From an uncultured Candidatus Saccharibacteria bacterium (GTDB lineage Bacteria > Patescibacteriota > Minisyncoccia > Phycocordibacterales > JAACPR01), in NCBI GenBank assembly GCA_964618845.1, contig CAZUCU010000001.1:468-64467 (forward strand): a stretch of 64,000 nt of DNA, read 5' to 3'. Position 1 is the stretch's first letter, and each line of letters begins with the position of its first letter. The position numbers were made by a program, and so were the translations under genes. Shown here piece after piece: positions 1-64,000 of the stretch. A model generated the notes under the pieces. The model saw only the letters and a list, made by a program, of their open reading frames with translations, was not told where the DNA came from and searched no databases.

Positions 1-24
1 AGTGTTAGAAATCACATTCATTTT

Positions 25-708
25 ATGTTAGTTGTTGGAAATGAATTCAAAAAAAATAAAGAAGACGATTTTTTTGTCCACAGGTGGACAGTTGACGGTG
101 ATTTATCTTTTAAAATTGAGGAAGCGATTAAGAATTTATACAAATCGCTTTCCATAGATCAAATTATTTCGGAATCAGAAATAAATTCTGCTTTTCTAAA
201 TTATTTACACGACATTGATATTAAAAATAAAAATGAAGAGATTTTAAAAAATTGGTTAAATCTTTCTAAGAAAATAAATAAAAACCCGTTAGGTGAATGG
301 GGTAGAGCAGACTCACCAAACATTAATGTAAAAGGAATTAGAGACTATGCTTACTTAATAATTAGAAGACATGGTTCACCAATACATTTTAGAGAAGTTG
401 CGGATCAAATAAATAAAATTTTTGCAAAAAAAGCACACGTTGCAACTTGTCATAATGAGCTTATAAAGGATCCGAGGTTTGTCTTGGTTGGGAGAGGTTT
501 ATATGCTTTAAAAGACTGGGGCTATGCTTCTGGAGTTGTAAGAGATGTTATTAAAGAAATTTTATTAAAACATGGGCCTTTGAGTAAGGAAGAAATTATT
601 AATAAAGTTTTGAAGGAAAGATATGTAAAAGAAAATACTGTTTTAGTAAATCTACAAAATCCAATTCATTTTAAAAAAGACAAGGATGGAAAATATTTAG
701 TTGTTTAA
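25..708 (+). CDS. Hypothetical protein with a probable HARE-HTH-type winged helix (RNA polymerase delta-like / restriction-enzyme-associated HTH). The N-terminus may extend upstream of the window.
   Basis: 227-aa ORF. A segment RRHGSPIHFREVADQINKIF resembles the HARE-HTH core. No other motif recognised. Confidence 0.4.
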   Translation: MLVVGNEFKKNKEDDFFVHRWTVDGDLSFKIEEAIKNLYKSLSIDQIISESEINSAFLNYLHDIDIKNKNEEILKNWLNLSKKINKNPLGEWGRADSPNINVKGIRDYAYLIIRRHGSPIHFREVADQINKIFAKKAHVATCHNELIKDPRFVLVGRGLYALKDWGYASGVVRDVIKEILLKHGPLSKEEIINKVLKERYVKENTVLVNLQNPIHFKKDKDGKYLVV

Positions 709-749
709 AATCTGTATCTCTTAATTTCTATCTGTTATAATATACTCAA

Positions 750-2009
750 ATGGAAATTGAATTAGGAAATTTATTTGCTGATACTTTTGATTTTATCTTT
801 TTCATATTGCCAATAGCTTTACCTATTATTTTAATTTGGATTAGTTTTGATTTTTTTATTGAATATAAAAGAAAAAAATTTTTAAATTCTTTAGAGTGGA
901 TTTTATTGGAGATTGTTCCTCCTGCTGATGTCAAAAGATCACCTATGGCAATGGAGTTGTTTCTTTTGGCGTTGTATCAAACATCGGGTGAGGGTGATTG
1001 GTATGCAAAATATATTGAAGGAAAATTTAGAAGTTGGTTTTCTTTGGAATTGGTTTCTTTGGGTGGGGTAGTAAAATATTTTATTAGAACAGAAAAGAAA
1101 TACAAAGTTATAATAGAAACAGGATTATATGCACAATTTCCAGGTATAGAAATATATGAAGCAAAAGAAGATTATACAGATGGTTATTATTATGACGAAA
1201 ATAAATTTGAACTATTTGGTTTTGAACTTAAACTCACTAAAGCGGATCCGTATCCAATTAAAACTTATGTTGATTATAAATTAGATTCTGAGCAAGAAGA
1301 TGAATTTAAGGTTGATCCAATTTCTCCTGTTTTGGAATTCTTAAATGCTGTTAAACCAAAAACCAATGTATGGATGCAAATAATAATTAGAGCACACAAA
1401 GAAGAAGATTTAGATACAGATAAATGGTTTCCTGCTTTATCCAAGAAAAAAGACAATTGGAAAGAAGAAGCTAAAGATGAAATCAAAAAAATTAGAGAGG
1501 AATCCTTTTTTGAAATAGAAGAAGGGAGTGGCGATAAAAAAACTAAGAAAAAAAGCGCACAACAAACCCCGGGGCAAAAAGAAACTATCTCTGCTCTTGA
1601 AAGAAGCATCTCTAAATTTGGTTTTGATGTTGGTATAAGAATGATTAATATTTCTGCAAAGGAGGATTTTGACAAAGGAAATAATGCAGGAATGCTTGGT
1701 TCTTGGAAACAATATAATTCTCCCAATCTAAATGGCTTTAAACCTGGTTATATTACTGATTTTGATTGGTGGTATCAGGATCCATTTAAAAAGAAATTAA
1801 AAAAAATTAAAAAGAATATATTAGAAGCTTATAAAGATCGAAATTATTTTTGGAAGAGAAATTATAAAGGTGAAAAAAGACAGCACTTTGTTTTGAATAC
1901 CGAGGAGCTTGCAACAATATATCATTTTCTTGGAAGGGTTACAGAAGCTCCTTCTGTTGCAAAAGTAGAAGCACGGAAAGTCCCTCCTCCTAATAATTTG
2001 CCGATATGA
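750..2009 (+). CDS. Hypothetical membrane protein: N-terminal TM helices and a Lys/Glu-rich C-terminal region.
   Basis: 419-aa uninterrupted ORF in an AT-rich genome where stop-free runs are rare. Hydrophobic segment FFILPIALPIILIWISF. Preceded by a TCTGTTATAATA promoter-like motif 7 nt before the ATG. Confidence 0.5.
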   Translation: MEIELGNLFADTFDFIFFILPIALPIILIWISFDFFIEYKRKKFLNSLEWILLEIVPPADVKRSPMAMELFLLALYQTSGEGDWYAKYIEGKFRSWFSLELVSLGGVVKYFIRTEKKYKVIIETGLYAQFPGIEIYEAKEDYTDGYYYDENKFELFGFELKLTKADPYPIKTYVDYKLDSEQEDEFKVDPISPVLEFLNAVKPKTNVWMQIIIRAHKEEDLDTDKWFPALSKKKDNWKEEAKDEIKKIREESFFEIEEGSGDKKTKKKSAQQTPGQKETISALERSISKFGFDVGIRMINISAKEDFDKGNNAGMLGSWKQYNSPNLNGFKPGYITDFDWWYQDPFKKKLKKIKKNILEAYKDRNYFWKRNYKGEKRQHFVLNTEELATIYHFLGRVTEAPSVAKVEARKVPPPNNLPI

Positions 2010-2986
2010 AAATTATAAAAATTTCAAAAATAAAAAATTTATTTTTGAAAAATAAAAAAGAAATTTTTTTTGTATTTTTGTTTTTAGTATTATTTTTTTG
2101 GATTTATATAACTGATATTCCAAATGGTTTTAAACCAAACGTTGTAATAATTATAGAAGAAGGAGAGAATTTAAAACAAGTAGCCGAAAAGATAAAAGAA
2201 AGTAAATTGATTAGATCTAAGACACTTTTTAATATCTTTTTAATTTTGCAAAACAAAGATAAAAATATTGTTTATGGAGAATATTTATTTGACAAACCAA
2301 GTAGTGTTTTTGAAATAGGAAAAAGAATTACAAATGGGTTTTTTGGGTTTCCCTCCAAAAGTGTTACCCTGAAAGAAGGTTTTACCTTAAAACAAATGGC
2401 TTTTGTTTTAGATAATAATTTTCCCCACTTTGATTACGATTTATTTTTGGAAAAAACCTCTGGTTTTGAAGGTTTTTATTTTCCTGATACCTACATATTT
2501 CCAGAAAATATAAAGACAGAAAAAGTAATCGAAACAATTCAAAATACTTTTCAACAAAAGATGACTGAAATAGATCCACTACTTGTTGAATCAAAAAATT
2601 CTTTGGATGAAATAATTATTATGGCTTCAATTGTTGAAAAGGAAGCAACAGCAGATGGTAGACAAGAAGTAGCTAATATTCTATGGAAAAGAATTGAAGA
2701 AAAAATGCCTCTTCAAGTCGATGCTAATTTTGTGTATTCAATTGGAAAAAATACTTTTGAATTAACAAAAAATGATCTAAAAGATAAAAATAATCTTTAT
2801 AATTCTTACATTTATTTGGGGCTTCCACCAACTGCAATATCAAATCCAGGATTGGAATCTATAAAGGCGGCGGCAAACCCACAACCAACAGAAAATCTTT
2901 TCTTTTTGACAGGAATGGATGGGGAGATGTATTATGCCAAAACTCATGAAGAGCATATAAAAAATAAACAAAAATATTTGAATTAA
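2006..2986 (+). CDS. mltG: Endolytic murein transglycosylase MltG (YceG family)
   Basis: N-terminal TM. A YceG-like C-terminal region with the LPPTAISNPGLESIKAA segment typical of the MltG catalytic domain. 326 aa. Confidence 0.75.
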   Translation: MKIIKISKIKNLFLKNKKEIFFVFLFLVLFFWIYITDIPNGFKPNVVIIIEEGENLKQVAEKIKESKLIRSKTLFNIFLILQNKDKNIVYGEYLFDKPSSVFEIGKRITNGFFGFPSKSVTLKEGFTLKQMAFVLDNNFPHFDYDLFLEKTSGFEGFYFPDTYIFPENIKTEKVIETIQNTFQQKMTEIDPLLVESKNSLDEIIIMASIVEKEATADGRQEVANILWKRIEEKMPLQVDANFVYSIGKNTFELTKNDLKDKNNLYNSYIYLGLPPTAISNPGLESIKAAANPQPTENLFFLTGMDGEMYYAKTHEEHIKNKQKYLN

Positions 2987-2992
2987 ATTCAA

Positions 2993-4078
2993 ATGGATAT
3001 AGAAAATAAAAAAGTTTTAGTAGGTTTATCGGGAGGAGTAGATTCGTCTGTTGCTTGTTTGTTGCTCAAAGAACAAAAATATTCTGTAGAAGCTGTATTT
3101 ATTAAAGTTTGGCAACCTGATTTTATTGAATGTAATTGGCGAGAAGAGATGCGAGATGCAATGCGAGTTTGTATTCAGCTTCAAATCCCTTTTCATTTTT
3201 TAGATTTAGAAAAAGAGTATAAAAAGAGGGTTGCGGATTATTTTATAAACGAATATAAAGCAGGTAGGACCCCAAATCCAGACGTAGTATGTAATAAATA
3301 TATTAAATTTGGTCACATGTTTGATTATGCTAAAAAAAATGGATTTGATTTTGTGGCTACAGGACATTATGTTAGAAATCTAAAAAATAAACTTTTTCGT
3401 GGTAAGGATTTAGACAAAGACCAAAGTTATTTTTTGTGGTCGCTTACCAAAAAAAGATTAAATAAGATTTTGTTTCCAGTAGGAGATTTAAATAAAGAAG
3501 AAGTTAGAAAAATTGCAAAAAAACATAATTTATTCAATTCTAAAAAAAAAGATTCGCAGGGTATTTGTATATTGGGCCCAATTAATATGAAAGATTTTTT
3601 AAAAAAATATATTGATGTCAAAAAAGGTGATGTTTTAGATAAAAGTGGTTCAATTATAGGAACGCACGAAGGTGCAATTTTATATACTATTGGTGAAAGA
3701 CATGGATTTACAATCGATAAAAAACATAAGAGTTCGAGTGATAAAACCCTGTATGTAATAGAAAAAGATGTGGCAAAAAACATAATTATTGTTTCAACGA
3801 GAAACGAGAAGCGAGAAGTAAGAAATATTGAATTGAAAGATGTTTCGTTTATAGATAAAGAAGTTGAGGGAGAAATAGAAATTCAAACAAGATATAGACA
3901 AAAGCCACAAAAAGGAATTTTATTAATAGATAAAAGGGAGAAGCGAGAAGTAAGAAGTAAGAAGTGGAAATTAGAAGCAAATTTTGAAGAAGACCCAGCC
4001 GTTGGGCAATCTGTTGTTTTCTATAAAGGCGATGAGTGTTTAGGTGGAGGAATTATAGATAAAATATTTTTTGAATAA
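2993..4078 (+). CDS. mnmA: tRNA-specific 2-thiouridylase MnmA
   Basis: PP-loop motif VLVGLSGGVDSSVA at the N-terminus. Conserved GHY and cysteine-containing segments of MnmA. 361 aa. Contains in-frame insertions derived from GAGAAGC repeats (EKREVRN and REKREVRSKK). Confidence 0.85.
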   Translation: MDIENKKVLVGLSGGVDSSVACLLLKEQKYSVEAVFIKVWQPDFIECNWREEMRDAMRVCIQLQIPFHFLDLEKEYKKRVADYFINEYKAGRTPNPDVVCNKYIKFGHMFDYAKKNGFDFVATGHYVRNLKNKLFRGKDLDKDQSYFLWSLTKKRLNKILFPVGDLNKEEVRKIAKKHNLFNSKKKDSQGICILGPINMKDFLKKYIDVKKGDVLDKSGSIIGTHEGAILYTIGERHGFTIDKKHKSSSDKTLYVIEKDVAKNIIIVSTRNEKREVRNIELKDVSFIDKEVEGEIEIQTRYRQKPQKGILLIDKREKREVRSKKWKLEANFEEDPAVGQSVVFYKGDECLGGGIIDKIFFE

Positions 4079-4082
4079 ATTT

Positions 4083-4706
4083 TTAGGTTCTCGGATCTGT
4101 TTTTTTCCATTCAATAATTTTTCCAGCTTTTATTTCCATTTTATCTGCTTTCCTTAAAAATTTTTTATTTTTTGGGGGGTAAAATCTTTTATGTGGACTT
4201 TTCTCTAATGCCTCTGCAATCTCAAAAAGTTCTTTTTTACTTGTTATCCACTTAGTTCCAAACCTTCTCATATCAAAGGGTAAAGAATAACTTTCTAAAA
4301 TTTTTTTACCGGTTTTGATATCAAAATATTCATGAAAATAAGAAAGTGCTAATTCTCTGATTGTCTTATAAACGGGATCACGAAATCGAAGAGTCGCATG
4401 ATTAGTTTTGCTTATTGCTCCCCAATGTCCATTTATCTTATAAATAGCCAAAGTATGGTCATCTCCACAATCAGATTTTAAGTCTAATATATAAGATTTT
4501 TGCTTATTAATCCAAAAACATAAAACAGCAAACATTGCTCCCTCCAAACAATGCGCTTTATTTTTTTGGAGAACTCTTTGGGGTGACATATAAGTTTCAC
4601 CATCTTTTTCCCAATTTATTGGTATGGTATCCAAAAAACTTTGAATTTTGATCGGAGTATTTATTTTTTTTAAAATTTTAATTTCTTCTTTTGTAAGTCC
4701 AAACAT
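4083..4706 (-). CDS. Putative transglutaminase-like cysteine peptidase domain protein
   Basis: Cys-His-Asp arrangement resembling the TGc core: KAHCLEGAMFAV, GDDHTLAIY, RFRDP. Confidence 0.4.
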   Translation of the reverse strand: MFGLTKEEIKILKKINTPIKIQSFLDTIPINWEKDGETYMSPQRVLQKNKAHCLEGAMFAVLCFWINKQKSYILDLKSDCGDDHTLAIYKINGHWGAISKTNHATLRFRDPVYKTIRELALSYFHEYFDIKTGKKILESYSLPFDMRRFGTKWITSKKELFEIAEALEKSPHKRFYPPKNKKFLRKADKMEIKAGKIIEWKKTDPRT

Positions 4707-4745
4707 ATATTGATGTTAACAAAAAATCATTTATACTAAAAGTCC

Positions 4746-5144
4746 ATGAAAAAATATGAGCCAAAGAATTTTAAGCTAAAAGTAAAGAAATCAAAAACCG
4801 GACTTGGTCTTTTTGCTGATGAAAATTTATCAAAAGGTCAATGTGTAATTGAATATGTTGGTAGAGAGATTTCTGAAAGAGAAAAATATACAAGTAGAAG
4901 TAAATATTTATTTGAAATAAATTCAAAGATAACTATTGATGGGCAAGATAGAAAAAACAAAGCTAGATATATTAATCATTCTTGTCGCCCAAATTGTGAA
5001 ATTAAAATAAAAAATAAAAAAATCTTTGTAATGTCTCTTAAAAAAATAAAAAAGGGAGAAGAATTAACTTATGACTATGGAGAAGAATATTTTGATGAAC
5101 ACATAAAACCCAAAGGTTGTAGATGTTGCAAGTGTTATAAGTAG
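4746..5144 (+). CDS. SET-domain protein (putative protein-lysine methyltransferase)
   Basis: Canonical SET motifs INHSCRPNC and ELTYDYG. Cys-rich post-SET tail CRCCKCYK. 132 aa. Confidence 0.8.
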   Translation: MKKYEPKNFKLKVKKSKTGLGLFADENLSKGQCVIEYVGREISEREKYTSRSKYLFEINSKITIDGQDRKNKARYINHSCRPNCEIKIKNKKIFVMSLKKIKKGEELTYDYGEEYFDEHIKPKGCRCCKCYK

Positions 5145-5167
5145 AGAGGTTGTTTTTTTCTATTTTC

Positions 5168-5176
5168 TGTTATAAT
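5168..5176 (+). promoter_or_regulatory. Extended -10 element TGTTATAAT, 8 nt upstream of the ATG at 5185 (leaderless-type promoter)
   Basis: TGnTATAAT consensus match. Part of the recurrent TCTGTTA(A/T)AATA motif. Confidence 0.5.
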
Positions 5177-5184
5177 AGCCTTGT

Positions 5185-5661
5185 ATGAAGAAAGGCGTAT
5201 TTATTTTCGTTGTTTTATTAATAATTTCGATTTTATTTATAATTTTTTCTCTATTAAAATTTCAAAAAAATAACAAATTAGAACCCGTATCTAGAGAGGA
5301 AGTACAAAACATCACCGAGGAAGAACCATTTGAATCTTTGGTTGTTAAACATCAATATAAAGATAACAAACATATTTTTGTTGGGGATTTACAATTACCA
5401 ACACCCTGTCATGAATTTGAAGTAAAGATTGAAGACACAAATGACCCAAATATTAAAAATATAAATTTTTTTACTAAACAAAATAATGAACAAGAAACTT
5501 GCGCTCAAATAGTAACACCAAAGGCTTTTCGTATTGAATATACAGGACCGGAAAATTTAGAATTTAAAGCTTTTATAGACAAAATTCCACGAAGATTAAA
5601 TATTTTTAATTTAGCACCAGATGTAGATATTGATGAATTTGAATTATTTATAAAGGGGTAA
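5185..5661 (+). CDS. Hypothetical membrane-anchored / secreted protein
   Basis: N-terminal hydrophobic segment VFIFVVLLIISILFIIFSLL followed by a hydrophilic domain with two Cys. 158 aa. Confidence 0.5.
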   Translation: MKKGVFIFVVLLIISILFIIFSLLKFQKNNKLEPVSREEVQNITEEEPFESLVVKHQYKDNKHIFVGDLQLPTPCHEFEVKIEDTNDPNIKNINFFTKQNNEQETCAQIVTPKAFRIEYTGPENLEFKAFIDKIPRRLNIFNLAPDVDIDEFELFIKG

Positions 5662-5664
5662 ATT

Positions 5665-6501
5665 ATGGAAGTAACAAAAAGAGATGGTACAAGTGAAGAA
5701 TTTAATGAACAAAAATTTTTGAATTCTTTGGAAAAAGCTGGTTTCTCAGATTTAGAAATTAAAATTGCCTTAGAAAAAACAAAGGAATCTTTATACGATG
5801 GTATTACTACTGATTTAATTTATGAAAAAGCATGGGAAACATTAAAAAATATCCAAAATGTTGAACCCATTGTTAAATATTCTCTTAAAAGAGCAATTTT
5901 GGAACTTGGACCTTCTGGTTTTCCTTTTGAACAGTTGGTTGCAAAAATCTATCAAGAATTAGGTTATAAAACCTTAACCGGAATTATGCTTGAAGGAAAA
6001 TGTATAGATCATGAAATAGATGTTATCGCTTATAAAGAAAATGAGCTACTTTTGATTGAAGCTAAATTTCACAATGAACAGTCTATGAAATCTGATACTA
6101 AGGTTGCCCTTTATGTAAAAGCACGTTTTGATGATCTAATTAATATAAAATTTGATATAGACGGTAAAAAAAGAAAGATGACAAGAGGGGTTTTGATTAC
6201 CAATACTGGATTTACTAATAATTCTAAAAAATATATAAAATGTGTTGATACTTTTGATATGATAAGTTGGTCTTATCCAAAAGATCAGGGTTTATTAAAG
6301 ATGATAGAAGATCACCACATTCATCCAATTACTTCCATTCCTAAATTATCTCAAAGGGAAAAGGGAGAGTTAATAGAAGCAGGATATATTTATTGTAAAG
6401 ATATTTTGAAAAATCCAAACATCCTTGATCAATTTAAAATTGTTGGTGAAAAGAAAAATGAAATTTTGAAATTTGCTCGAATAATTTGTAACGAAAAATG
6501 A
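5665..6501 (+). CDS. ATP-cone domain fused to an Mrr-like (PD-(D/E)xK) restriction endonuclease domain
   Basis: N-terminal VTKRDGTSEEFNEQKFLNSLEKAGFS matches the ATP-cone fold (as in NrdR and RNR). C-terminal CIDHEIDVIAYKENELLLIEAKFH has the D...E-x-K signature of Mrr_cat nucleases. Confidence 0.6.
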   Translation: MEVTKRDGTSEEFNEQKFLNSLEKAGFSDLEIKIALEKTKESLYDGITTDLIYEKAWETLKNIQNVEPIVKYSLKRAILELGPSGFPFEQLVAKIYQELGYKTLTGIMLEGKCIDHEIDVIAYKENELLLIEAKFHNEQSMKSDTKVALYVKARFDDLINIKFDIDGKKRKMTRGVLITNTGFTNNSKKYIKCVDTFDMISWSYPKDQGLLKMIEDHHIHPITSIPKLSQREKGELIEAGYIYCKDILKNPNILDQFKIVGEKKNEILKFARIICNEK

Positions 6502-8225
6502 CACATCAAAAATTGCGACAAAAATATTTTGATTTTATAAAAAACAAAGGTTTTGAAATTGTTCCGTCTGCATCACTTGTTCCAGAAAATGATTCTTCGA
6601 TTTTATTTACAACAGCCGGCGTTCAACCGCTCGTTCCATACCTTATGGGAGAAAAACATCCTAAAGGAAACAAACTTGCAAATATTCAAAAATGTACACG
6701 AACAATAGATTTAAACTCAATCGGTGATGATACCCATCTATCTTTTTTTGAAATGATAGGTTATTGGTATTTGGGAGAAAGCAAAAAAAGTCTCAAAAAA
6801 AAGGGTATAGAGACCACTTATGAAATGTTTTTTAGTAAAAAATGTTTTGGACTTGATATCAACAAAGCATATCTCACTTGTTTTGAAGGAAATGAAATTT
6901 CTCCGAAAGATGAGGAAAGTGCAAATTATTGGCAAGATTTAGGAGTTGCAAAAGAAAAAATTTTTTATACTGTTGATTCTAATTGGTGGGAAACAGGGGA
7001 AAATGGTCCTTGTGGTCCTGATAGTGAAGTTTTTTATAATATTTCGGGTGAGAATTTGGACATAAAAAGTAAAGAGGATTTTTTGAAAGCAGATAAAGAG
7101 GGGAAGATTGTAGAAATTGGAAACACAGTTTTTATGTTATTTGAAAAAAAAGATGGAAAAATTGTAGGTGAATTGAAACAACAAAATGTAGATTTTGGAG
7201 GAGGGTTTGAAAGACTTCTAATGGTTGTACAGAATAAAAATTCTGTTTACGAAACTGATTTATTTGAATCTCTTGTAAATAAAGTAGGTGGCAATAAAAT
7301 TATAGCCGATCATTTACGAACTTCTGTAATGATAATTTCTGATAAAGTTTTGCCAAGTAATACAGACCAGGGATATATTTTGAGAAGACTTATCAGAAGA
7401 ATTGTTAGATTTGCTAAAGAATTAAACATTAAAAAAGAAAAACTTCTTGAGGCAACAAATGAAATAGTTAAAATTTATAAAGGGGTATATAAAATTTTAG
7501 ATAAAAAAGAACTACATAAATTATTAGAAGAAGAAATAGAAAAATTTGAAAAAACTTTGGAAAGGGGATTAAAAGAATTTGAAAAAATGAGTAAAAATGG
7601 AAGAATCTCTGGTTATGATACTTTTATTCTTTTTACTACCCACGGTTTTCCATTTGAAATAATAAAAGAATTAGCAGATGAGAAAGGAATTTTTATAGAT
7701 GAAGAGGAATTTAAAAAAGAATTAGAAAAACATAGGAAACTTTCCAAAACCGCATCAGCCGGAAAATTTAGAGGGGGTCTTGCAGGAAATAGTGAAATTG
7801 AAATTAAATATCACACCGCGACACATCTTTTAAATGCGGCGCTTAGAAAATTTTTGGGAGATCACATTTACCAAAAGGGAAGTAACATAAACATTGAAAG
7901 ACTTAGGTTTGATTTTTCTCATAATGAAAAAATAGAAAAAGAAGTCTTGGATAAAATTGAAAATCAAGTGAACAAATGGATAAAAGAAAATATTTCAGTT
8001 GAAAAATTAGAAATGTCATACAATGAAGCCAAAAAAATGGGAGCAATTGGTGTTTTTGATGATAAATATGGAGATATTGTTTCGATTTATAAAATTGGAG
8101 ATATTTCGATGGAACTTTGTGGTGGTCCTCATGTTAAAAATACTGGAGAAATAGGGAAATTTAAAATTATAAAAGAAGAGGCATCTTCCAAAGGTGTTAG
8201 AAGAATAAAGGCCGTACTCGAATAA
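6498..8225 (+). CDS. alaS: Alanine--tRNA ligase, short form lacking the C-terminal DHHA1/oligomerisation region
   Basis: Class II catalytic core (FTTAGVQP). Editing-domain motif HTATHLL. CGGPHV near the C-terminus. Only 575 aa. Confidence 0.85.
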   Translation: MTHQKLRQKYFDFIKNKGFEIVPSASLVPENDSSILFTTAGVQPLVPYLMGEKHPKGNKLANIQKCTRTIDLNSIGDDTHLSFFEMIGYWYLGESKKSLKKKGIETTYEMFFSKKCFGLDINKAYLTCFEGNEISPKDEESANYWQDLGVAKEKIFYTVDSNWWETGENGPCGPDSEVFYNISGENLDIKSKEDFLKADKEGKIVEIGNTVFMLFEKKDGKIVGELKQQNVDFGGGFERLLMVVQNKNSVYETDLFESLVNKVGGNKIIADHLRTSVMIISDKVLPSNTDQGYILRRLIRRIVRFAKELNIKKEKLLEATNEIVKIYKGVYKILDKKELHKLLEEEIEKFEKTLERGLKEFEKMSKNGRISGYDTFILFTTHGFPFEIIKELADEKGIFIDEEEFKKELEKHRKLSKTASAGKFRGGLAGNSEIEIKYHTATHLLNAALRKFLGDHIYQKGSNINIERLRFDFSHNEKIEKEVLDKIENQVNKWIKENISVEKLEMSYNEAKKMGAIGVFDDKYGDIVSIYKIGDISMELCGGPHVKNTGEIGKFKIIKEEASSKGVRRIKAVLE

Positions 8226-8246
8226 TCCTGTCTAAATATCTAAACT

Positions 8247-8258
8247 TCTGTTAAAATA
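8247..8258 (+). promoter_or_regulatory. TCTGTTAAAATA extended -10-like motif, 3 nt upstream of the ATG at 8262
   Basis: Member of the recurrent motif family. Confidence 0.4.
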
Positions 8259-8261
8259 TAA

Positions 8262-9350
8262 ATGATGACAAAAGTTTTAGAAACCAAACTCGTTGTTTCT
8301 TTTAAAAGTTCAAGCATTGATCTTTCTGTTGTTGATTATGAAAATAAAATTCCAAGTATATTATTTACAACAAAAAATTTACTTTTGAGTAATAAACAAT
8401 TGACACCAAATGAATTTGTTGAAATTAGCCTGAAATCTTTGCAAAAAATGCTTGTAGATAATTCTTTTGAACTCAAAAAACATTTAAAAGAATCAAATAA
8501 ATGTGAGATTATTTTTCATTCGCCATGGTATTTAGCAGAGTTAATTTCAGAACAACACTCTGAGGGCAAAAAAGGATTGAAGCAATTTTTTTTGGAAAAA
8601 GTAAAACCACCAAAACAAAATGACTATTTGCAAATAGAAAATAAAATAACAAATATAATTTTAAATGGATATCAATTAACGAAATTACGAGATGTTGAAG
8701 GAGATGAAATACAAATAAATATTTATAGAAGTTTTGTCTCCCAAAGTAGTATCATAAAAATTAAAGAAATAATAAAAAATGAATTTAGGCAGTTTTGTTT
8801 TTTTGAATTTTCAACAAGTGCAATGATGATATATGAAACTATAAAAAATATTTTTGTAGATGAGGATAATTGTATTTTTATAAATATTGGTGGTGAAATT
8901 ACAGAAATTGGAGTAATTGAAGATGACATATTGGTTGATTTTATGACTATTCCAATTGGAATACATTTCTTTCAAAGAGAGCTGGAAACCTTTCTAACAG
9001 ACAAAAAAATATTGGATACCATAAAATTTTTATCAAATAACAAGACCGATGAAAATCTTAATCCCAAAAATAACGAGATGTTATCAACTACTGTAAAAAA
9101 TTGGGTAAATGAAGTTTTTGAAATTTTTTTAAATCAAAAAAAAGAATTTCCTAAAAAAGTTTTTGTTTTTACAAACTCAACAGCTGATGAATTTTTTAAA
9201 ATGATTTTTAAAAACAATGAGACATTAAAGAATTTTGAATTTTTCCACGTGATTTATGATACTTTTAGTAGTAGAATGAATATTCCAAGTAATGGAAAGG
9301 TTGATATTGAGTTTTTATTAAGTTCTTATTATTTGTCAGTCAAAAGTTAA
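8262..9350 (+). CDS. Hypothetical protein, possibly with an actin-like ATPase fold (FtsA/PilM-like)
   Basis: Segments SSIDLSVVD and IFINIGGEITEIGVI resemble the phosphate-1 and phosphate-2 motifs of the ASKHA fold. Weak. Confidence 0.3.
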   Translation: MMTKVLETKLVVSFKSSSIDLSVVDYENKIPSILFTTKNLLLSNKQLTPNEFVEISLKSLQKMLVDNSFELKKHLKESNKCEIIFHSPWYLAELISEQHSEGKKGLKQFFLEKVKPPKQNDYLQIENKITNIILNGYQLTKLRDVEGDEIQINIYRSFVSQSSIIKIKEIIKNEFRQFCFFEFSTSAMMIYETIKNIFVDEDNCIFINIGGEITEIGVIEDDILVDFMTIPIGIHFFQRELETFLTDKKILDTIKFLSNNKTDENLNPKNNEMLSTTVKNWVNEVFEIFLNQKKEFPKKVFVFTNSTADEFFKMIFKNNETLKNFEFFHVIYDTFSSRMNIPSNGKVDIEFLLSSYYLSVKS

Positions 9351-9354
9351 ATTT

Positions 9355-10716
9355 TTGTTTATGAGAAAAAAAATTATGCAAGATGTAATACCACCAAATC
9401 AAAAAAGATCTATAAGAGATATTCCTTTGCCAAGAAGTAGAAGGGGAAATTCTGATATAAAAATAAACAATGAGGAAGAATTTTTTCAAGAAAAATCATT
9501 TGGAAAAATAGATACAAAAAATATACCCCCAGACACAGATTATGAAGAGAACTCCTATTATGACGAAGAGAAACCTAAAAAATATTTCAAGAAAATTTTG
9601 TTTCTGTTTTTTTCTTTTTTTGTAATTTTTTCTCTATTGTTTTTTTTAAGGACAAAAGCCGAAGTCACAATTATACCAAAAAAAGAAACATCCAATATCT
9701 CTGGTATATATGAAATCAAAGAAAAAAATCAAAATACAGATTCCAATACTCTTGTATACGATAAGATTTTTGAAATTGAAAAGCAATCCTCAATAACTGC
9801 TGAATCCTCGGGAGAAGAAGAAGTAAAACAAAAAGCTTCTGGAATTATAAAAATATATAACGAATACTCCAAAGAAAAACAAAATTTAGTAAAAAACACT
9901 AGATTTGAGGCCAAAAATGGACTTATATTTAGAGTAGCAAATTCTGTTGAAATACCAGGATATAAAGAAGAAAATGGAAAAATTATTCCAGGCGAAGTAG
10001 AAGCAGAGATATTTGCTGATGAAGAAGGAGAAAAATATAATCTTTCAAAAACAAAATTCACTATTCCAGGATTCCAAAAATATCCAGATCGATATCAAAA
10101 GATTTATGCAGAATCTACAACAGATATTACTGGAGGATTTATTGGTAAAAAATACATAGTTTCTGAAGAAGATAAAAATTCTGCATTAGAAAAGCTGAAA
10201 CAAGATATTAAGGAACAGATGATTAAAGAAGTTAAAAATTATGATGGCAATTTCTTTATTATTTTTGATGAAAGTAAAATTAATTATTCAAACCTTGTAG
10301 AAGAAAACAGTGAAAATAAAGTAAACCTGAAAATAAGTGCTAATGTGGATGCTTATGCTTTTAATCTGAAAGATTTTTCTAAGTTTTTTGTAAAAAATCT
10401 AATCGTTGGTTCACCAGAGGGGGAAGTTATTATTACGAATCTCGACGAAATAAAATTTTCTTTGATTACAATAAAACCAGAAGATGAAAATCTTACAAAT
10501 AAACTAAGTTTGTCTGTTGAGGGCAATATGAATTTTGAGTGGGTAATTGATACTGAAGTATTAGCCCAAGAATTATCAGGGAAAAATAGAACTGAATTAC
10601 GGTCTATTTTGGAAAATAAAATTGCAATTTCTAAAGCTGAATTTGAACTGTCTCCTATGTGGAGCAAAAAATTTCCAAGAAATCCATCAAAAATAAAATT
10701 TACAATTAATAAATAA
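9355..10716 (+). CDS. Hypothetical membrane-anchored protein (about 80-aa cytoplasmic N-terminus, one TM, large extracytoplasmic domain)
   Basis: TM segment FFSFFVIFSLLFFL. 453 aa. Long stop-free ORF. Confidence 0.5.
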   Translation: MFMRKKIMQDVIPPNQKRSIRDIPLPRSRRGNSDIKINNEEEFFQEKSFGKIDTKNIPPDTDYEENSYYDEEKPKKYFKKILFLFFSFFVIFSLLFFLRTKAEVTIIPKKETSNISGIYEIKEKNQNTDSNTLVYDKIFEIEKQSSITAESSGEEEVKQKASGIIKIYNEYSKEKQNLVKNTRFEAKNGLIFRVANSVEIPGYKEENGKIIPGEVEAEIFADEEGEKYNLSKTKFTIPGFQKYPDRYQKIYAESTTDITGGFIGKKYIVSEEDKNSALEKLKQDIKEQMIKEVKNYDGNFFIIFDESKINYSNLVEENSENKVNLKISANVDAYAFNLKDFSKFFVKNLIVGSPEGEVIITNLDEIKFSLITIKPEDENLTNKLSLSVEGNMNFEWVIDTEVLAQELSGKNRTELRSILENKIAISKAEFELSPMWSKKFPRNPSKIKFTINK

Positions 10717-10753
10717 ATTGACTGTATTAAAATAATTATATATAAATTATTCA

Positions 10754-10966
10754 ATGAGTAAGGAGACAACATCAAAAAATGGTATAGTAATAGAGTCTTT
10801 ACCTAATACAATGTTTCGTGTTCAAATTGAAAATAGAGATGAACCAGTGTTAGCATATTTGTCTGGTAAAATGAGAATACACAAAATCCGCATTTTAATA
10901 GGAGATAGAGTAGAAATGATAATGGATCCCTATGATGGTAAAGCACGAATCATAAAAAGACTTTAA
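10754..10966 (+). CDS. infA: Translation initiation factor IF-1
   Basis: 70 aa. S1-like sequence GIVIESLPNTMFRVQIENRDEPVLAYLSGKMR. Confidence 0.9.
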   Translation: MSKETTSKNGIVIESLPNTMFRVQIENRDEPVLAYLSGKMRIHKIRILIGDRVEMIMDPYDGKARIIKRL

Positions 10967-11013
10967 AAAAACTTTACAAATGAATAATACTCTGCTAAAC
11001 TACGCATTCATAA

Positions 11014-11394
11014 ATGAGAATACAAGGTATTACAATTCCAGACAATAAAAGACTTGAGTTTGCTCTATCTGTGATTTTTGGTATTGGTAGGCAAAAATCC
11101 AAATCAATTCTCAAAAATCTTGGAGTTGACCATATGAAAAAAACAAAAGAATTATCAAGTGAAGAAGAAAATAAAATAAGAGAATCAATTGAAAAAATAA
11201 AGATTGAGGGTAATCTAAAACGAGAAATTTCTGGAAACATAAAAAGAATGAAAGATATTCATGCATATAGGGGAATAAGACACTCCAAAAGGCTTCCAGC
11301 AAGAGGACAGAGATCAAAAACAAACTCAAGAACCGTGCGAGGTAATGTTAGAAAGACCATGAGCTCTGGAAGAAAAACAGTTGATAAAAAATAA
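11014..11394 (+). CDS. rpsM: 30S ribosomal protein S13
   Basis: MRIQGITIPDNKRLEFALSVIFGIGR N-terminus typical of S13. Basic C-terminus. Confidence 0.9.
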   Translation: MRIQGITIPDNKRLEFALSVIFGIGRQKSKSILKNLGVDHMKKTKELSSEEENKIRESIEKIKIEGNLKREISGNIKRMKDIHAYRGIRHSKRLPARGQRSKTNSRTVRGNVRKTMSSGRKTVDKK

Positions 11395-11402
11395 AATATT
11401 TT

Positions 11403-11831
11403 ATGGGGAAAAAAAGAATTGTAACAAAAGGACAGAAACAAGAAACAGTAAATAGAGGAACGCAAATTAAACTACCAAGAAAAAAACTTGATCGAGGAAT
11501 TTTATATGTTCAATCTACTTTTAATAATACAAAATTATTACTTACAGATTTGAAAGGTAATGCAATAATTTCATCGTCAGCCGGATCACTGGGTTTTAGA
11601 GGTGCCAAAAAGGGTACTCCTTTTGCCGCTGCAAAAGCGGCTGAAGAATTGAGTGAAAAGGCAGAAAAACTTGGGTTAAAAGACATAGATGTTGTAGTTA
11701 GAGGTGTTGGAGCAGGAAGAGAATCTTCTATCAGAGGGTTTATTTCTCGAGGTATAAACATTAGATCTATAAAAGATACAACCCCTGTGCCACATAATGG
11801 TCCCAAACCACCCAAACCAAGAAGAGTTTAA
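11403..11831 (+). CDS. rpsK: 30S ribosomal protein S11
   Basis: GILYVQSTFNNTKLLLTDLKGNAI and GFRGAKKGTPFAAAKAAEE signature. Confidence 0.9.
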   Translation: MGKKRIVTKGQKQETVNRGTQIKLPRKKLDRGILYVQSTFNNTKLLLTDLKGNAIISSSAGSLGFRGAKKGTPFAAAKAAEELSEKAEKLGLKDIDVVVRGVGAGRESSIRGFISRGINIRSIKDTTPVPHNGPKPPKPRRV

Positions 11832-11852
11832 AAGAATAAAATTAAAAGTATC

Positions 11853-12458
11853 ATGAAAATAGGTCCAAAATACAAAATAGCAAGACGATTAGGAAGTTCT
11901 GTTTTTGAAAAAACACAGAACCCTAAATATATTTTAAATGAACAAAAAAAGTCAAAACTTAAAAAATCAAGACCGAAGTCTATTTTTGGTAAACAATTAA
12001 TAGAAAAACAAAAAGTAAGATTTACTTACTTACTTTCTGAAAAACAATTTTCAAAATATGTTAAGGAAATAATAAACAAAAAATCAGGAACACAAGCCGA
12101 AGATTTATATAAAAAATTGGAAAAAAGATTAGATAATGTGGTTCTTAGGTCTGGTTTTTTAAAAACAAGACCTCTTGCTAAACAAGCCGTCTCCCACGGT
12201 CATTTTCTGATAAATAATAAAAGAGTATATGTTCCATCAATAGAAACAAAAAAAGGAGATAAAATTACTATCAGAGAAGGAAGTTTAAATAAGGGCATTT
12301 TTATTGATTTAGAAAATACAGTAAAAAATAATCAAACTCCTGCTTGGTTAAAAATAAATTTTAATGAAAAATCAATACAAATAGTTGATGAACCAACCTA
12401 TTTTAAAACAAATTTGGACTTTGATCTACAAAAAGTCTTAGAGTATTACAAAAGGTAA
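11853..12458 (+). CDS. rpsD: 30S ribosomal protein S4
   Basis: GPKYKIARRLG N-terminus. S4 domain. Confidence 0.9.
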   Translation: MKIGPKYKIARRLGSSVFEKTQNPKYILNEQKKSKLKKSRPKSIFGKQLIEKQKVRFTYLLSEKQFSKYVKEIINKKSGTQAEDLYKKLEKRLDNVVLRSGFLKTRPLAKQAVSHGHFLINNKRVYVPSIETKKGDKITIREGSLNKGIFIDLENTVKNNQTPAWLKINFNEKSIQIVDEPTYFKTNLDFDLQKVLEYYKR

Positions 12459-12544
12459 AACTTGAAATTTTTCGACTTTTGATGTATATTTTAATAACAA
12501 AAAAAATCGAATTTATAAATTAAAAATTAACTAAAGTCAAATTT

Positions 12545-13489
12545 ATGTCAGAACAAAAAATTGCTATCCCATCCAAACCGAGAGTAGTTGAAGAAAGTGA
12601 TTCAAAGGGAATTTACGAAATTGATGGTCTATACCCAGGGTATGGTCATACTCTTGGTAACTCGCTTCGAAGAATTATTTTGTCATCATTGCCAGGATCA
12701 GCAATAACAGAAATTAAAATTGATGGAGTAGACCATGAATTTTCTACAATCGAAGGAGTAAAGGAGGATGTCTTATTAATAATTCTTAATATTAAAAAAA
12801 TAAGAATAAGAAACGAATCAGAAGAACCACAAATGATGACCCTAAAAGTTAAAGGACCCAAAAAAGTTACTGTCGCGGATATAGATGCCCCTTCTCAAAT
12901 TCGAATCATAAACAAAGATCAAGAATTATTTGAAATTACAAGTAAAAAAGAAATTGAAATTGAATTTAAAATAGAAAATGGAATTGGTTTTATACCAAGA
13001 GAAATCTTACACAAAGAAAAAATGGAAGTGGGAACTATTGCTCTTGATGCAATTTTTACACCTATTCGAAGAGTGCATTATGAAAAACAAAATATGCGTG
13101 TGGGTGATCGAACAGATTATAACAGATTAAAAATAACTATAGAAACAGACGGTACTATTACAGCAAGAGAAGCTTTAGAAAAATCTATTGAAACAATGAT
13201 TATTCAACTTAAGGCCATTATTGGTTTTAAAGAAGAATCTATAGACCAAGAAACAGAACCAGAGATTGAAAACCAAGAAGAGGTAGAAGATTTTTTGAAA
13301 ACTAGAATAGAAGATCTAAAACTTTCTGTTAGAACAACAAATGCTCTATCCAATGCAAATATTAGAACAGTGGGAGGTTTAGCAAGAAAAAAGGAATCTG
13401 ATATTTTGGAAATAGAAGGATTGGGTCAAAAAGGATTAGATGAAATAAAAGATCTTTTGGCAATACATAATATTTCATTAAAAGATTAG
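12545..13489 (+). CDS. rpoA: DNA-directed RNA polymerase subunit alpha
   Basis: Position after rpsD. N-terminal dimerisation domain (GYGHTLGNSLRRIL). C-terminal alpha-CTD (LKLSVRTTNAL). Confidence 0.9.
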   Translation: MSEQKIAIPSKPRVVEESDSKGIYEIDGLYPGYGHTLGNSLRRIILSSLPGSAITEIKIDGVDHEFSTIEGVKEDVLLIILNIKKIRIRNESEEPQMMTLKVKGPKKVTVADIDAPSQIRIINKDQELFEITSKKEIEIEFKIENGIGFIPREILHKEKMEVGTIALDAIFTPIRRVHYEKQNMRVGDRTDYNRLKITIETDGTITAREALEKSIETMIIQLKAIIGFKEESIDQETEPEIENQEEVEDFLKTRIEDLKLSVRTTNALSNANIRTVGGLARKKESDILEIEGLGQKGLDEIKDLLAIHNISLKD

Positions 13490-13527
13490 CTTTACTTTTG
13501 AATTGAAATATATTAATCTTTTAACCC

Positions 13528-13875
13528 ATGCAACACGGAAAGTCCAAAAAAACATTAGGAAGAACAAGAAGACAATACAAAGCACTTGTTAAATCTTTGG
13601 TTATTTCTTTGACAAAAAATGGATCTATAAAAACTACAGAAGCAAAAGCAAAGGAAATAAGGCCATTTGTAGAGAAACAAATAACTTTACTTAAAAAAGA
13701 AAATTTAAATTCTCTAAAATTAGTTTCGTCAAGACTGAATGTCATTACAGCCAAAAAACTTTTGGAAATTGCCAAATCTTTTAAAGATAAAAAAGGTGGA
13801 TATTCAAGGATTATCAAATTAGAACCACGAAAAGGGGATTCGGCAAAAATGGCCATTATTGAATTTGTAAAATAA
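13528..13875 (+). CDS. rplQ: 50S ribosomal protein L17
   Basis: [20 protein letters not shown] ... GGYSRIIKL pattern of L17. Confidence 0.9.
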
Positions 13876-13879
13876 AAAA

Positions 13880-14221
13880 ATGAAAGAAATAGATGCAACA
13901 AACAAAAAGTTAGGTAGAGTCGCTCAGGAAGTGGCAATGGTTTTGATGGGTAAAGACAGGCCAGATTATGAACCAAATAAAATTAACACGAATGGAATAA
14001 AAATCATAAATGCATCTAAGGTTATTATCGATGAAAAAAAGAAAGAACAAAAATTTTATAAAAGATTTACGGGCTATCCAGGTGGTTTAAAAAAGAGATC
14101 AATGAAAGAACAGATTAATAAAAAGGATATAAAGGAAATTTTTAAAAAAGCTATTTATGGAATGTTACCAAATAATAAATTAAGAAAAGAAAGAATGAAA
14201 AAATTAATAATTACAGAATAG
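13880..14221 (+). CDS. rplM: 50S ribosomal protein L13
   Basis: LGRVAQEVAMVLMGKDRPDYEP ... GYPGGLK ... GMLPNNKL matches conserved L13 blocks. Confidence 0.85.
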   Translation: MKEIDATNKKLGRVAQEVAMVLMGKDRPDYEPNKINTNGIKIINASKVIIDEKKKEQKFYKRFTGYPGGLKKRSMKEQINKKDIKEIFKKAIYGMLPNNKLRKERMKKLIITE

Positions 14222-14222
14222 T

Positions 14223-14633
14223 ATGAAAATAGCCAAAAAGAAAGAAAAATATGTTGAAGGTATTGGAAGAAGAAAAGAATCAGTGGCCAGAGTCAGGCTT
14301 TTTGAATCAAAAGAAAACTCTGTTTTAATTAATGAAAAAGCTGTAGAGGTTTTTTTTAAAACCGAAATCCAAAAAAAGATTGCTCTTCAGTCCCTAATCA
14401 ATATATCAACAGAAAAAAAATATAAAGTTATCGCTATAGTTAAAGGTGGAGGTATGTCATCTCAAGCGGAATCAATTAGACTTGGAATTGCAAGAGCTTT
14501 GGTTAAAATAGATGATAGTTTAAGAAAAGAATTAAAGAAAAAGTCTTTTCTTAAAAGAGACCCGAGAGCAAAAGAGAGGAGAAAGTTTGGTTTGAAAAAG
14601 GCTCGAAAAGCCCCACAATGGAGTAAGAGATAA
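14223..14633 (+). CDS. rpsI: 30S ribosomal protein S9
   Basis: C-terminal RDPRAKERRKFGLKKARKAPQWSKR is the S9 signature. Confidence 0.9.
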   Translation: MKIAKKKEKYVEGIGRRKESVARVRLFESKENSVLINEKAVEVFFKTEIQKKIALQSLINISTEKKYKVIAIVKGGGMSSQAESIRLGIARALVKIDDSLRKELKKKSFLKRDPRAKERRKFGLKKARKAPQWSKR

Positions 14634-14640
14634 TTCGAAA

Positions 14641-14732
14641 ATTCATATTACCAAAATATCTTTTCGAAATTGTTTAGCCCAGTTTGAGATATTGTGATAG
14701 TATGTTTTCAAAGATATTTTGGTAATATGAAT
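14641..14732. promoter_or_regulatory. Perfect 23-bp inverted repeat (ATTCATATTACCAAAATATCTTT ... AAAGATATTTTGGTAATATGAAT) with a 46-nt spacer, between rpsI and grpE
   Basis: Read directly: arms at 14641-14663 and 14710-14732 are exact reverse complements. The spacer contains TTGAGA and TAGTAT promoter-like hexamers. Confidence 0.5.
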
Positions 14733-14748
14733 TATCCTTATTTAAAAT

Positions 14749-15306
14749 ATGAAAAACAAAAAAGTAGAACAAGATGATATTGTTTTTGAATCTGATGATG
14801 AATCAGTGGAAATTGATTTTGTCCAAAAAATAAAAAAAATAAAAGAAGATTTAAAAAAATGTCAGGAAGAAAAAGCAGAGTATCTTGATGGTTGGCAAAG
14901 GGCAAAAGCAGATTTTATAAATTATAAAAAGACTCAAGAAGAAAATTTACATAATCACAGAAAATATGCCAACGAAGATTTGACTGTATCCATATTTCCA
15001 GTTTTGGATGCATTTGAAATGTCTCTTAAGGATCATGGTGAGGGGGAGGAAATTAAAAGGTGGAAAACTGGTTTTGAACATGTTTATAAACAATTAAAAA
15101 AAATTTTAGAAAGTGTAGGAGTTGAACAATTAAACCCAGAGGGAGAAACTTTTGATCCAAACCTACATGAATCTATAGAAATGATTGAGACAGACAAAAA
15201 AGACAAAGACCATAAAATTGCAAAAGTAGTAATGCGAGGTTATAAACTCGGTGATAAAATACTACGCGCTCCGCAGGTAAAAGTTTGGGTCTGTAAGACA
15301 GAGTAA
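14749..15306 (+). CDS. grpE: Nucleotide exchange factor GrpE
   Basis: GrpE coiled-coil and beta-domain blocks (DGWQRAKADFINYKK ... VLDAFE). 185 aa. Precedes dnaK. Confidence 0.85.
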   Translation: MKNKKVEQDDIVFESDDESVEIDFVQKIKKIKEDLKKCQEEKAEYLDGWQRAKADFINYKKTQEENLHNHRKYANEDLTVSIFPVLDAFEMSLKDHGEGEEIKRWKTGFEHVYKQLKKILESVGVEQLNPEGETFDPNLHESIEMIETDKKDKDHKIAKVVMRGYKLGDKILRAPQVKVWVCKTE

Positions 15307-15310
15307 GTGT

Positions 15311-15339
15311 TTACAAAAACATTTTTTTGTCTTATAATA
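15311..15339 (+). promoter_or_regulatory. Sigma-70-like promoter TTTACA-N17-TATAAT upstream of dnaK
   Basis: Near-consensus hexamers with 17-nt spacing. Followed by GAAGTGAAAAGT and a triple CTTCTCG tandem repeat (15391-15412). Confidence 0.45.
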
Positions 15340-15390
15340 CGCCCACTAATTAATAGCAAGGAGTAAGAAGTGAAAAGTGGGAAGAATTTG

Positions 15391-15412
15391 CTTCTCGCTT
15401 CTCGCTTCTCGC
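15391..15412. repeat. Tandem heptamer repeat (CTTCTCG)x3 in the dnaK 5' region
   Basis: Seen directly. The same GAGAAGC-family motif occurs at 3798-3825, 3946-3970 and 37342-37383. Confidence 0.8.
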
Positions 15413-15430
15413 TTTTAACTTTAAATATAT

Positions 15431-17329
15431 ATGTCAAAAATTTTAGGTATTGATTTAGGAACAACAAATTGTGCAATGGCAATAATGATTGCTGGGAATC
15501 CAGAAATTATTGAAAATACTGAAGGAAACAGAACAACCCCTTCGGTTGTTGCCATATCAAAAAATAATGAGAGATTGGTTGGTCAAACCGCAAAAAGACA
15601 ATCAGTGACAAATCCCAAAAATACAATTTTCGGCATAAAGAGGTTTATTGGTCATTCTCATGACGATCAATCGATTTTAAAAGACAAGGAAACTGTTCCT
15701 TTTGAAATTTTAAAATCTAATAATGGTGGAGTTACAGTAAAAATGCAAAATAAAGAATATCGACCAGAGGAAATCTCTGCTATGATTTTACAAAAATTAA
15801 AACAAGATGCAGAAGCAAAAACAGGAGAAAAAATTACAGAAGCAATAATTACAGTTCCGGCATATTTTAATGATTCTCAAAGACAGGCCACAAAAGATGC
15901 GGGTAAAATTGCAGGACTTGAAGTTAAAAGAATTATTAATGAACCAACGGCAGCGGCTCTTGCATATGGTTTTAATAAAAAGAAAAATGAGCAAATTATT
16001 GTTTTTGATTTTGGTGGAGGAACTTTTGATGTTTCTGTTTTGGAAGTGGGAGACGATGTCATTGAAGTAAAATCAACAGATGGTGATTCTCATATGGGTG
16101 GAAAAGATATTGATCAAAAAATTATAAAATGGATTATTGATGAATTTAAAAAACAAACAGCAATAAACCTTTCTGGTGATCCGCTTGCAATGCAACGACT
16201 TTATGAAGAAGCAGAGAAAGCAAAGATTGAACTTTCAACGGCACAAGAAACCGAAATAAACATTCCTTTTATTGCGTCAGGACCAAATGGACCAGAGCAC
16301 TTGGTTTTAAAATTTTCACGAGCTAAACTTGAAGAATTATCAAATGAATTTATAGAGAGAGCAATTGAAATCACAAAAAGAGCAATGGAAGCTTCTCCAT
16401 TTAAAATTTCGGATATTGATGAAATAGTGTTGGTGGGAGGTCAAACAAGAATGCCAAAAATCCAAGAAGAAGTAAAAAAACTTTTTAATGGAAAAGAACC
16501 AAATAAATCAATTAATCCAGATGAAGTGGTAGCTCTTGGAGCAGCACTTCAGGGGGGGATTATGCAAGGAGATGTAAAAGATGTTTTACTTCTTGATGTT
16601 ATTCCACTTTCACTTGGTATTGAAACACTCGGAGGAGTTGCAACAAAATTAATTGATAGAAATACAACAATTCCTGCATCAAAATCTCAAATTTTTTCAA
16701 CCGCAGCAGACAATCAAACTCAAGTAGAGATCCATATTGTTCAAGGGGAACGAGCAATGGCATCTGACAATAAATCTCTTGGAAGATTTATTTTGGATGG
16801 AATTCCACCAGCACGAAGAGGCATGCCACAAGTAGAAGTTACTTTTGATATTGATGCAAACGGAATTTTGAAAGTTTCTGCCAAAGATAAGGCGACAAAC
16901 AAAGAACAATCGATTAGAATCGAAGCGAGATCAGGTCTTAGTGAAGCTGATATAAAGAAAATGCAAGACGAAGCCACAATACATGCCAGTGAAGACGAAA
17001 AGAAAAAAACACTTATTGAAAAGAAAAATTTGGCAGAGCAAATGGTCTATACTGCAGAAAAAACTTTAAAAGATGGTGAAGAAAAAATTAAATCAGAAAC
17101 AAAAACTGAAGTTGAAGAAAAAATTAAAAATTTGAAAGAAAAATTAAATTCTGAAAATGTTGATGAACTTCAAAAACTTACAGAAGAACTTTCTGCATCA
17201 CTTCAAAAAGCAGGCACAGAGATGTATTCTAACCAAGGTTCAGAGAATAATGCTCAGAGATCAGATAAAAATGACAATGTAAAGGAAGCGGAGGTTGAAC
17301 GCGAAGATAAAAACGACGAAAATAAATAA
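15431..17329 (+). CDS. dnaK: Chaperone DnaK (Hsp70)
   Basis: [24 protein letters not shown] and other Hsp70 signatures. 632 aa. Confidence 0.95.
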
Positions 17330-17345
17330 TTCTATTAACTGATCA

Positions 17346-18221
17346 TTGAAAACCGATTATTTCATGTCAAAAGACTACTACAAAATTTTAGGTATAAACA
17401 AAAACGCTTCCAAAGAAGAGGTAAAAAAAGCTTTTCGCAAACTTGCTTTGGAACACCATCCAGATAAGGGGGGGAGTGAAGCAAAATTCAAAGAAATAAA
17501 TGAGGCATATTCTGTATTGTCAGATGATAAAAAACGTGCTCAATATGATCAATTTGGAACGGCTGATTTTAATGGTTTCAATGCTGGTCAGGGCTTTAGT
17601 GGATTTGATTTTTCTGGATTTGGACAAAATGGACAAGGATTTGAATTTGATTTGGGTGATATTTTCAACCAATTTTTTGGTGGAGGTTTTAGAAGACAGA
17701 GAAAAGGTTCAAACATCCAAGTTGATTTAGATCTTGATTTTAAAGAGTCAATTCTTGGAGTAAAAAAGAAAATTTCTTTTTATAAAAATAGATCTGATAA
17801 AAAAACAGAACTTGAAGTAAAAATTCCAGCAGGTGTTGATAATGGAGAAGTTTTAAAAATTAGAGGAGAAGGAGAACCAATAGAAGATGGCCAACCCGGA
17901 GATCTTTATGTTGCTATTCATGTAAAAACACACCCAAAAATACACAAAAGAGGTGTACATTTAGTTCAAGCCCTTGAAATTTCTATTTCCGAAGCAATTT
18001 TGGGAACCAAAAAAGAGATTGAAACTATAGATGGTAAATTAAAAATTAAAATACCACCAGGATCTAACACAGGCGATATTTTGAAAGTAAAAGGGGAAGG
18101 AGTAAAAATCTCTGAATATAAAAGAGGAGATATGTTAGTTGGAATAAAAGTCAATATTCCAGATAAGGTTTCAGGAAAAGTTAAAAAGATACTTGAAGAA
18201 TTAGATAAAGAAGGTTTATAA
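17346..18221 (+). CDS. dnaJ: J-domain co-chaperone (DnaJ/CbpA-like, lacking the CxxCxGxG zinc finger)
   Basis: J domain with HPD ([33 protein letters not shown]). G/F-rich linker. C-terminal substrate-binding repeats. Confidence 0.8.
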
Positions 18222-18228
18222 TATAATT

Positions 18229-18693
18229 ATGTCTATCGGTTTTTTAACTCTTGATATTATAATTATTTTAATCATTTTTATTGGGTCTTTTATTTATTCT
18301 TTTAATGCAGGAAAAAAAGAAGTTGTAAAATTAATTTTTCCAATTTATATAACTCTTTTGATATTTTCTAATTTAAAATTTTCTGCACTAAAAGATAATA
18401 CAACAATGATTTTAACATTTGTTGTTATTTATTTAATATTAATGTTTTTACTTCGTAAAAATTTTACAGCTCCATCAAATCATTCTGGTAGCAGAAAATT
18501 TTTTGATAGTCTGTTTATTAGTATTGCGGCAGTTTTTATGCTTTTGGTTATTTACTATAAAATATTACCAATAAGTGAATTTTATAATTTAAAACTTCCG
18601 TTTAGTGGATTCTTGATTCAAAAAATCCCTTCTTATATAAGTTTATTAGTTCCAATATTTGCAATATTTATAACCAATAGAAGAGACGACTAA
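18229..18693 (+). CDS. Hypothetical integral membrane protein
   Basis: Four or five hydrophobic helices. 154 aa. Confidence 0.45.
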   Translation: MSIGFLTLDIIIILIIFIGSFIYSFNAGKKEVVKLIFPIYITLLIFSNLKFSALKDNTTMILTFVVIYLILMFLLRKNFTAPSNHSGSRKFFDSLFISIAAVFMLLVIYYKILPISEFYNLKLPFSGFLIQKIPSYISLLVPIFAIFITNRRDD

Positions 18694-18719
18694 CATTTAC
18701 AATAAAAAAGATTAGGTAT

Positions 18720-18914
18720 ATATTTAAAAACGGTATGAAGATTAGATACCATCTGGTTAATGGCGTTCCTCAAAGGAAAAAAGAAGAAGAAATCGAAATC
18801 CGGGGAAAAACGGAAAAATACAAAAAACCTCGGAATCGCCGAGAACGCTTTCGCCACCACCCAAGTGGCAGATTTCTTCCGCATTTTTCCTTTGTTAGGT
18901 AGCCTCCAGTTTGT
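18720..18914 (+). ncRNA. Candidate structured RNA / 5' leader: a GC-rich island relative to flanks, upstream of trpS. Identity unknown.
   Basis: Local GC well above flanks. Ends in a strong intrinsic terminator (next feature). No canonical T-box, tmRNA, SRP or RNase P motifs recognised. Confidence 0.25.
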
Positions 18915-18956
18915 GCCCCACATCATGTCGTCATCAACATGATGTGGGGCCTTTTT
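18915..18956 (+). terminator. Rho-independent terminator: 13-bp perfect stem GCCCCACATCATG / CATGATGTGGGGC, then CTTTTT
   Basis: Seen directly. Confidence 0.8.
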
Positions 18957-19003
18957 AAATAAAAGATATTTTTAAAATACTATTTTTTTGATATGATAAA
19001 CAT

Positions 19004-19972
19004 ATGAAAAGAAAATTAGTTACAGGTATAAAACCTACTGGAAAGCCCCATCTGGGAAATTATTTTGGGGTTTTAAAAAGATTAAAGTCCTATCAAGAAG
19101 AATATGATTGTCGAATTTTTATTGCTGATTTACATGCTTTGACGTCAGTTTCAAACAAAAAAGAATTGGAAGAAAATATTTTTGATTTAATGGTGATGTA
19201 TTTGGCGATTGGTTTAGATCCTTCCAAAACTATCTTGTATAGACAATCAGATATTTCGCAAGTTTCAGAACTCTCTTGGATTTTTGGTTCGCTTGCAACT
19301 ATGCCATATTTAATGAGATCTCATTCATTCAAAGATGCTGAAGCCAAAAATAAAGAAATTAATGTTGCTACTTTTTCATATCCGCTTTTGATGGCTTCGG
19401 ATATTTTGCTTAGTGATGCGGATGTAGTTCCTATAGGCAAAGATCAAAAACAGCACGTTGAAATCACCAGAGACATGGCAAGAAAATTTAATCAAACTTT
19501 TGGAGAAACCTTCAAAGAACCAGAGGAATTAATAGAAAAAGAAACAGAAACAATTATTGGAACAGATGGACAAAAAATGAGTAAAAGTTATGACAATGTT
19601 ATTCCGCTTTTTGCATCACCTGACGAAATTAAAAAAATTGTAATGAGTATTCCAACCGATTCCAAAGGTATTGATGAGCCAAAAGATCCTGATAATAACC
19701 TGCTTTTTCAAGTTCATTCCATGATACTTATGAGTAATGCTGATAAAAGGGCCCTGCGGGCCAAATATGAGGCTCCTGGGCTTAGTTATAAGGTAGCAAA
19801 AGAAGATTTAATACGAGATTTGGACGCTCTTATTGCACCACTTCGTGCAGAAAAACAAAAACGGGAAGGGAATAGAAGTAAAGTATTAAAGATTTATAAA
19901 AAAGGAGGAGAGAAAATGAAGAAAATTGCGGAGAAAAAGATGGTAGAAATTCGATCTAAAGTTGGGTTGTAG
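19004..19972 (+). CDS. trpS: Tryptophan--tRNA ligase
   Basis: Class I motifs: PTGKPHLGNY (HIGH-like) and KMSKS. 322 aa. Confidence 0.9.
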   Translation: MKRKLVTGIKPTGKPHLGNYFGVLKRLKSYQEEYDCRIFIADLHALTSVSNKKELEENIFDLMVMYLAIGLDPSKTILYRQSDISQVSELSWIFGSLATMPYLMRSHSFKDAEAKNKEINVATFSYPLLMASDILLSDADVVPIGKDQKQHVEITRDMARKFNQTFGETFKEPEELIEKETETIIGTDGQKMSKSYDNVIPLFASPDEIKKIVMSIPTDSKGIDEPKDPDNNLLFQVHSMILMSNADKRALRAKYEAPGLSYKVAKEDLIRDLDALIAPLRAEKQKREGNRSKVLKIYKKGGEKMKKIAEKKMVEIRSKVGL

Positions 19973-19973
19973 A

Positions 19974-20070
19974 CCGTCATTCCCAAAACTATATAGAGAA
20001 TCTACACTTAGTAAAATAATGCTTAAAAAGCACGGACCTCCGATATTGCTTCGGAGGTGACAACTCTTTT
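19974..20070 (+). repeat. Copy A of a roughly 100-bp hairpin-containing repeat element (the second copy is at 45774-45863)
   Basis: Shared blocks CGTCATTCCC, ATGCTTWWAAAG, AAGCRYGGACCYCCGATANNGCTTCGGRGGTGAC. The hairpin at 20036-20058 carries compensatory T-A to C-G changes relative to copy B. Confidence 0.55.
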
Positions 20071-20150
20071 ATATTTCTTTGTTTTAAAACTTCATAAATT
20101 CTTCAACATTTCTTTATCAGGATTTAACCTCTTTTTGATAGCATTGTTCT

Positions 20151-20537
20151 ATGCTAAAGGATTTTGATAGTTGGAATCTAATAAAGAAAAGAATAGACCT
20201 AGAAAATAGGGTACCTATTAGGGTTGGTGAGATATTTTGGTGTAAGCTTGGTCTAAATATTGGTGTTGAACAGAATGGAAACGAAAAAGAATTTACTAGA
20301 CCAGTTATAATTATAAAAAAATTCTCAAATCAAATTGTTTTAATTGCTCCATTAACAACCAAACCCCATAAAGGCAATTGGTATTTAGAAAAAGATATTC
20401 TTGGAATTAAACAACAAATAATCCTAAATCAAATCAAACCAGTTGATGTTAAAAGGTTAACAAAAAGTTTGGGAGAGATATCTGAAAAAGAAGTTCAACT
20501 AATATTATATGAGTATTTTAAATTGCTTATTCTTTAA
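20151..20537 (+). CDS. PemK/MazF-family toxin-like protein (putative endoribonuclease) with no recognisable antitoxin partner
   Basis: GEIFWCKLGLNIGVEQNGNEKEFTRPVIIIK ... IAPLTT resembles the MazF/PemK signature (GxIxxxDxxP...RPxxVxS...xxPxTS). 128 aa. Confidence 0.5.
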   Translation: MLKDFDSWNLIKKRIDLENRVPIRVGEIFWCKLGLNIGVEQNGNEKEFTRPVIIIKKFSNQIVLIAPLTTKPHKGNWYLEKDILGIKQQIILNQIKPVDVKRLTKSLGEISEKEVQLILYEYFKLLIL

Positions 20538-20693
20538 TGTATAAAGACCGCTTGTGGCGGTCTTCGGCTGGGTTACCCCAAACTGTATGTGTCACTATTA
20601 TAACAAAATTATTTTGTCAAAGTCAACAAATGCCCCACAATGGCGAAGCCATCGCGGGGCTATAAATCACAAAATTTTTTGGGCAAAACTTGG

Positions 20694-21659
20694 ATGGATT
20701 ATGTGGGGGAGAGAGAGTTGAAAATTGAAAAACAAGGATTTTTGTGGTATTTTATAGATATGAAAAAGTGGTTTGGCGGTATTATTTTGATAATTATTTG
20801 TATAGCTATTTGGGGTTATATTTTTTATTTACAAAAATCTAAATTTGATTTGGCTTACGTAGACACAAAAGGTCAGGTTTGGCTCAAAGATTTGAATGGT
20901 TTTAAAAAAGACTTGATGGTTGTTGATGAAGCTGATGAGCAAGACACAAAAATAGATACTCCTAGAACTATAAGTGTTTCACCTAATAATAAAATGATCG
21001 CAGTAGATTTATTTAGACAAAATAACTCCGAAAAAGGCGTTGCAATCTATGACATAAAATCAGCAAATATTAAATTTATAACTGAAGGTGAAATAGGTAA
21101 TTTTGCATGGTCCCCTGATTCTAAGTATCTTCTAATGAATTCATATACATATGCAGACAAAATCTACTCAATTGAGTTTGGCGAATTAATTGAATTTCAG
21201 GAAGCTCCAAGATATAGACAAGACGGTGATTACTCAGCAGAAAAGGCATTTTATCGTATGGTAAGTTGGGGAGAATCTGACCGAGCTTATTTTATGAAAA
21301 TAAATTTAAATGATAATAGCCAACAAACTGTCTTATTTAATTTGATTACAAAAGAAGAAAAAGTAGTAGAAGATCTAAAAGAAACATCTTTTGATAAATT
21401 AAAACTAGCTTTTGGTTCTTTCGAGCCAAAACTTCTTGACTCTATGGACAATACCAAAAGTCCAAATGAACCTTTTTATCGTCGTCAAGAAAGACCAGGA
21501 AATAAAACACTTTGTGGATTTGAAAATAAAATAATCTATCCAACAAAATCTTTGAAAGAAATTTTATACAGAGATTATTCTTTGGCTATTTTTGATACTA
21601 AGACACAGAAAACCAAAAGAATCGTTGAAAACATAATAGACTATTCTTGTTTTTGGTAG
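20694..21659 (+). CDS. Membrane-anchored protein with TolB/PD40-like beta-propeller repeats. Start uncertain (20640, 20694 or 20760).
   Basis: TM GIILIIICIAIWGYIFYL. Repeats such as SPNNKMIAVDL and WSPDSKYLLMNSY are typical of PD40 blades. Confidence 0.45.
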   Translation: MDYVGERELKIEKQGFLWYFIDMKKWFGGIILIIICIAIWGYIFYLQKSKFDLAYVDTKGQVWLKDLNGFKKDLMVVDEADEQDTKIDTPRTISVSPNNKMIAVDLFRQNNSEKGVAIYDIKSANIKFITEGEIGNFAWSPDSKYLLMNSYTYADKIYSIEFGELIEFQEAPRYRQDGDYSAEKAFYRMVSWGESDRAYFMKINLNDNSQQTVLFNLITKEEKVVEDLKETSFDKLKLAFGSFEPKLLDSMDNTKSPNEPFYRRQERPGNKTLCGFENKIIYPTKSLKEILYRDYSLAIFDTKTQKTKRIVENIIDYSCFW

Positions 21660-21869
21660 GAGTGGGAGCTGTGTCCCGCGTAACGAAGTGTAGTGGGATT
21701 GAAAATTAAAGAGAAAGAAAGTATAAATATAACTATGAAAAAAACCAAAAAAATGAATTTATAAGAGTTACCACAGAACTTAAAAACGGAGTTTTCGTAA
21801 CTTCAACTTCTACAATTGACCGTTAACGAACCCTTCCATTTGGGCTTATTCCTTCAAAATATAAATTTT

Positions 21870-22118
21870 TTATTTAGTCCATTTTCTAAAAGATTTAATC
21901 ACTGCACCCAAAAGACTTCCTAATATATAAACTACTATAAAACTTATTATGGCTGGAGGAAGAACGGTTGAAATAATAATCTTATAATAATTCCATAGAT
22001 TCTCAGCACAAGAAAATTCACAAATTATTGTGCTGTCATAAACAATATATTTTCTTCTTAATTCTAACTTTCTAAATGCCCAAATGTCTGTTAAAATAAG
22101 CCTATAAATATGACACAA
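21870..22118 (-). CDS. Possible small membrane protein
   Basis: 82-aa ORF with a hydrophobic segment. No homology recognised. Could be spurious. Confidence 0.2.
   Translation of the reverse strand: MCHIYRLILTDIWAFRKLELRRKYIVYDSTIICEFSCAENLWNYYKIIISTVLPPAIISFIVVYILGSLLGAVIKSFRKWTK
22087..22098 (+). promoter_or_regulatory. TCTGTTAAAATA extended -10-like motif upstream of scpA
   Basis: Member of the recurrent motif family. Confidence 0.4.
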
Positions 22119-22123
22119 GATTA

Positions 22124-22861
22124 ATGACAGAAAATTATAAAATCAAAACCGAAAAGTTTGAAGGACCCCTTGATATACTTTTGGATATGATTGAGAGGAG
22201 AAAACTTCTAATCAATGATTTTTCTCTTTCAAAAATTACAGATGATTTTATAGATTATATTTCTAATTTAGGAAAAATATCCGCTTCCAAGATTTCAGAT
22301 TTTTTGGTTGTTGCTTCAACTCTAATTTTAATTAAATCTCGGTCTCTTTTACCCACTTTAACATTAGGTGGAGATGAAGAAAAAGATATACAAGATTTAG
22401 GGATAAGATTAAATATTTTAAAAATTATAAAAGAAATTTCAATTTTTGTGGAATCGTCTTTTCAAAAGATAATCAGATTCCCCAAAAGACAAATCAAAAT
22501 CTTAAAACCAAAATTTTCACCCACAAAAGAATTAAACTCTCATAACATGAGAATTATAATGCTCAGTATCATAAATACATTTCCTTCCTTTGAGGAAAAA
22601 AAAGAAGCAAGAATCAAAAAAACTATATCTTTAGAAGATACAATGAATAAGTTGATAAACAGAATAAGAAGTCATACCTCGATGTCTTTTTTTGAATTTT
22701 CTGGAAAAAAGACCAGAACAGAAAAAATAAATATTTTGGTAAGTTTCTTGGCTGTGTTAGAGTTGGTAAAAAGAGGCCTATTAAAGGCTAATCAAAGTAA
22801 CAAATATCATGATATTAATCTTGAATCAAACGAAATTAACATACCAAAATTTGGAATATGA
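22124..22861 (+). CDS. scpA: Segregation and condensation protein A
   Basis: N-terminal FEGPLDILLDMIERRKLLINDFSL is the ScpA signature. Followed by scpB. Confidence 0.8.
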   Translation: MTENYKIKTEKFEGPLDILLDMIERRKLLINDFSLSKITDDFIDYISNLGKISASKISDFLVVASTLILIKSRSLLPTLTLGGDEEKDIQDLGIRLNILKIIKEISIFVESSFQKIIRFPKRQIKILKPKFSPTKELNSHNMRIIMLSIINTFPSFEEKKEARIKKTISLEDTMNKLINRIRSHTSMSFFEFSGKKTRTEKINILVSFLAVLELVKRGLLKANQSNKYHDINLESNEINIPKFGI

Positions 22862-23403
22862 GTGAATTAGATAAAAAAATAGAAGCATTAATTTTTTATA
22901 AAGGGGAAGAAATAACTTTCAAAGAGCTTTCAAATATTTTGGAAGTCAGCGAAGAAGAAATAAAAAATGGCGTTTTAAATATCAAAGAAAAAAATAAATA
23001 TTCAGGGATAAAAATTTTGACAACAGACAATTCGGTTATGTTTACAACAGGTGAGGAAATTGCTCCAATAATAGAAAAATTAGAAAAAGAAGAATATGAA
23101 AAAGAATTATCCAAAGCATCACTTGAAACTTTAACAATTATTCTTTATCGCGGACCAATAAAAAAAAGCATGGTTGATTATATAAGAGGAGCAAACTCTC
23201 AATTTACTCTTCGAAATTTATTAATCAAAGGTTTAATCGAAAAAGAAACGGATCCCAAAGACGAGAGGTCTTATCTTTATAAACCAACAATTGAACTTTT
23301 GCGATATATGAATATTTCTAATATCAAAGAATTACAAGAATATAAAGAAATAAATGAAAAAATTGATAGTTTTATTAAAAATTCAGAAAAAGAAAATGGA
23401 TGA
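22858..23403 (+). CDS. scpB: Segregation and condensation protein B
   Basis: IEALIFYKGEEITFKELSNIL ... LETLTIILYRGPIKKSMVDYIRG are the ScpB winged-helix blocks. Overlaps the scpA stop. Confidence 0.8.
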   Translation: MSELDKKIEALIFYKGEEITFKELSNILEVSEEEIKNGVLNIKEKNKYSGIKILTTDNSVMFTTGEEIAPIIEKLEKEEYEKELSKASLETLTIILYRGPIKKSMVDYIRGANSQFTLRNLLIKGLIEKETDPKDERSYLYKPTIELLRYMNISNIKELQEYKEINEKIDSFIKNSEKENG

Positions 23404-24328
23404 ACAAGAAAAAAAACAGAATAGAGATTTGTTTATACTTTTTTTATTTTTTTTGATTCCGCTTTTGATCCTTGCCTTCTCATTAATAATTAAGAATCCA
23501 AAAAATATAAATGAAGAAGCGACGAATAAAAATCAAAAAGAATATGTTTTTGATACAAAAAATATAAAAGCAGAATCAATATTGGTAACCGAACTTAATA
23601 CAGATAAAATTATTTTTAAAAAAAATGAGAAAGAAAAAAGGGCAATAGCTTCAATAACCAAATTGATGACAGTTTTAGTGGCAAGTGAAAAATTATCAAC
23701 CAAAAATATAAATAATATAAAAATAAATGAAAAACATTTAACGGCCTTTGGAGACTCAGGGTTATTGGTAGGACAAGTATGGAAGGTCAAAGATTTGATA
23801 GATTTTACTTTAATAACTTCATCAAATGACGGAGCAAAAGCCTTAGCATTATCTGCTTTTGAAAATGATGAAACATTATTTGTAAAAAATATGAATTTGT
23901 TTGCACAAAATTTGGGTTTACAAAATACTCATTTTGTCAATGAAACTGGATTAGATTTAATAGATAAAAATGAAGCAGGGGCCCTATCAACAGCAGAAGA
24001 TATTACTAAAATATTAAAATTTATTGTATTAAACGAAACAGATGTTTTTTCTGAATCAACAAAGGGAAATAAGAGGTTGACAGTCGGAGACAAAAATTAT
24101 GAAATATCAAATACTAGCTCTGCCGTTGATATGCTTCCAGGAGCTATTATATCCAAAACAGGGTATACAGACCTCGCAGGAGGAAATTTAGCAATAGTAA
24201 TTGATTTTGGGCTTAATAACCCTATATCCATAGTCATTTTAGGTTCTACAATGGAAGATAGAGATCAGGATATCATTAATTTATACAACCAAACAGCTAA
24301 TTATTATGCTAAAAATATCAGGAAATAA
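23354..24328 (+). CDS. dacA: D-alanyl-D-alanine carboxypeptidase (PBP5/6-like, S11 family). The true start is probably at 23398.
   Basis: SITK (SxxK), SSND (SxN) and KTGYT (KTG) motifs in the correct order. N-terminal TM. Confidence 0.8.
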   Translation: MKKLIVLLKIQKKKMDEQEKKQNRDLFILFLFFLIPLLILAFSLIIKNPKNINEEATNKNQKEYVFDTKNIKAESILVTELNTDKIIFKKNEKEKRAIASITKLMTVLVASEKLSTKNINNIKINEKHLTAFGDSGLLVGQVWKVKDLIDFTLITSSNDGAKALALSAFENDETLFVKNMNLFAQNLGLQNTHFVNETGLDLIDKNEAGALSTAEDITKILKFIVLNETDVFSESTKGNKRLTVGDKNYEISNTSSAVDMLPGAIISKTGYTDLAGGNLAIVIDFGLNNPISIVILGSTMEDRDQDIINLYNQTANYYAKNIRK

Positions 24329-24349
24329 TCTTTAGTTTTTTTTATTTTT

Positions 24350-24361
24350 TCTGTTAAAATA
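24350..24361 (+). promoter_or_regulatory. TCTGTTAAAATA extended -10-like motif, 6 nt upstream of the mraY ATG
   Basis: 19-nt near-identity with the motif at 5161-5179 (TTTTCTGTTAWAATARCCT). Confidence 0.45.
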
Positions 24362-24367
24362 ACCTCC

Positions 24368-25438
24368 ATGACAATAGATATAATAAAAATTTTAATACCA
24401 GCAATATTAGCATTTTTTGTTGGGATAGGAATTACTCCCACTATTACCAATTATCTTTATAAAAATAAGATGTGGAAAAAGAAGGCAAAGACAGTTACGA
24501 TTGATGGTAGGGAAGCAACAGTTTTTAATTCTTTACACAAAGAAAAAGAAGTTAATACACCAAGACTTGGTGGAACCGTAATTTGGATCTCTGCGTTGAT
24601 TGCTACTCTTATAATATGGTTAATAGCAAGAATAACTTCAATAGATGTTTTTGAGAAACTTGAATTTGTCTCCAGAAATCAAACATGGATTCCATTTTTT
24701 ACTTTACTTTTTGGAGCTGGCATTGGTGCAGTTGATGATATTTTGGAAATAAAAGGTATTGGCGGGCACATCGCTGGGGGTTTGTCTCTCAAAAAAAGAT
24801 TAGTTTTTGTTGGGATTGTAGGATTAATAATAAGTTTATGGTTTTTTATAAAATTAGAGGTCTCTTCTATATTTTTACCATTTTGGGGGTATAAAGAAAT
24901 TGGGTGGTTATTTGTTCCTTTTTTTATAATTGTTATGTTACTTATTTATTCAGGTGGTATTATAGATGGAATTGATGGATTATCTGGAGGAATTTTTGCA
25001 ATTGCTTTTGCTGCTTATGGTGTAATTGCATTATCAAATACTCAAATAGATTTAGCCACTTTTTGTGTATTGATAGTTGGGTCTATTCTTGCTTTTTTGT
25101 GGTTTAATATACCGCCCGCCCGTTTTTATATGTCAGAAACAGGATCAATGGCGCTCACTATGACATTGACGGTTGTTGCATTTATGACTGATTATTTAGG
25201 AAAGGGGAGGGGCCTTATTGTTCTTCCTCTTATTGCTCTTCCACTTATATTAACCACCCTGTCTGTTATTGTTCAATTATTATCCAAAAAATTTAGAGGA
25301 AAAAAAATATTTTTGTCTACTCCTATACATCATCACTTTGAAGCAATTGGTTGGCCTGCCTACAAAGTAACAATGCGATATTGGATTTTTTCTATAGTAT
25401 TTGCAACTATTGGTGTAATTTTTGCCATAATAAAATAA
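24368..25438 (+). CDS. mraY: Phospho-N-acetylmuramoyl-pentapeptide transferase
   Basis: GGIIDGIDGLSGG motif. Multi-TM. 356 aa. Confidence 0.9.
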   Translation: MTIDIIKILIPAILAFFVGIGITPTITNYLYKNKMWKKKAKTVTIDGREATVFNSLHKEKEVNTPRLGGTVIWISALIATLIIWLIARITSIDVFEKLEFVSRNQTWIPFFTLLFGAGIGAVDDILEIKGIGGHIAGGLSLKKRLVFVGIVGLIISLWFFIKLEVSSIFLPFWGYKEIGWLFVPFFIIVMLLIYSGGIIDGIDGLSGGIFAIAFAAYGVIALSNTQIDLATFCVLIVGSILAFLWFNIPPARFYMSETGSMALTMTLTVVAFMTDYLGKGRGLIVLPLIALPLILTTLSVIVQLLSKKFRGKKIFLSTPIHHHFEAIGWPAYKVTMRYWIFSIVFATIGVIFAIIK

Positions 25439-25464
25439 ATCAAAATTTTGTTATAATCTTATAA

Positions 25465-26565
25465 ATGTATAATAAAATTAAAGTTGAAAAATATTTTTTA
25501 TGGACTGTAATAATACTTACTCTTTTTGGTTTTTTAATTTTTTATTCAGCTTCAACAGGATTAGCCGCCAAAGAAAATTTAAATTTTTATTCTAGAATAA
25601 TAAATCAATTTACAATAGGTATACTGGGGGGGCTATTTTTGATGTTTATTTTTTATAAAATTATTAATAATGATTTTATAAAGAAACACGCTATTATCTT
25701 GTTTTTAATTTCTTTCACATTAAATCTTGTTGTTTTTATTCCTGGAGTTGGAATAGAACACGGTGGATCTATAAGATGGATTGATTTTAAATTTTTTACT
25801 CTTCAGCCTTCAGAATTATTAAAAATAACTTCCATAATTTTTTTTGCTTCATGGATTAATTATCATAAAGAAAAGATCAAAAAAAACTTTTTTTCTATAA
25901 TATCCTTATGTGTGCTAATTCTTTTAATTTCCATCCCATTGATATTTCAGAGAGATTTTGACACAATATTTTTAATCACGGTACCAATTTGTGCAATGTA
26001 TTTAGTAGCAAAGGCCCCGTTTAAACATTTTTTGTTATTTTTATCTTTACCAATAATTTTAGGGTTAATTTTATTTTTTACAGTACCCCATATAAATTCC
26101 AGAATAATGGGTTTCCTAAATCAAAGTGAAGATGGACAAACAATAAATTATCAAACTCAACAATCGCAAATCGCAATTGGTTCTGGTGGAATTTTTGGCA
26201 AAGGATTAGGAAAAAGTACTCAAAAATTTGGAGCGTTACCTGAACCCACAAGTGATTCTGTTTTTGCAGTTTTAGCAGAAGAGACTGGTCTGATTGGTGC
26301 GACTTTCATTTTAATTTTATATTTTTTACTTATTGTGTTTGGATATAAAATCGCCTTGAACTCTAAAAATATATATGGTTCTCTATTTACTTTTGGGGTT
26401 ATGACATTAATTGCTACACAATCTATTATGAATATTGCTTCGATGGTTGGTTTGTTTCCAATTACTGGACAACCTTTAGTTTTTGTTTCTCATGGAGGTA
26501 CCTCCCTTCTTGTGACACTTGCTTCAATGGGAATGATTTTAAATATATCCAAAAAAGAAAAATAA
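25465..26565 (+). CDS. ftsW: SEDS-family peptidoglycan polymerase (FtsW/RodA)
   Basis: 10-TM SEDS topology with conserved blocks. Sits between mraY and murG, as in division and cell-wall gene clusters. Confidence 0.8.
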   Translation: MYNKIKVEKYFLWTVIILTLFGFLIFYSASTGLAAKENLNFYSRIINQFTIGILGGLFLMFIFYKIINNDFIKKHAIILFLISFTLNLVVFIPGVGIEHGGSIRWIDFKFFTLQPSELLKITSIIFFASWINYHKEKIKKNFFSIISLCVLILLISIPLIFQRDFDTIFLITVPICAMYLVAKAPFKHFLLFLSLPIILGLILFFTVPHINSRIMGFLNQSEDGQTINYQTQQSQIAIGSGGIFGKGLGKSTQKFGALPEPTSDSVFAVLAEETGLIGATFILILYFLLIVFGYKIALNSKNIYGSLFTFGVMTLIATQSIMNIASMVGLFPITGQPLVFVSHGGTSLLVTLASMGMILNISKKEK

Positions 26566-26605
26566 TTTATTTTATAATAATCAATTTTTTTGGTAGAATA
26601 AAAGC

Positions 26606-27733
26606 ATGAAGATTATTTTTACGGGAGGCGGTTCTGGGGGTCATTTTTATCCAATAATAGCAATAGCCCAGGAACTTAGAAAATTAATAAAAGAAGAAAA
26701 ATTAGTTGACCCAATTTTGTATTTTCTGGCACCCGATCCTTATGATAAAGGAATATTATTTGACAATGGAATAATTTACAAAAAAATATTTTCTGGGAAA
26801 AAAAGATTGTATCCTTCATTCTTAAATTTTCTCGATAAAATTAAACTCGCAATTGGTGTGTTACAAGCAATGTGGATGGTTTTTTGGATTTATCCTGATA
26901 TTGTTTTTAGCAAAGGGGGTTTTGGTAGCATTCCCGTCGTCTTTGTAAGTAAATTACTTAAAATTCCAATTGTCATACATGAATCAGATAGTGCTCCAGG
27001 CAGAGCAAATCAGTGGGCCAGTAAATTTGCAGAAAAAATTGCAATTTCTTATCCAGAAGCAGCAAATTATTTTGATAAAGAAAAAGTTGCCTGGACGGGT
27101 CATCCTGTAAGAGATGAAATAAAAGTACCAACAAAAGAAGGCGGGCACGAATATTTGGGTTTTGATAAAAATATACCAACTCTCTTTATATTAGGTGGTT
27201 CCTCAGGGTCACAAACTATTAATGACAAAATTGTTGATGTCTTACCAGAGTTGGTAAAAAAATATCAAATTATTCACCAAGTCGGAAAGAAAAATTTAAA
27301 GGAAATGAGAGAAACAACAAATTTAGTGTTAAATGATTCTTTATTTGGTAATCGCTACAAAATTTTTGATTATTTAAGTAATTTAGGAATTAAAATGGCT
27401 TCTGGAGCTACAGATTTAATAATATCTCGAGCAGGTTCAACTATTTTTGAAATAGCATCGTGGGGAAAGCCAAGTATCATTATTCCAATAACAGAATCTA
27501 ATAATGATCACCAGAGAAAGAATGCTTATAACTATTTAAGAGCAGGAGCTTGTGTGGTAATTGAAGAAAATAATTTAACCTCAGAAATATTGCTCTCAGA
27601 AATAGAAAGATTATTAACAAATCAAGTTTTATTAAAAGAGATGTCAGAAAGGGCTCTATCTTTTGTAAAACCAAATGCAAGTTATTTGATAGCTAAAGAA
27701 ATTATTGATACATTAATAAGACATGAATCATAG
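26606..27733 (+). CDS. murG: Undecaprenyldiphospho-muramoylpentapeptide beta-N-acetylglucosaminyltransferase
   Basis: IIFTGGGSGGHFYPIIAIAQEL N-terminal G-loop of MurG. 375 aa. Confidence 0.85.
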   Translation: MKIIFTGGGSGGHFYPIIAIAQELRKLIKEEKLVDPILYFLAPDPYDKGILFDNGIIYKKIFSGKKRLYPSFLNFLDKIKLAIGVLQAMWMVFWIYPDIVFSKGGFGSIPVVFVSKLLKIPIVIHESDSAPGRANQWASKFAEKIAISYPEAANYFDKEKVAWTGHPVRDEIKVPTKEGGHEYLGFDKNIPTLFILGGSSGSQTINDKIVDVLPELVKKYQIIHQVGKKNLKEMRETTNLVLNDSLFGNRYKIFDYLSNLGIKMASGATDLIISRAGSTIFEIASWGKPSIIIPITESNNDHQRKNAYNYLRAGACVVIEENNLTSEILLSEIERLLTNQVLLKEMSERALSFVKPNASYLIAKEIIDTLIRHES

Positions 27734-29138
27734 AAAACAGCCAGAAGAAAACAGCGAGAAAAGAAAAGCAAAGAAGAGTTTTTTTTCCTTTTTCCGTTCT
27801 TTTTTTTTGGTAAAGAAAGAAGCTCCAGTCATAGTTAGAATTGCCCCATCTCCAACAGGAAATTTACATATAGGAACGGCACGAACCGCTTTATTTAATT
27901 ATCTATTTGCCAAACAAAATAATGGAAAATTTGTTCTAAGAATTGAAGATACAGACAAAGAAAGAAGCAAAAAAGAATACGAAGAAAATATAATTGAAGG
28001 CTTAAAATGGCTTGGAATTTCTTGGGACGAATTTTACAGACAAAGTGAAAGGGGAGAAATATATAAAAAATATTTGAAAAGATTGATTGATGAAAAAAAA
28101 GCTTATATTTCAAGAGAAACCCCCAAAGAAGAAAGCCAGAGGAGCGAGGTTATTAGATTTAGAAATCCAAATAAAAAAATAAAGTTTAAAGATATCATAA
28201 GGGGAGAAATAGAATTTGATACTACAGAATTAGGAGATTTTGTAATTGCTAAATCAGTAGATGAGCCGATTTTTCATTTTGCTGTGGTTGTTGATGACTA
28301 TGAAATGAAAATTACTCATGTAATAAGGGGTGAAGATCATATCTCTAATACACCAAGACAAATATTGATACAAGAAGCAATTAGGGCTCCAAGACCTCTT
28401 TATGCCCACATGCCATTAACTTTAAATAAACAAAGAGCAAAATTATCAAAAAGAGATGGTGTAATGTCTATAAATGAGTTTAAAGAGATGGGATATTTAC
28501 CAGAAGCTTTTATAAATTTTTTGGCAATGCTTGGTTGGGCACCCAAAGATGATAGAGAACTGTTTACTTTGGAAGAACTCAAAAAAGAATTTAAATTAGA
28601 GGATTTACAAAAAGGAGGAGCAATTTTTAATATTGAAAAATTAGATTGGTTCAATAAAGAATGGATTAAAAAAATGGATAATCAATATCTCAAAAAAATA
28701 ATATTAGAAAAAGCTAAAAATATTAAAGAAGATGTTTTGGATAGATCTTTACCAGAAATAAAAGGGCGCATTGAAAAAATTAAGGATCTGGAAAAACTAT
28801 TTCAGATAGGTGGGGAATTTGAATATTTAATAATCTTGTCATCATATAAAAAAGAAAAATTAAATTGGAAAAACAATCCAAATGAAATTACCAAAAAACA
28901 TTTACAAAAAATATTAAGCTTGGTTGGAACAATTTTAATTGATGATTTTGAAATTGAAAAAATTAAAACAGAAATATTTAACTATGCCAATAAAGAGGGG
29001 AGGGGTGATGTTTTGTGGCCATTTCGTTTTGCATTATCAGGAAAAGACAAATCTATAGATCCATTCACACTAAGTTATATTTTAGGAAAAAATGAAACAA
29101 TAAATAGACTTGAAAATGCAATTACAAAATTGGGATAA
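27723..29138 (+). CDS. gltX: Glutamate--tRNA ligase
   Basis: RIAPSPTGNLHIGTARTALFNY (HIGH) and KLSKR (KMSKS). 471 aa. Confidence 0.9.
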   Translation: MNHRKQPEENSEKRKAKKSFFSFFRSFFLVKKEAPVIVRIAPSPTGNLHIGTARTALFNYLFAKQNNGKFVLRIEDTDKERSKKEYEENIIEGLKWLGISWDEFYRQSERGEIYKKYLKRLIDEKKAYISRETPKEESQRSEVIRFRNPNKKIKFKDIIRGEIEFDTTELGDFVIAKSVDEPIFHFAVVVDDYEMKITHVIRGEDHISNTPRQILIQEAIRAPRPLYAHMPLTLNKQRAKLSKRDGVMSINEFKEMGYLPEAFINFLAMLGWAPKDDRELFTLEELKKEFKLEDLQKGGAIFNIEKLDWFNKEWIKKMDNQYLKKIILEKAKNIKEDVLDRSLPEIKGRIEKIKDLEKLFQIGGEFEYLIILSSYKKEKLNWKNNPNEITKKHLQKILSLVGTILIDDFEIEKIKTEIFNYANKEGRGDVLWPFRFALSGKDKSIDPFTLSYILGKNETINRLENAITKLG

Positions 29139-30432
29139 AAAAATATATAAAATAGTATTTTTGATTATCTTTATTATTATTTTTTTGCCATTTGTTTCTC
29201 AATCAGAAACCGTAGAAGAATTAGAAGATAAAATTGAGTCTTTTGAAGCAAGAATTCTACAATTAGAAAAAGAAATTACAGAACAAAGAGCCAAAGTTCA
29301 AGATACTTCAAAGAAAGCAGCTGATTTACAATCCGTAGTAAATTCTTTAAATGCAACAAAAAAAACATTAGAAAAGGAAATTGCCAGGACAGAAACAGTA
29401 ATAGATAAAAGTAAAACGAATATTGAAAAATTATCTATAGAAATTGATGACAAAAATCAAAAGATAAAAATTACTAATAAAGCTTTGGCAGAATCTATTA
29501 GGTCTTTAAATATGCTTGAGGAAAGATCTTTTTTTGAGATGTTATTTTCAAGTCAAACTATATCAGAATTTTCTAATGATTTGATAAATGTACAAAAGGT
29601 CAAAGACAGATTAAAAAGAACAAAATATGAATTATTAAATTTAAATCAGGAATTAAGTGTTAAAAAAGATGAAGAAGAAGGTGAAAAAGAAAATTTAGAA
29701 CAAGAACAAAAAAAATTAGTTGGTCAAAAACAAACTGTTGAGTATACAAAAAAAGAAAAAGATTCTCTGCTTGCAATTACAAAAAATGAGGAGGCCCGAT
29801 ATAAAACATTATTAGCAGAAAAAGAAGCACAAAAAAAGGCTTTTGAAGCCGAACTTTTTGATATAGAATCGAAATTAAAAATTTTAATAGATCCCAATAG
29901 CTATCCTACAGCAAAAAAGGGAGTTTTAGATTGGCCTGTTTCTGGTTTTAGAATTACTCAATTTTTTGGTAATACTACTTTTGCACGCAGTAATCCACAA
30001 TTTTATTCAAGTGGATTTCATAATGGAGTAGATTTAGCTATACCAATTGGTACTTCTGTTCGCTCAACTGATTCTGGTGTTATAATGGGATTTGATAACA
30101 CAGACAGATATCCAGGTTGTTATTCTTGGGGTGGATGGGTTTTAGTCAAACACGATAATGGTCTGTCTACTCTTTATGCTCATCTATCGAGTTCAATAGT
30201 AAAAGTTGGTCAAAGAGTAGAAAGAGGACAAACAATTGCATATAGTGGAAGCACTGGTATGTCAACTGGACCACACCTTCACTTCACTGTTTATGCAAGC
30301 CAAGGAGTAACTGTAAGATATTATAAAGATGTCAAACCAAGCACCATTGGTTGTGGAGCAACCAATGCCCAAATTCCGATAGCATCGCTTGATTCTTATC
30401 TTGATCCAATGCTTTATTTACCACAATTATAA
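29110..30432 (+). CDS. M23-family peptidase with an N-terminal coiled coil (EnvC/LytM-like murein hydrolase or activator)
   Basis: HNGVDLAIPIGTSVRS and GSTGMSTGPHLHF M23 motifs. Long coiled-coil N-terminus. Signal/TM. Confidence 0.8.
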   Translation: MKMQLQNWDKKIYKIVFLIIFIIIFLPFVSQSETVEELEDKIESFEARILQLEKEITEQRAKVQDTSKKAADLQSVVNSLNATKKTLEKEIARTETVIDKSKTNIEKLSIEIDDKNQKIKITNKALAESIRSLNMLEERSFFEMLFSSQTISEFSNDLINVQKVKDRLKRTKYELLNLNQELSVKKDEEEGEKENLEQEQKKLVGQKQTVEYTKKEKDSLLAITKNEEARYKTLLAEKEAQKKAFEAELFDIESKLKILIDPNSYPTAKKGVLDWPVSGFRITQFFGNTTFARSNPQFYSSGFHNGVDLAIPIGTSVRSTDSGVIMGFDNTDRYPGCYSWGGWVLVKHDNGLSTLYAHLSSSIVKVGQRVERGQTIAYSGSTGMSTGPHLHFTVYASQGVTVRYYKDVKPSTIGCGATNAQIPIASLDSYLDPMLYLPQL

Positions 30433-30433
30433 A

Positions 30434-31465
30434 ATGTCACAATTAGAATTTAAAAAAATAGATAACCCCAAAAATTATCAAAATTTTATTATTGAAAACA
30501 GTGGTAAATTTACTCAGGCAGATTTTTATGGAGATTGGCATTTAAATTTGGGAAAAGGTGTATACCATTTTATCATCTTAAATCAAGATAAACCGGTTCT
30601 TTTTATGCAAATAATTGAAATTAATGCACTTTTTAATCAAAAATTTTTATATTCTCCATATGGACCGATTTATAAAAAAGAGTTCTTAAAAGAAATTTTA
30701 CCCGTGCTTAAAAATGGATTAATAAAAGAATTTAAAAACACAAAAAATTTCTTTTGCCGGTTAGACTTTTGTCCAACATTAAACAAAGAACAAGAAGATT
30801 TAATAAAAAAATATTTTTGGAAATCGAATAAAAAAATCTACAAAGGGTCTCTTTTTCAACCAAGAGACGAGTGGGTATTAGATTTAAACAAAGAGGAAGA
30901 TGAGATTTATAAAAATATTGACAAAAAAAATAGATATTGTATTAGGCAAGCTGAAAAAAGGGGAGTGGTGGTAGAAATTATTACTGATCAGTTTAATAGA
31001 TATTTTGAAGAATTTTACAAATTACTTTTGGAAACTTCAAAGAGAAATAATTTTGGAATTCATAAAAAAGAATATTATCAGGAAATTTTCAATTCAATAC
31101 AAAAAAATAAAAATGGATATTTAGTTAGATCAATTTATAAAGGAAAAATTAATGATTCTCTTTTATTTTTAAACTTTGGAAAGACAACAATGTTTATATT
31201 TGGTGCTTCAAGTGACTTAAATAGGACTCTACCTACAGCTCACTTAGCTCAGTGGCATAGTATTCTGTACGCAAAAAGCATTGGTATGGATTTATACAAT
31301 TTTGGTGGAATATCGACTGATTCTGATCCAATACCGAGTCTTGAAAAAGTAACAAGGTTTAAGAAGAGATTTGGGGGATATATATTTAAACATTCTCAAT
31401 ATTTTGATCTGATAATTAATAGGTTTTGGTATTTGTTGTTTATAATAAGAAAATTTATAAAATAG
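30434..31465 (+). CDS. Putative FemAB-family peptidoglycan aminoacyltransferase (start taken at MSQLEF)
   Basis: Size and composition fit FemX-like GNAT-fold proteins. The neighbourhood (M23 peptidase, murG, gltX) is consistent. Motif recognition is weak. Confidence 0.45.
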   Translation: MSQLEFKKIDNPKNYQNFIIENSGKFTQADFYGDWHLNLGKGVYHFIILNQDKPVLFMQIIEINALFNQKFLYSPYGPIYKKEFLKEILPVLKNGLIKEFKNTKNFFCRLDFCPTLNKEQEDLIKKYFWKSNKKIYKGSLFQPRDEWVLDLNKEEDEIYKNIDKKNRYCIRQAEKRGVVVEIITDQFNRYFEEFYKLLLETSKRNNFGIHKKEYYQEIFNSIQKNKNGYLVRSIYKGKINDSLLFLNFGKTTMFIFGASSDLNRTLPTAHLAQWHSILYAKSIGMDLYNFGGISTDSDPIPSLEKVTRFKKRFGGYIFKHSQYFDLIINRFWYLLFIIRKFIK

Positions 31466-31569
31466 AAATCCCGTGGTCTTAGTCATATTGTATAGGGCGC
31501 AAAGATATATTGTGCGACATAGATATATAGAGCAAAAGGCGCTTCCCCCTCCAAAAGAAAGCACAAAGT

Positions 31570-31635
31570 TCGAAATCAGAAATATAAAATTCTTCGATCA
31601 GGCTCAGAACAAGCAAATCAGAAATCCAAATATCC
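31570..31635. repeat. GAAATCAGAAAT / CAAATCAGAAATCC purine-rich heptamer repeats (GAAATCC family)
   Basis: Seen directly. Related arrays lie at 39260-39294, 39394-39466 and 53107-53125. Confidence 0.6.
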
Positions 31636-31710
31636 TCTTTTGTGTTTGTATTATTATTTTGTATTTTGTGCTTGGTACTTCGGATTTATTTTTTTACCTC
31701 TCCCCCAGAC

Positions 31711-31752
31711 AAACCAAAAATCCCCAGGATAAACCTTGGGGATTTTTGGTAA
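31711..31752. terminator. Bidirectional intrinsic terminator (stem CCCCAGG / CCTTGGGG, flanked by an A-run and a T-run) between the convergent FemAB-like gene and the SLT-like gene
   Basis: Seen directly. Confidence 0.65.
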
Positions 31753-31762
31753 ATGGAATAAT

Positions 31763-32200
31763 TTAATTACTGTTCATCGCAATACCTTCACCTTTGTTCC
31801 AACATTTGGAAGATGAATACCAGGGTTTTAATCCTTGAGTTTCATATAAATGTTTTGCATAAGCAAGGTTTCCTTCGAGAGTATAAATGTCGTGACCTAA
31901 TTTTTTGGAATTTTCTAAATGAAAATATTCATTTATTTGCATGATCCCAACATCTAATCGATTTTTCACACCTCGTAGGGTATTTCCATTCGCATCGAAT
32001 TGATTGTATTTTGATTCGCAGAATGCGACTTTTGAAAGTATTGGTGTATTTGTGAAGTACTCTTTGACAGTTTCTTCAACTGTTTTGGGCTCTTCCAAAG
32101 CCTCGTTCTTGATGCTCTCATCAACAGTCGTTGTTGATGCGACGCTATCAAGGCTTGCGATATTTACTGAGTTAGCTCCTGTTACAGATGCTACAAGCAT
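31763..32200 (-). CDS. Lytic transglycosylase (SLT/lysozyme-like) domain protein, secreted
   Basis: AFCESKYNQF ... GIMQINE matches the SLT catalytic E-S ... G-[LI]-M-Q-I block. 145 aa. Confidence 0.55.
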   Translation of the reverse strand: MLVASVTGANSVNIASLDSVASTTTVDESIKNEALEEPKTVEETVKEYFTNTPILSKVAFCESKYNQFDANGNTLRGVKNRLDVGIMQINEYFHLENSKKLGHDIYTLEGNLAYAKHLYETQGLKPWYSSSKCWNKGEGIAMNSN

Positions 32201-32458
32201 CGCAAGTCCGATAGTAAATTGTATAATAAGCCTACTTTTAACTGTAATCTACACATGCAACCCTATATGGAGTGTAGGTTTTGAGTTATTTTTAGATTAT
32301 GGATTTTTATTCCAATTCTATTATCTTCAATCAAATTTTATTGATTCAAGCCCTGTTTACAGGCCCCAAAACTAAAGTTCGGTGTGCTTAACCGAACAGT
32401 AAATATTGTACCATATTTTGAATTATAATCAACATTACACTATTAATTTAATGTATTG

Positions 32459-32818
32459 TCAATGCTCAAAATATGGCTTAAAACCTGCCTTTTCTGCTTC
32501 TTCTTGACTTTTAAAATAAATTCTATTCTTCTCAGAAAGAGAATTTGCTCGATTTGAGTCTATTTGATAATAGTACTTTCCTCTGCTTGAAGCGACAAAT
32601 AAAAATATACTTGATGAAGTTGCAATTTTTTCTTCTTCGGTTTGTTTAGATTCACTAATTATTATAATTTTTTCTTCTTTACTCAATACTTTATTCCATA
32701 CAAAAAATATACCTATCGTTAAAAATAATAAATAAAAACCAATATCAACAAGCATTTCCATAATAATTTTTCTTTTAAAAAGTCGCTTGATTTTTATTAT
32801 TTGTTGTATTAGAATCAC
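32459..32818 (-). CDS. Hypothetical small membrane protein
   Basis: TM FYLLFLTIGIFFVW. The C-terminal NRIYFKSQEEAEKAGFKP resembles the Ada N-terminal metal-binding fold but lacks all Cys ligands. Confidence 0.4.
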   Translation of the reverse strand: MILIQQIIKIKRLFKRKIIMEMLVDIGFYLLFLTIGIFFVWNKVLSKEEKIIIISESKQTEEEKIATSSSIFLFVASSRGKYYYQIDSNRANSLSEKNRIYFKSQEEAEKAGFKPYFEH

Positions 32819-32887
32819 AGAACTTAGTATAAAACATTAAGGTTAAATTCTGATAAATAAAAGATTAAAAAATTATAAAACAAGATT

Positions 32888-33166
32888 ATGTCAAAAGTTA
32901 AAGCCGGTGGAACAGCTAAAAACCTCAGAGATTCAGGACCAAAATATTTGGGAGTAAAAATTTCTGACGGTCAAAAAGCCAAAAAAGGAAACATCATAGT
33001 AAAACAAAGAGGTACAAAATACCTTCCTGGGACAAATACAATGATCGGCAAAGATCATACTATTTTTTCAATTAAAGATGGGGTTGTTAAATTTTCAACA
33101 AAAAGAAAAACCAGATTTGATTCAAAAAAAGTTACAAGAAAATTAGTTGAAGTTATATCTAAATAA
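32888..33166 (+). CDS. rpmA: 50S ribosomal protein L27
   Basis: AGGTAKNLRDSGPKYLGVK ... KQRGTKYLPGTN signature. Confidence 0.9.
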   Translation: MSKVKAGGTAKNLRDSGPKYLGVKISDGQKAKKGNIIVKQRGTKYLPGTNTMIGKDHTIFSIKDGVVKFSTKRKTRFDSKKVTRKLVEVISK

Positions 33167-33182
33167 GTAAAGATTGATTTTT

Positions 33183-33614
33183 TTATTTTATTTCTAAAGT
33201 AAAACTTCCCTCTTTGTTTTTACTTTCCATAGGAATTTTATATATACCCACTTCTCTAATTTCTGGCATTTTAATTATTTCTTTTGCTTCTTTGTTTTCT
33301 ATAACCCGCAACACCTCGTCTAAATGAAGTTTAGAGAACATATGTCCCTTATCATTTTTTGCTACTCCAAGTTCAAAACTCTTACCATTTAATGAATCAA
33401 TAATCAAATTTAACTTTGCTATCTGGGTATTTTTTTCTTCTTCTAATGCAGACTTTTTTGTCTCAATGTTGGAAATTGCACTCTCTGAAGCTTCAATCGC
33501 TAATCCTTTTGGTAAAAGCAGGTTAAGAGCATAACCGGTCTTGACCTCTTTGATATCATCCTTTTTCCCCAAATTTAGTACATCTTTTAATAGAATTATT
33601 TTCATTCTGCTCAT
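33183..33614 (-). CDS. rplI: 50S ribosomal protein L9
   Basis: [37 protein letters not shown]-terminal domain of L9. Confidence 0.85.
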
Positions 33615-33619
33615 AGAGC

Positions 33620-34867
33620 CTACTTTAGCATTTCAATAGCTTTTTGCAACTGAATATCTATACCTTTATCAAATTTATCCTTATCAAATTTAACCTTAAA
33701 ATTAGGTTCTAATCCCCCATCCGAAATAGATTTGCCGTTTGGAGTTAACCATTTGGCAATGGTTACTTTTAAAGATGTCTCTCCATTTATACTTAATAAT
33801 TCTTGTACAGAACCCTTACCAAAGGTGGTTTCACCAACAAGTTTTGCTACGCCGTGTTCTTCTAATGCACCAGCAACTATTTCAGAAGCTGAAGCAGAAC
33901 CTCCATCAATTAAAACTACCATTTTCAAATTTTTGGTAAAAATATCATATCCTTTACTTCTAAAAATCTTTTGTTCCCCCTCATCTCCAAAATCTTCTAT
34001 TACTATTGATTTACCAACTGGTAAAAACCAGCTTGCAATATCAATTGCGCTCTCCAAAAAACCACCAGGGTTGCCTCTCAAATCTAAAATTAATTTATTT
34101 TTTTTCGATTTAATAAATTGTCTGAGAGCATTTCTAAAATCATAACTCGATGAAGAAGTAAAATTATATAAACTTATAACAAAAACATCATCAATAGTTT
34201 TTGTTTCAAGAGTAGGTATAGTTATCTTATCTCTCATAATTTCTATAAGAATTGGGTCTTTTTCTCCTTCTCTAATAATCGTAAGCCCAACCGCAGTTTT
34301 TTGGGGACCTCTTATTTTTTTTATTGCTTCATCAACAGTAATATCCATAGAGGTTTCTCCATCAATTGCAATTATTTTATCTCCGCTTTTTATGCCAGCT
34401 TTTTCTGAAGGAGAATTTTTAAGCGGAGAAACCACTGTTAAAAACCCATCTTTGAAACCGACCTCCATCCCAACCCCCTCAAATGTTCCAGAAATTGTTT
34501 CCTCAAATTGTTCACTTTCTTCTGGGGGTAAAAACACTGTGTATGGATCACCATAAGATTCAACTAATCCAGATATCGCTCCATAAATTTTGTCTTCATC
34601 CGAAATTTTTTCACCAGAGACAGAAACAAATTTTTCCTCTAAAAGATTGAAGGTTTTCCAAAATAGGTCTAAATTAATGGGTTCACTAGCACTCACCCCA
34701 TTGCTAATATGATTTTTGTTATTTCCAACAAAAAACCCGGTACCAAAAATAAGTACAAACAACATCAAACTAAAAACAATAGTGGCACTTTTTGTATAAA
34801 AATTTTTCATACGAGTATTATAGCAGAAATTTAAAGATTTGAGGATATAAAAAGATATCCCTTTCAT
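33620..34867 (-). CDS. ctpA: Carboxyl-terminal processing protease (S41 family, PDZ-containing)
   Basis: PDZ segment ([13 protein letters not shown]). S41 catalytic region (LRGNPGG ... GSASASEI). N-terminal TM. Confidence 0.85.
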
Positions 34868-34896
34868 GTTTTTGTCTTAGCATTTATAATATATTT

Positions 34897-35826
34897 ATGA
34901 TATATACTCGAAGACATAAAAATATTATTTGGATTGACTTAGATTCACCAACTAGAAATGAAGTTAGAGAACTGATTGAAAAATATGATATTGATCCAAT
35001 TGTTGCCGACGAACTTTTGATTCCGACTCTTAGATCAAGAGTTGATTTGCACGATAATTATATTTATTTAATTTTACATTTTCCTCAAAAAATAAAAGGT
35101 CATAAATACGAAAAAAATTTTAACAAAGAAACACAAGAAGTAGATTTTATTATTGGAAAAAATTTTATAATTACTGCTCGATATGGAGCAATTGATGCGC
35201 TTTTGGAATTTTCAAAAATTTTTGAAGCTAATTCTATTTTGGACAGAAGCAATATTGGAAAACATGCAGGATATGTATTTTATTATATGATTAGAAATAT
35301 TTATAAATCTATGTATGAGGAGATTCAAAATATGAGAGATAAAATCTCTGAATATGAAGAGAAGGTTTTTTCTGGGCAAGAAAGAGAGATGGTTCAAAGC
35401 CTCTCCCAAATGAATCGATTACTTTTGTATTTTAAAGAATCCCTTTTGTTTCATAAAGAAATTTTAATTTCTTTTGAAGAGGCGGGGAAAAAAAATTTTG
35501 AACCAGAATTTACTTACTATTTGCGAGCAGTATTGGGAGAATATTATAAAGTTCAAAATATTCTTGAAAGTTCGAGGGATTATCTTTCAGAAATAAGAAA
35601 TACCAACGACTCATTACTTTCAACTAAACAAAATGAATTTATGAAAATGATAGCAATAATTACTTTGCTAACCTTCCCCACCACTTTAATTTCAAATATA
35701 TTTAGTATGAATACTGAAAGTACACCAATTGTCGGTAAAATGAATGATTTTGTGATTATTGTTAGCATGATGTTTTTATCAGTTGCTATTCTATTTCTCT
35801 TTTTCAAGAAGAAGAGATGGTTTTAG
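34897..35826 (+). CDS. CorA-like divalent cation transporter
   Basis: Cytoplasmic alpha/beta domain followed by two C-terminal TM helices, with an MN motif (FSMN) at the first TM end, reminiscent of CorA GMN. Confidence 0.55.
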   Translation: MIYTRRHKNIIWIDLDSPTRNEVRELIEKYDIDPIVADELLIPTLRSRVDLHDNYIYLILHFPQKIKGHKYEKNFNKETQEVDFIIGKNFIITARYGAIDALLEFSKIFEANSILDRSNIGKHAGYVFYYMIRNIYKSMYEEIQNMRDKISEYEEKVFSGQEREMVQSLSQMNRLLLYFKESLLFHKEILISFEEAGKKNFEPEFTYYLRAVLGEYYKVQNILESSRDYLSEIRNTNDSLLSTKQNEFMKMIAIITLLTFPTTLISNIFSMNTESTPIVGKMNDFVIIVSMMFLSVAILFLFFKKKRWF

Positions 35827-35834
35827 ATTAAAAA

Positions 35835-37247
35835 ATGTTAAAGATAAAAAATACATTAACTGGAAAAATTGAGAATTTTGAGCCCTTAAAAAGGACATTT
35901 TGGGGCAAATCCAAAATCGGAATGTATAATTGTGGTCCAACTGTTTATAGTAAAGCTCATATTGGGAATTTGCGTGCATATATTTTTGCAGATTTAATAA
36001 GAAGAACTCTGGAATTTAATGGGTATAGAGTTAAACAGGTGATAAATATTACTGATGTTGGACACTTAACTTCAAATTCAGATGAGGGAGAAGATAAAAT
36101 TGAAGAACAAGCAAAAAAAGAGAATTTAAAAGCAAAAGAAATAACCCAAAAATATACTGACCTTTTTTTTTCTGATTTAGATAGATTAAATATTGATAAA
36201 AGCAAGATTTTATTTCCCAAGGCCACAGAACACATAAAAGAACAAATTGATATAATAAAAAAATTAGAAAAAAAAGGTTTTACTTATAAAATTTCTGATG
36301 GTATCTATTTTGATACTCTAAAATTTAAAGATTATGGAAAACTTGGAAAGATAGATATCAAAGGATTAGAGGGAGGTGCAAGAATTGAAGTAAATAAAGA
36401 AAAAAGAAATTCAACTGATTTTGCTCTTTGGAAATTTACTCCACGACAAAACTCGAGGCAAGGTGGCAGACAGCAAGAATGGAAATCTCCTTGGGGTATA
36501 GGTTTCCCTGGGTGGCACTTAGAGTGTTCTGCTATGAGCATGAAATATTTGGGAGAGACTTTTGATATTCACACGGGAGGAATTGATCATATTAACACTC
36601 ATCATAATAATGAAATTGCTCAATCGGAAAGCGCTACTGGAAAAGCTTTAGCAAAGTATTGGATGCATGTAAATCATATTCAAATAAACGGAGAAAAAAT
36701 TTCTAAATCAATAGGTAATGTGGTATATCTTGATGAACTTGAATCAAGGGGATATACTTCAATGAGTTATAAATATCTTTTACTTACCGCTCACTACTCT
36801 ACTCTTTTGAATTACACTGAGGAAAATTTAAGGGCTTCTCAAAAAGCTTTGTTTAGGATTTATAGTTTTCTTTTAGGAGTTACCAGTGATCAATTATCAG
36901 AGATCAGTGAAGATTATTATAAAAAATTTAAAGAAGCAATTAATGATGATTTAAATACGGCGAAAGCCATTGCAATTATTTTTGAATTACTATCAGATAA
37001 AGGAATCTCAAATCAAGATAAAAAAACAACAATATTGAAGTTTAATAAAGTTTTAAATTTGGGGTTTGATAATCCAATAATTTTAAAAACAGAAATACCA
37101 GAAGAAGTTTTAAACCTTGCAAATGAAAGACTAAAAGCGAGAAAAAATAAAGATTTTGTAGAATCAGATAAATTGAGAGAAAAAATAAAACATTTAGGTT
37201 TTGAAATAAAAGATGTCCCCGAAGGCTTTAAATTAGATAGAATATAA
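35835..37247 (+). CDS. cysS: Cysteine--tRNA ligase
   Basis: MYNCGPTVYSKAHIGNLRAY (HIGH) and KISKS. Zn-binding Cys. 470 aa. Confidence 0.9.
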   Translation: MLKIKNTLTGKIENFEPLKRTFWGKSKIGMYNCGPTVYSKAHIGNLRAYIFADLIRRTLEFNGYRVKQVINITDVGHLTSNSDEGEDKIEEQAKKENLKAKEITQKYTDLFFSDLDRLNIDKSKILFPKATEHIKEQIDIIKKLEKKGFTYKISDGIYFDTLKFKDYGKLGKIDIKGLEGGARIEVNKEKRNSTDFALWKFTPRQNSRQGGRQQEWKSPWGIGFPGWHLECSAMSMKYLGETFDIHTGGIDHINTHHNNEIAQSESATGKALAKYWMHVNHIQINGEKISKSIGNVVYLDELESRGYTSMSYKYLLLTAHYSTLLNYTEENLRASQKALFRIYSFLLGVTSDQLSEISEDYYKKFKEAINDDLNTAKAIAIIFELLSDKGISNQDKKTTILKFNKVLNLGFDNPIILKTEIPEEVLNLANERLKARKNKDFVESDKLREKIKHLGFEIKDVPEGFKLDRI

Positions 37248-37341
37248 AGACTATTTTTATCTTGAGATTTAATACATAAAATAACAAATAAAACAATGTG
37301 TTTTGATAAATTTGTCAAATTTGATTTTTCCCCAATTCATC

Positions 37342-37383
37342 CACTTTTCTTAAACTTTTCACTTCTCGCGGTTCTCTTCTCGC
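37342..37383. repeat. GAGAAGC-family motif cluster upstream of dnaB (reverse orientation relative to the copy upstream of dnaK)
   Basis: The reverse complement reads AGCGAGAAGAGAACCGCGAGAAGTGAAAAGTTTAAGAAAAGTGG. It shares GAGAAGTGAAAAGT with 15370-15385. Confidence 0.6.
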
Positions 37384-37401
37384 TATGATAACATTACATT
37401 T

Positions 37402-38763
37402 ATGAATTCATTAAAAATCCCACCACAAAGTCAAGAAAGTGAGAAAGCTTTAATTGGAGCAATTTTGCTTCGACCAGAAGCAATTTATGAAATTATGGAT
37501 ATGATTTCTCCCGAAGCATTTTATGCCACCAAAAATAAACTAATTTTCCAAACAATGCTTGAACTGATCAGTAAAGGAATAGAGATAGATTCTGTTTCTG
37601 TCTCCGAAAAACTTCGAGAAAAAGGAAATTTTGATAAAACAGGAGGAAAATCATATATAGCAGAACTTTTGGACTCTGTTCCCTCTTCCTCTAATATTAA
37701 ACATTATGCAAATATAATTTTAAAGAAAAAATTAATGCGAGATCTTTTAGAAGTAGCTGATCATTTATCTTTTCTGGGTTATGAAGAATCAAAAGAAATT
37801 GAAGAAATATTAGATGAAGCCGAAAAAAAAGTTTTCTCTGTTACAAATTTAAAAACTACAAAAAATTATATTGAACTCAAAAAAGCTCTTGGTGAAGCAT
37901 TTGAAAGATTGGATAGACTACATAAATCAAAAGAAGATTTAAGAGGTATACCTACTGGTTTTGCTGGGCTTGATAATTTACTCTCTGGATTTCAAAAATC
38001 AGATTTAATAATTTTGGCAGCTCGTCCCTCTATGGGAAAAACCTCTCTGGCTTTAGATATTTCAAGAAAAGTTGCATTAAATTATAAAATTCCTGTAATA
38101 TTTTTTTCTCTTGAAATGAGTCACGACCAACTGGTAGATAGGGTTTTGGCAGCTGAATCTGGTGTTAATTCTTTTAATATTAGACGAGGGAAGGGACTTA
38201 AAGAACAGGATTTTGAAAATATTGGTAATGCGATATCACGACTTTCTGAAGCACCGTTTTTTATAGAAGATACCTCTGGATTAAATATTATTCAAATGAA
38301 ATCAATGATTCGAAGAATTATTTCTGAAAAATTTAAAGATGGGGATAGAGGTTTAGTAGTTGTGGATTATTTACAACTTATGACACCAACAAATTCTCGA
38401 ATTGATAATACCGTAGCTCAAATTACAGAAATTTCTAGATCACTAAAAGGTATGGCAAAAGAATTTAGAATTCCCGTTATTGCTCTTTCACAACTTTCAA
38501 GAGCAGTAGAGTCAAGAGGTGGAAAACCTCGATTATCAGATCTGAGAGATTCTGGCGCAATCGAACAAGATGCCGACGTTGTTATGTTTATTCATCGAGA
38601 AGATAAATATAACGAAGAATCTAATAAGCCAAATATTGCGCAGATTCTAATTGAAAAACACAGAAATGGACCAACGGGTCGAGTTGATCTCTATTTTGAC
38701 GAAAAGAAAACAACCTTTGTTGATATAGATAAAACTCACAGTAATCTTCTTGAAAATTTTTAA
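37402..38763 (+). CDS. dnaB: Replicative DNA helicase DnaB
   Basis: SQESEKALIGAILL N-terminal domain. Walker A (ARPSMGKTS). RecA-like C-terminal domain. 453 aa. Confidence 0.9.
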   Translation: MNSLKIPPQSQESEKALIGAILLRPEAIYEIMDMISPEAFYATKNKLIFQTMLELISKGIEIDSVSVSEKLREKGNFDKTGGKSYIAELLDSVPSSSNIKHYANIILKKKLMRDLLEVADHLSFLGYEESKEIEEILDEAEKKVFSVTNLKTTKNYIELKKALGEAFERLDRLHKSKEDLRGIPTGFAGLDNLLSGFQKSDLIILAARPSMGKTSLALDISRKVALNYKIPVIFFSLEMSHDQLVDRVLAAESGVNSFNIRRGKGLKEQDFENIGNAISRLSEAPFFIEDTSGLNIIQMKSMIRRIISEKFKDGDRGLVVVDYLQLMTPTNSRIDNTVAQITEISRSLKGMAKEFRIPVIALSQLSRAVESRGGKPRLSDLRDSGAIEQDADVVMFIHREDKYNEESNKPNIAQILIEKHRNGPTGRVDLYFDEKKTTFVDIDKTHSNLLENF

Positions 38764-38772
38764 ATTTAAAAT

Positions 38773-39381
38773 ATGAATATTATTGACGAACTAACAGAAT
38801 TATTTAAGGAATTTCCCGGGATTGGTCCGCGTCAGGCCCGAAGATTTGTTTACTATTTACTTAGAAAAAACGGGGATTACATAAACAAAATAGTCACCCT
38901 CATTCCAGAACTGCGAAAAAAAACTAAAACTTGTAATGAGTGTTTTCGATTTTTTTCTTCCCCGTCTTCTAAATGTAGTATTTGTGAAAATAAAAACCGC
39001 AATTCAAAAATTTTGATGGTTGTTGCTCGAGATTCTGATCTTGAAAATATAGAAAAAACAGATACTTTTAATGGGTATTATTTTGTACTTGGTGGACTTT
39101 TGCCAGTACTTGAGAAAGATAGCAAAAAGCATATTAGACTTAATGAACTTTTAAAACTAATTTCTCAAAAAAAAGATCTTGGGGAAATAATTCTGGCCTT
39201 TCCAGTAAATCCCGAAGGAGATAACACTGCTCAATTTCTTAAAAAAGAAATTGAACAACAAATTCGAAATTCGAAATCCGAAATCCGAATTTCTACATTG
39301 GGAAGAGGACTTTCTACAGGATTAGAACTTGAATATTCAGACAAAGAAACAATCAAAAATGCACTACAAAATAGAAACTAA
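38773..39381 (+). CDS. recR: Recombination protein RecR
   Basis: FPGIGPRQARRFVYYL helix-hairpin-helix. Cys4 zinc finger. Toprim domain. The C-terminus contains repeat-derived IRNSKSEIRIS. Confidence 0.85.
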   Translation: MNIIDELTELFKEFPGIGPRQARRFVYYLLRKNGDYINKIVTLIPELRKKTKTCNECFRFFSSPSSKCSICENKNRNSKILMVVARDSDLENIEKTDTFNGYYFVLGGLLPVLEKDSKKHIRLNELLKLISQKKDLGEIILAFPVNPEGDNTAQFLKKEIEQQIRNSKSEIRISTLGRGLSTGLELEYSDKETIKNALQNRN

Positions 39382-39466
39382 AGAACAAATATAAAATCCG
39401 AAATACGAAATCAGAAATTCAAAACAAATCCGAAATTAGAAATACGAAATTCCAAACACGAGTTTT
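39260..39466. repeat. Two arrays of GAAATYC / CGAAAT heptamer repeats, one inside the recR 3' coding region and one downstream
   Basis: AAATTCGAAATTCGAAATCCGAAATCCGAATTTC (39260-39294) and AAAATCCGAAATACGAAATCAGAAATTCAAAACAAATCCGAAATTAGAAATACGAAATTCC (39394-39466). Confidence 0.8.
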
Positions 39467-39506
39467 AAATTTCTAATTTTGTGCTTAGTGCTTCGAATTT
39501 AATTAT

Positions 39507-39896
39507 CTAGATCTTAACGATCTTAACTTTCATAAAATCTTGTCTGTGTCCCCTTTTTATAAAATATCGAGATTTTGCTTTGTATTTGATAACAACAATT
39601 TTTTTATCCTTTCCTTGTTCTACTAACTCCCCCTCTACAGATGCACCTTTAACATACGGGGTACCAATTTTGATTTCTTTTCCATCATCTATTAATAAAA
39701 CATTATCAAATTTTACTTTATTACCTCCCTTGATTTCACCACCTAATTTTGCAATTTTAATAATTTGACCGACAAAAACAACCATTTGTTTGCCTCCCGT
39801 CTCCACAACCGCATACTCCTTTGCCAAGTTCGTGCTCTTGGCGACAGCGGATTTGTCTTTTATTTTCACTTTCTCTGTTTTAGTTTCTTTTTTCAT
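39507..39896 (-). CDS. rplU: 50S ribosomal protein L21 (with a Lys-rich N-terminal extension)
   Basis: YAVVETGGKQ ... KIVVIKYKAKSRYFIKRGHRQ signature. Confidence 0.85.
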   Translation of the reverse strand: MKKETKTEKVKIKDKSAVAKSTNLAKEYAVVETGGKQMVVFVGQIIKIAKLGGEIKGGNKVKFDNVLLIDDGKEIKIGTPYVKGASVEGELVEQGKDKKIVVIKYKAKSRYFIKRGHRQDFMKVKIVKI

Positions 39897-39940
39897 AAGT
39901 CCTACGATTTTACACTATTTTTAATGTTTTGCAAGAATTT

Positions 39941-41014
39941 TTACCCCTCTACTTTTACACTTTCTTCAATTTGAAGTGGGTCTAATTTTACTTCTCCGTC
40001 TGTAATTCGCACGATATCTTTATCGATTTTTTTAAATTCTTTAGCTGACAAATTATATTGATTTACAACTGTCCCCAAATTTTTTCCAAGCTTATCATGA
40101 TAATCTTCATAGGACTTTAAATGTCTTTGAAGCTCTCCTACATATTTTCTAATCTTTTGAGCTGATTCCTCGATCTTGTAGGCCTTAAAACCAAAAAGAA
40201 CTGATTGTAAATATGCCAAAAAAGTTGTCGGCGAAACTATAAAAACTTTTTTTTCATTGTAAGAATAATCGATTAGACTTCGCGAATTTATAGTTGTTGC
40301 ACCAACTGCTCCTGTAAGCAATTCATAATAAATTCCCTCAGCTGGAATAAACATAAAAGCAAAAGAAAGAGTTCCCTCATTCGGTCTAATATATTTGGCA
40401 GTTTCATCAATTCTTCTTTTTAAATCATTTTTGAAATCTCTTTCAAGTTCTGCTCTTCTAACTTCATCACTTTCATTTACTAAACGAGAATAATTATCCA
40501 GAGAAAATTTAGCATCAATTGGGATAATTCCCTCTTTGGTTTTAATTATTGCATCAACCACATCACCATTTTTGAACATATATTGAAGATCATAAGTAGT
40601 TGGATCCAAGGCGTTTTGTAAAACAAGCTCCAAAGCTGCTTCTCCCCAATTCCCTCTTTGTTTTTGATGTTTCAAAACTTTTTCTAAATTGGAAAGTTGC
40701 TCAGCAATTGTAAACACTTGTTTAGTTGATTGGGAGACTTCTGTTACCCCTTTTGTAACATTTAAAAGTTGCTCAGTCATTTGTTTGTTTATGTCTTGTA
40801 TAAGTTGCTGAGATCTTGCAAATTGTTCAGAAGAAACCTGAGCTACATTTTTTTGAGAATCTTGAATAGACCTATTTACTTCATTCATCTGAGTAAGTAA
40901 CATATTTAAACTCTTTTCATCTTGAGAATCCTTTTTCTTGGTAATCAAAAAAACAACCGCTATAACATTTATAACAAGTAAAATAAGCACGATAACAAGT
41001 AATGTTTCTACCAT
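39941..41014 (-). CDS. rmuC: DNA recombination protein RmuC
   Basis: N-terminal TM, a long coiled coil, and the conserved C-terminal RmuC block (GNWGEAALELVL ... PIDAKFSLD ... FMFIPAEGIYYE). Confidence 0.8.
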   Translation of the reverse strand: MVETLLVIVLILLVINVIAVVFLITKKKDSQDEKSLNMLLTQMNEVNRSIQDSQKNVAQVSSEQFARSQQLIQDINKQMTEQLLNVTKGVTEVSQSTKQVFTIAEQLSNLEKVLKHQKQRGNWGEAALELVLQNALDPTTYDLQYMFKNGDVVDAIIKTKEGIIPIDAKFSLDNYSRLVNESDEVRRAELERDFKNDLKRRIDETAKYIRPNEGTLSFAFMFIPAEGIYYELLTGAVGATTINSRSLIDYSYNEKKVFIVSPTTFLAYLQSVLFGFKAYKIEESAQKIRKYVGELQRHLKSYEDYHDKLGKNLGTVVNQYNLSAKEFKKIDKDIVRITDGEVKLDPLQIEESVKVEG

Positions 41015-41099
41015 TGAGAATGATTATAACATATTACAAACATCGGATGTTTGTAATATATGATAAAATTGTTTATATATTAAAATTAATAAAAACAAT

Positions 41100-41552
41100 A
41101 TGAGTTTAATAGAAAAAATTAAGGGAGAAATGAAAGAAGCAATGAAATCTAAAGATACTGTAAAATTAACAGTTCTACGGGGTCTTATTTCTGGTTTTAC
41201 AAACGAATTGGTTGCAACTGATAAAACTCCCCAAGATGAAGTTACTGATGATTTAGCCCTTACTGTAATCAAAAGAGCTTCCAAACAAAGAAAAGACGCA
41301 ATAGAACAATTTGAAAAAGGGGGACGATCTGATCTTGTTGATAATGAAAAAGCAGAATTAAAAATTATTGAAACTTACATGCCCCAAATGATGAGCGAAG
41401 AACAAATAAAAGAAATTGTTCTTAGAAAAAAATTAGAACTTAAAATTTCTGATACTTCTCAAGCGGGACAATTAATAGGAGCTGTTATGAAAGAAATAAA
41501 CGGAAAAGCTGATGGGAGTTTGGTCAAAAAAATTATAACCGAAAATTTATAA
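41100..41552 (+). CDS. GatB/YqeY-domain protein
   Basis: 150 aa with YqeY-type helices (ETYMPQMMSEEQIKEIV). Confidence 0.75.
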   Translation: MSLIEKIKGEMKEAMKSKDTVKLTVLRGLISGFTNELVATDKTPQDEVTDDLALTVIKRASKQRKDAIEQFEKGGRSDLVDNEKAELKIIETYMPQMMSEEQIKEIVLRKKLELKISDTSQAGQLIGAVMKEINGKADGSLVKKIITENL

Positions 41553-41570
41553 GAATTTAAAAAAAGATTA

Positions 41571-41593
41571 GGCGTCGCGCTTCGCGCGACGCC
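41571..41593 (-). terminator. Intrinsic terminator: 10-bp GC-only stem GGCGTCGCGC / GCGCGACGCC followed by a T-run on the - strand
   Basis: Seen directly. Lies immediately downstream of the - strand ORF 41599-41880. Confidence 0.6.
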
Positions 41594-41598
41594 CCCTA

Positions 41599-41880
41599 TC
41601 AAATTCCTCCCCACTTGAAGAGCGAGTCTTTTTCTTCAAGTTTAGCCCTTCGTTTTGCTTCCCTCCTCCTTCTTACAAATTCAGAAATTGGTTTTTGGTT
41701 CCATTTTCCAAATTTTTTGAGATCGTTCTCTATTTTTTCCGCTCTCAAAAACCTGCCAGAAGGATTAGACTGAAGAGTACAATCTACAAAAATATCATCA
41801 GTCAACTCTTCGGGGACAGAACTTCCCCTTTTTGGTTTTTTCATTTTTTTGTTTTTGTGCTCTTTATTTAGAGAATACAA
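41599..41880 (-). CDS. Hypothetical small basic protein
   Basis: 93 aa. Locally elevated GC. A terminator lies downstream. Confidence 0.35.
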   Translation of the reverse strand: MYSLNKEHKNKKMKKPKRGSSVPEELTDDIFVDCTLQSNPSGRFLRAEKIENDLKKFGKWNQKPISEFVRRRREAKRRAKLEEKDSLFKWGGI

Positions 41881-41929
41881 TAAATACCCCTATTGTCAAT
41901 TTTTTCAAAATGTTTATAATTAAGGAGGT

Positions 41930-42241
41930 ATGAACCTTAAGGAAATAAACCCGAGTCGCCTTTCGAACATCGAATTGGCGAAAGTTATCGTTGCGGAAAC
42001 ATTTAAAATCACCGAGACAAGAGGCGAGAAAAAAATCGCCCAAATCGTTGACTTGGTGATGGGTCTCTTCATGTTTCAGGTCACTTCTTTTGAAGTACTC
42101 TTGGAGCGTTTTAGAAAGTACGGACCCGACCCTGATGCTCTCGAGATCATTAGGAAAAAGTTTCCACAAAAAGCGGAATACCTGTGCCAAGAAGCGGGTG
42201 TTCCATTTGAAAGTCAATCTCAATTTGACTTTCAAGATTAG
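41930..42241 (+). CDS. Hypothetical protein
   Basis: 103 aa. Followed directly by an intrinsic terminator at 42249-42287, which favours this frame over the overlapping - strand ORF. Confidence 0.4.
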   Translation: MNLKEINPSRLSNIELAKVIVAETFKITETRGEKKIAQIVDLVMGLFMFQVTSFEVLLERFRKYGPDPDALEIIRKKFPQKAEYLCQEAGVPFESQSQFDFQD

Positions 42242-42248
42242 CTCTTAC

Positions 42249-42287
42249 ACCTCGCTTGTCCCACAAGACAAGCGAGGTATTTTTATT
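42249..42287 (+). terminator. Intrinsic terminator: stem ACCTCGCTTGTC / GACAAGCGAGGT, then ATTTTTATTT
   Basis: Seen directly. Confidence 0.7.
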
Positions 42288-42314
42288 TATCAGAATCAGA
42301 CTCCATATCTTTAT

Positions 42315-43013
42315 TTAAAACTCAATTTTCCCTTTTGGAGAATAAATTTCAACTGTTTCTATTTTTTGGTAATAAGAAATAGTATCTTTTAAAATAGAAA
42401 ATAAGTGCTGATTTTCACAACTACTAAGTCCAGTAATGAGTCTGCCGGATGGCATATTTTCACTTTTCAAAAAAACTTTAGCAACCTTATTTGAAATTTC
42501 TACTTTTTCATACACTCCGTAATTTGATAGTTCATCTTCAAACAAAACTTTTACAGCTGAATCAATTAAGTTATTTGTTTTGGGAATTATTTTTGAAATT
42601 TGTTGGGTTACACCACAATCACTTGTTCTTGCAATTTCTTTGTTTTGAATAAAAAGAGTTATCGTCTCGGTTGTATTTGGACAAACAAACTGACAATCAG
42701 GTCCAGTACGCCCAACATAAGATCCGTCAGGACATTGCATCGCATCCATTGTGCAAGCGACAGAAGTAGAACTCACTTCACACTTCTCTTCCCAAACTCT
42801 CAAACATTTATTTTTTGCTTCACACCAAGAATATCCTGCAGATCCAATACATCCATGTGCATCTTTGTCTCCCCCAACAACAGGTGGATTGACATCAGGA
42901 AGAGATATTTCTTTAGAAGTTTTTTCTATATACAAATAAAGCCCAGCTCCTACCAGAACCATAAAGAACAACAAACCTAATAAGGTCGAAAATCCTTTCT
43001 GTTTATTTTTCAT
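42315..43013 (-). CDS. Secreted / membrane-anchored cysteine-rich protein (10 Cys in the N-terminal half) with a GerMN-like C-terminal region
   Basis: Signal/TM LLGLLFFMVLVGAGLYLYI. Cys-rich segment. 232 aa. Confidence 0.45.
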   Translation of the reverse strand: MKNKQKGFSTLLGLLFFMVLVGAGLYLYIEKTSKEISLPDVNPPVVGGDKDAHGCIGSAGYSWCEAKNKCLRVWEEKCEVSSTSVACTMDAMQCPDGSYVGRTGPDCQFVCPNTTETITLFIQNKEIARTSDCGVTQQISKIIPKTNNLIDSAVKVLFEDELSNYGVYEKVEISNKVAKVFLKSENMPSGRLITGLSSCENQHLFSILKDTISYYQKIETVEIYSPKGKIEF

Positions 43014-43211
43014 ATAGATATTATATCAAATTTCAAAATTGAAATATGTAGAATTTTTCCCAAAATCTGTTATTATTCTTTTCACAAACAACGGAGGAAA
43101 ACTTGAAGAATAAATGTTGTCCGAGAGTGTTCGAGTTAGATTTTTGGCGAAGTCATATCGCCAAAAAGCAACGAGTTTCGAGGAAACATTTATTATTTAA
43201 GTTTTCCGTAG

Positions 43212-43283
43212 GGCCCTATCGTCTAACGGTTAGGACAGCGCCTTCTCAAGGCGTAAATCCGGGTTCGATTCCCGGTAGGGTCA
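43212..43283 (+). tRNA. tRNA-Glu (anticodon CUC)
   Basis: Manual cloverleaf: acceptor GGCCCTA / TAGGGTC (one G-U pair), D-arm GTCT-AACGGTTA-GGAC, anticodon stem GCGCC / GGCGT with loop TTCTCAA (anticodon CTC), T-arm CCGGG-TTCGATT-CCCGG, discriminator A. Resembles canonical tRNA-Glu blocks (TCGTCTA..GG..AGGAC, GGTTCGAWTCC). Confidence 0.8.
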
Positions 43284-43364
43284 CATCATATTTTAGCTTT
43301 ATTTTAAGCCATTTTATTTTTGAAAAAGTTTTGTTTTCCGAATTTTTTGATATGATTATTTCAT

Positions 43365-43949
43365 ATGGAAAAACAACCAAGCGAAGTATATAAAGATGAA
43401 GCAGAAGAAACAAAAAAAGCTTTAGAGAACTTTTTTGATGATAATAGCGATTTCCCAACTGATGTTTCCTCTCTTTTGTACTCTCATGATGAACCTATCA
43501 TTAAAGATAATACAGAAGACCTGTTAATTTATGGAATAGATAAAATATTAAGAGAGTTAGTTATAATAGACGTTAATGAAGAAGATAACCAAGAAGTAAT
43601 TAAAAAATTACGAAATATTTTTCTTCACCAAGTTTCACATACACTCCTTTCATTATCATTTTTTGATGATAAATTAATTAAATCTAAACAATATATAGAC
43701 ATACTTAACAAAATATCTTACCTCGCTCTTTTATTTTGGGTTGATTTAAAAAGTACTGGAAAAGAAGATGTATTTATGAATTACAAAGATTTTTGTAAAA
43801 AATATGAAATAAAAGAATATGATTATTCAAAAGAATTTAATTTTGTTGAAGAATACACAAAAATTATTACTGAATTAAAAAAGTTTCTATTATCTAATGG
43901 AAAGAGGGAAGAAATAAAAAACAAAATTTTAAAAAATATAAACTTATGA
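43365..43949 (+). CDS. Hypothetical protein (first gene after the tRNA; island cargo)
   Basis: 194-aa ORF. Acidic N-terminus. No recognised motif. Confidence 0.45.
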   Translation: MEKQPSEVYKDEAEETKKALENFFDDNSDFPTDVSSLLYSHDEPIIKDNTEDLLIYGIDKILRELVIIDVNEEDNQEVIKKLRNIFLHQVSHTLLSLSFFDDKLIKSKQYIDILNKISYLALLFWVDLKSTGKEDVFMNYKDFCKKYEIKEYDYSKEFNFVEEYTKIITELKKFLLSNGKREEIKNKILKNINL

Positions 43950-44049
43950 ACATCGTAGATATTATATGATTGATAAATTCAATTCTTCTAAACTTTCTTT
44001 AATACAATCTCTATATCCCAAAAGTTCGGAAAGCCACACTTTGGGGTCA

Positions 44050-44151
44050 CCGCGTCAAACGCGGTTTCAGAACCGTATCAAACGGTATGGAACCACCAAA
44101 TTAACAAACCCCGTTTGACGGGGTCGCAGTGAAGGAGCCCGTCAGACGGGC
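44050..44151. repeat. Cluster of four small GC-stem hairpins (CCGCG-TCAAA-CGCGG, ACCGT-ATCAA-ACGGT, CCCCG-TTTGA-CGGGG, GCCCG-TCAGA-CGGGC) abutting the IS element
   Basis: Seen directly. A near-identical copy of the last hairpin occurs at 53239-53253 in the opposite orientation. Confidence 0.6.
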
Positions 44152-44196
44152 ACGTTCTCATCGCGTCAAAAATTCTCTAAAAAAGTTGATCGTTTT

Positions 44197-45078
44197 CTAA
44201 TCAATAGCTTGGAAACACCCAGACAATAATTGCATCGGAGTTTTGAGCTCAATTCCCATGTGCAATCTTTGCTCGTTATAGTATTTCAAATATTTCTCTA
44301 AAGCACAATTAATAACAGAAACGTTTCTTGGAAGAGTGTCTAAACACTCTTCTTGAAGTGTTCTGTTAAATCTTTCAATGTGTGCATTGTCATTAGGTTT
44401 TCCAATTCTAGTGTATCTATGGTTTCTCTTCACTCTGTCATAAAACCATTTTCCAAATTCACTTCCATGATCTGTTTGTATCATTTCAAAATTAAAAACT
44501 GATTGTCTCTCTGCTTCATTCAAAAACTCAACACTTATTGAAGAGTTTAATCTTTCATACGCTTTCGCAAAAGTGTTTCTAGAATAAACATCAATTAAGG
44601 TGAGAACATATATCCTAGTCTTCGGTCCTGTCATAAGGTGTATAGTGTCAATTTGAACCAAAGAACCTGGCTTTATTGGATATGGTCTATCAACAGGAGG
44701 ATGATATCTCTTCCAAGGAGATCTCTTTTTCATAAGTCCATGTCTATCAATTGTTCTTCTAACAGAGTTCAAAGAAACTTGGATATTTTCATTTAAAAGA
44801 TGTTGATGAACAACTTCACTTGTTCTCTTTGTGTCTAATCTGATTTTAATAATTCTTTTAACTACATTTTCTTCTAATTCCTTAGGATGATGATGTGGTC
44901 GTGAAGATTTGGTTGGTATTGGGTGAATACCGAGTTTTTCAGCTTTCTTTACCCATTTACTAATTGTTCCTGGACTTACGCCATATCTTCTAGCAACCGT
45001 TCTAACACCATATCCAATTCGAACCATAGTCGCAGCATCTCTACGAACTTTTGGCATGTTTGGATTATTTGTATACAT
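44197..45078 (-). CDS. IS481-type DDE transposase (rve integrase core)
   Basis: HTH (RYGVSPGTISKWVKK). The rve core spans LVQIDTIHL ... LIDVYSR ... IQTDHGSEF ... HIERFNRTLQEE. Confidence 0.85.
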   Translation of the reverse strand: MYTNNPNMPKVRRDAATMVRIGYGVRTVARRYGVSPGTISKWVKKAEKLGIHPIPTKSSRPHHHPKELEENVVKRIIKIRLDTKRTSEVVHQHLLNENIQVSLNSVRRTIDRHGLMKKRSPWKRYHPPVDRPYPIKPGSLVQIDTIHLMTGPKTRIYVLTLIDVYSRNTFAKAYERLNSSISVEFLNEAERQSVFNFEMIQTDHGSEFGKWFYDRVKRNHRYTRIGKPNDNAHIERFNRTLQEECLDTLPRNVSVINCALEKYLKYYNEQRLHMGIELKTPMQLLSGCFQAID

Positions 45079-45123
45079 AATGCTTGGATATTACTTTTTA
45101 ATGGAAGTGTTTCCAAGCTATTG
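44202..45123 (-). mobile_element. IS481-family insertion sequence (single-ORF DDE transposase with an N-terminal HTH) bounded by 17-bp terminal inverted repeats CAATAGCTTGGAAACAC
   Basis: Inverted repeats at 44202-44218 and 45107-45123 are exact reverse complements. The transposase ORF sits between them. Confidence 0.75.
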
Positions 45124-45147
45124 GGATATTACGGTTGATTTGACAAA

Positions 45148-45654
45148 ATGTTACGTCATGGTAATTTTACCTTAGACTTTAGCACAACACACACCATGAA
45201 AACATACGTACTGAATCGCTCGATATGTTCTCTTCTTGCATTAATCCCACTTTTGGGTTTTACGTATCTTGAGACCGTATATCATCTAATTCCCAGATTT
45301 AATGAAATATTTTCTCTAACACCAAAATCAACGAATTTGAATCACCTTGAACTAGTTTGGGTCCCGATCATCGCTTATATTTTGATTGCAACTATTGTTT
45401 ACCTCTTGTTAAAGATTTTCAAGAAACTGGAAGGTTTTAATAGAGAATGTGTCATTTGGGGTCTTACATGGGGTCTTATTATAGGCATCATCGCTGGTCT
45501 AATCTGGGGTCTGACGTCGGGTCTAATCGGTAGTGTCAATGGTGATCTCATTGGGAACATCATCTTGAATATCATTCTTGATCTCATCGTAGGCCTTATC
45601 TTGAGCCTCATCATAGGTCTAATTATAGGTCTCAAGCATGAATTCGAGTTATAA
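45148..45654 (+). CDS. Hypothetical membrane protein with degenerate GLI(x) glycine-zipper-like repeats
   Basis: GLIIGIIAGLIWGLTSGLIGSVNGDLIGNIILNIILDLIVGLILSLIIGLIIGL. The underlying DNA shows GGTCT(A/T)AT(C/T) periodicity. Confidence 0.45.
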   Translation: MLRHGNFTLDFSTTHTMKTYVLNRSICSLLALIPLLGFTYLETVYHLIPRFNEIFSLTPKSTNLNHLELVWVPIIAYILIATIVYLLLKIFKKLEGFNRECVIWGLTWGLIIGIIAGLIWGLTSGLIGSVNGDLIGNIILNIILDLIVGLILSLIIGLIIGLKHEFEL

Positions 45655-45773
45655 GCGTCAAGCTTAAATTCGAAAACAGTTTACACACAAAACGCACGAC
45701 CTTCGGGTACGGCGTTTTCTTTTTACATAACCACTGCAAATGTCCGACATTTGCAGTAAATGTACTTCATTTT

Positions 45774-45863
45774 CGTCATTCCCGTGAAGACGGGAATTCA
45801 TGCTTTTAAAGATATTAATAAAGCGTGGACCCCCGATACGGCTTCGGGGGTGACGATTATTTT
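45774..45863 (+). repeat. Copy B of the roughly 100-bp hairpin-containing repeat element (copy A at 19974-20070). Contains hairpins ATTCCCGT-GAAG-ACGGGAAT and CCCCCGA-loop-TCGGGGG.
   Basis: Direct alignment by eye with copy A. See findings. Confidence 0.55.
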
Positions 45864-45909
45864 GTTTGTTATTTTGTTGTGACTAGTACAGAGATGATAC
45901 TACAAAACA

Positions 45910-46401
45910 TCACGCCATTTTTAATTTTGATTTTAGGAGTCGTATGTTGTCGGTATTTCGATCTAATTGATTAGAATGTGAAAGCTGAATTTTTTTGATT
46001 TCTTGAACATCACTTTTTACTTCTTTCATATCTATTTTTAATTCGTGTATATCTTCTTCAACTCTATCAAATTGATTTTTGACAACAATTGTAAAATTTT
46101 CAAAATCTGTTCTTAATTCGCTTATTTCCGATTTCATAGAAACAATACTCTCTTTTATAGAAACAATATCTGTTTTTGTAGAAACAATACTCTCTTTTAT
46201 AGAAACAATATCTGTTTTCGTAGACACAATATCTGTTTTCATAGAAACAATATCTGTTTTTGTAGACAAAATATCTTCTTTCATTAAAGATATATCTTTT
46301 TTCATTGGATTAATCACTTTTTTTGTGTGAACAGCAAAAGCACCATTTATTGAAGTATTAACTATAAAAGAAATTTGTTTTAAATCATTTTTTGTTAACA
46401 T
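45910..46401 (-). CDS. Coiled-coil protein with about eight tandem heptad repeats (TKTDIVS / IKESIVS), encoded by 21-bp DNA tandem repeats
   Basis: Protein repeats KTDIVSMKTDIVSTKTDIVSIKESIVSTKTDIVSIKESIVSMKSEI. DNA repeats span 46135-46290. Confidence 0.5.
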   Translation of the reverse strand: MLTKNDLKQISFIVNTSINGAFAVHTKKVINPMKKDISLMKEDILSTKTDIVSMKTDIVSTKTDIVSIKESIVSTKTDIVSIKESIVSMKSEISELRTDFENFTIVVKNQFDRVEEDIHELKIDMKEVKSDVQEIKKIQLSHSNQLDRNTDNIRLLKSKLKMA

Positions 46402-46532
46402 AGTTTGATTCTATCATAAGTGAAAAACAGACTTATCAACATACCCCCCTCCATTTAATTAGTTTTTAATCTCTTTTTAATAAAAACACCGCCCATGTAT
46501 TTGATACTCTGGGCGGTGTTCAGCAAGGTAAA

Positions 46533-47576
46533 TTAATGACGAGGTTTTAAACCCTTCTTGATAGCATTGAGAATCTCTTTGCCAGTAAGAAGAGTCGGCT
46601 CAACAGCACAGTGATGTTCTGTGCCATTGTAAATCCGAGAAAAATTACTCTTCTCATGAACATGCCACATCAATAAATCGGGATGAGTTCCCTCTCCTGA
46701 AAGCCAACCACTTGGTTTAATTCCCCGTTTTTGAGCCTCAGCAAGCCGAAACTGATATGCTACAGCCTGCAGATGAAGACCGGAATTTCCCGAAGCTGAG
46801 ATCATCAGATAACCACCTGATTTGTTTTTGCAAACAACCAAGTCAACTATCTTTTCGGCCTCATTTCCGGAAAATGGATTTTCTGTCTGAAAAATCAGAA
46901 GTTTTTTGGGTCCTGCCCAAGTTTGGATTTCTCGAACTTTGAGTCCAGAAATTTCTTCTCGGGCTTTCTCCCTCAAAACTTCCGCTTCATCCAAAACATT
47001 TTTACCCCAAGAGAGCCATTCTTTGTCATTCTCCTGTTCCATCACTCCTGCTATACAGTGCAAAAGCATAGATCTCCAAGGATGAAGGGTTTTTGGGTTT
47101 GTTGCCCCCCTCTTAGCCATTGGATTATCACTTTCCCAGACGATGATGGCATCAATCGCCTGATTAGTCCAATCACGAACATCGCTCAGTGACTTCCCAA
47201 CTCGATAGGCAGTGACAACCACAGAGGCAAGTTCATCTTTGAACTTTCTACCGACTTTATCCTGCTCATGGACTTTCTCCACAAGCATAGACACAGCAGG
47301 ATTACCAGTAATTCCAAGATTCTCTGCCACCAAGAGAGTAGCCGATTTTGTGGCATTGTCTCCATGACCATCATATGGGCTTCCCGCACAATCAATAAAA
47401 CACTTGTTAGGATAATCCCTCCAAGTCTTATCGTCAGGGAAACCACCAACACAAAAAACTTCCCATCCAAATTTGCGTGATAACAAGTCACTGAATTTTT
47501 CCAGTAACCTGACCGCAAATAATTTGTCCAAATTTGGATGATAAGGAGTCACAACAAAATCATACTGACGAGACAT
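46533..47576 (-). CDS. GC-rich island cargo: hypothetical protein, tentatively a divergent DHH/DHHA1-family phosphoesterase
   Basis: Locally about 45-50% GC against a background near 30%. Weak motif resemblance to NrnA: YHPNLDKLFAV (motif I-like), CFIDCAGS (II-like), YDGHGDN (III-like), SGNSGLH (GGGH-like). Confidence 0.35.
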   Translation of the reverse strand: MSRQYDFVVTPYHPNLDKLFAVRLLEKFSDLLSRKFGWEVFCVGGFPDDKTWRDYPNKCFIDCAGSPYDGHGDNATKSATLLVAENLGITGNPAVSMLVEKVHEQDKVGRKFKDELASVVVTAYRVGKSLSDVRDWTNQAIDAIIVWESDNPMAKRGATNPKTLHPWRSMLLHCIAGVMEQENDKEWLSWGKNVLDEAEVLREKAREEISGLKVREIQTWAGPKKLLIFQTENPFSGNEAEKIVDLVVCKNKSGGYLMISASGNSGLHLQAVAYQFRLAEAQKRGIKPSGWLSGEGTHPDLLMWHVHEKSNFSRIYNGTEHHCAVEPTLLTGKEILNAIKKGLKPRH

Positions 47577-47682
47577 TTTTTCTCCTTTTTTGGGGTTGTT
47601 TCTTGCTCAATATCACCATGATAAAGAACTTCAAGTCGCCTTGATTAATAACACAATTTTTGAATTTTGTAAATACAAAATG

Positions 47683-47711
47683 GCCCCGACCCATTCCATG
47701 GGTCGGGGCCT
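47683..47711 (-). terminator. Intrinsic terminator: 12-bp GC-rich stem GGCCCCGACCCA / TGGGTCGGGGCC, T-run on the - strand
   Basis: Seen directly. Lies downstream of the - strand ORF 47720-48298. Confidence 0.7.
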
Positions 47712-47719
47712 AAAAAGAA

Positions 47720-48298
47720 CTAAGCCTCTGGCGCCTTTTTCTTACGCTTAGGCTTAGCAGGAGAAGTTTCCTCCAATGATGCCTGAGTGGCCATCATTGC
47801 CCTGTCCAGAGCCTCCTGGGCTTCTTTTGCGAGCCGAAAACCATTGTTTTGGATCGTCGGCTTACGCAGAGTTCTCCTCGAACTCAGAACTTGAAGCTCG
47901 TTGTTGACCCTTTCAACATCCGAGCCCCGAAGCCCCCTCTTTTGAGTAAGCCCTTTTGAAACCCTTCTAAAATAGGGTCCAAAAGAGGCCCAGGCAAACG
48001 CCTTATTTTTTCCATTCTCCAAAATCTTGGGAGTGGAAAAAACAACCACGTCTCCGGGCTCGACTCTTTCGACATCCCGTTCAAACCAAGACTCGCCCCT
48101 GGCCTGATGGAATTGATACTGACCAGAGAGCGCGATATAGACATCGCGATCCACTTCTGGACAGTACACAAAAGAAAACCCGTCCTCCGGAAAGGGGATG
48201 TCTTTTAGAAACCCCCAATGAACATGGACATGGTCCGGAAGACCCAGATCATCCAAGACCCCCGCAAAGAGGTCTTGAAAATTCTGAATGGTTAACAT
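47720..48298 (-). CDS. GC-rich island cargo: hypothetical protein with a Lys-rich C-terminal tail
   Basis: 192-aa ORF. High GC relative to the genome. No motif recognised. Confidence 0.45.
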   Translation of the reverse strand: MLTIQNFQDLFAGVLDDLGLPDHVHVHWGFLKDIPFPEDGFSFVYCPEVDRDVYIALSGQYQFHQARGESWFERDVERVEPGDVVVFSTPKILENGKNKAFAWASFGPYFRRVSKGLTQKRGLRGSDVERVNNELQVLSSRRTLRKPTIQNNGFRLAKEAQEALDRAMMATQASLEETSPAKPKRKKKAPEA

Positions 48299-48378
48299 AT
48301 TATTCTCCTGTTTTTCCTCCCAAAGTCTGCCCCTTTTGACAGATTGTTCGGTTGGTCTGCAAAAATTATACTCAATTT

Positions 48379-49671
48379 TCAGTTTTTGTCAATCCAAAAA
48401 TCTTCCTGCCTCACCAATAATTCCTTTGCTTTTTCTTTGTTTTCTATAACTTCTTTTACAATCTTTTCCATTCTCATTGTTTGAGAGCCTTTTATCAAGA
48501 CAATACTTCTTTTATCTAAAAGTTCTTTTAATTTAAAAACTAATTTCTCATGTGTTTCAAAAGAAAAAACTTTTTCTTTCTCCATTCCAGAAATTAATAC
48601 TTCTTCAACAATAAACTCCGCTCTTTTACCAATAGTTAATAAGTAATCAAATTTTAATTCACAAATTAATTTTCCGATCATTCTGTGTTCATTAGCAGTA
48701 TATTTTCCAAGTTCTGACATGTCACCTAAAACCACTATCTTTGGTTTGACATTTTTTATTTTTGACAAAACTTTTAATGCTTCTTCAACGGCAACAGGAG
48801 AAGAATTATAACTATCGTCTATTATTGTGGAATTATTAATGCCCTTTAAAATTTTCATTCTGCCTGGAGCAGTAACATAGTTTGCAATAGAATTTAACAT
48901 TTTCACTACATCTATTTCATTTGATATTCCGCAAGCAAAAGCTATTAAAATTGGATAGATATGTTGCTTTCCTAAAACTCCCAAAATTTTGAAAGGCATG
49001 GAATTGTTTCCAAAATTAATTTTAAAATTGACTCCAATTGGATATTTGTTTTCATAGATTATATCAATATTAGAAGCTTTTATATCCGCATCTAAATCAA
49101 TCCCATAGGTGATAACTCGACTTTTGATCTCGTTTTTTATCTCCATTATAAGAGGGTCATCAGCATTCAAAATGGCGTGACCATCTTTCTTAAGGCCTTT
49201 TATCATTTTTTTATCTTCATCATTTAATTCTTTTGGAGAAGAAAAATATTCAACATGAACAGGCACCTTCGGAAATCTGGTAAAAACAGCAATATCTATT
49301 TTTATCCAACTTATAAGTTTATCCATATCTTTTGGGTGATCAGTACCCAATTCCAAAACTAACCATTTAGGATATTTTTTATTAAATAAAACCAAAAATC
49401 CTTCAGAGATATTTATCAACCATTTAAATAAATTATGATATCCATTTTCTAATCCTAAAATAGTCAATGGAACTCCAATCTCACTATTAAAACTTTTTTG
49501 GTTTTTTCTTATGTATAGAGAACCAGACAAAGCAGAAAAAATAGCATCTTTTGCAGAAGTTTTTCCAACACTACCAGAAACACCAATTATTTTGGGTTTA
49601 AATCTCTTTAAAACCATTTTGGATTCTAATTTCAATATAAAAATGATAATTTTTTTTAATATTTCTTTCAT
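48379..49671 (-). CDS. murF: Mur ligase, most likely UDP-MurNAc-tripeptide--D-Ala-D-Ala ligase MurF (MurE not excluded)
   Basis: P-loop GVSGSVGKTSAKDAI. Mur ligase middle and C-terminal domains. Located after ftsI in the cell-division gene block. 430 aa. Confidence 0.7.
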   Translation of the reverse strand: MKEILKKIIIFILKLESKMVLKRFKPKIIGVSGSVGKTSAKDAIFSALSGSLYIRKNQKSFNSEIGVPLTILGLENGYHNLFKWLINISEGFLVLFNKKYPKWLVLELGTDHPKDMDKLISWIKIDIAVFTRFPKVPVHVEYFSSPKELNDEDKKMIKGLKKDGHAILNADDPLIMEIKNEIKSRVITYGIDLDADIKASNIDIIYENKYPIGVNFKINFGNNSMPFKILGVLGKQHIYPILIAFACGISNEIDVVKMLNSIANYVTAPGRMKILKGINNSTIIDDSYNSSPVAVEEALKVLSKIKNVKPKIVVLGDMSELGKYTANEHRMIGKLICELKFDYLLTIGKRAEFIVEEVLISGMEKEKVFSFETHEKLVFKLKELLDKRSIVLIKGSQTMRMEKIVKEVIENKEKAKELLVRQEDFWIDKN

Positions 49672-49672
49672 A

Positions 49673-51373
49673 TTATCTATCTGGTTCTATTTGATAATAA
49701 TTTATCAAATATTTCACAATTTCACTAAAAGGTAAAGTCAAAGAATCAGCAGAATATAAAACTCCGTGTGGTTCAACTGCATAAAGTAAAATTATAAACT
49801 TGGGATCAAAAGCAGGAAAATATCCTATAAAGGAATGTAGATATTTATCTTCTGAATATTTTCCATTTTCTACAACTTGAGCAGTCCCTGTTTTGGCTGC
49901 AATTGAATAATTCTTCATAGAAATTTTTCCTCCCAAAAGAGCTTCGTCTACTGCCTTTACCAACATAGAAGAAACTTGAGCTGTAGTTTCTCCATTAAAG
50001 ATTTTTATTTTTTCTTTTGGTTTTATTTCTTCCTCCTTGTTTAAGGAATATTTAATTGATTTTACGACATGTGGATAAATCAAATAACCACCATTTGCCA
50101 ATGTATTTAAAGCTCTTATTGTTTGAATAGGAGAAACCGCTATTCCCTGTCCAAAAGAAGCACTTGCTATTTCTATACTTCGCAAAGAATTCAAATTATC
50201 AATTTTTGATCCTACTTCATTTGGTAAATCGATCTCTGTTTTTTGATCAAAGATTTTTTTTATATAATCTCTAAATTTTGATTCTCCTACTAATAAGGCC
50301 ACATGAGCTGCTCCCAAATTAAGAGATTTGTTCAAAACTTCTTGCATATTAACTACACCATGGGGCTTTTTATCATGATTATAAAAAGTTTCTCCATTTA
50401 GGGTCATACTACCCAAATCATTATATGTACTATTAGGAGATATTTTATTTTCTTCAATACCAATCGCAATTGTCAGTGGTTTAATAATTGATCCCATCTG
50501 ATAAATACTCTCTACAATATCATTATTAAAGATAGAGACATTTTCTTCTTTACCAAAATTATTTAAATCAAAAGTTGGATTTAGAGCCATAGCATAGATT
50601 TCTCCATTTTCTGGATTCATTATAATAATACCAACCTTTTGTGGATTCCACTGTTTATTTATTTTAGAAATGGTTTCTTCTGCAAATGTTTGGACATTTG
50701 GTTCTATAGTTAAAACAATAGACTCTAAATTTTCTTTTGTGTTCTTTTTCTCATTTGGTCTCGAAAAAAGTTGCACAAAAAAATTTTTAAACAAGACATT
50801 TTTTTCCTTTATTAGTAAGTCATTAAACTGCCTTTCTAAACCATATGTCCCAGTTAAATTATCACCCCTATATGACAAAAACCCTATTATATGAGCTGCT
50901 AATTCTTTACCGGGATAAAATCTAAATTTTTTCTCATCATTAGAGATTCCTTGTAATCTTAATTTCATTACCCTCTCTGTGATTTCTTTACTTACATTAT
51001 TTGCAATCAATTCTGAACTATCATTTTTTTTCGTTGCTTTAACAAAAAATTCCTCGGCGTTTAGGCTTATTTCTGCTGACAAAATATTAAAAACGTCTTC
51101 TGGATTTTTGATAACTCTTGGATCAATAAAAATATTATAATTTGATTTATCGATCGCTGCAAAAAATTCTTTTCCATCTTTATATTTTAAAATAATAGCT
51201 CCCCTATCAATATAATCTGGAGAAAATTCTACATATTGTTTATTTGAAATTTCTTTATAAGAATCAAATTTATTAACTTGTAAATCATAAAGTTTAAAAA
51301 TAATTAAGATAAAAAAAATGGCAAAAAATAAAGTAAATAATCTTATCCAAAATATACTAATTTGAGATTGCAT
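49673..51373 (-). CDS. ftsI: Penicillin-binding protein transpeptidase (FtsI/PBP3-like)
   Basis: N-terminal TM. SIIK (SxxK) and KTGTAQV (KTG) motifs. Position between ftsL and murF. Confidence 0.85.
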   Translation of the reverse strand: MQSQISIFWIRLFTLFFAIFFILIIFKLYDLQVNKFDSYKEISNKQYVEFSPDYIDRGAIILKYKDGKEFFAAIDKSNYNIFIDPRVIKNPEDVFNILSAEISLNAEEFFVKATKKNDSSELIANNVSKEITERVMKLRLQGISNDEKKFRFYPGKELAAHIIGFLSYRGDNLTGTYGLERQFNDLLIKEKNVLFKNFFVQLFSRPNEKKNTKENLESIVLTIEPNVQTFAEETISKINKQWNPQKVGIIIMNPENGEIYAMALNPTFDLNNFGKEENVSIFNNDIVESIYQMGSIIKPLTIAIGIEENKISPNSTYNDLGSMTLNGETFYNHDKKPHGVVNMQEVLNKSLNLGAAHVALLVGESKFRDYIKKIFDQKTEIDLPNEVGSKIDNLNSLRSIEIASASFGQGIAVSPIQTIRALNTLANGGYLIYPHVVKSIKYSLNKEEEIKPKEKIKIFNGETTAQVSSMLVKAVDEALLGGKISMKNYSIAAKTGTAQVVENGKYSEDKYLHSFIGYFPAFDPKFIILLYAVEPHGVLYSADSLTLPFSEIVKYLINYYQIEPDR

Positions 51374-51677
51374 TTATAGCAGTTTTTGGATTCTTTTTAA
51401 TAAAAACGATATCAGAAATTTCAACAAAACCATTTTCTAAAGCCATTTCTCTATTTATTGTTCTTTTAACATCTACCATTTGAAATTCTGTTTCACTTAT
51501 TTGTGATTTTATATCAGAAATTTTCTCTTCTAAATTTTGAATACTAATAGCATAAGAGATTGATAATTGATATGAATATATATAAATAAAAATTGAAACA
51601 ACAATAAAAATTATAGACAAAAATGATAAGTTATATGTTGATAAAATATTTATTTTTAGGTTTTTTGTTTTATTCAT
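51357..51677 (-). CDS. ftsL: FtsL-like cell division protein (small bitopic coiled-coil protein)
   Basis: 106 aa. One TM followed by a coiled coil. Position between rsmH and ftsI. Confidence 0.5.
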   Translation of the reverse strand: MNKTKNLKINILSTYNLSFLSIIFIVVSIFIYIYSYQLSISYAISIQNLEEKISDIKSQISETEFQMVDVKRTINREMALENGFVEISDIVFIKKNPKTAINAISN

Positions 51678-52569
51678 ATAATTTTTCTAATATTCTTAAT
51701 TTTGCACTTCTTGATCTTGAGTTATTTTCTAATTCACTTTTCTTCGGAATTATTGGCTTTTTATTAATTCTTTTGGCCCTTTTAGTCTTTTCTTTATGGA
51801 TCATAAATCTTTTTACAATCCTATCTTCTATAGAATGAAAAGAAATTACTAACAATCTGCCTCCCTTTTTTAAGTAATCAAAAGTTTTGTTCAAAGTAAT
51901 AGATAGACCATCAAATTCATCGTTTACAACAATTCTAAGTGCTTGAAAAGTCTTTGTTGCTGGATGAATTTTTCCATAATGATAAAATTTTGGGGTTGCT
52001 TTTTTAATTATATCTACTAATTCAAAAGTGGTTTTTATTTCCTTGGTTTTTCTTTCATCCACAATTTTTTTAGCAATTTTTTTAGCATACTTCTCTTCTC
52101 CAAAACCATAAATAATATCTGCTAATGACTCTTCACTAAAAGTATTAACAATCATCTTTGCTGTTAAATCCGAGGATTCCAGATTCTTTTTCATTGTCAT
52201 AAGTAGTGGTTCATCTTTTTGAAAAGTAAAACCCCTACCCGAAGATTCTAATTGTTCAGAACTAATTCCCAGATCAAGTAAAAATGCGTCAACTTTTTCA
52301 ACACCATTTTTATCTAAAATTTTATCAAATTGAGTGTTAGAGGATTTTTCCAAAATAATTTTAGATTTTGAGTTTTCCAAATAATTAGCAGATCTTTTAA
52401 TAGCATCAATATCTTTATCAATTCCGATTATAATTAGATTATTCAAACCTAATTTAGAAACCGCTTGGCTATGCCCCGCACTACCCAGAGTTAAATCTAC
52501 AAAAACAGCATTATCTTTTAATTTTAGATTTTCTATTACTTCTTGTAAAAGAACAGGTTTGTGTCTCAT
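51670..52569 (-). CDS. rsmH: 16S rRNA (cytosine1402-N4)-methyltransferase RsmH (MraW)
   Basis: MRHKPVLLQEVIENL ... VDLTLGSAGHSQAV SAM-binding block. 299 aa. Confidence 0.9.
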   Translation of the reverse strand: MRHKPVLLQEVIENLKLKDNAVFVDLTLGSAGHSQAVSKLGLNNLIIIGIDKDIDAIKRSANYLENSKSKIILEKSSNTQFDKILDKNGVEKVDAFLLDLGISSEQLESSGRGFTFQKDEPLLMTMKKNLESSDLTAKMIVNTFSEESLADIIYGFGEEKYAKKIAKKIVDERKTKEIKTTFELVDIIKKATPKFYHYGKIHPATKTFQALRIVVNDEFDGLSITLNKTFDYLKKGGRLLVISFHSIEDRIVKRFMIHKEKTKRAKRINKKPIIPKKSELENNSRSRSAKLRILEKLYE

Positions 52570-52571
52570 GT

Positions 52572-53006
52572 TTAAATTGCTCCTATTTCCCCCAATTTTT
52601 CTGCCATTTGATCAGCATTCTTGGTAACTTGAAATTTGTACTTTTCCCAACTATCTTCATCCCAAACTTCAATTCGATTGTATACACCAGCAAAAACAAC
52701 TTTAGTTTTTATGTTTGCAAATTTTTTTAAATTTTCTGGAATTAATATTCTTCCAACGGAATCAACATTTATTTCTGTTGCTCCTGACAAGAAAAAACGA
52801 TTAAATCCTCTTTTATCTGCTTGTCCCATTCCAAGCTCTCCAACTTTGGATGCAATTTTTTCCCATCCTTTAACAGGATAGATAAAGAGACAATTATCTA
52901 ATCCTTGTGTAATGATTAATCTTTTTCCAAGCACACTTCTAAACTTACTAGGAAGTGAAATCCTTTTTTTTTCATCAAGTGTGTGTTTGTACTCTCCGAT
53001 TAACAT
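52572..53006 (-). CDS. mraZ: Transcriptional regulator MraZ
   Basis: MLIGEYKHTLDEKKRISLPSKFR. Duplicated SpoVT/AbrB-like halves. 144 aa. Confidence 0.85.
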   Translation of the reverse strand: MLIGEYKHTLDEKKRISLPSKFRSVLGKRLIITQGLDNCLFIYPVKGWEKIASKVGELGMGQADKRGFNRFFLSGATEINVDSVGRILIPENLKKFANIKTKVVFAGVYNRIEVWDEDSWEKYKFQVTKNADQMAEKLGEIGAI

Positions 53007-53160
53007 TTCATATATTTACCACTTTATCCCACTTGATTAATATTATAACCCACTATTTAACATTTTGCACAAATAGTTATCCACAGCATAAGACGAAGCG
53101 CAAAATAAAAAATTCAAAATTCAAAATAAAATTTATTTTCTTTTTTTAGTGAGAACTGAT

Positions 53161-53321
53161 CTTCCCAAAATAAAATTAAATATCTTTCGAGAACCGTGTT
53201 TGAGCGGGAGGATGATTATATTTTTTATAAAGCATATACCCCGTCTGACGGGGTGTAACGAAAATGGCAATCGTGTCTAGAGCGAGTTTTCGAGAAAGAT
53301 ATATAATTTTATTTTGGGAGG
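53161..53321. mobile_element. MITE-like element: about 34-bp imperfect terminal inverted repeats (CTTCCCAAAATAAAATTAAATATCTTTCGAGAAC) flanking about 90 bp that contain a CCCCGTCTGACGGGG hairpin
   Basis: Arms at 53161-53194 and 53286-53321 match in about 30 of 34 positions as reverse complements. The internal hairpin belongs to the CCCGT-loop-ACGGG family. Confidence 0.45.
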
Positions 53322-53322
53322 A

Positions 53323-54798
53323 TTATTCGAGTCGTGGTTTCATTAAAGGAAAGAGTTGTGTTTCTCTTATGGGTTTATCTATCAAAAAAGCAAAGAGCCT
53401 TTCTCCTACTCCAAAACCAAAATTAGGTGGCATTCCATATTCAAGCATTTCAACAAATTCATTGTCACTCATCATTGCTTCTTTGTCTCCTTCCTTTATT
53501 AATTTATTTTGAATATCAAAACGATTTTTTTGATCAATAGGATCATTTAACTCTGCGTGGGCTCTACCAATTTCACTTCCAGCAATTATAATCTGAAACA
53601 TTTCTGTCTTTCTATTATCTTTTTCGTTTTCTTTTGAAAGTGGAGCAACGAGTTTTGGATGATTTACCAAAAAAACAGGACCTGAAATGTTTTTTCTACA
53701 ATATTTCCAAAGAGCATCGGTCATTCTTTCTTTGTTTTTTCCTTCAAATTTTATTTCCAATTTTTCAAGAACTTTTTCCATTTCATTTTCATTTGCTTCC
53801 AAAACATCAACTCCTGTTTGTTTTTTAACTTCATCAACATAATCAATTTCTTTCCACTCAGAAGCCAAATCAAATTTATGACCTCTTGTTTTAAACTTAG
53901 TTTTTCCAAAAACATCTTCCGCAATTTTTATATATAAATCTCTAACAAGCTTTTTCCCCTCTTCCAAATTCATATAGGAAGCATAAAATTCCATATTAGT
54001 AAATTCTTGTAAGTGTTCTGCGCTCCCCCCTTCATTTCTAAAAATCCTTCCTATTTCAAAAGTTCTTGGAAATCCAGCTGCCATTAATCTTTTTTGCCAA
54101 AGTTCACCAACAGAAATTCGAAGATATATATCTATATCAAAATCATTATGATGAGTTTGAAACGGTCTTGCCTCTGCTCCTCCTGTTGTTATTTCCAAAT
54201 ATGGAGTCTCTACTTCTAAAAAATTTTTATTTAGCAAAAACTCTCTCATTGTTTGCCAAAATTTTGCTTTTTTGTAGAAAATCTTTTTTGCGTCATCATC
54301 AAACAATAAATCTAAATATCTTTTTCTAAATCTTTCATCTTCGTCTTTTATTCCATAAAAACTATCGGGAATTGGAAGAAGGGATTTGGTCAAAATTCTC
54401 CAAGATACAACATCCAGACTTTCTTGCCCAGATTTTGTAATAAAAGGTTTTCCTTTTACTTCAATAAAATCTCCAATGTCTACAGTGTCTTTAAAAAGAA
54501 TAAAGGCATCTTCTATTTCTTTATCAAAATAAGAAATATTGTTTTCTTTTTTTAAAACTATTTGAAATTTAGAGGTACCATCAAATATATCGACAAATAT
54601 TATCGCCCCTTGTCCACGTTGAGACATTATTCTACCAACAACTATTAGCTCTTGATTTTGTAATTTATCAAAATAATCAACAATCTCTTTGAGATTGTGG
54701 GTTTTTAATGACTTACTTGGATAAACATTTATCCCCAAAGTTTCTAATTTTTTTCTTTTTTTGAGCCTTATGGCTCGTAATTCTTCATGTGATGCCAT
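53323..54798 (-). CDS. lysS: Lysine--tRNA ligase (class II)
   Basis: N-terminal OB fold. Motif 2 FEIGRIFRNEG. Motif 3 region. 491 aa. Confidence 0.9.
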   Translation of the reverse strand: MASHEELRAIRLKKRKKLETLGINVYPSKSLKTHNLKEIVDYFDKLQNQELIVVGRIMSQRGQGAIIFVDIFDGTSKFQIVLKKENNISYFDKEIEDAFILFKDTVDIGDFIEVKGKPFITKSGQESLDVVSWRILTKSLLPIPDSFYGIKDEDERFRKRYLDLLFDDDAKKIFYKKAKFWQTMREFLLNKNFLEVETPYLEITTGGAEARPFQTHHNDFDIDIYLRISVGELWQKRLMAAGFPRTFEIGRIFRNEGGSAEHLQEFTNMEFYASYMNLEEGKKLVRDLYIKIAEDVFGKTKFKTRGHKFDLASEWKEIDYVDEVKKQTGVDVLEANENEMEKVLEKLEIKFEGKNKERMTDALWKYCRKNISGPVFLVNHPKLVAPLSKENEKDNRKTEMFQIIIAGSEIGRAHAELNDPIDQKNRFDIQNKLIKEGDKEAMMSDNEFVEMLEYGMPPNFGFGVGERLFAFLIDKPIRETQLFPLMKPRLE

Positions 54799-54813
54799 GA
54801 AAAGATTATACCA

Positions 54814-55278
54814 TTATTTTACATCAATAATCTTATATTCAATTTTTCCTCTTGCCGTTTTAAATTCAAAAGTCTCCCCCTTTTTCTTTCCAAGAATAGA
54901 CTGGCCAAGAGGAGATTGGTTAGAGATTTTATTTTGAGTAATGTCAGCTTCTTCTGAACCCACAATAACAAAAGTTTGCTTCTCTGAAGAGGGGGTTCTG
55001 AGGACAACAACTTGTGAACCAATTTCTACAGTATTACTTTTTTTATGCTCAACAATTTCTGAGCTTTTCAAAATATTTTCTATTTGAGAAATTCGAAATT
55101 CTATTTGCGCTTGTCTATCACGGGCTTCATGATACTCAGCATTTTCTGATAAATCACCCATACCTTTTGCGACTTGCAATTGTTCTGCAATTTCTCTTCT
55201 TTTATTTGTCTGAAGTTCTGCTAATTCAGCTTGCAATTCTTCAAATTTTTCTTTTGTTAAATATTCTTTTTCCTCCAT
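54814..55278 (-). CDS. greA: Transcription elongation factor GreA
   Basis: Coiled-coil N-terminus with DLSENAEYHEARD. FKBP-like C-terminus. 154 aa. Confidence 0.9.
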   Translation of the reverse strand: MEEKEYLTKEKFEELQAELAELQTNKRREIAEQLQVAKGMGDLSENAEYHEARDRQAQIEFRISQIENILKSSEIVEHKKSNTVEIGSQVVVLRTPSSEKQTFVIVGSEEADITQNKISNQSPLGQSILGKKKGETFEFKTARGKIEYKIIDVK

Positions 55279-55410
55279 TAAAATATAAGTAAATAATAAT
55301 TAAAGAGACATTATACTTTTTTTCTTTTAGAAGTAAAGGACTTTTTTCAGTTAACACTCTGAGGTGACAAATTGGCTTTTTAAAGGTAACAAGTGTTAGC
55401 CAAAAAAATA

Positions 55411-57099
55411 TTAAAGATATTCCTGTCTATAAAGATTCATCCATTCAAAAACCTGTTTCATCACGGCAACTCCTCCTACCAGATTGACTGTGCCCCCCCT
55501 TTCCATTATGACAACAAAAGCGTACTTTGGATTTTCATAAGGGAAAAAACCAATAAGAGATGAGTTAACTTTATCTTTTAAAATTCCGATTTCTGCAGTA
55601 CCAGTTTTGGCTGCTACTTTTACAAAAGGAAAGTCTAAACTTTTTACCCTGCCATCAGTAACTGCTAAACGCATTCCTTCTTTTACGGTTTTATAAACCC
55701 AAGGTTCAATATAGTTTAATTCTCTTTCAACTTCTGAATTAGAATTCAATAAAATTTTTGGTTTCAAAATCTTCCCTTCATTTGCTATCATAGCAACTCC
55801 CCTAACAGCTTGAATTGGGGTAATTTGAAAGCCATATTGTCCAATAGAAGTAAAATAAGTATCCCCAAGACGCCAGATATCACCATCAAAATTTTCTGAT
55901 TTCCATTTTGGATTCGGCACTGTACCAGAAAGCATTGAAGAAATTTCTCCGTTTACAGGATTTCCAAAACCATAATCTCTCATATATTTTTCAATTCTTG
56001 AAATACCCAAACCCTCTATGTCTTCATATCCTCCTCCAACAACATAAAAATAAATATTAGAAGAAACGGCCAATGCTTCTTTTATATTTACTGGTCCATA
56101 AGCTTGAAAATCACTAAAATAACTTGGATTATCAGGGTCATAAGGATTTGGAACTACCAACTCGCCTTTGGAGACAATTTTTGTAGTCGGATCAATAACT
56201 TTTTCATTTAAGGCTGCTAATGCCATAAAGGGTTTGACTATAGACCCAGGAGTATAAAGACCCTGAATGGCTCGATTTAAAAAAGGATTTCGAGAATCTG
56301 AACTTATTTGTTTTAAATATTCTTGATCCCCATCCGTTAATTTATTTGAATTAATTTCTGGATAAGTAGTTAAAGCCAAAATTTGTCCTGTATTAACATC
56401 CATTATAATCGCGCTACCACCTACATAACCGACATTATCCGCAATTTCTTTTACTGATTGATACAACTTTTCTTGTAAACCTAAATCTATACTCAATTTT
56501 ATACTATCACCTTGTTTGGGATTTAAAATCACATTCTTAGAAATAATTTCATCCAGCGCATTGGTTTCAACAATTGTCGTTCCATTTATACCAGATAAAA
56601 TATCATCAAATATTTTTTCGACACCATCAATTCCTCTATAATTTAGCTCGTAATAAAAACCTTTACTATCTTTTTTGGGATATTTTATATAACCAATTAG
56701 ATTTCCTATTCCATCTTTTTTGGCATAAATTCTTTTGGCAAAATCATTATCTTTTTGTGGTTCATTCCATGCTATCAATTCTCCATTCCGATCTAAAATA
56801 TTTCCCCTACTTGCAAAGATAACTGAGTGATTTAACCGATTATTTTCGCTCAAATTTTGGTAAGTTTGGCCTTCTATTATCTGTAATTTAAAAATTCTGT
56901 ATGACAAAAAACACAAAATAAAAAAGAAAAAAAGGGATAAAAATCGAATAGATTTTTTTGAAACAGGTTTTTCAATCCTTCCTTCAAATTGATCTTTATC
57001 AAATTCAGGTAAATTTTGAGAATCTAAAAAAATTTCATCAGGATCAATATTTTTATTGTAGATTCTTTTTTCTTTTTTATTTAAAAATTTTTTAATCAT
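55411..57099 (-). CDS. mrdA: Penicillin-binding protein 2 (elongation-specific transpeptidase)
   Basis: N-terminal TM. SIVKP (SxxK) and KTGTAE (KTG) motifs. Adjacent to mreBCD. 562 aa. Confidence 0.85.
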   Translation of the reverse strand: MIKKFLNKKEKRIYNKNIDPDEIFLDSQNLPEFDKDQFEGRIEKPVSKKSIRFLSLFFFFILCFLSYRIFKLQIIEGQTYQNLSENNRLNHSVIFASRGNILDRNGELIAWNEPQKDNDFAKRIYAKKDGIGNLIGYIKYPKKDSKGFYYELNYRGIDGVEKIFDDILSGINGTTIVETNALDEIISKNVILNPKQGDSIKLSIDLGLQEKLYQSVKEIADNVGYVGGSAIIMDVNTGQILALTTYPEINSNKLTDGDQEYLKQISSDSRNPFLNRAIQGLYTPGSIVKPFMALAALNEKVIDPTTKIVSKGELVVPNPYDPDNPSYFSDFQAYGPVNIKEALAVSSNIYFYVVGGGYEDIEGLGISRIEKYMRDYGFGNPVNGEISSMLSGTVPNPKWKSENFDGDIWRLGDTYFTSIGQYGFQITPIQAVRGVAMIANEGKILKPKILLNSNSEVERELNYIEPWVYKTVKEGMRLAVTDGRVKSLDFPFVKVAAKTGTAEIGILKDKVNSSLIGFFPYENPKYAFVVIMERGGTVNLVGGVAVMKQVFEWMNLYRQEYL

Positions 57100-57100
57100 T

Positions 57101-57355
57101 TTAGTAGATAATTAAATTCTTTTTAAAATTTAAAACTAAAAACAAAAGAATTATCGCGAATAAAGTTATTGGATACGGAAAATCCAAAATATACATGCTC
57201 CCATACAAAACATCTGCCAAAATAGCAATAATAATAATTTCATAAAATTTATCAAAATAAAATAATGAGGCCAAGGACAAAATTAAGACTAACCACCAAG
57301 GAAAAACAAAAAAAGAAAAAATTAACAAAACACCCAAAATTACCCTTAAAATCAT
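57101..57355 (-). CDS. Possible MreD-like small polytopic membrane protein
   Basis: 84 aa with two or three TM helices. Lies between mreC and PBP2. Shorter than typical MreD. Confidence 0.3.
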   Translation of the reverse strand: MILRVILGVLLIFSFFVFPWWLVLILSLASLFYFDKFYEIIIIAILADVLYGSMYILDFPYPITLFAIILLFLVLNFKKNLIIY

Positions 57356-57431
57356 AGAAGTATTTTAGCACAAAAAATATATTAGTGGGTATTTATTTTT
57401 AGTATAAATTTAATCTATAATATTAAATATC

Positions 57432-58223
57432 TCATTGGGAATCGTTTGGGGGGTTTTCTACTGAAACATAATTTATATCTCTAAAATCAATTGGAATATT
57501 AAAAAGAGCCTTTTTAAATAAATCATCTGAGGTAGAAGTTATTTTATTTATTACACCAAGTAAAATAATTTCATTTTCTGGATAAATTATAGGGTCCCCT
57601 TCTTTTATTTCAACATCTTTTGGTAAAATCATTTCATATTGTCCGCTTCCTTTTCCCAAGGCCTCAAATTGATTCCCATCAATTAGTTTTGCAGGTATTT
57701 TTGATTCAGAAGCAGAATAAAGTTTTGCGATAGCAATATTATCTCCTATTTCAACAATTTCACCCAAAATTACATTTTGATAATAGATTTTTTGTCCAAT
57801 TTTGGACTCATCAAATTTTCCCCCTAAAAGAAAATTGTCAAAACTAGAAAAAGGGGGTTTTAAAATCACTTTTGCTAACAAAGAATCTTTGGATTTTTCT
57901 TCTTTTTGAAAAAGTAAATCATTATACTCTTTTTTTAAAATTATATTTGACAAAACTTCAATTTTAAGATTTAGATTTTCTCTTTTTAAGAGCTGATTTT
58001 CTTTTTCCATTTTTTGTTTAGAAGAGAAAAAAAAGGAAATATTTGAAAAAGGTTTTAAAACTACCTCTTTGATATTCAAAATTGGTCCGGACATTAGCAA
58101 AGTAACTTTGTGAAGTGGTTTCCACTTAAAATAATTAAAAATAAGAAAAATAATTATCAAAATAACTATAAAAAATCGAAAAAAACTTTTTTTGTCTTTT
58201 CGACTTTTTTTAATATTCGTCAT
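57432..58223 (-). CDS. mreC: Rod shape-determining protein MreC
   Basis: N-terminal TM, a coiled coil (KMEKENQLLKRENLNLKIEVL), a C-terminal beta-domain. Immediately downstream of mreB. Confidence 0.55.
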   Translation of the reverse strand: MTNIKKSRKDKKSFFRFFIVILIIIFLIFNYFKWKPLHKVTLLMSGPILNIKEVVLKPFSNISFFFSSKQKMEKENQLLKRENLNLKIEVLSNIILKKEYNDLLFQKEEKSKDSLLAKVILKPPFSSFDNFLLGGKFDESKIGQKIYYQNVILGEIVEIGDNIAIAKLYSASESKIPAKLIDGNQFEALGKGSGQYEMILPKDVEIKEGDPIIYPENEIILLGVINKITSTSDDLFKKALFNIPIDFRDINYVSVENPPNDSQ

Positions 58224-58269
58224 GAACCAATTATATCAAAAAAATTATAATGTTCCGAATCTAAAAAAA

Positions 58270-59367
58270 CTATCTTTTAGGAGGTAACTCTTCTTCTCTT
58301 TCAACTAAAATATCTTGGAATTTCTCTAAATTTTCAAGAATAATTCCAGTACCACGAGCAACGGCGGTCAATGACTCATTTGCCACATAAATTGGAATCT
58401 CAAGTTCTTGATTCAAAATCTCAGGAAGTCCTTTTAAAAGCGCACTACCACCAACTAAATAAATTCCCCGCTTCATAATATCAGACAAAATTTCTGGTGG
58501 AGTTGATTCCAATACTTCTTTGGCACCTTCAATAATAGAAACAACGGAGTGGGAAATTGCTTCTCTAATATCTGCATCAGTTACAATAACTTCTCGCGGA
58601 AGACCCGTGACTAAATCTCTACCTCTAATAGTCGTCTCTTCTGTATTTTTACCTGGTAAAACATTTCCTATAGCAATTTTAACATCCTCAGAGGTTTTTT
58701 CTCCGATCAAAATTTTAAATTCATTTCTTACATAATTCATTATATCATCATTAAATTTATCTCCTGCAATTTTTAAATTCTTTGATCTAACAATTCCCCC
58801 AAGAGAAATAACAGCAATATCTGTAGTGCCTCCACCAATATCAATTATCATATTCCCAACAGGATCAGAAATAGGTAGTTTAATACCAATGGCCGCCGCC
58901 ATAGACTCTTCAACAATATGTACTTCTCGAGCTCCAGCATTTAATGTGGCATCCCTGACTGCTCTTGATTCGACATTAGTTACTTCAGATGGCACCCCAA
59001 CAACAACTTTTGGACCAAAATAATTTTTGTTACCTTTTTGGGCTTTATTTATCAAATAATTTATCATTTCTTCGGTAACTTCAAAATCAGAAATAACCCC
59101 ATCAACAAGGGGTTTAATTGCCTCTATATGACCCGGGGTTCTACCAATCATTCTTTTGGCCTCTTCTCCAACAGCCACCACTTGACCAGTTTTGGTATTA
59201 ACTGCCACAACAGAAGGTTCATTTATAATTACCCCTTTATTTGGCACATAAACAAGCGTATTGGTTGTTCCCAAATCAATACCGATATTGCCAGAGAATA
59301 GGTTATAAAAATTCCCAACTCTGTTAATTAATCCCCTTATTTTCTTTCTCATATATTTACCAAACAT
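58270..59367 (-). CDS. mreB: Rod shape-determining protein MreB
   Basis: [30 protein letters not shown] and other actin-like MreB blocks. 365 aa. Confidence 0.9.
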   Translation of the reverse strand: MFGKYMRKKIRGLINRVGNFYNLFSGNIGIDLGTTNTLVYVPNKGVIINEPSVVAVNTKTGQVVAVGEEAKRMIGRTPGHIEAIKPLVDGVISDFEVTEEMINYLINKAQKGNKNYFGPKVVVGVPSEVTNVESRAVRDATLNAGAREVHIVEESMAAAIGIKLPISDPVGNMIIDIGGGTTDIAVISLGGIVRSKNLKIAGDKFNDDIMNYVRNEFKILIGEKTSEDVKIAIGNVLPGKNTEETTIRGRDLVTGLPREVIVTDADIREAISHSVVSIIEGAKEVLESTPPEILSDIMKRGIYLVGGSALLKGLPEILNQELEIPIYVANESLTAVARGTGIILENLEKFQDILVEREEELPPKR

Positions 59368-59431
59368 TTAGAATCTAAACATTTAGTAAATTTAAATATC
59401 TAAATGTCTATCTGTCTAAATGTCTAATTAC

Positions 59432-60685
59432 CTATACATTAAAATCACCCTCTACAATATCAAAAAAAGACTTATGTGTCATTTCTCCAGTTTTTCTATC
59501 TTTAACTTCAAAATTACCGTCTTCAATAGATCTTTTACTAACAACCACAGAATATGGTATACCAATCAAATCAGCATCATTAAACTTTTCGCCTGCCGAA
59601 ATATCTCTATCGTCAAATAAAACTTCTATATCGTTTGCCAGAAATCCTTCATACATTTTCTGTGCCTCTTCTATTACTTCCTTATCATTTTGGAGAGCAA
59701 TCAGATGAATTTGAAAAGGTGCAATTTCTTTTGGCCAAACAATTCCTTTGGCATCTGACAAAACTTCTACAATCGTTGCCATCAGTCTTCCAATACCTAT
59801 ACCATAACTTCCCATCCATGGATATTTTTCATTTCCTTCCCTATCTTTAAACTTTAAATTTTCAGCTTCTGCAAATTTTTGTCCTAATGAAAAAATATTT
59901 CCAACTTCAATGGTTTTTTTCTCCACTAAAGAAGTTTTATCAAGGTTAGCCTCTTTCAGATTTTCATCTGTCATAATATCTTTATTAATTCCTATCTTGG
60001 TTTGTTCATCAACATAAACCGTATCTTCTCCTGCTTCTGTTACGGTTTGAAATTCATGAGAATATTTTGAAAAAACACCACCACTTGCAAACACACAATA
60101 AGTCCTATCTCCAAGCCCAACTCTGTCAAAAATATTTATATAAGCTTTTTTGGCTCTTTCATAATATTCATCTTGTTCTTCTTTTGATTCACAATATGAA
60201 TATAAATCTTTCATTAAAAATTCACGACCGCGCATAAGCCCAGATTTAGCTCTAAGTTCATTTCGAAATTTTGTTTGAAATTGATAAACATAAATAGGTA
60301 AATCTTTATAAGAAGAGACGTGATCACGAAGCATATTGGAAATTGGTTCTTCGTGTGTAATTCCTAAACCAAGCTCAGTATCATTTTTTAATTTAGTTTT
60401 AAACCAAATATCTACTTTATTGTCATCCCATCTATCTGATGCTTTCCAAACTTCTGGGTTTTGTAAAGCTGTCATAGAAATTTCAACACCCCCAATTTCC
60501 TCCATTTCTTCTTTGATAATTTTTTTGATTTTTTCAAAAACTCTAACTCCAAGTGGCAAAAGAGCATAAACTCCTGCTAACTCCTTATGTATAAAACCGG
60601 CCCTAATTAATAATTGCGCATTTTGAGATGTTTCATCCTTTGGCACCTCCCTCCTCGTTTTTAAAAATAATTGACTGAATTTCAT
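59432..60685 (-). CDS. proS: Proline--tRNA ligase (short, editing-domain-less form)
   Basis: N-terminus QNAQLLIRAGFIHKELAGVYALLPLGVRVFEKI is ProRS-like. Class II core plus a C-terminal anticodon-binding domain. 417 aa. Confidence 0.8.
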   Translation of the reverse strand: MKFSQLFLKTRREVPKDETSQNAQLLIRAGFIHKELAGVYALLPLGVRVFEKIKKIIKEEMEEIGGVEISMTALQNPEVWKASDRWDDNKVDIWFKTKLKNDTELGLGITHEEPISNMLRDHVSSYKDLPIYVYQFQTKFRNELRAKSGLMRGREFLMKDLYSYCESKEEQDEYYERAKKAYINIFDRVGLGDRTYCVFASGGVFSKYSHEFQTVTEAGEDTVYVDEQTKIGINKDIMTDENLKEANLDKTSLVEKKTIEVGNIFSLGQKFAEAENLKFKDREGNEKYPWMGSYGIGIGRLMATIVEVLSDAKGIVWPKEIAPFQIHLIALQNDKEVIEEAQKMYEGFLANDIEVLFDDRDISAGEKFNDADLIGIPYSVVVSKRSIEDGNFEVKDRKTGEMTHKSFFDIVEGDFNV

Positions 60686-60727
60686 ATAGAATATATTAAC
60701 ATACTAATAATTTAGTAAATATAAAGT

Positions 60728-61321
60728 TTATCTTTCCCATACAATATGTCCGTTTATATCATGTTTTTCGAAAGTTTTTAAAATATCTGCACAAAATTTT
60801 ATAAGTTCTTTATTTTTTTCAGTTTTGGCCAATTCATAAAGTCGTATAAACATTTTCTTTCCTGTTTCTGTCTGTTTAAAATTTTTCTTAATAAAATTAT
60901 GTTGAGAACATAAAGTTTGGCCGTTTTCAATTGTTGCTTCTCCACCGAAATCTTTAGATTTAATATGATCAATATGCAATTCAACTCCTTCTTTTTTACC
61001 TCTGCCACAAATAACACATTTATATCCGTCTCTCTTCAGAATTTCTGTTTTTTGAGAATATGTAAAATCTTCTAATTTCCTTAAGTGAGCTTTTTTAGGA
61101 TCATACTTATAAATTCCTTTCGCTACTTTAACCAAAAAACCATTTTGTGATAGTTTTCTAATCGCTCGATCTGGATCACGAAAAATCTTACCTGTCCGTT
61201 TCTTATATGTTGAAACTACCCAATCAACAACTTCGGGATGTTTTATATCCCTTTTAGGATTTGATTTAAAAAATTCGATTATTAAATCTTGTTGAATTAA
61301 ATTATTTTTGTCTTTTTTCAT
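60728..61321 (-). CDS. HNH-family endonuclease: candidate restriction endonuclease of a Type II R-M pair
   Basis: CVICGRGKKEGVELHIDHIKSKDFGG ... NGQTLCSQHN HNH motif with flanking Cys. Directly downstream of a DNA methyltransferase. Confidence 0.7.
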   Translation of the reverse strand: MKKDKNNLIQQDLIIEFFKSNPKRDIKHPEVVDWVVSTYKKRTGKIFRDPDRAIRKLSQNGFLVKVAKGIYKYDPKKAHLRKLEDFTYSQKTEILKRDGYKCVICGRGKKEGVELHIDHIKSKDFGGEATIENGQTLCSQHNFIKKNFKQTETGKKMFIRLYELAKTEKNKELIKFCADILKTFEKHDINGHIVWER

Positions 61322-61324
61322 AAA

Positions 61325-62173
61325 TTATTTTATTAAAATTTCTTGATTAATTTTTGCTTCTTCTTTTAAACGTGTTATAGCAATATCACAATATTTTCTA
61401 TCAATATCAATTCCAATTCCAATTCTATTATGTAAATATGAAGCAATAAGAGTTGAACCACTTCCCAAAAACGGATCCAAAATTGTGTCCCTTTCAAAAC
61501 TAAATAATTTTATACATCGTCTCGGCAACTCCACAGGAAAAGGTGACGGATGCCCACCCGCTCCTTTTTTATTTTGTCCGGGAAAAGTCCAGATACCATA
61601 TGTCCAATCTAAAAATTCTTTTTTAGTAATATCATTTATTCTACTGCCACCAGTTTTTTTCCAACTATCTTTATATAAAACCAATATTAATTCAACAGGA
61701 GCTATAACATAAGGAGCAGAAGCTGACATATAAGAACCCCAAGCAGTTCGACGAGAAATATTTCCTTCATTCCAAATAATAGTTGAATGATATTTCCAAC
61801 CAATATCTTTTGCAATTTTTGTTATATCTGCACCAACAGATTTTTGACCACCTTTATTTTTATCTAAAGGAATATTTAATAATAATCGCCCCTCGATTTT
61901 TGCCAAATCAAAACATTTTTTTATCCATTTTTTAGTAAACTCCAAATATTCTTCATATGAAAGATTATCATCATTAGAATTGTAATGAATATCGACATTG
62001 TAGGGTGGTGAAGTAACAATAAGATCAATCGATTCATTGGGAATAGATTTTATAGTTAAAATATCTTCATTGAAAATTTTAATATTTTTAGTCTCAAAAT
62101 AAGGCCTTCGAGTTAAAATTTTTGAATTTTTTATATTTTTTTTTACTATTTGCATTGATTGGTATTCTAACAT
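61325..62173 (-). CDS. DNA methyltransferase, beta-class amino-MTase (N4-cytosine or N6-adenine)
   Basis: Motif IV SPPY (IVTSPPYNV) precedes motif I DPFLGSGST, the circular permutation typical of beta-group N4C/N6A methyltransferases. 282 aa. Confidence 0.8.
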   Translation of the reverse strand: MLEYQSMQIVKKNIKNSKILTRRPYFETKNIKIFNEDILTIKSIPNESIDLIVTSPPYNVDIHYNSNDDNLSYEEYLEFTKKWIKKCFDLAKIEGRLLLNIPLDKNKGGQKSVGADITKIAKDIGWKYHSTIIWNEGNISRRTAWGSYMSASAPYVIAPVELILVLYKDSWKKTGGSRINDITKKEFLDWTYGIWTFPGQNKKGAGGHPSPFPVELPRRCIKLFSFERDTILDPFLGSGSTLIASYLHNRIGIGIDIDRKYCDIAITRLKEEAKINQEILIK

Positions 62174-62280
62174 GTATTATATATACCATAAACAACATTA
62201 AATTTTCATAAAAAAGTGATAAAGAATTGATTAAATAATCCTTAGTTATCCACACAATTATATGTATTATTAATAAAATA

Positions 62281-63351
62281 TTAAAATAACTTCCCTATAT
62301 CAGAAATTGTAATGACAATCATTAAAATCAATAGAATTGCAAAACCAACAAAGTTTAAAACATTCGCCACTTTTGGATTTATGTTTCTTCTGGTAAGAAC
62401 TTCAATCAAAATAAACAACAATCTTCCACCATCCAAAGCTGGGAACGGAAGTAAATTCAAAATTGCTAAATTCACAGAAATAAATGCGGTAAAAATAATT
62501 AAATTAACAATCCCAGATTTGGCAGCTTCCCCCACAAGTCCAACAATGCCTATCGGACCAGCAATATTTTCAAGTTTAGCTTCTCCAGAAAAAGCATCAA
62601 AAATTAAATTTTTGAGAGCAATTGTTGTTTCTTTAAGTGTATATCCGGTCATCAAAAATCCATGCCAGAAAGATTTAAAAACATTTGTTTTGGTATTTAC
62701 AACATCTTCCATATAAAAACCAACGACTTCCCCATCACTCGTCTTTAATTTTGAATTAATCGCCACATCACCCTTGGAAGTTTTAAGTAAAAACGGCACA
62801 TTATTATTTTTTATATTTTGCAAAGCATCAGAAGAGTTTTTAAAATAAATTTCATTGTTTCCTTTCACTAAACCTAAAATTTGATCACCCTTTTTTATTC
62901 CTAATCTTTCGGCTGGAGTATTTTCTTCAACAGAAATAACTTGAATTTTAGAATTTTCGTTATTAACAAAAGAAAAAGTATCCTTGGAAACATCAAAACC
63001 AATTACAAATGCAACTCCAAACAAAAACCAAGCAAAAAATATATTAAACATAACACCGGCAACCAAAACTGAAATTTGTGTAAACTTGGATTTATTTACA
63101 AAAGAATCTTTTGCATTTTTAGCCATTGATTCTTCGTCAGGGTTTTCTCCAAAAATTTTTACATACCCCCCAAAAGGGATAAAGTTAAGAGCATACCTTG
63201 TACCACCTTTAACCCAAGAGAAAATCCGAGGCGGAAAACCGATTGCAAATTCATCAACTCTTATTCCACTTTTCTTGGCTACTAAAAAATGTCCAAGTTC
63301 ATGAACAAAAATGAGTGCACCAAGTATTATGATAAAAATTATTACAGACAT
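62281..63351 (-). CDS. rseP: RIP zinc metalloprotease RseP (site-2 protease, M50) with a PDZ domain
   Basis: HELGHFLVAK HExxH in the first TM. PDZ region. LDGG motif. 356 aa. Confidence 0.85.
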   Translation of the reverse strand: MSVIIFIIILGALIFVHELGHFLVAKKSGIRVDEFAIGFPPRIFSWVKGGTRYALNFIPFGGYVKIFGENPDEESMAKNAKDSFVNKSKFTQISVLVAGVMFNIFFAWFLFGVAFVIGFDVSKDTFSFVNNENSKIQVISVEENTPAERLGIKKGDQILGLVKGNNEIYFKNSSDALQNIKNNNVPFLLKTSKGDVAINSKLKTSDGEVVGFYMEDVVNTKTNVFKSFWHGFLMTGYTLKETTIALKNLIFDAFSGEAKLENIAGPIGIVGLVGEAAKSGIVNLIIFTAFISVNLAILNLLPFPALDGGRLLFILIEVLTRRNINPKVANVLNFVGFAILLILMIVITISDIGKLF

Positions 63352-63902
63352 TATGATCTAATTTCTTGTTCTTTTAATTTAAATTTACTATCTAACTCTT
63401 TTGTTTTTTCATCGACTAACTTTTGAATTTCATCTTTTTTTCTTTTTAAATCATCTTCAGACATTGCGCCTTCTTTCTCTAATTTTTCTAAAGATTTTAT
63501 AATATCCCCCCTTTCATTTCTAATAGAAATTTTAGCTTCTTCAGTTTTTTTGTGGGCCTGTTTTATAAGCTGTTCTCGAGTTTCTGATGTCAAATCTGGA
63601 AATTTAACTCGAACCCCTTCTGCATCTGTTAAAACAGAGACTCCAAGATCAGCCTTGGTAATAGCGCTTTCTATTGCTCTTACCAAACTTTTATCCCAAG
63701 ATAAAATTCTTATAGATTTTGAATCTTCTATATTAATGGAAGCCAATTGATTTATTGGGGATTTAGTTCCATAAGCTTCTACAACAATATCGTCCAATAA
63801 ATTAACTGTGGCTCGACCAGTTCTAATAGAAGAAAATTCTCTAACAAGCCAAACAACCACATCATCAAGCTTCTTTTTAAAAGTATTTATATCTGTATTC
63901 AT
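63351..63902 (-). CDS. frr: Ribosome-recycling factor
   Basis: 183 aa. Conserved RRF blocks (VREFSSIRTGRA ... RIKFPDLTSETR). Confidence 0.9.
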   Translation of the reverse strand: MNTDINTFKKKLDDVVVWLVREFSSIRTGRATVNLLDDIVVEAYGTKSPINQLASINIEDSKSIRILSWDKSLVRAIESAITKADLGVSVLTDAEGVRVKFPDLTSETREQLIKQAHKKTEEAKISIRNERGDIIKSLEKLEKEGAMSEDDLKRKKDEIQKLVDEKTKELDSKFKLKEQEIRS

Positions 63903-64000
63903 AAGTAAATTTTAACAGAAAAGTCTATACATTCAAAGCAACAGTCTCAAGTAAAATTTTTATTGAGGCACCATTTAAATTTATATATTTTCTCGCATTC

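Follow-up and report, generated by a model that had tools for sequence, protein, structure and literature searches.

A long inverted repeat after lysS in a Patescibacteria genome, tentatively read as a REP/BIME- or Correia-like mosaic palindrome

Introduction

Patescibacteria have tiny, densely packed genomes. The stretch of DNA analysed here (64 kb, hereafter the window) belongs to a small Patescibacteria (CPR) genome with a G+C content of 30% and contains about 3.7 kb of intergenic DNA. The best relatives of its LysS come from MAGs of the Paceibacteria/Nomurabacteria type. Directly after lysS, in the 316-nt spacer that separates this gene from mraZ, lies a long inverted repeat, referred to below as E1. 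The question raised by this locus is what such a repeat represents. The original prediction offered two answers, namely a MITE-like non-autonomous mobile element, or a very long RNA hairpin that terminates lysS transcription and insulates the promoter of the cell-division operon. The gene context given there is correct by ORF positions: the - strand carries, in this order, greA (54814-55278), lysS (53323-54798), the spacer, mraZ (52572-53006), rsmH, ftsL, and ftsI.

The best explanation, held with slightly less than even confidence, is that E1 is a species-specific, non-coding mosaic palindrome of the kind represented by REP/BIME, NIME/Correia, or BOX elements that has replaced the lysS terminator. 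The term MITE-like applies to it only in a loose sense.

Anatomy of the inverted repeat

A repeat search placed the arms of E1 at 53159-53193 (the 5' arm on the + strand) and 53289-53323. Each arm is 35 nt long, 31 of the 35 positions are complementary (89%), and 95 nt lie between them; the predicted 30 of 34 matches around approximately 90 bp were essentially right. The four positions that are not Watson-Crick pairs are T53162.G53320, A53179.A53303, and the tandem G.A/A.G at 53189-90/53292-93. The tandem arises from two copies of the 9-mer TTTCGAGAA, found in direct orientation on the + strand at the inner ends of the left (53185-53193) and right (53288-53296) arms, whose CGAG segments oppose each other in the helix; it forms on the + strand only. 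The terminal base of the right arm, 53323, lies inside the lysS stop codon (TTA on the + strand, TAA on the - strand). On the + strand, the helix can be extended to 53153-53158/53324-53330, covering the stop codon (53323-25) and the last two codons of lysS. Outside the left end stands ...GAGAACTG, after which the element opens with ATCTTCCC, while the right end closes with GGGAGGAT and is followed by TATTCGAG; there is no direct repeat at the ends. In the 64-kb window, the arm pairs solely with its own partner, and 100 shuffles gave an expectation of 0 matches.

Several smaller structures occupy the interior. The 31-mer AAATATCTTTCGAGAACCGTGTTTGAGCGGG (53178-53208) comprises the inner part of the left arm, the junction, and a small hairpin at 53194-53207. 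The hairpin that had been predicted inside the arms, CCCCGTCTGACGGGG, is located at 53238-54 and belongs to an apical GC-rich hairpin, TATACCCCGT CTG ACGGGGTGTA, with a full stem at 53235-53257. This apical hairpin is part of a module, M1, found on the - strand at 53217-53268 with the layout CAUUUUCGU-hairpin-AUGCUUUAUAAA and homologous to 45768-45810 (+ strand) of the window. A further hairpin, CGAAAAU...GUUUUCG, spans 53259-53292; its 3' strand is in competition with the innermost part of the long helix. The remaining spacer (53007-53158, read on the - strand) consists of AT-rich filler, in which degenerate copies of the E1 arm occur at 53101-53143, and of a conserved mraZ promoter block.

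The spacer in relatives

The order lysS-then-mraZ is widely conserved; in 80 relatives, the two genes stand between 132 nt and more than 3 kb apart. E1 is present in the window species and in strain SRR8925747. It is absent from L011, L092, L093, L104, and L105, relatives whose LysS is 76-78% identical or whose MraZ is 90-91% identical to that of the window. Relatives without the insertion, which the original prediction had suggested looking for, exist. In the nearest species-level relative, L011 (LysS 76%, MraZ 79%), the spacer holds only a textbook terminator, AAAAAAGCCGCGCCCGAAGGGCGCGGCTTTTTTATTTTT, followed by the mraZ block. The spacers of L092 and L093 contain an inserted ORF (237 and 188 aa, respectively) and a terminator, and those of L104 and L105, whose MraZ is the one 90-91% identical, carry yet another filler. 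Searches with E1 by blastn and nhmmer against approximately 1 Mb of the relatives' lysS neighbourhoods returned nothing significant. Because the relatives' spacers cannot be aligned outside the mraZ block, the empty site is not reconstructable at the nucleotide level.

The inserted ORFs lie at 4518-5231 in L092 and 4561-5127 in L093, with no Pfam hit on record. By eye, the one in L092 is much more G+C-rich than its AT-rich flanks, which suggests foreign DNA in the same hot spot that E1 occupies. Runs of 100 N after lysS in L066 and L077 were considered as well and set aside as what look like ordinary scaffold gaps.

The promoter side of the spacer behaves differently. The mraZ block, TGTGGAWAACTATT...AGTGGGTTATAATATTAATCAAGTGGGATAAAGTGGTAAA (53016-53090), is near-invariant between the window and L011, L092, L104, L105, and L106, even though the proteins are just 76-91% identical. 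It contains a -10 element, TATAAT, at 53042-47 (coordinates on the + strand), and three copies of an MraZ-box-like AGTGG(G) at 53018-23, 53028-33, and 53049-54, spaced by 10 and 21 nt. A phasing of 10-11 nt between AGTGG(G) repeats is the spacing expected for MraZ operators, and the boxes around TATAAT are consistent with MraZ autoregulation. No recognisable Shine-Dalgarno sequence precedes mraZ. Since spacer contents differ among relatives while the mraZ block stays, E1 is an addition made in one lineage to a spacer with fast turnover, upstream of a strongly constrained promoter.

Hairpin modules in the centre

The second strain, SRR8925747, allows the element to be compared at short evolutionary distance: DNA identity with the window is 94.6% over lysS and 99.5% over the ribosomal protein operon. 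Its copy of E1 was rebuilt from two contigs with a 27-nt overlap. Over the compared 144 nt (53180-53323), there are 18 strain differences, and 13 of them fall inside the apical hairpin. Without the apex, the compared sequence is approximately 96% identical, which is near the background level. The apical hairpin has in effect been replaced between the strains, reading UAUACCCCGU-CUG-ACGGGGUGUA on the + strand of the window and AUUUCCGC-CUUC-GCGGGAAU in the second strain. Where the window has the A.A mismatch 53179/53303, the second strain has a proper pair.

Both versions of the apex have counterparts elsewhere in the window. The second strain's apical module and its flanks match 45768-45810, the identity over 44 nt being 84% (E=3e-7). 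For the apical hairpin of the window itself, ACCCCGTCTGACGGGGT, the counterpart is the similar ACCCCGTTTGACGGGGT at 44108-24. The centre of E1 is therefore read as a mosaic of hairpin modules from other spacers that are swapped between copies, because each strain's apical hairpin resembles a different copy in the window. A second module, M2 (45815-45863), matches 20023-20070 (E=5e-6), and its stem is kept through a U-A to C-G change. Modules of E1 and its paralogues thus recur at other intergenic loci (45768-45810, 44108-24, and approximately 20.0 kb), as REP/BIME elements would have it. The recurring parts of E1 are its inner and central modules, not its termini.

M1 and M2 together form a hairpin cassette, a paralogue of the E1 centre, at 45760-45870 on the + strand, with a second + strand copy at approximately 19975-20070. 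Its sequence contains CGUCAUUCCC..., then AAAGCRYGGACCYCCGAUA..GCUUCGGRGGUGAC, after which comes a U-rich tail. Each of the two copies is preceded by a + strand gene. In E1, M1 is in the lysS-sense orientation, and the other two copies are likewise sense to their upstream genes. No Rfam family matches the cassette; it might serve as a terminator, or the two paralogues might each encode a small RNA. At 44040-44160, next to an insertion sequence, stands an array of 4-5 small GC hairpins of a single type (ACCGCGTCAAACGCGGT, ACCGTATCAAACGGT, ACCCCGTTTGACGGGGT, and GCCCGTCAGACGGGC). Nowhere in the window is the G+C content higher (0.35), and the array has no Rfam match either.

Strain variation is also seen at 60728-62173, where an N6/N4 DNA methyltransferase and an HNH endonuclease form a pair that is present or absent depending on the sample within one population (L099 vs L100). 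This segment is a strain-variable, restriction-modification-like island.

Other long-stem hairpins

Two more spacers of the window are occupied by branched long-stem hairpins, both on the + strand. E2 (14637-14736) is 100 nt long with 27-nt arms that are 96% complementary, and it extends from 4 nt after the rpsI stop codon to 12 nt before grpE. E3 (43096-43207) is 112 nt long with 23-nt arms that are 91% complementary, and it ends 4 nt before the tRNA-Glu gene at 43212. The outer arms of both differ from those of E1, and the inner ends and junctions resemble it. E2 and E1 have in common AAAUAUCUUU(U)CGA(G)AA and GUUUUC..AAAGAUAU, while E3 and E1 share CGAGA(A/G)..GUGUUYGAG and CGAGUUU(U)CGAG(A/G)AA. 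When 54 intergenic strands were ranked against the E1 junctions, E2 and E3 came first or tied first, and the similarity of E1 to E3 reached z=4.0 (p ~0.01). Even so, E1 is only weakly homologous to E2 and E3, with p values of approximately 0.01-0.04 that are uncorrected for multiple tests, and the kinship of the three junctions is suggestive, not proof.

The 3' arm of E2 contains TGGTAATAT, which is like an extended -10 box. E2 does not differ between the window and the second strain, and it is no CIRCE element; it could control or promote grpE-dnaK-dnaJ. The centre of E3 holds a hairpin made of an A-tract, a GC stem, and a U-tract, and tRNA-Glu(CUC) follows at 43212-43283, so that E3 would be either a pre-tRNA leader or the carrier of a tRNA promoter.

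A better-supported family was found in two relatives. L080 has three elements within 13 kb (1217-1321, 10463-10579, and 13016-13170) and L015 has one (9216-9319), all placed right after co-oriented genes; in one case (L080_2), the arm takes in the last codons and the stop codon of the upstream gene. The strands of their three-way junction, CUUUCGCAGG / CGAGAAGUUCGC / GAUAGAUU, are conserved between unrelated loci of the two genomes (z 6-16). The outer parts of the arms are dissimilar, except for part of the arm common to L080_2 and L015. Hairpin A carries the loop G(A/U)CG, and two L080 copies with identical flanks have the strands of hairpin B exchanged (GGGCU-AGCA-AGCCC vs AGCCC-AGCA-GGGCU). 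These elements have no Rfam match. MAFFT alignments of E1, E2, and E3, or of the L080 family, each with few and divergent members, were structurally inconsistent.

Inverted repeats were also noticed in or near coding DNA. The repeat at 18771-18894 (24-nt arms, 88% complementary, 76 nt apart) lies in what is apparently a coding 3' end and has a z of -3.5 to -4.9. In L062, a 27-nt inverted repeat (89% complementary) at 9050-9146 lies inside rsmH, and one of its arms, read by eye, seems to encode the conserved SLEDKIVKHF. It is possibly an in-frame palindromic insertion similar to the Rickettsia palindromic elements.

Assembly breaks inside the element

Short-read assemblies break at fixed points within E1. 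On the lysS side, Logan contigs end at 53179/80 in 7 independent assemblies, the second strain included. On the mraZ side, five of six start at 53206/7, again including the second strain, and the sixth starts at 53148. The sequences of the broken contigs are identical to the window. The same samples assemble through E2 and E3, and consequently the hairpin by itself is not the cause of the breaks. Inversion between the E1 arms and deletion between the 9-nt direct repeats were both rejected as causes, because the breakpoints expected from them (53178 or 53193) differ from those observed. Since independent assemblies break at both ends of the 31-mer 53178-53208, it is suggested that this 31-mer has a paralogue with other flanks elsewhere in the genome; within the window it has no second copy. 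The effect matters for the reconstruction of CPR genomes from metagenomes.

Another fixed break was seen just past the right end of the window, where four Logan contigs from different samples (L099-L102) share the same start base in an A-rich stretch, 66 nt upstream of a PemK-family toxin gene.

Origin and mobility

The copies of a MITE have common termini, with target duplications on either side. A classic MITE, that is, a non-autonomous transposon mobilised by cut and paste through recognition of its terminal inverted repeats, would agree with several features of E1: long terminal inverted repeats, a length of approximately 165 bp, the intergenic position, the presence/absence polymorphism among relatives, and the occurrence of an insertion sequence in the window. 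The original prediction pointed to AAATT / TTTTA as possible target-site duplications. These are not found at the ends of the element, and GAGAACTG and TATTCGAG, which flank it, have no direct repeat in common. Further copies of the arm, which the same prediction proposed to look for, did not appear in the window, nor in viral, metagenome, or phage collections. Exact patterns for the arm and the 31-mer core in viral and metagenome contigs and blastn against phages gave 0 matches, and these are weak negatives, as the element's own locus was not returned and the collections evidently do not contain this organism. The only insertion sequence of the window, an IS481-like element at 44202-45123 with an rve/HTH transposase at 44197-45078 (- strand), has perfect 17-bp terminal repeats, CAATAGCTTGGAAACAC, at 44202-18 and 45107-23, which are unrelated to the E1 arms. 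Its left repeat overlaps the annotated end of the transposase ORF. Moreover, the conserved parts of E1 are inner and not terminal, and the termini of E2 and E3 differ from those of E1. A classic MITE is consequently regarded as highly improbable. Of the earlier MITE reading, the inverted repeat, the lineage-specific distribution, and the recurrence of parts have stood, while a target-site duplication and a related insertion sequence have not been found in the window, nor have arm copies there or in the scanned collections. Because no target duplication and no shared termini were seen and the ends of the insertion sequence are unrelated, E1 is not filed as a MITE in the strict sense, as judged from these sequence comparisons.

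An alternative without any movement is that the palindrome arose in situ. In this scenario, an ordinary lysS terminator, a sense-oriented hairpin cassette of the M1-M2 type, would have been enlarged by replication template switching at its hairpin, one flank being copied in inverted orientation to the other side; the same process would keep the arms alike, and the other long hairpins would have arisen independently. The outer arms are indeed locus-specific at all three elements of the window, and largely so in L080/L015, and neither target duplications nor a matching transposase accompany them. The scenario also agrees with the arms that enter the last codons of the upstream gene in E1 and L080_2, the degenerate direct arm copies that adjoin E1 at 53101-53143, the shared sense orientation of all three M1 copies, and the 53179/53303 mismatch that is properly paired in the second strain. 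However, it leaves unaccounted for the inner-junction motifs common to E1, E2, and E3, the conserved junction cores of L080/L015 at unrelated loci in two genomes (z 6-16), and the branching of the assembly graph at the 31-mer. On balance, formation in place is considered unlikely.

The mosaic palindrome is the preferred reading. E1 consists of two parts: a long helix, with an outer sequence seen at no other locus, and a centre assembled from GC-rich hairpin modules of other intergenic regions. The modules are exchanged between copies, each strain's apical hairpin resembling a different one. Recombination or gene conversion between modules at dispersed sites would have spread or remodelled E1, instead of cut-and-paste transposition with fixed terminal repeats, and a single-strand-specific enzyme might assist the process. 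Against this explanation stand the lack of a second full copy of E1 in the window and in the scanned collections, and of a transposase, a target duplication, or a nucleotide-level empty site tied to its mobility. The assembly breaks at the 31-mer suggest copies outside the window.

Folding and strand asymmetry

E1 folds with -67.3 kcal/mol on the + strand (z -7.4) and -51.4 kcal/mol on the - strand (z -7.2), and no shuffled sequence matched either value. For the second strain, the corresponding energies are -57.4 and -48.8 kcal/mol. The + strand, which is antisense to lysS and mraZ, is thus better by 9-16 kcal/mol in both strains. It also has more G.U pairs, with 6 in the window and 9 in the second strain, compared with 1 and 3 on the - strand. 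The consensus fold of the two strains reaches -48.6 kcal/mol on the + strand and -35.65 kcal/mol on the - strand, and 7 strain differences are compatible with G.U pairing on the + strand; as the fold was picked on the same two sequences, this count is biased, and independent informative substitutions are few. A Watson-Crick compensatory change at 53260/53291, from G-C in the window to A-T in the second strain, supports the hairpin 53259-92 on either strand. The local GC/AT skew predicts better pairing on the - strand, opposite to the bias of E1. The displayed strand also folds better in E2, E3, and the L080/L015 elements, yet there it is the sense strand of the neighbouring genes.

On the scale of the whole window, the GC skew changes sign at approximately 32000-40000, from +0.13-0.21 to between -0.09 and -0.24. 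The inspected ORFs lie on the + strand at 1-3 kb, 11-17 kb, and near 20 kb, and mostly on the - strand at 49-64 kb, apparently converging on the same region, which is possibly the replication terminus.

The asymmetry could be taken to indicate a structured RNA on the + strand, antisense to lysS and mraZ: a rod of approximately 175-185 nt, closed by a long helix, partly open in the middle, and variable in its apical hairpin, whether 6S-like, antisense, or a processing RNA. Beyond the more stable fold, the additional G.U pairs, the consensus fold, and the G.U-compatible differences, this idea draws on the tandem G.A that forms on the + strand only, on a bias that runs counter to the local skew, and on a size and rod shape that recall 6S RNA, in which the apical part is the most variable region. 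However, no + strand promoter was found upstream, where the lone 9/12 match lies partly inside the arm and sites are fewer than expected by chance, and no terminator was found downstream, where the + strand runs into antisense lysS. The RNA has no Rfam match to 6S or other families and is absent at this locus in relatives, and the occurrence of the same architecture in E2 and E3 is unlike a single-copy housekeeping RNA. The bias of the consensus fold and the scarcity of informative substitutions weaken the case further. Such an RNA, of any of the three types, is quite improbable.

Rfam searches of the whole window at the gathering score recovered tRNA-Glu only. In E-value mode, the spacer matched microRNA-precursor models only, with 25.7 bits against a 160-bit threshold, and these matches were discounted because any long hairpin hits them. 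The same mode applied to the M1-M2 region, the 43950-44200 array, and the relatives' elements gave sub-threshold noise. Four other candidates were discarded: a retron (no reverse transcriptase), an integron attC site (no R'/R'' boxes and no cassette context), a self-cleaving ribozyme (no Rfam ribozyme hit), and a small + strand peptide (GGGAGG-AUG, MIIFFIKH...), which has no spacing between ribosome-binding motif and start and whose C-terminal half is wholly different in the second strain.

A broader, doubtful proposal is that E1, E2, and E3, together with the better-supported L080/L015 elements, constitute an undescribed Patescibacteria class of structured elements read from a single strand as RNA or ssDNA. 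In members of such a class, the closing helix would be mostly locus-specific and would often start at or within the upstream stop codon. The interior would contain conserved junction strands (the tandem G.A CGAG/CGAG in E1, and CUUUCGCAGG / CGAGAAGUUCGC / GAUAGAUU in L080) and one to three GC hairpins whose shape is kept while their sequence is swapped between copies. The process that makes or moves them would involve inverted copying of the target flank, and their function would be read from one strand.

Effect on the lysS transcript

The proposal that E1 terminates lysS and insulates the cell-division promoter fares unevenly. In its favour, E1 occupies the position at which the nearest relative has its terminator, and it probably took over, or at least displaced, the lysS terminator. 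The M1 hairpin as read on the - strand (ACCCCGTCAGACGGGGT and ATATGCTTTA) was the single site of the spacer that a consensus scan flagged as terminator-like. Its U-tract is poor and its tail is interrupted (UAUAUGCUUUAU). The second strain has a weak version on the - strand, in which 4 G-C pairs adjoin a C.A mismatch, and in both strains the antisense strand forms the stronger hairpin. No U-tract follows the stem of the long helix. The terminator and insulator reading is weakened because the + strand pairs better and no U-tract follows the long stem, and the + strand bias likewise disfavours the role in the lysS transcript that the mosaic palindrome reading includes.

An effect of E1 on the end of the lysS transcript is nevertheless plausible by analogy with REP, BOX, and Correia elements. 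The M1 hairpin, lysS-sense and with a U-rich tail, would be the only terminator-like signal left at the transcript end. On read-through, the helix of approximately 170 nt might act as a double-stranded barrier or as an RNase III-type processing site upstream of the mraZ promoter. The full helix would then stand approximately 150 nt ahead of the mraZ start, where it could block exonucleases or serve as a substrate for a double-strand-specific RNase.

Comparison with known systems

Long-stem hairpins of 100-170 nt take up three of the window's spacers, and shared GC-hairpin modules take up several others. Should these be selfish repeats, palindromic mosaics are tolerated and exchanged in even the most reduced bacterial genomes, here adjoining the promoter of the cell-division operon. 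If they are read as RNA or ssDNA, they would represent a new class of structured elements in Patescibacteria, for which, to our knowledge, almost no non-coding RNAs have been described.

E1 is similar to 6S RNA in its size of approximately 180 nt, its rod-like form, its long closing helix, its less paired centre, and its variable apex. In contrast to 6S RNA, it has no Rfam 6S match and no promoter or terminator, is not conserved, and has two look-alikes in 64 kb. The comparison with a Rho-independent terminator is supported by the position of the nearest relative's lysS terminator and by a GC-rich hairpin followed by a U-rich stretch in the lysS-sense orientation, whereas the long helix without a U-tract, the interrupted tail (UAUAUGCUUUAU), and the weaker hairpin on the sense strand set E1 apart. 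With the Correia, RUP, and ERIC MITEs, E1 has in common a length of 100-170 bp, long inverted termini, an intergenic position, the ability to fold as RNA, and possibly the carriage or replacement of expression signals. Unlike these MITEs, it has unique, unflanked termini, and its shared parts are internal.

The REP/BIME elements of Enterobacteria and the NIME/dRS3-Correia elements of Neisseria are intergenic, non-coding, palindromic mosaics of short hairpin modules found at many loci. They often lie directly after stop codons, form stable stem-loops at mRNA 3' ends, and are lineage-specific and variable between strains. E1 differs from REP/BIME in that no sequence similarity was found, and neither a conserved REP tetranucleotide nor, among the window ORFs scanned, a RAYT gene came to light. 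Its outer helix is locus-specific instead of being built from identical REP units, and three long hairpins and a few modules occur in 64 kb. It resembles both systems in being an intergenic, palindromic mosaic of recurring hairpin modules that follows a stop codon and is restricted to one lineage.
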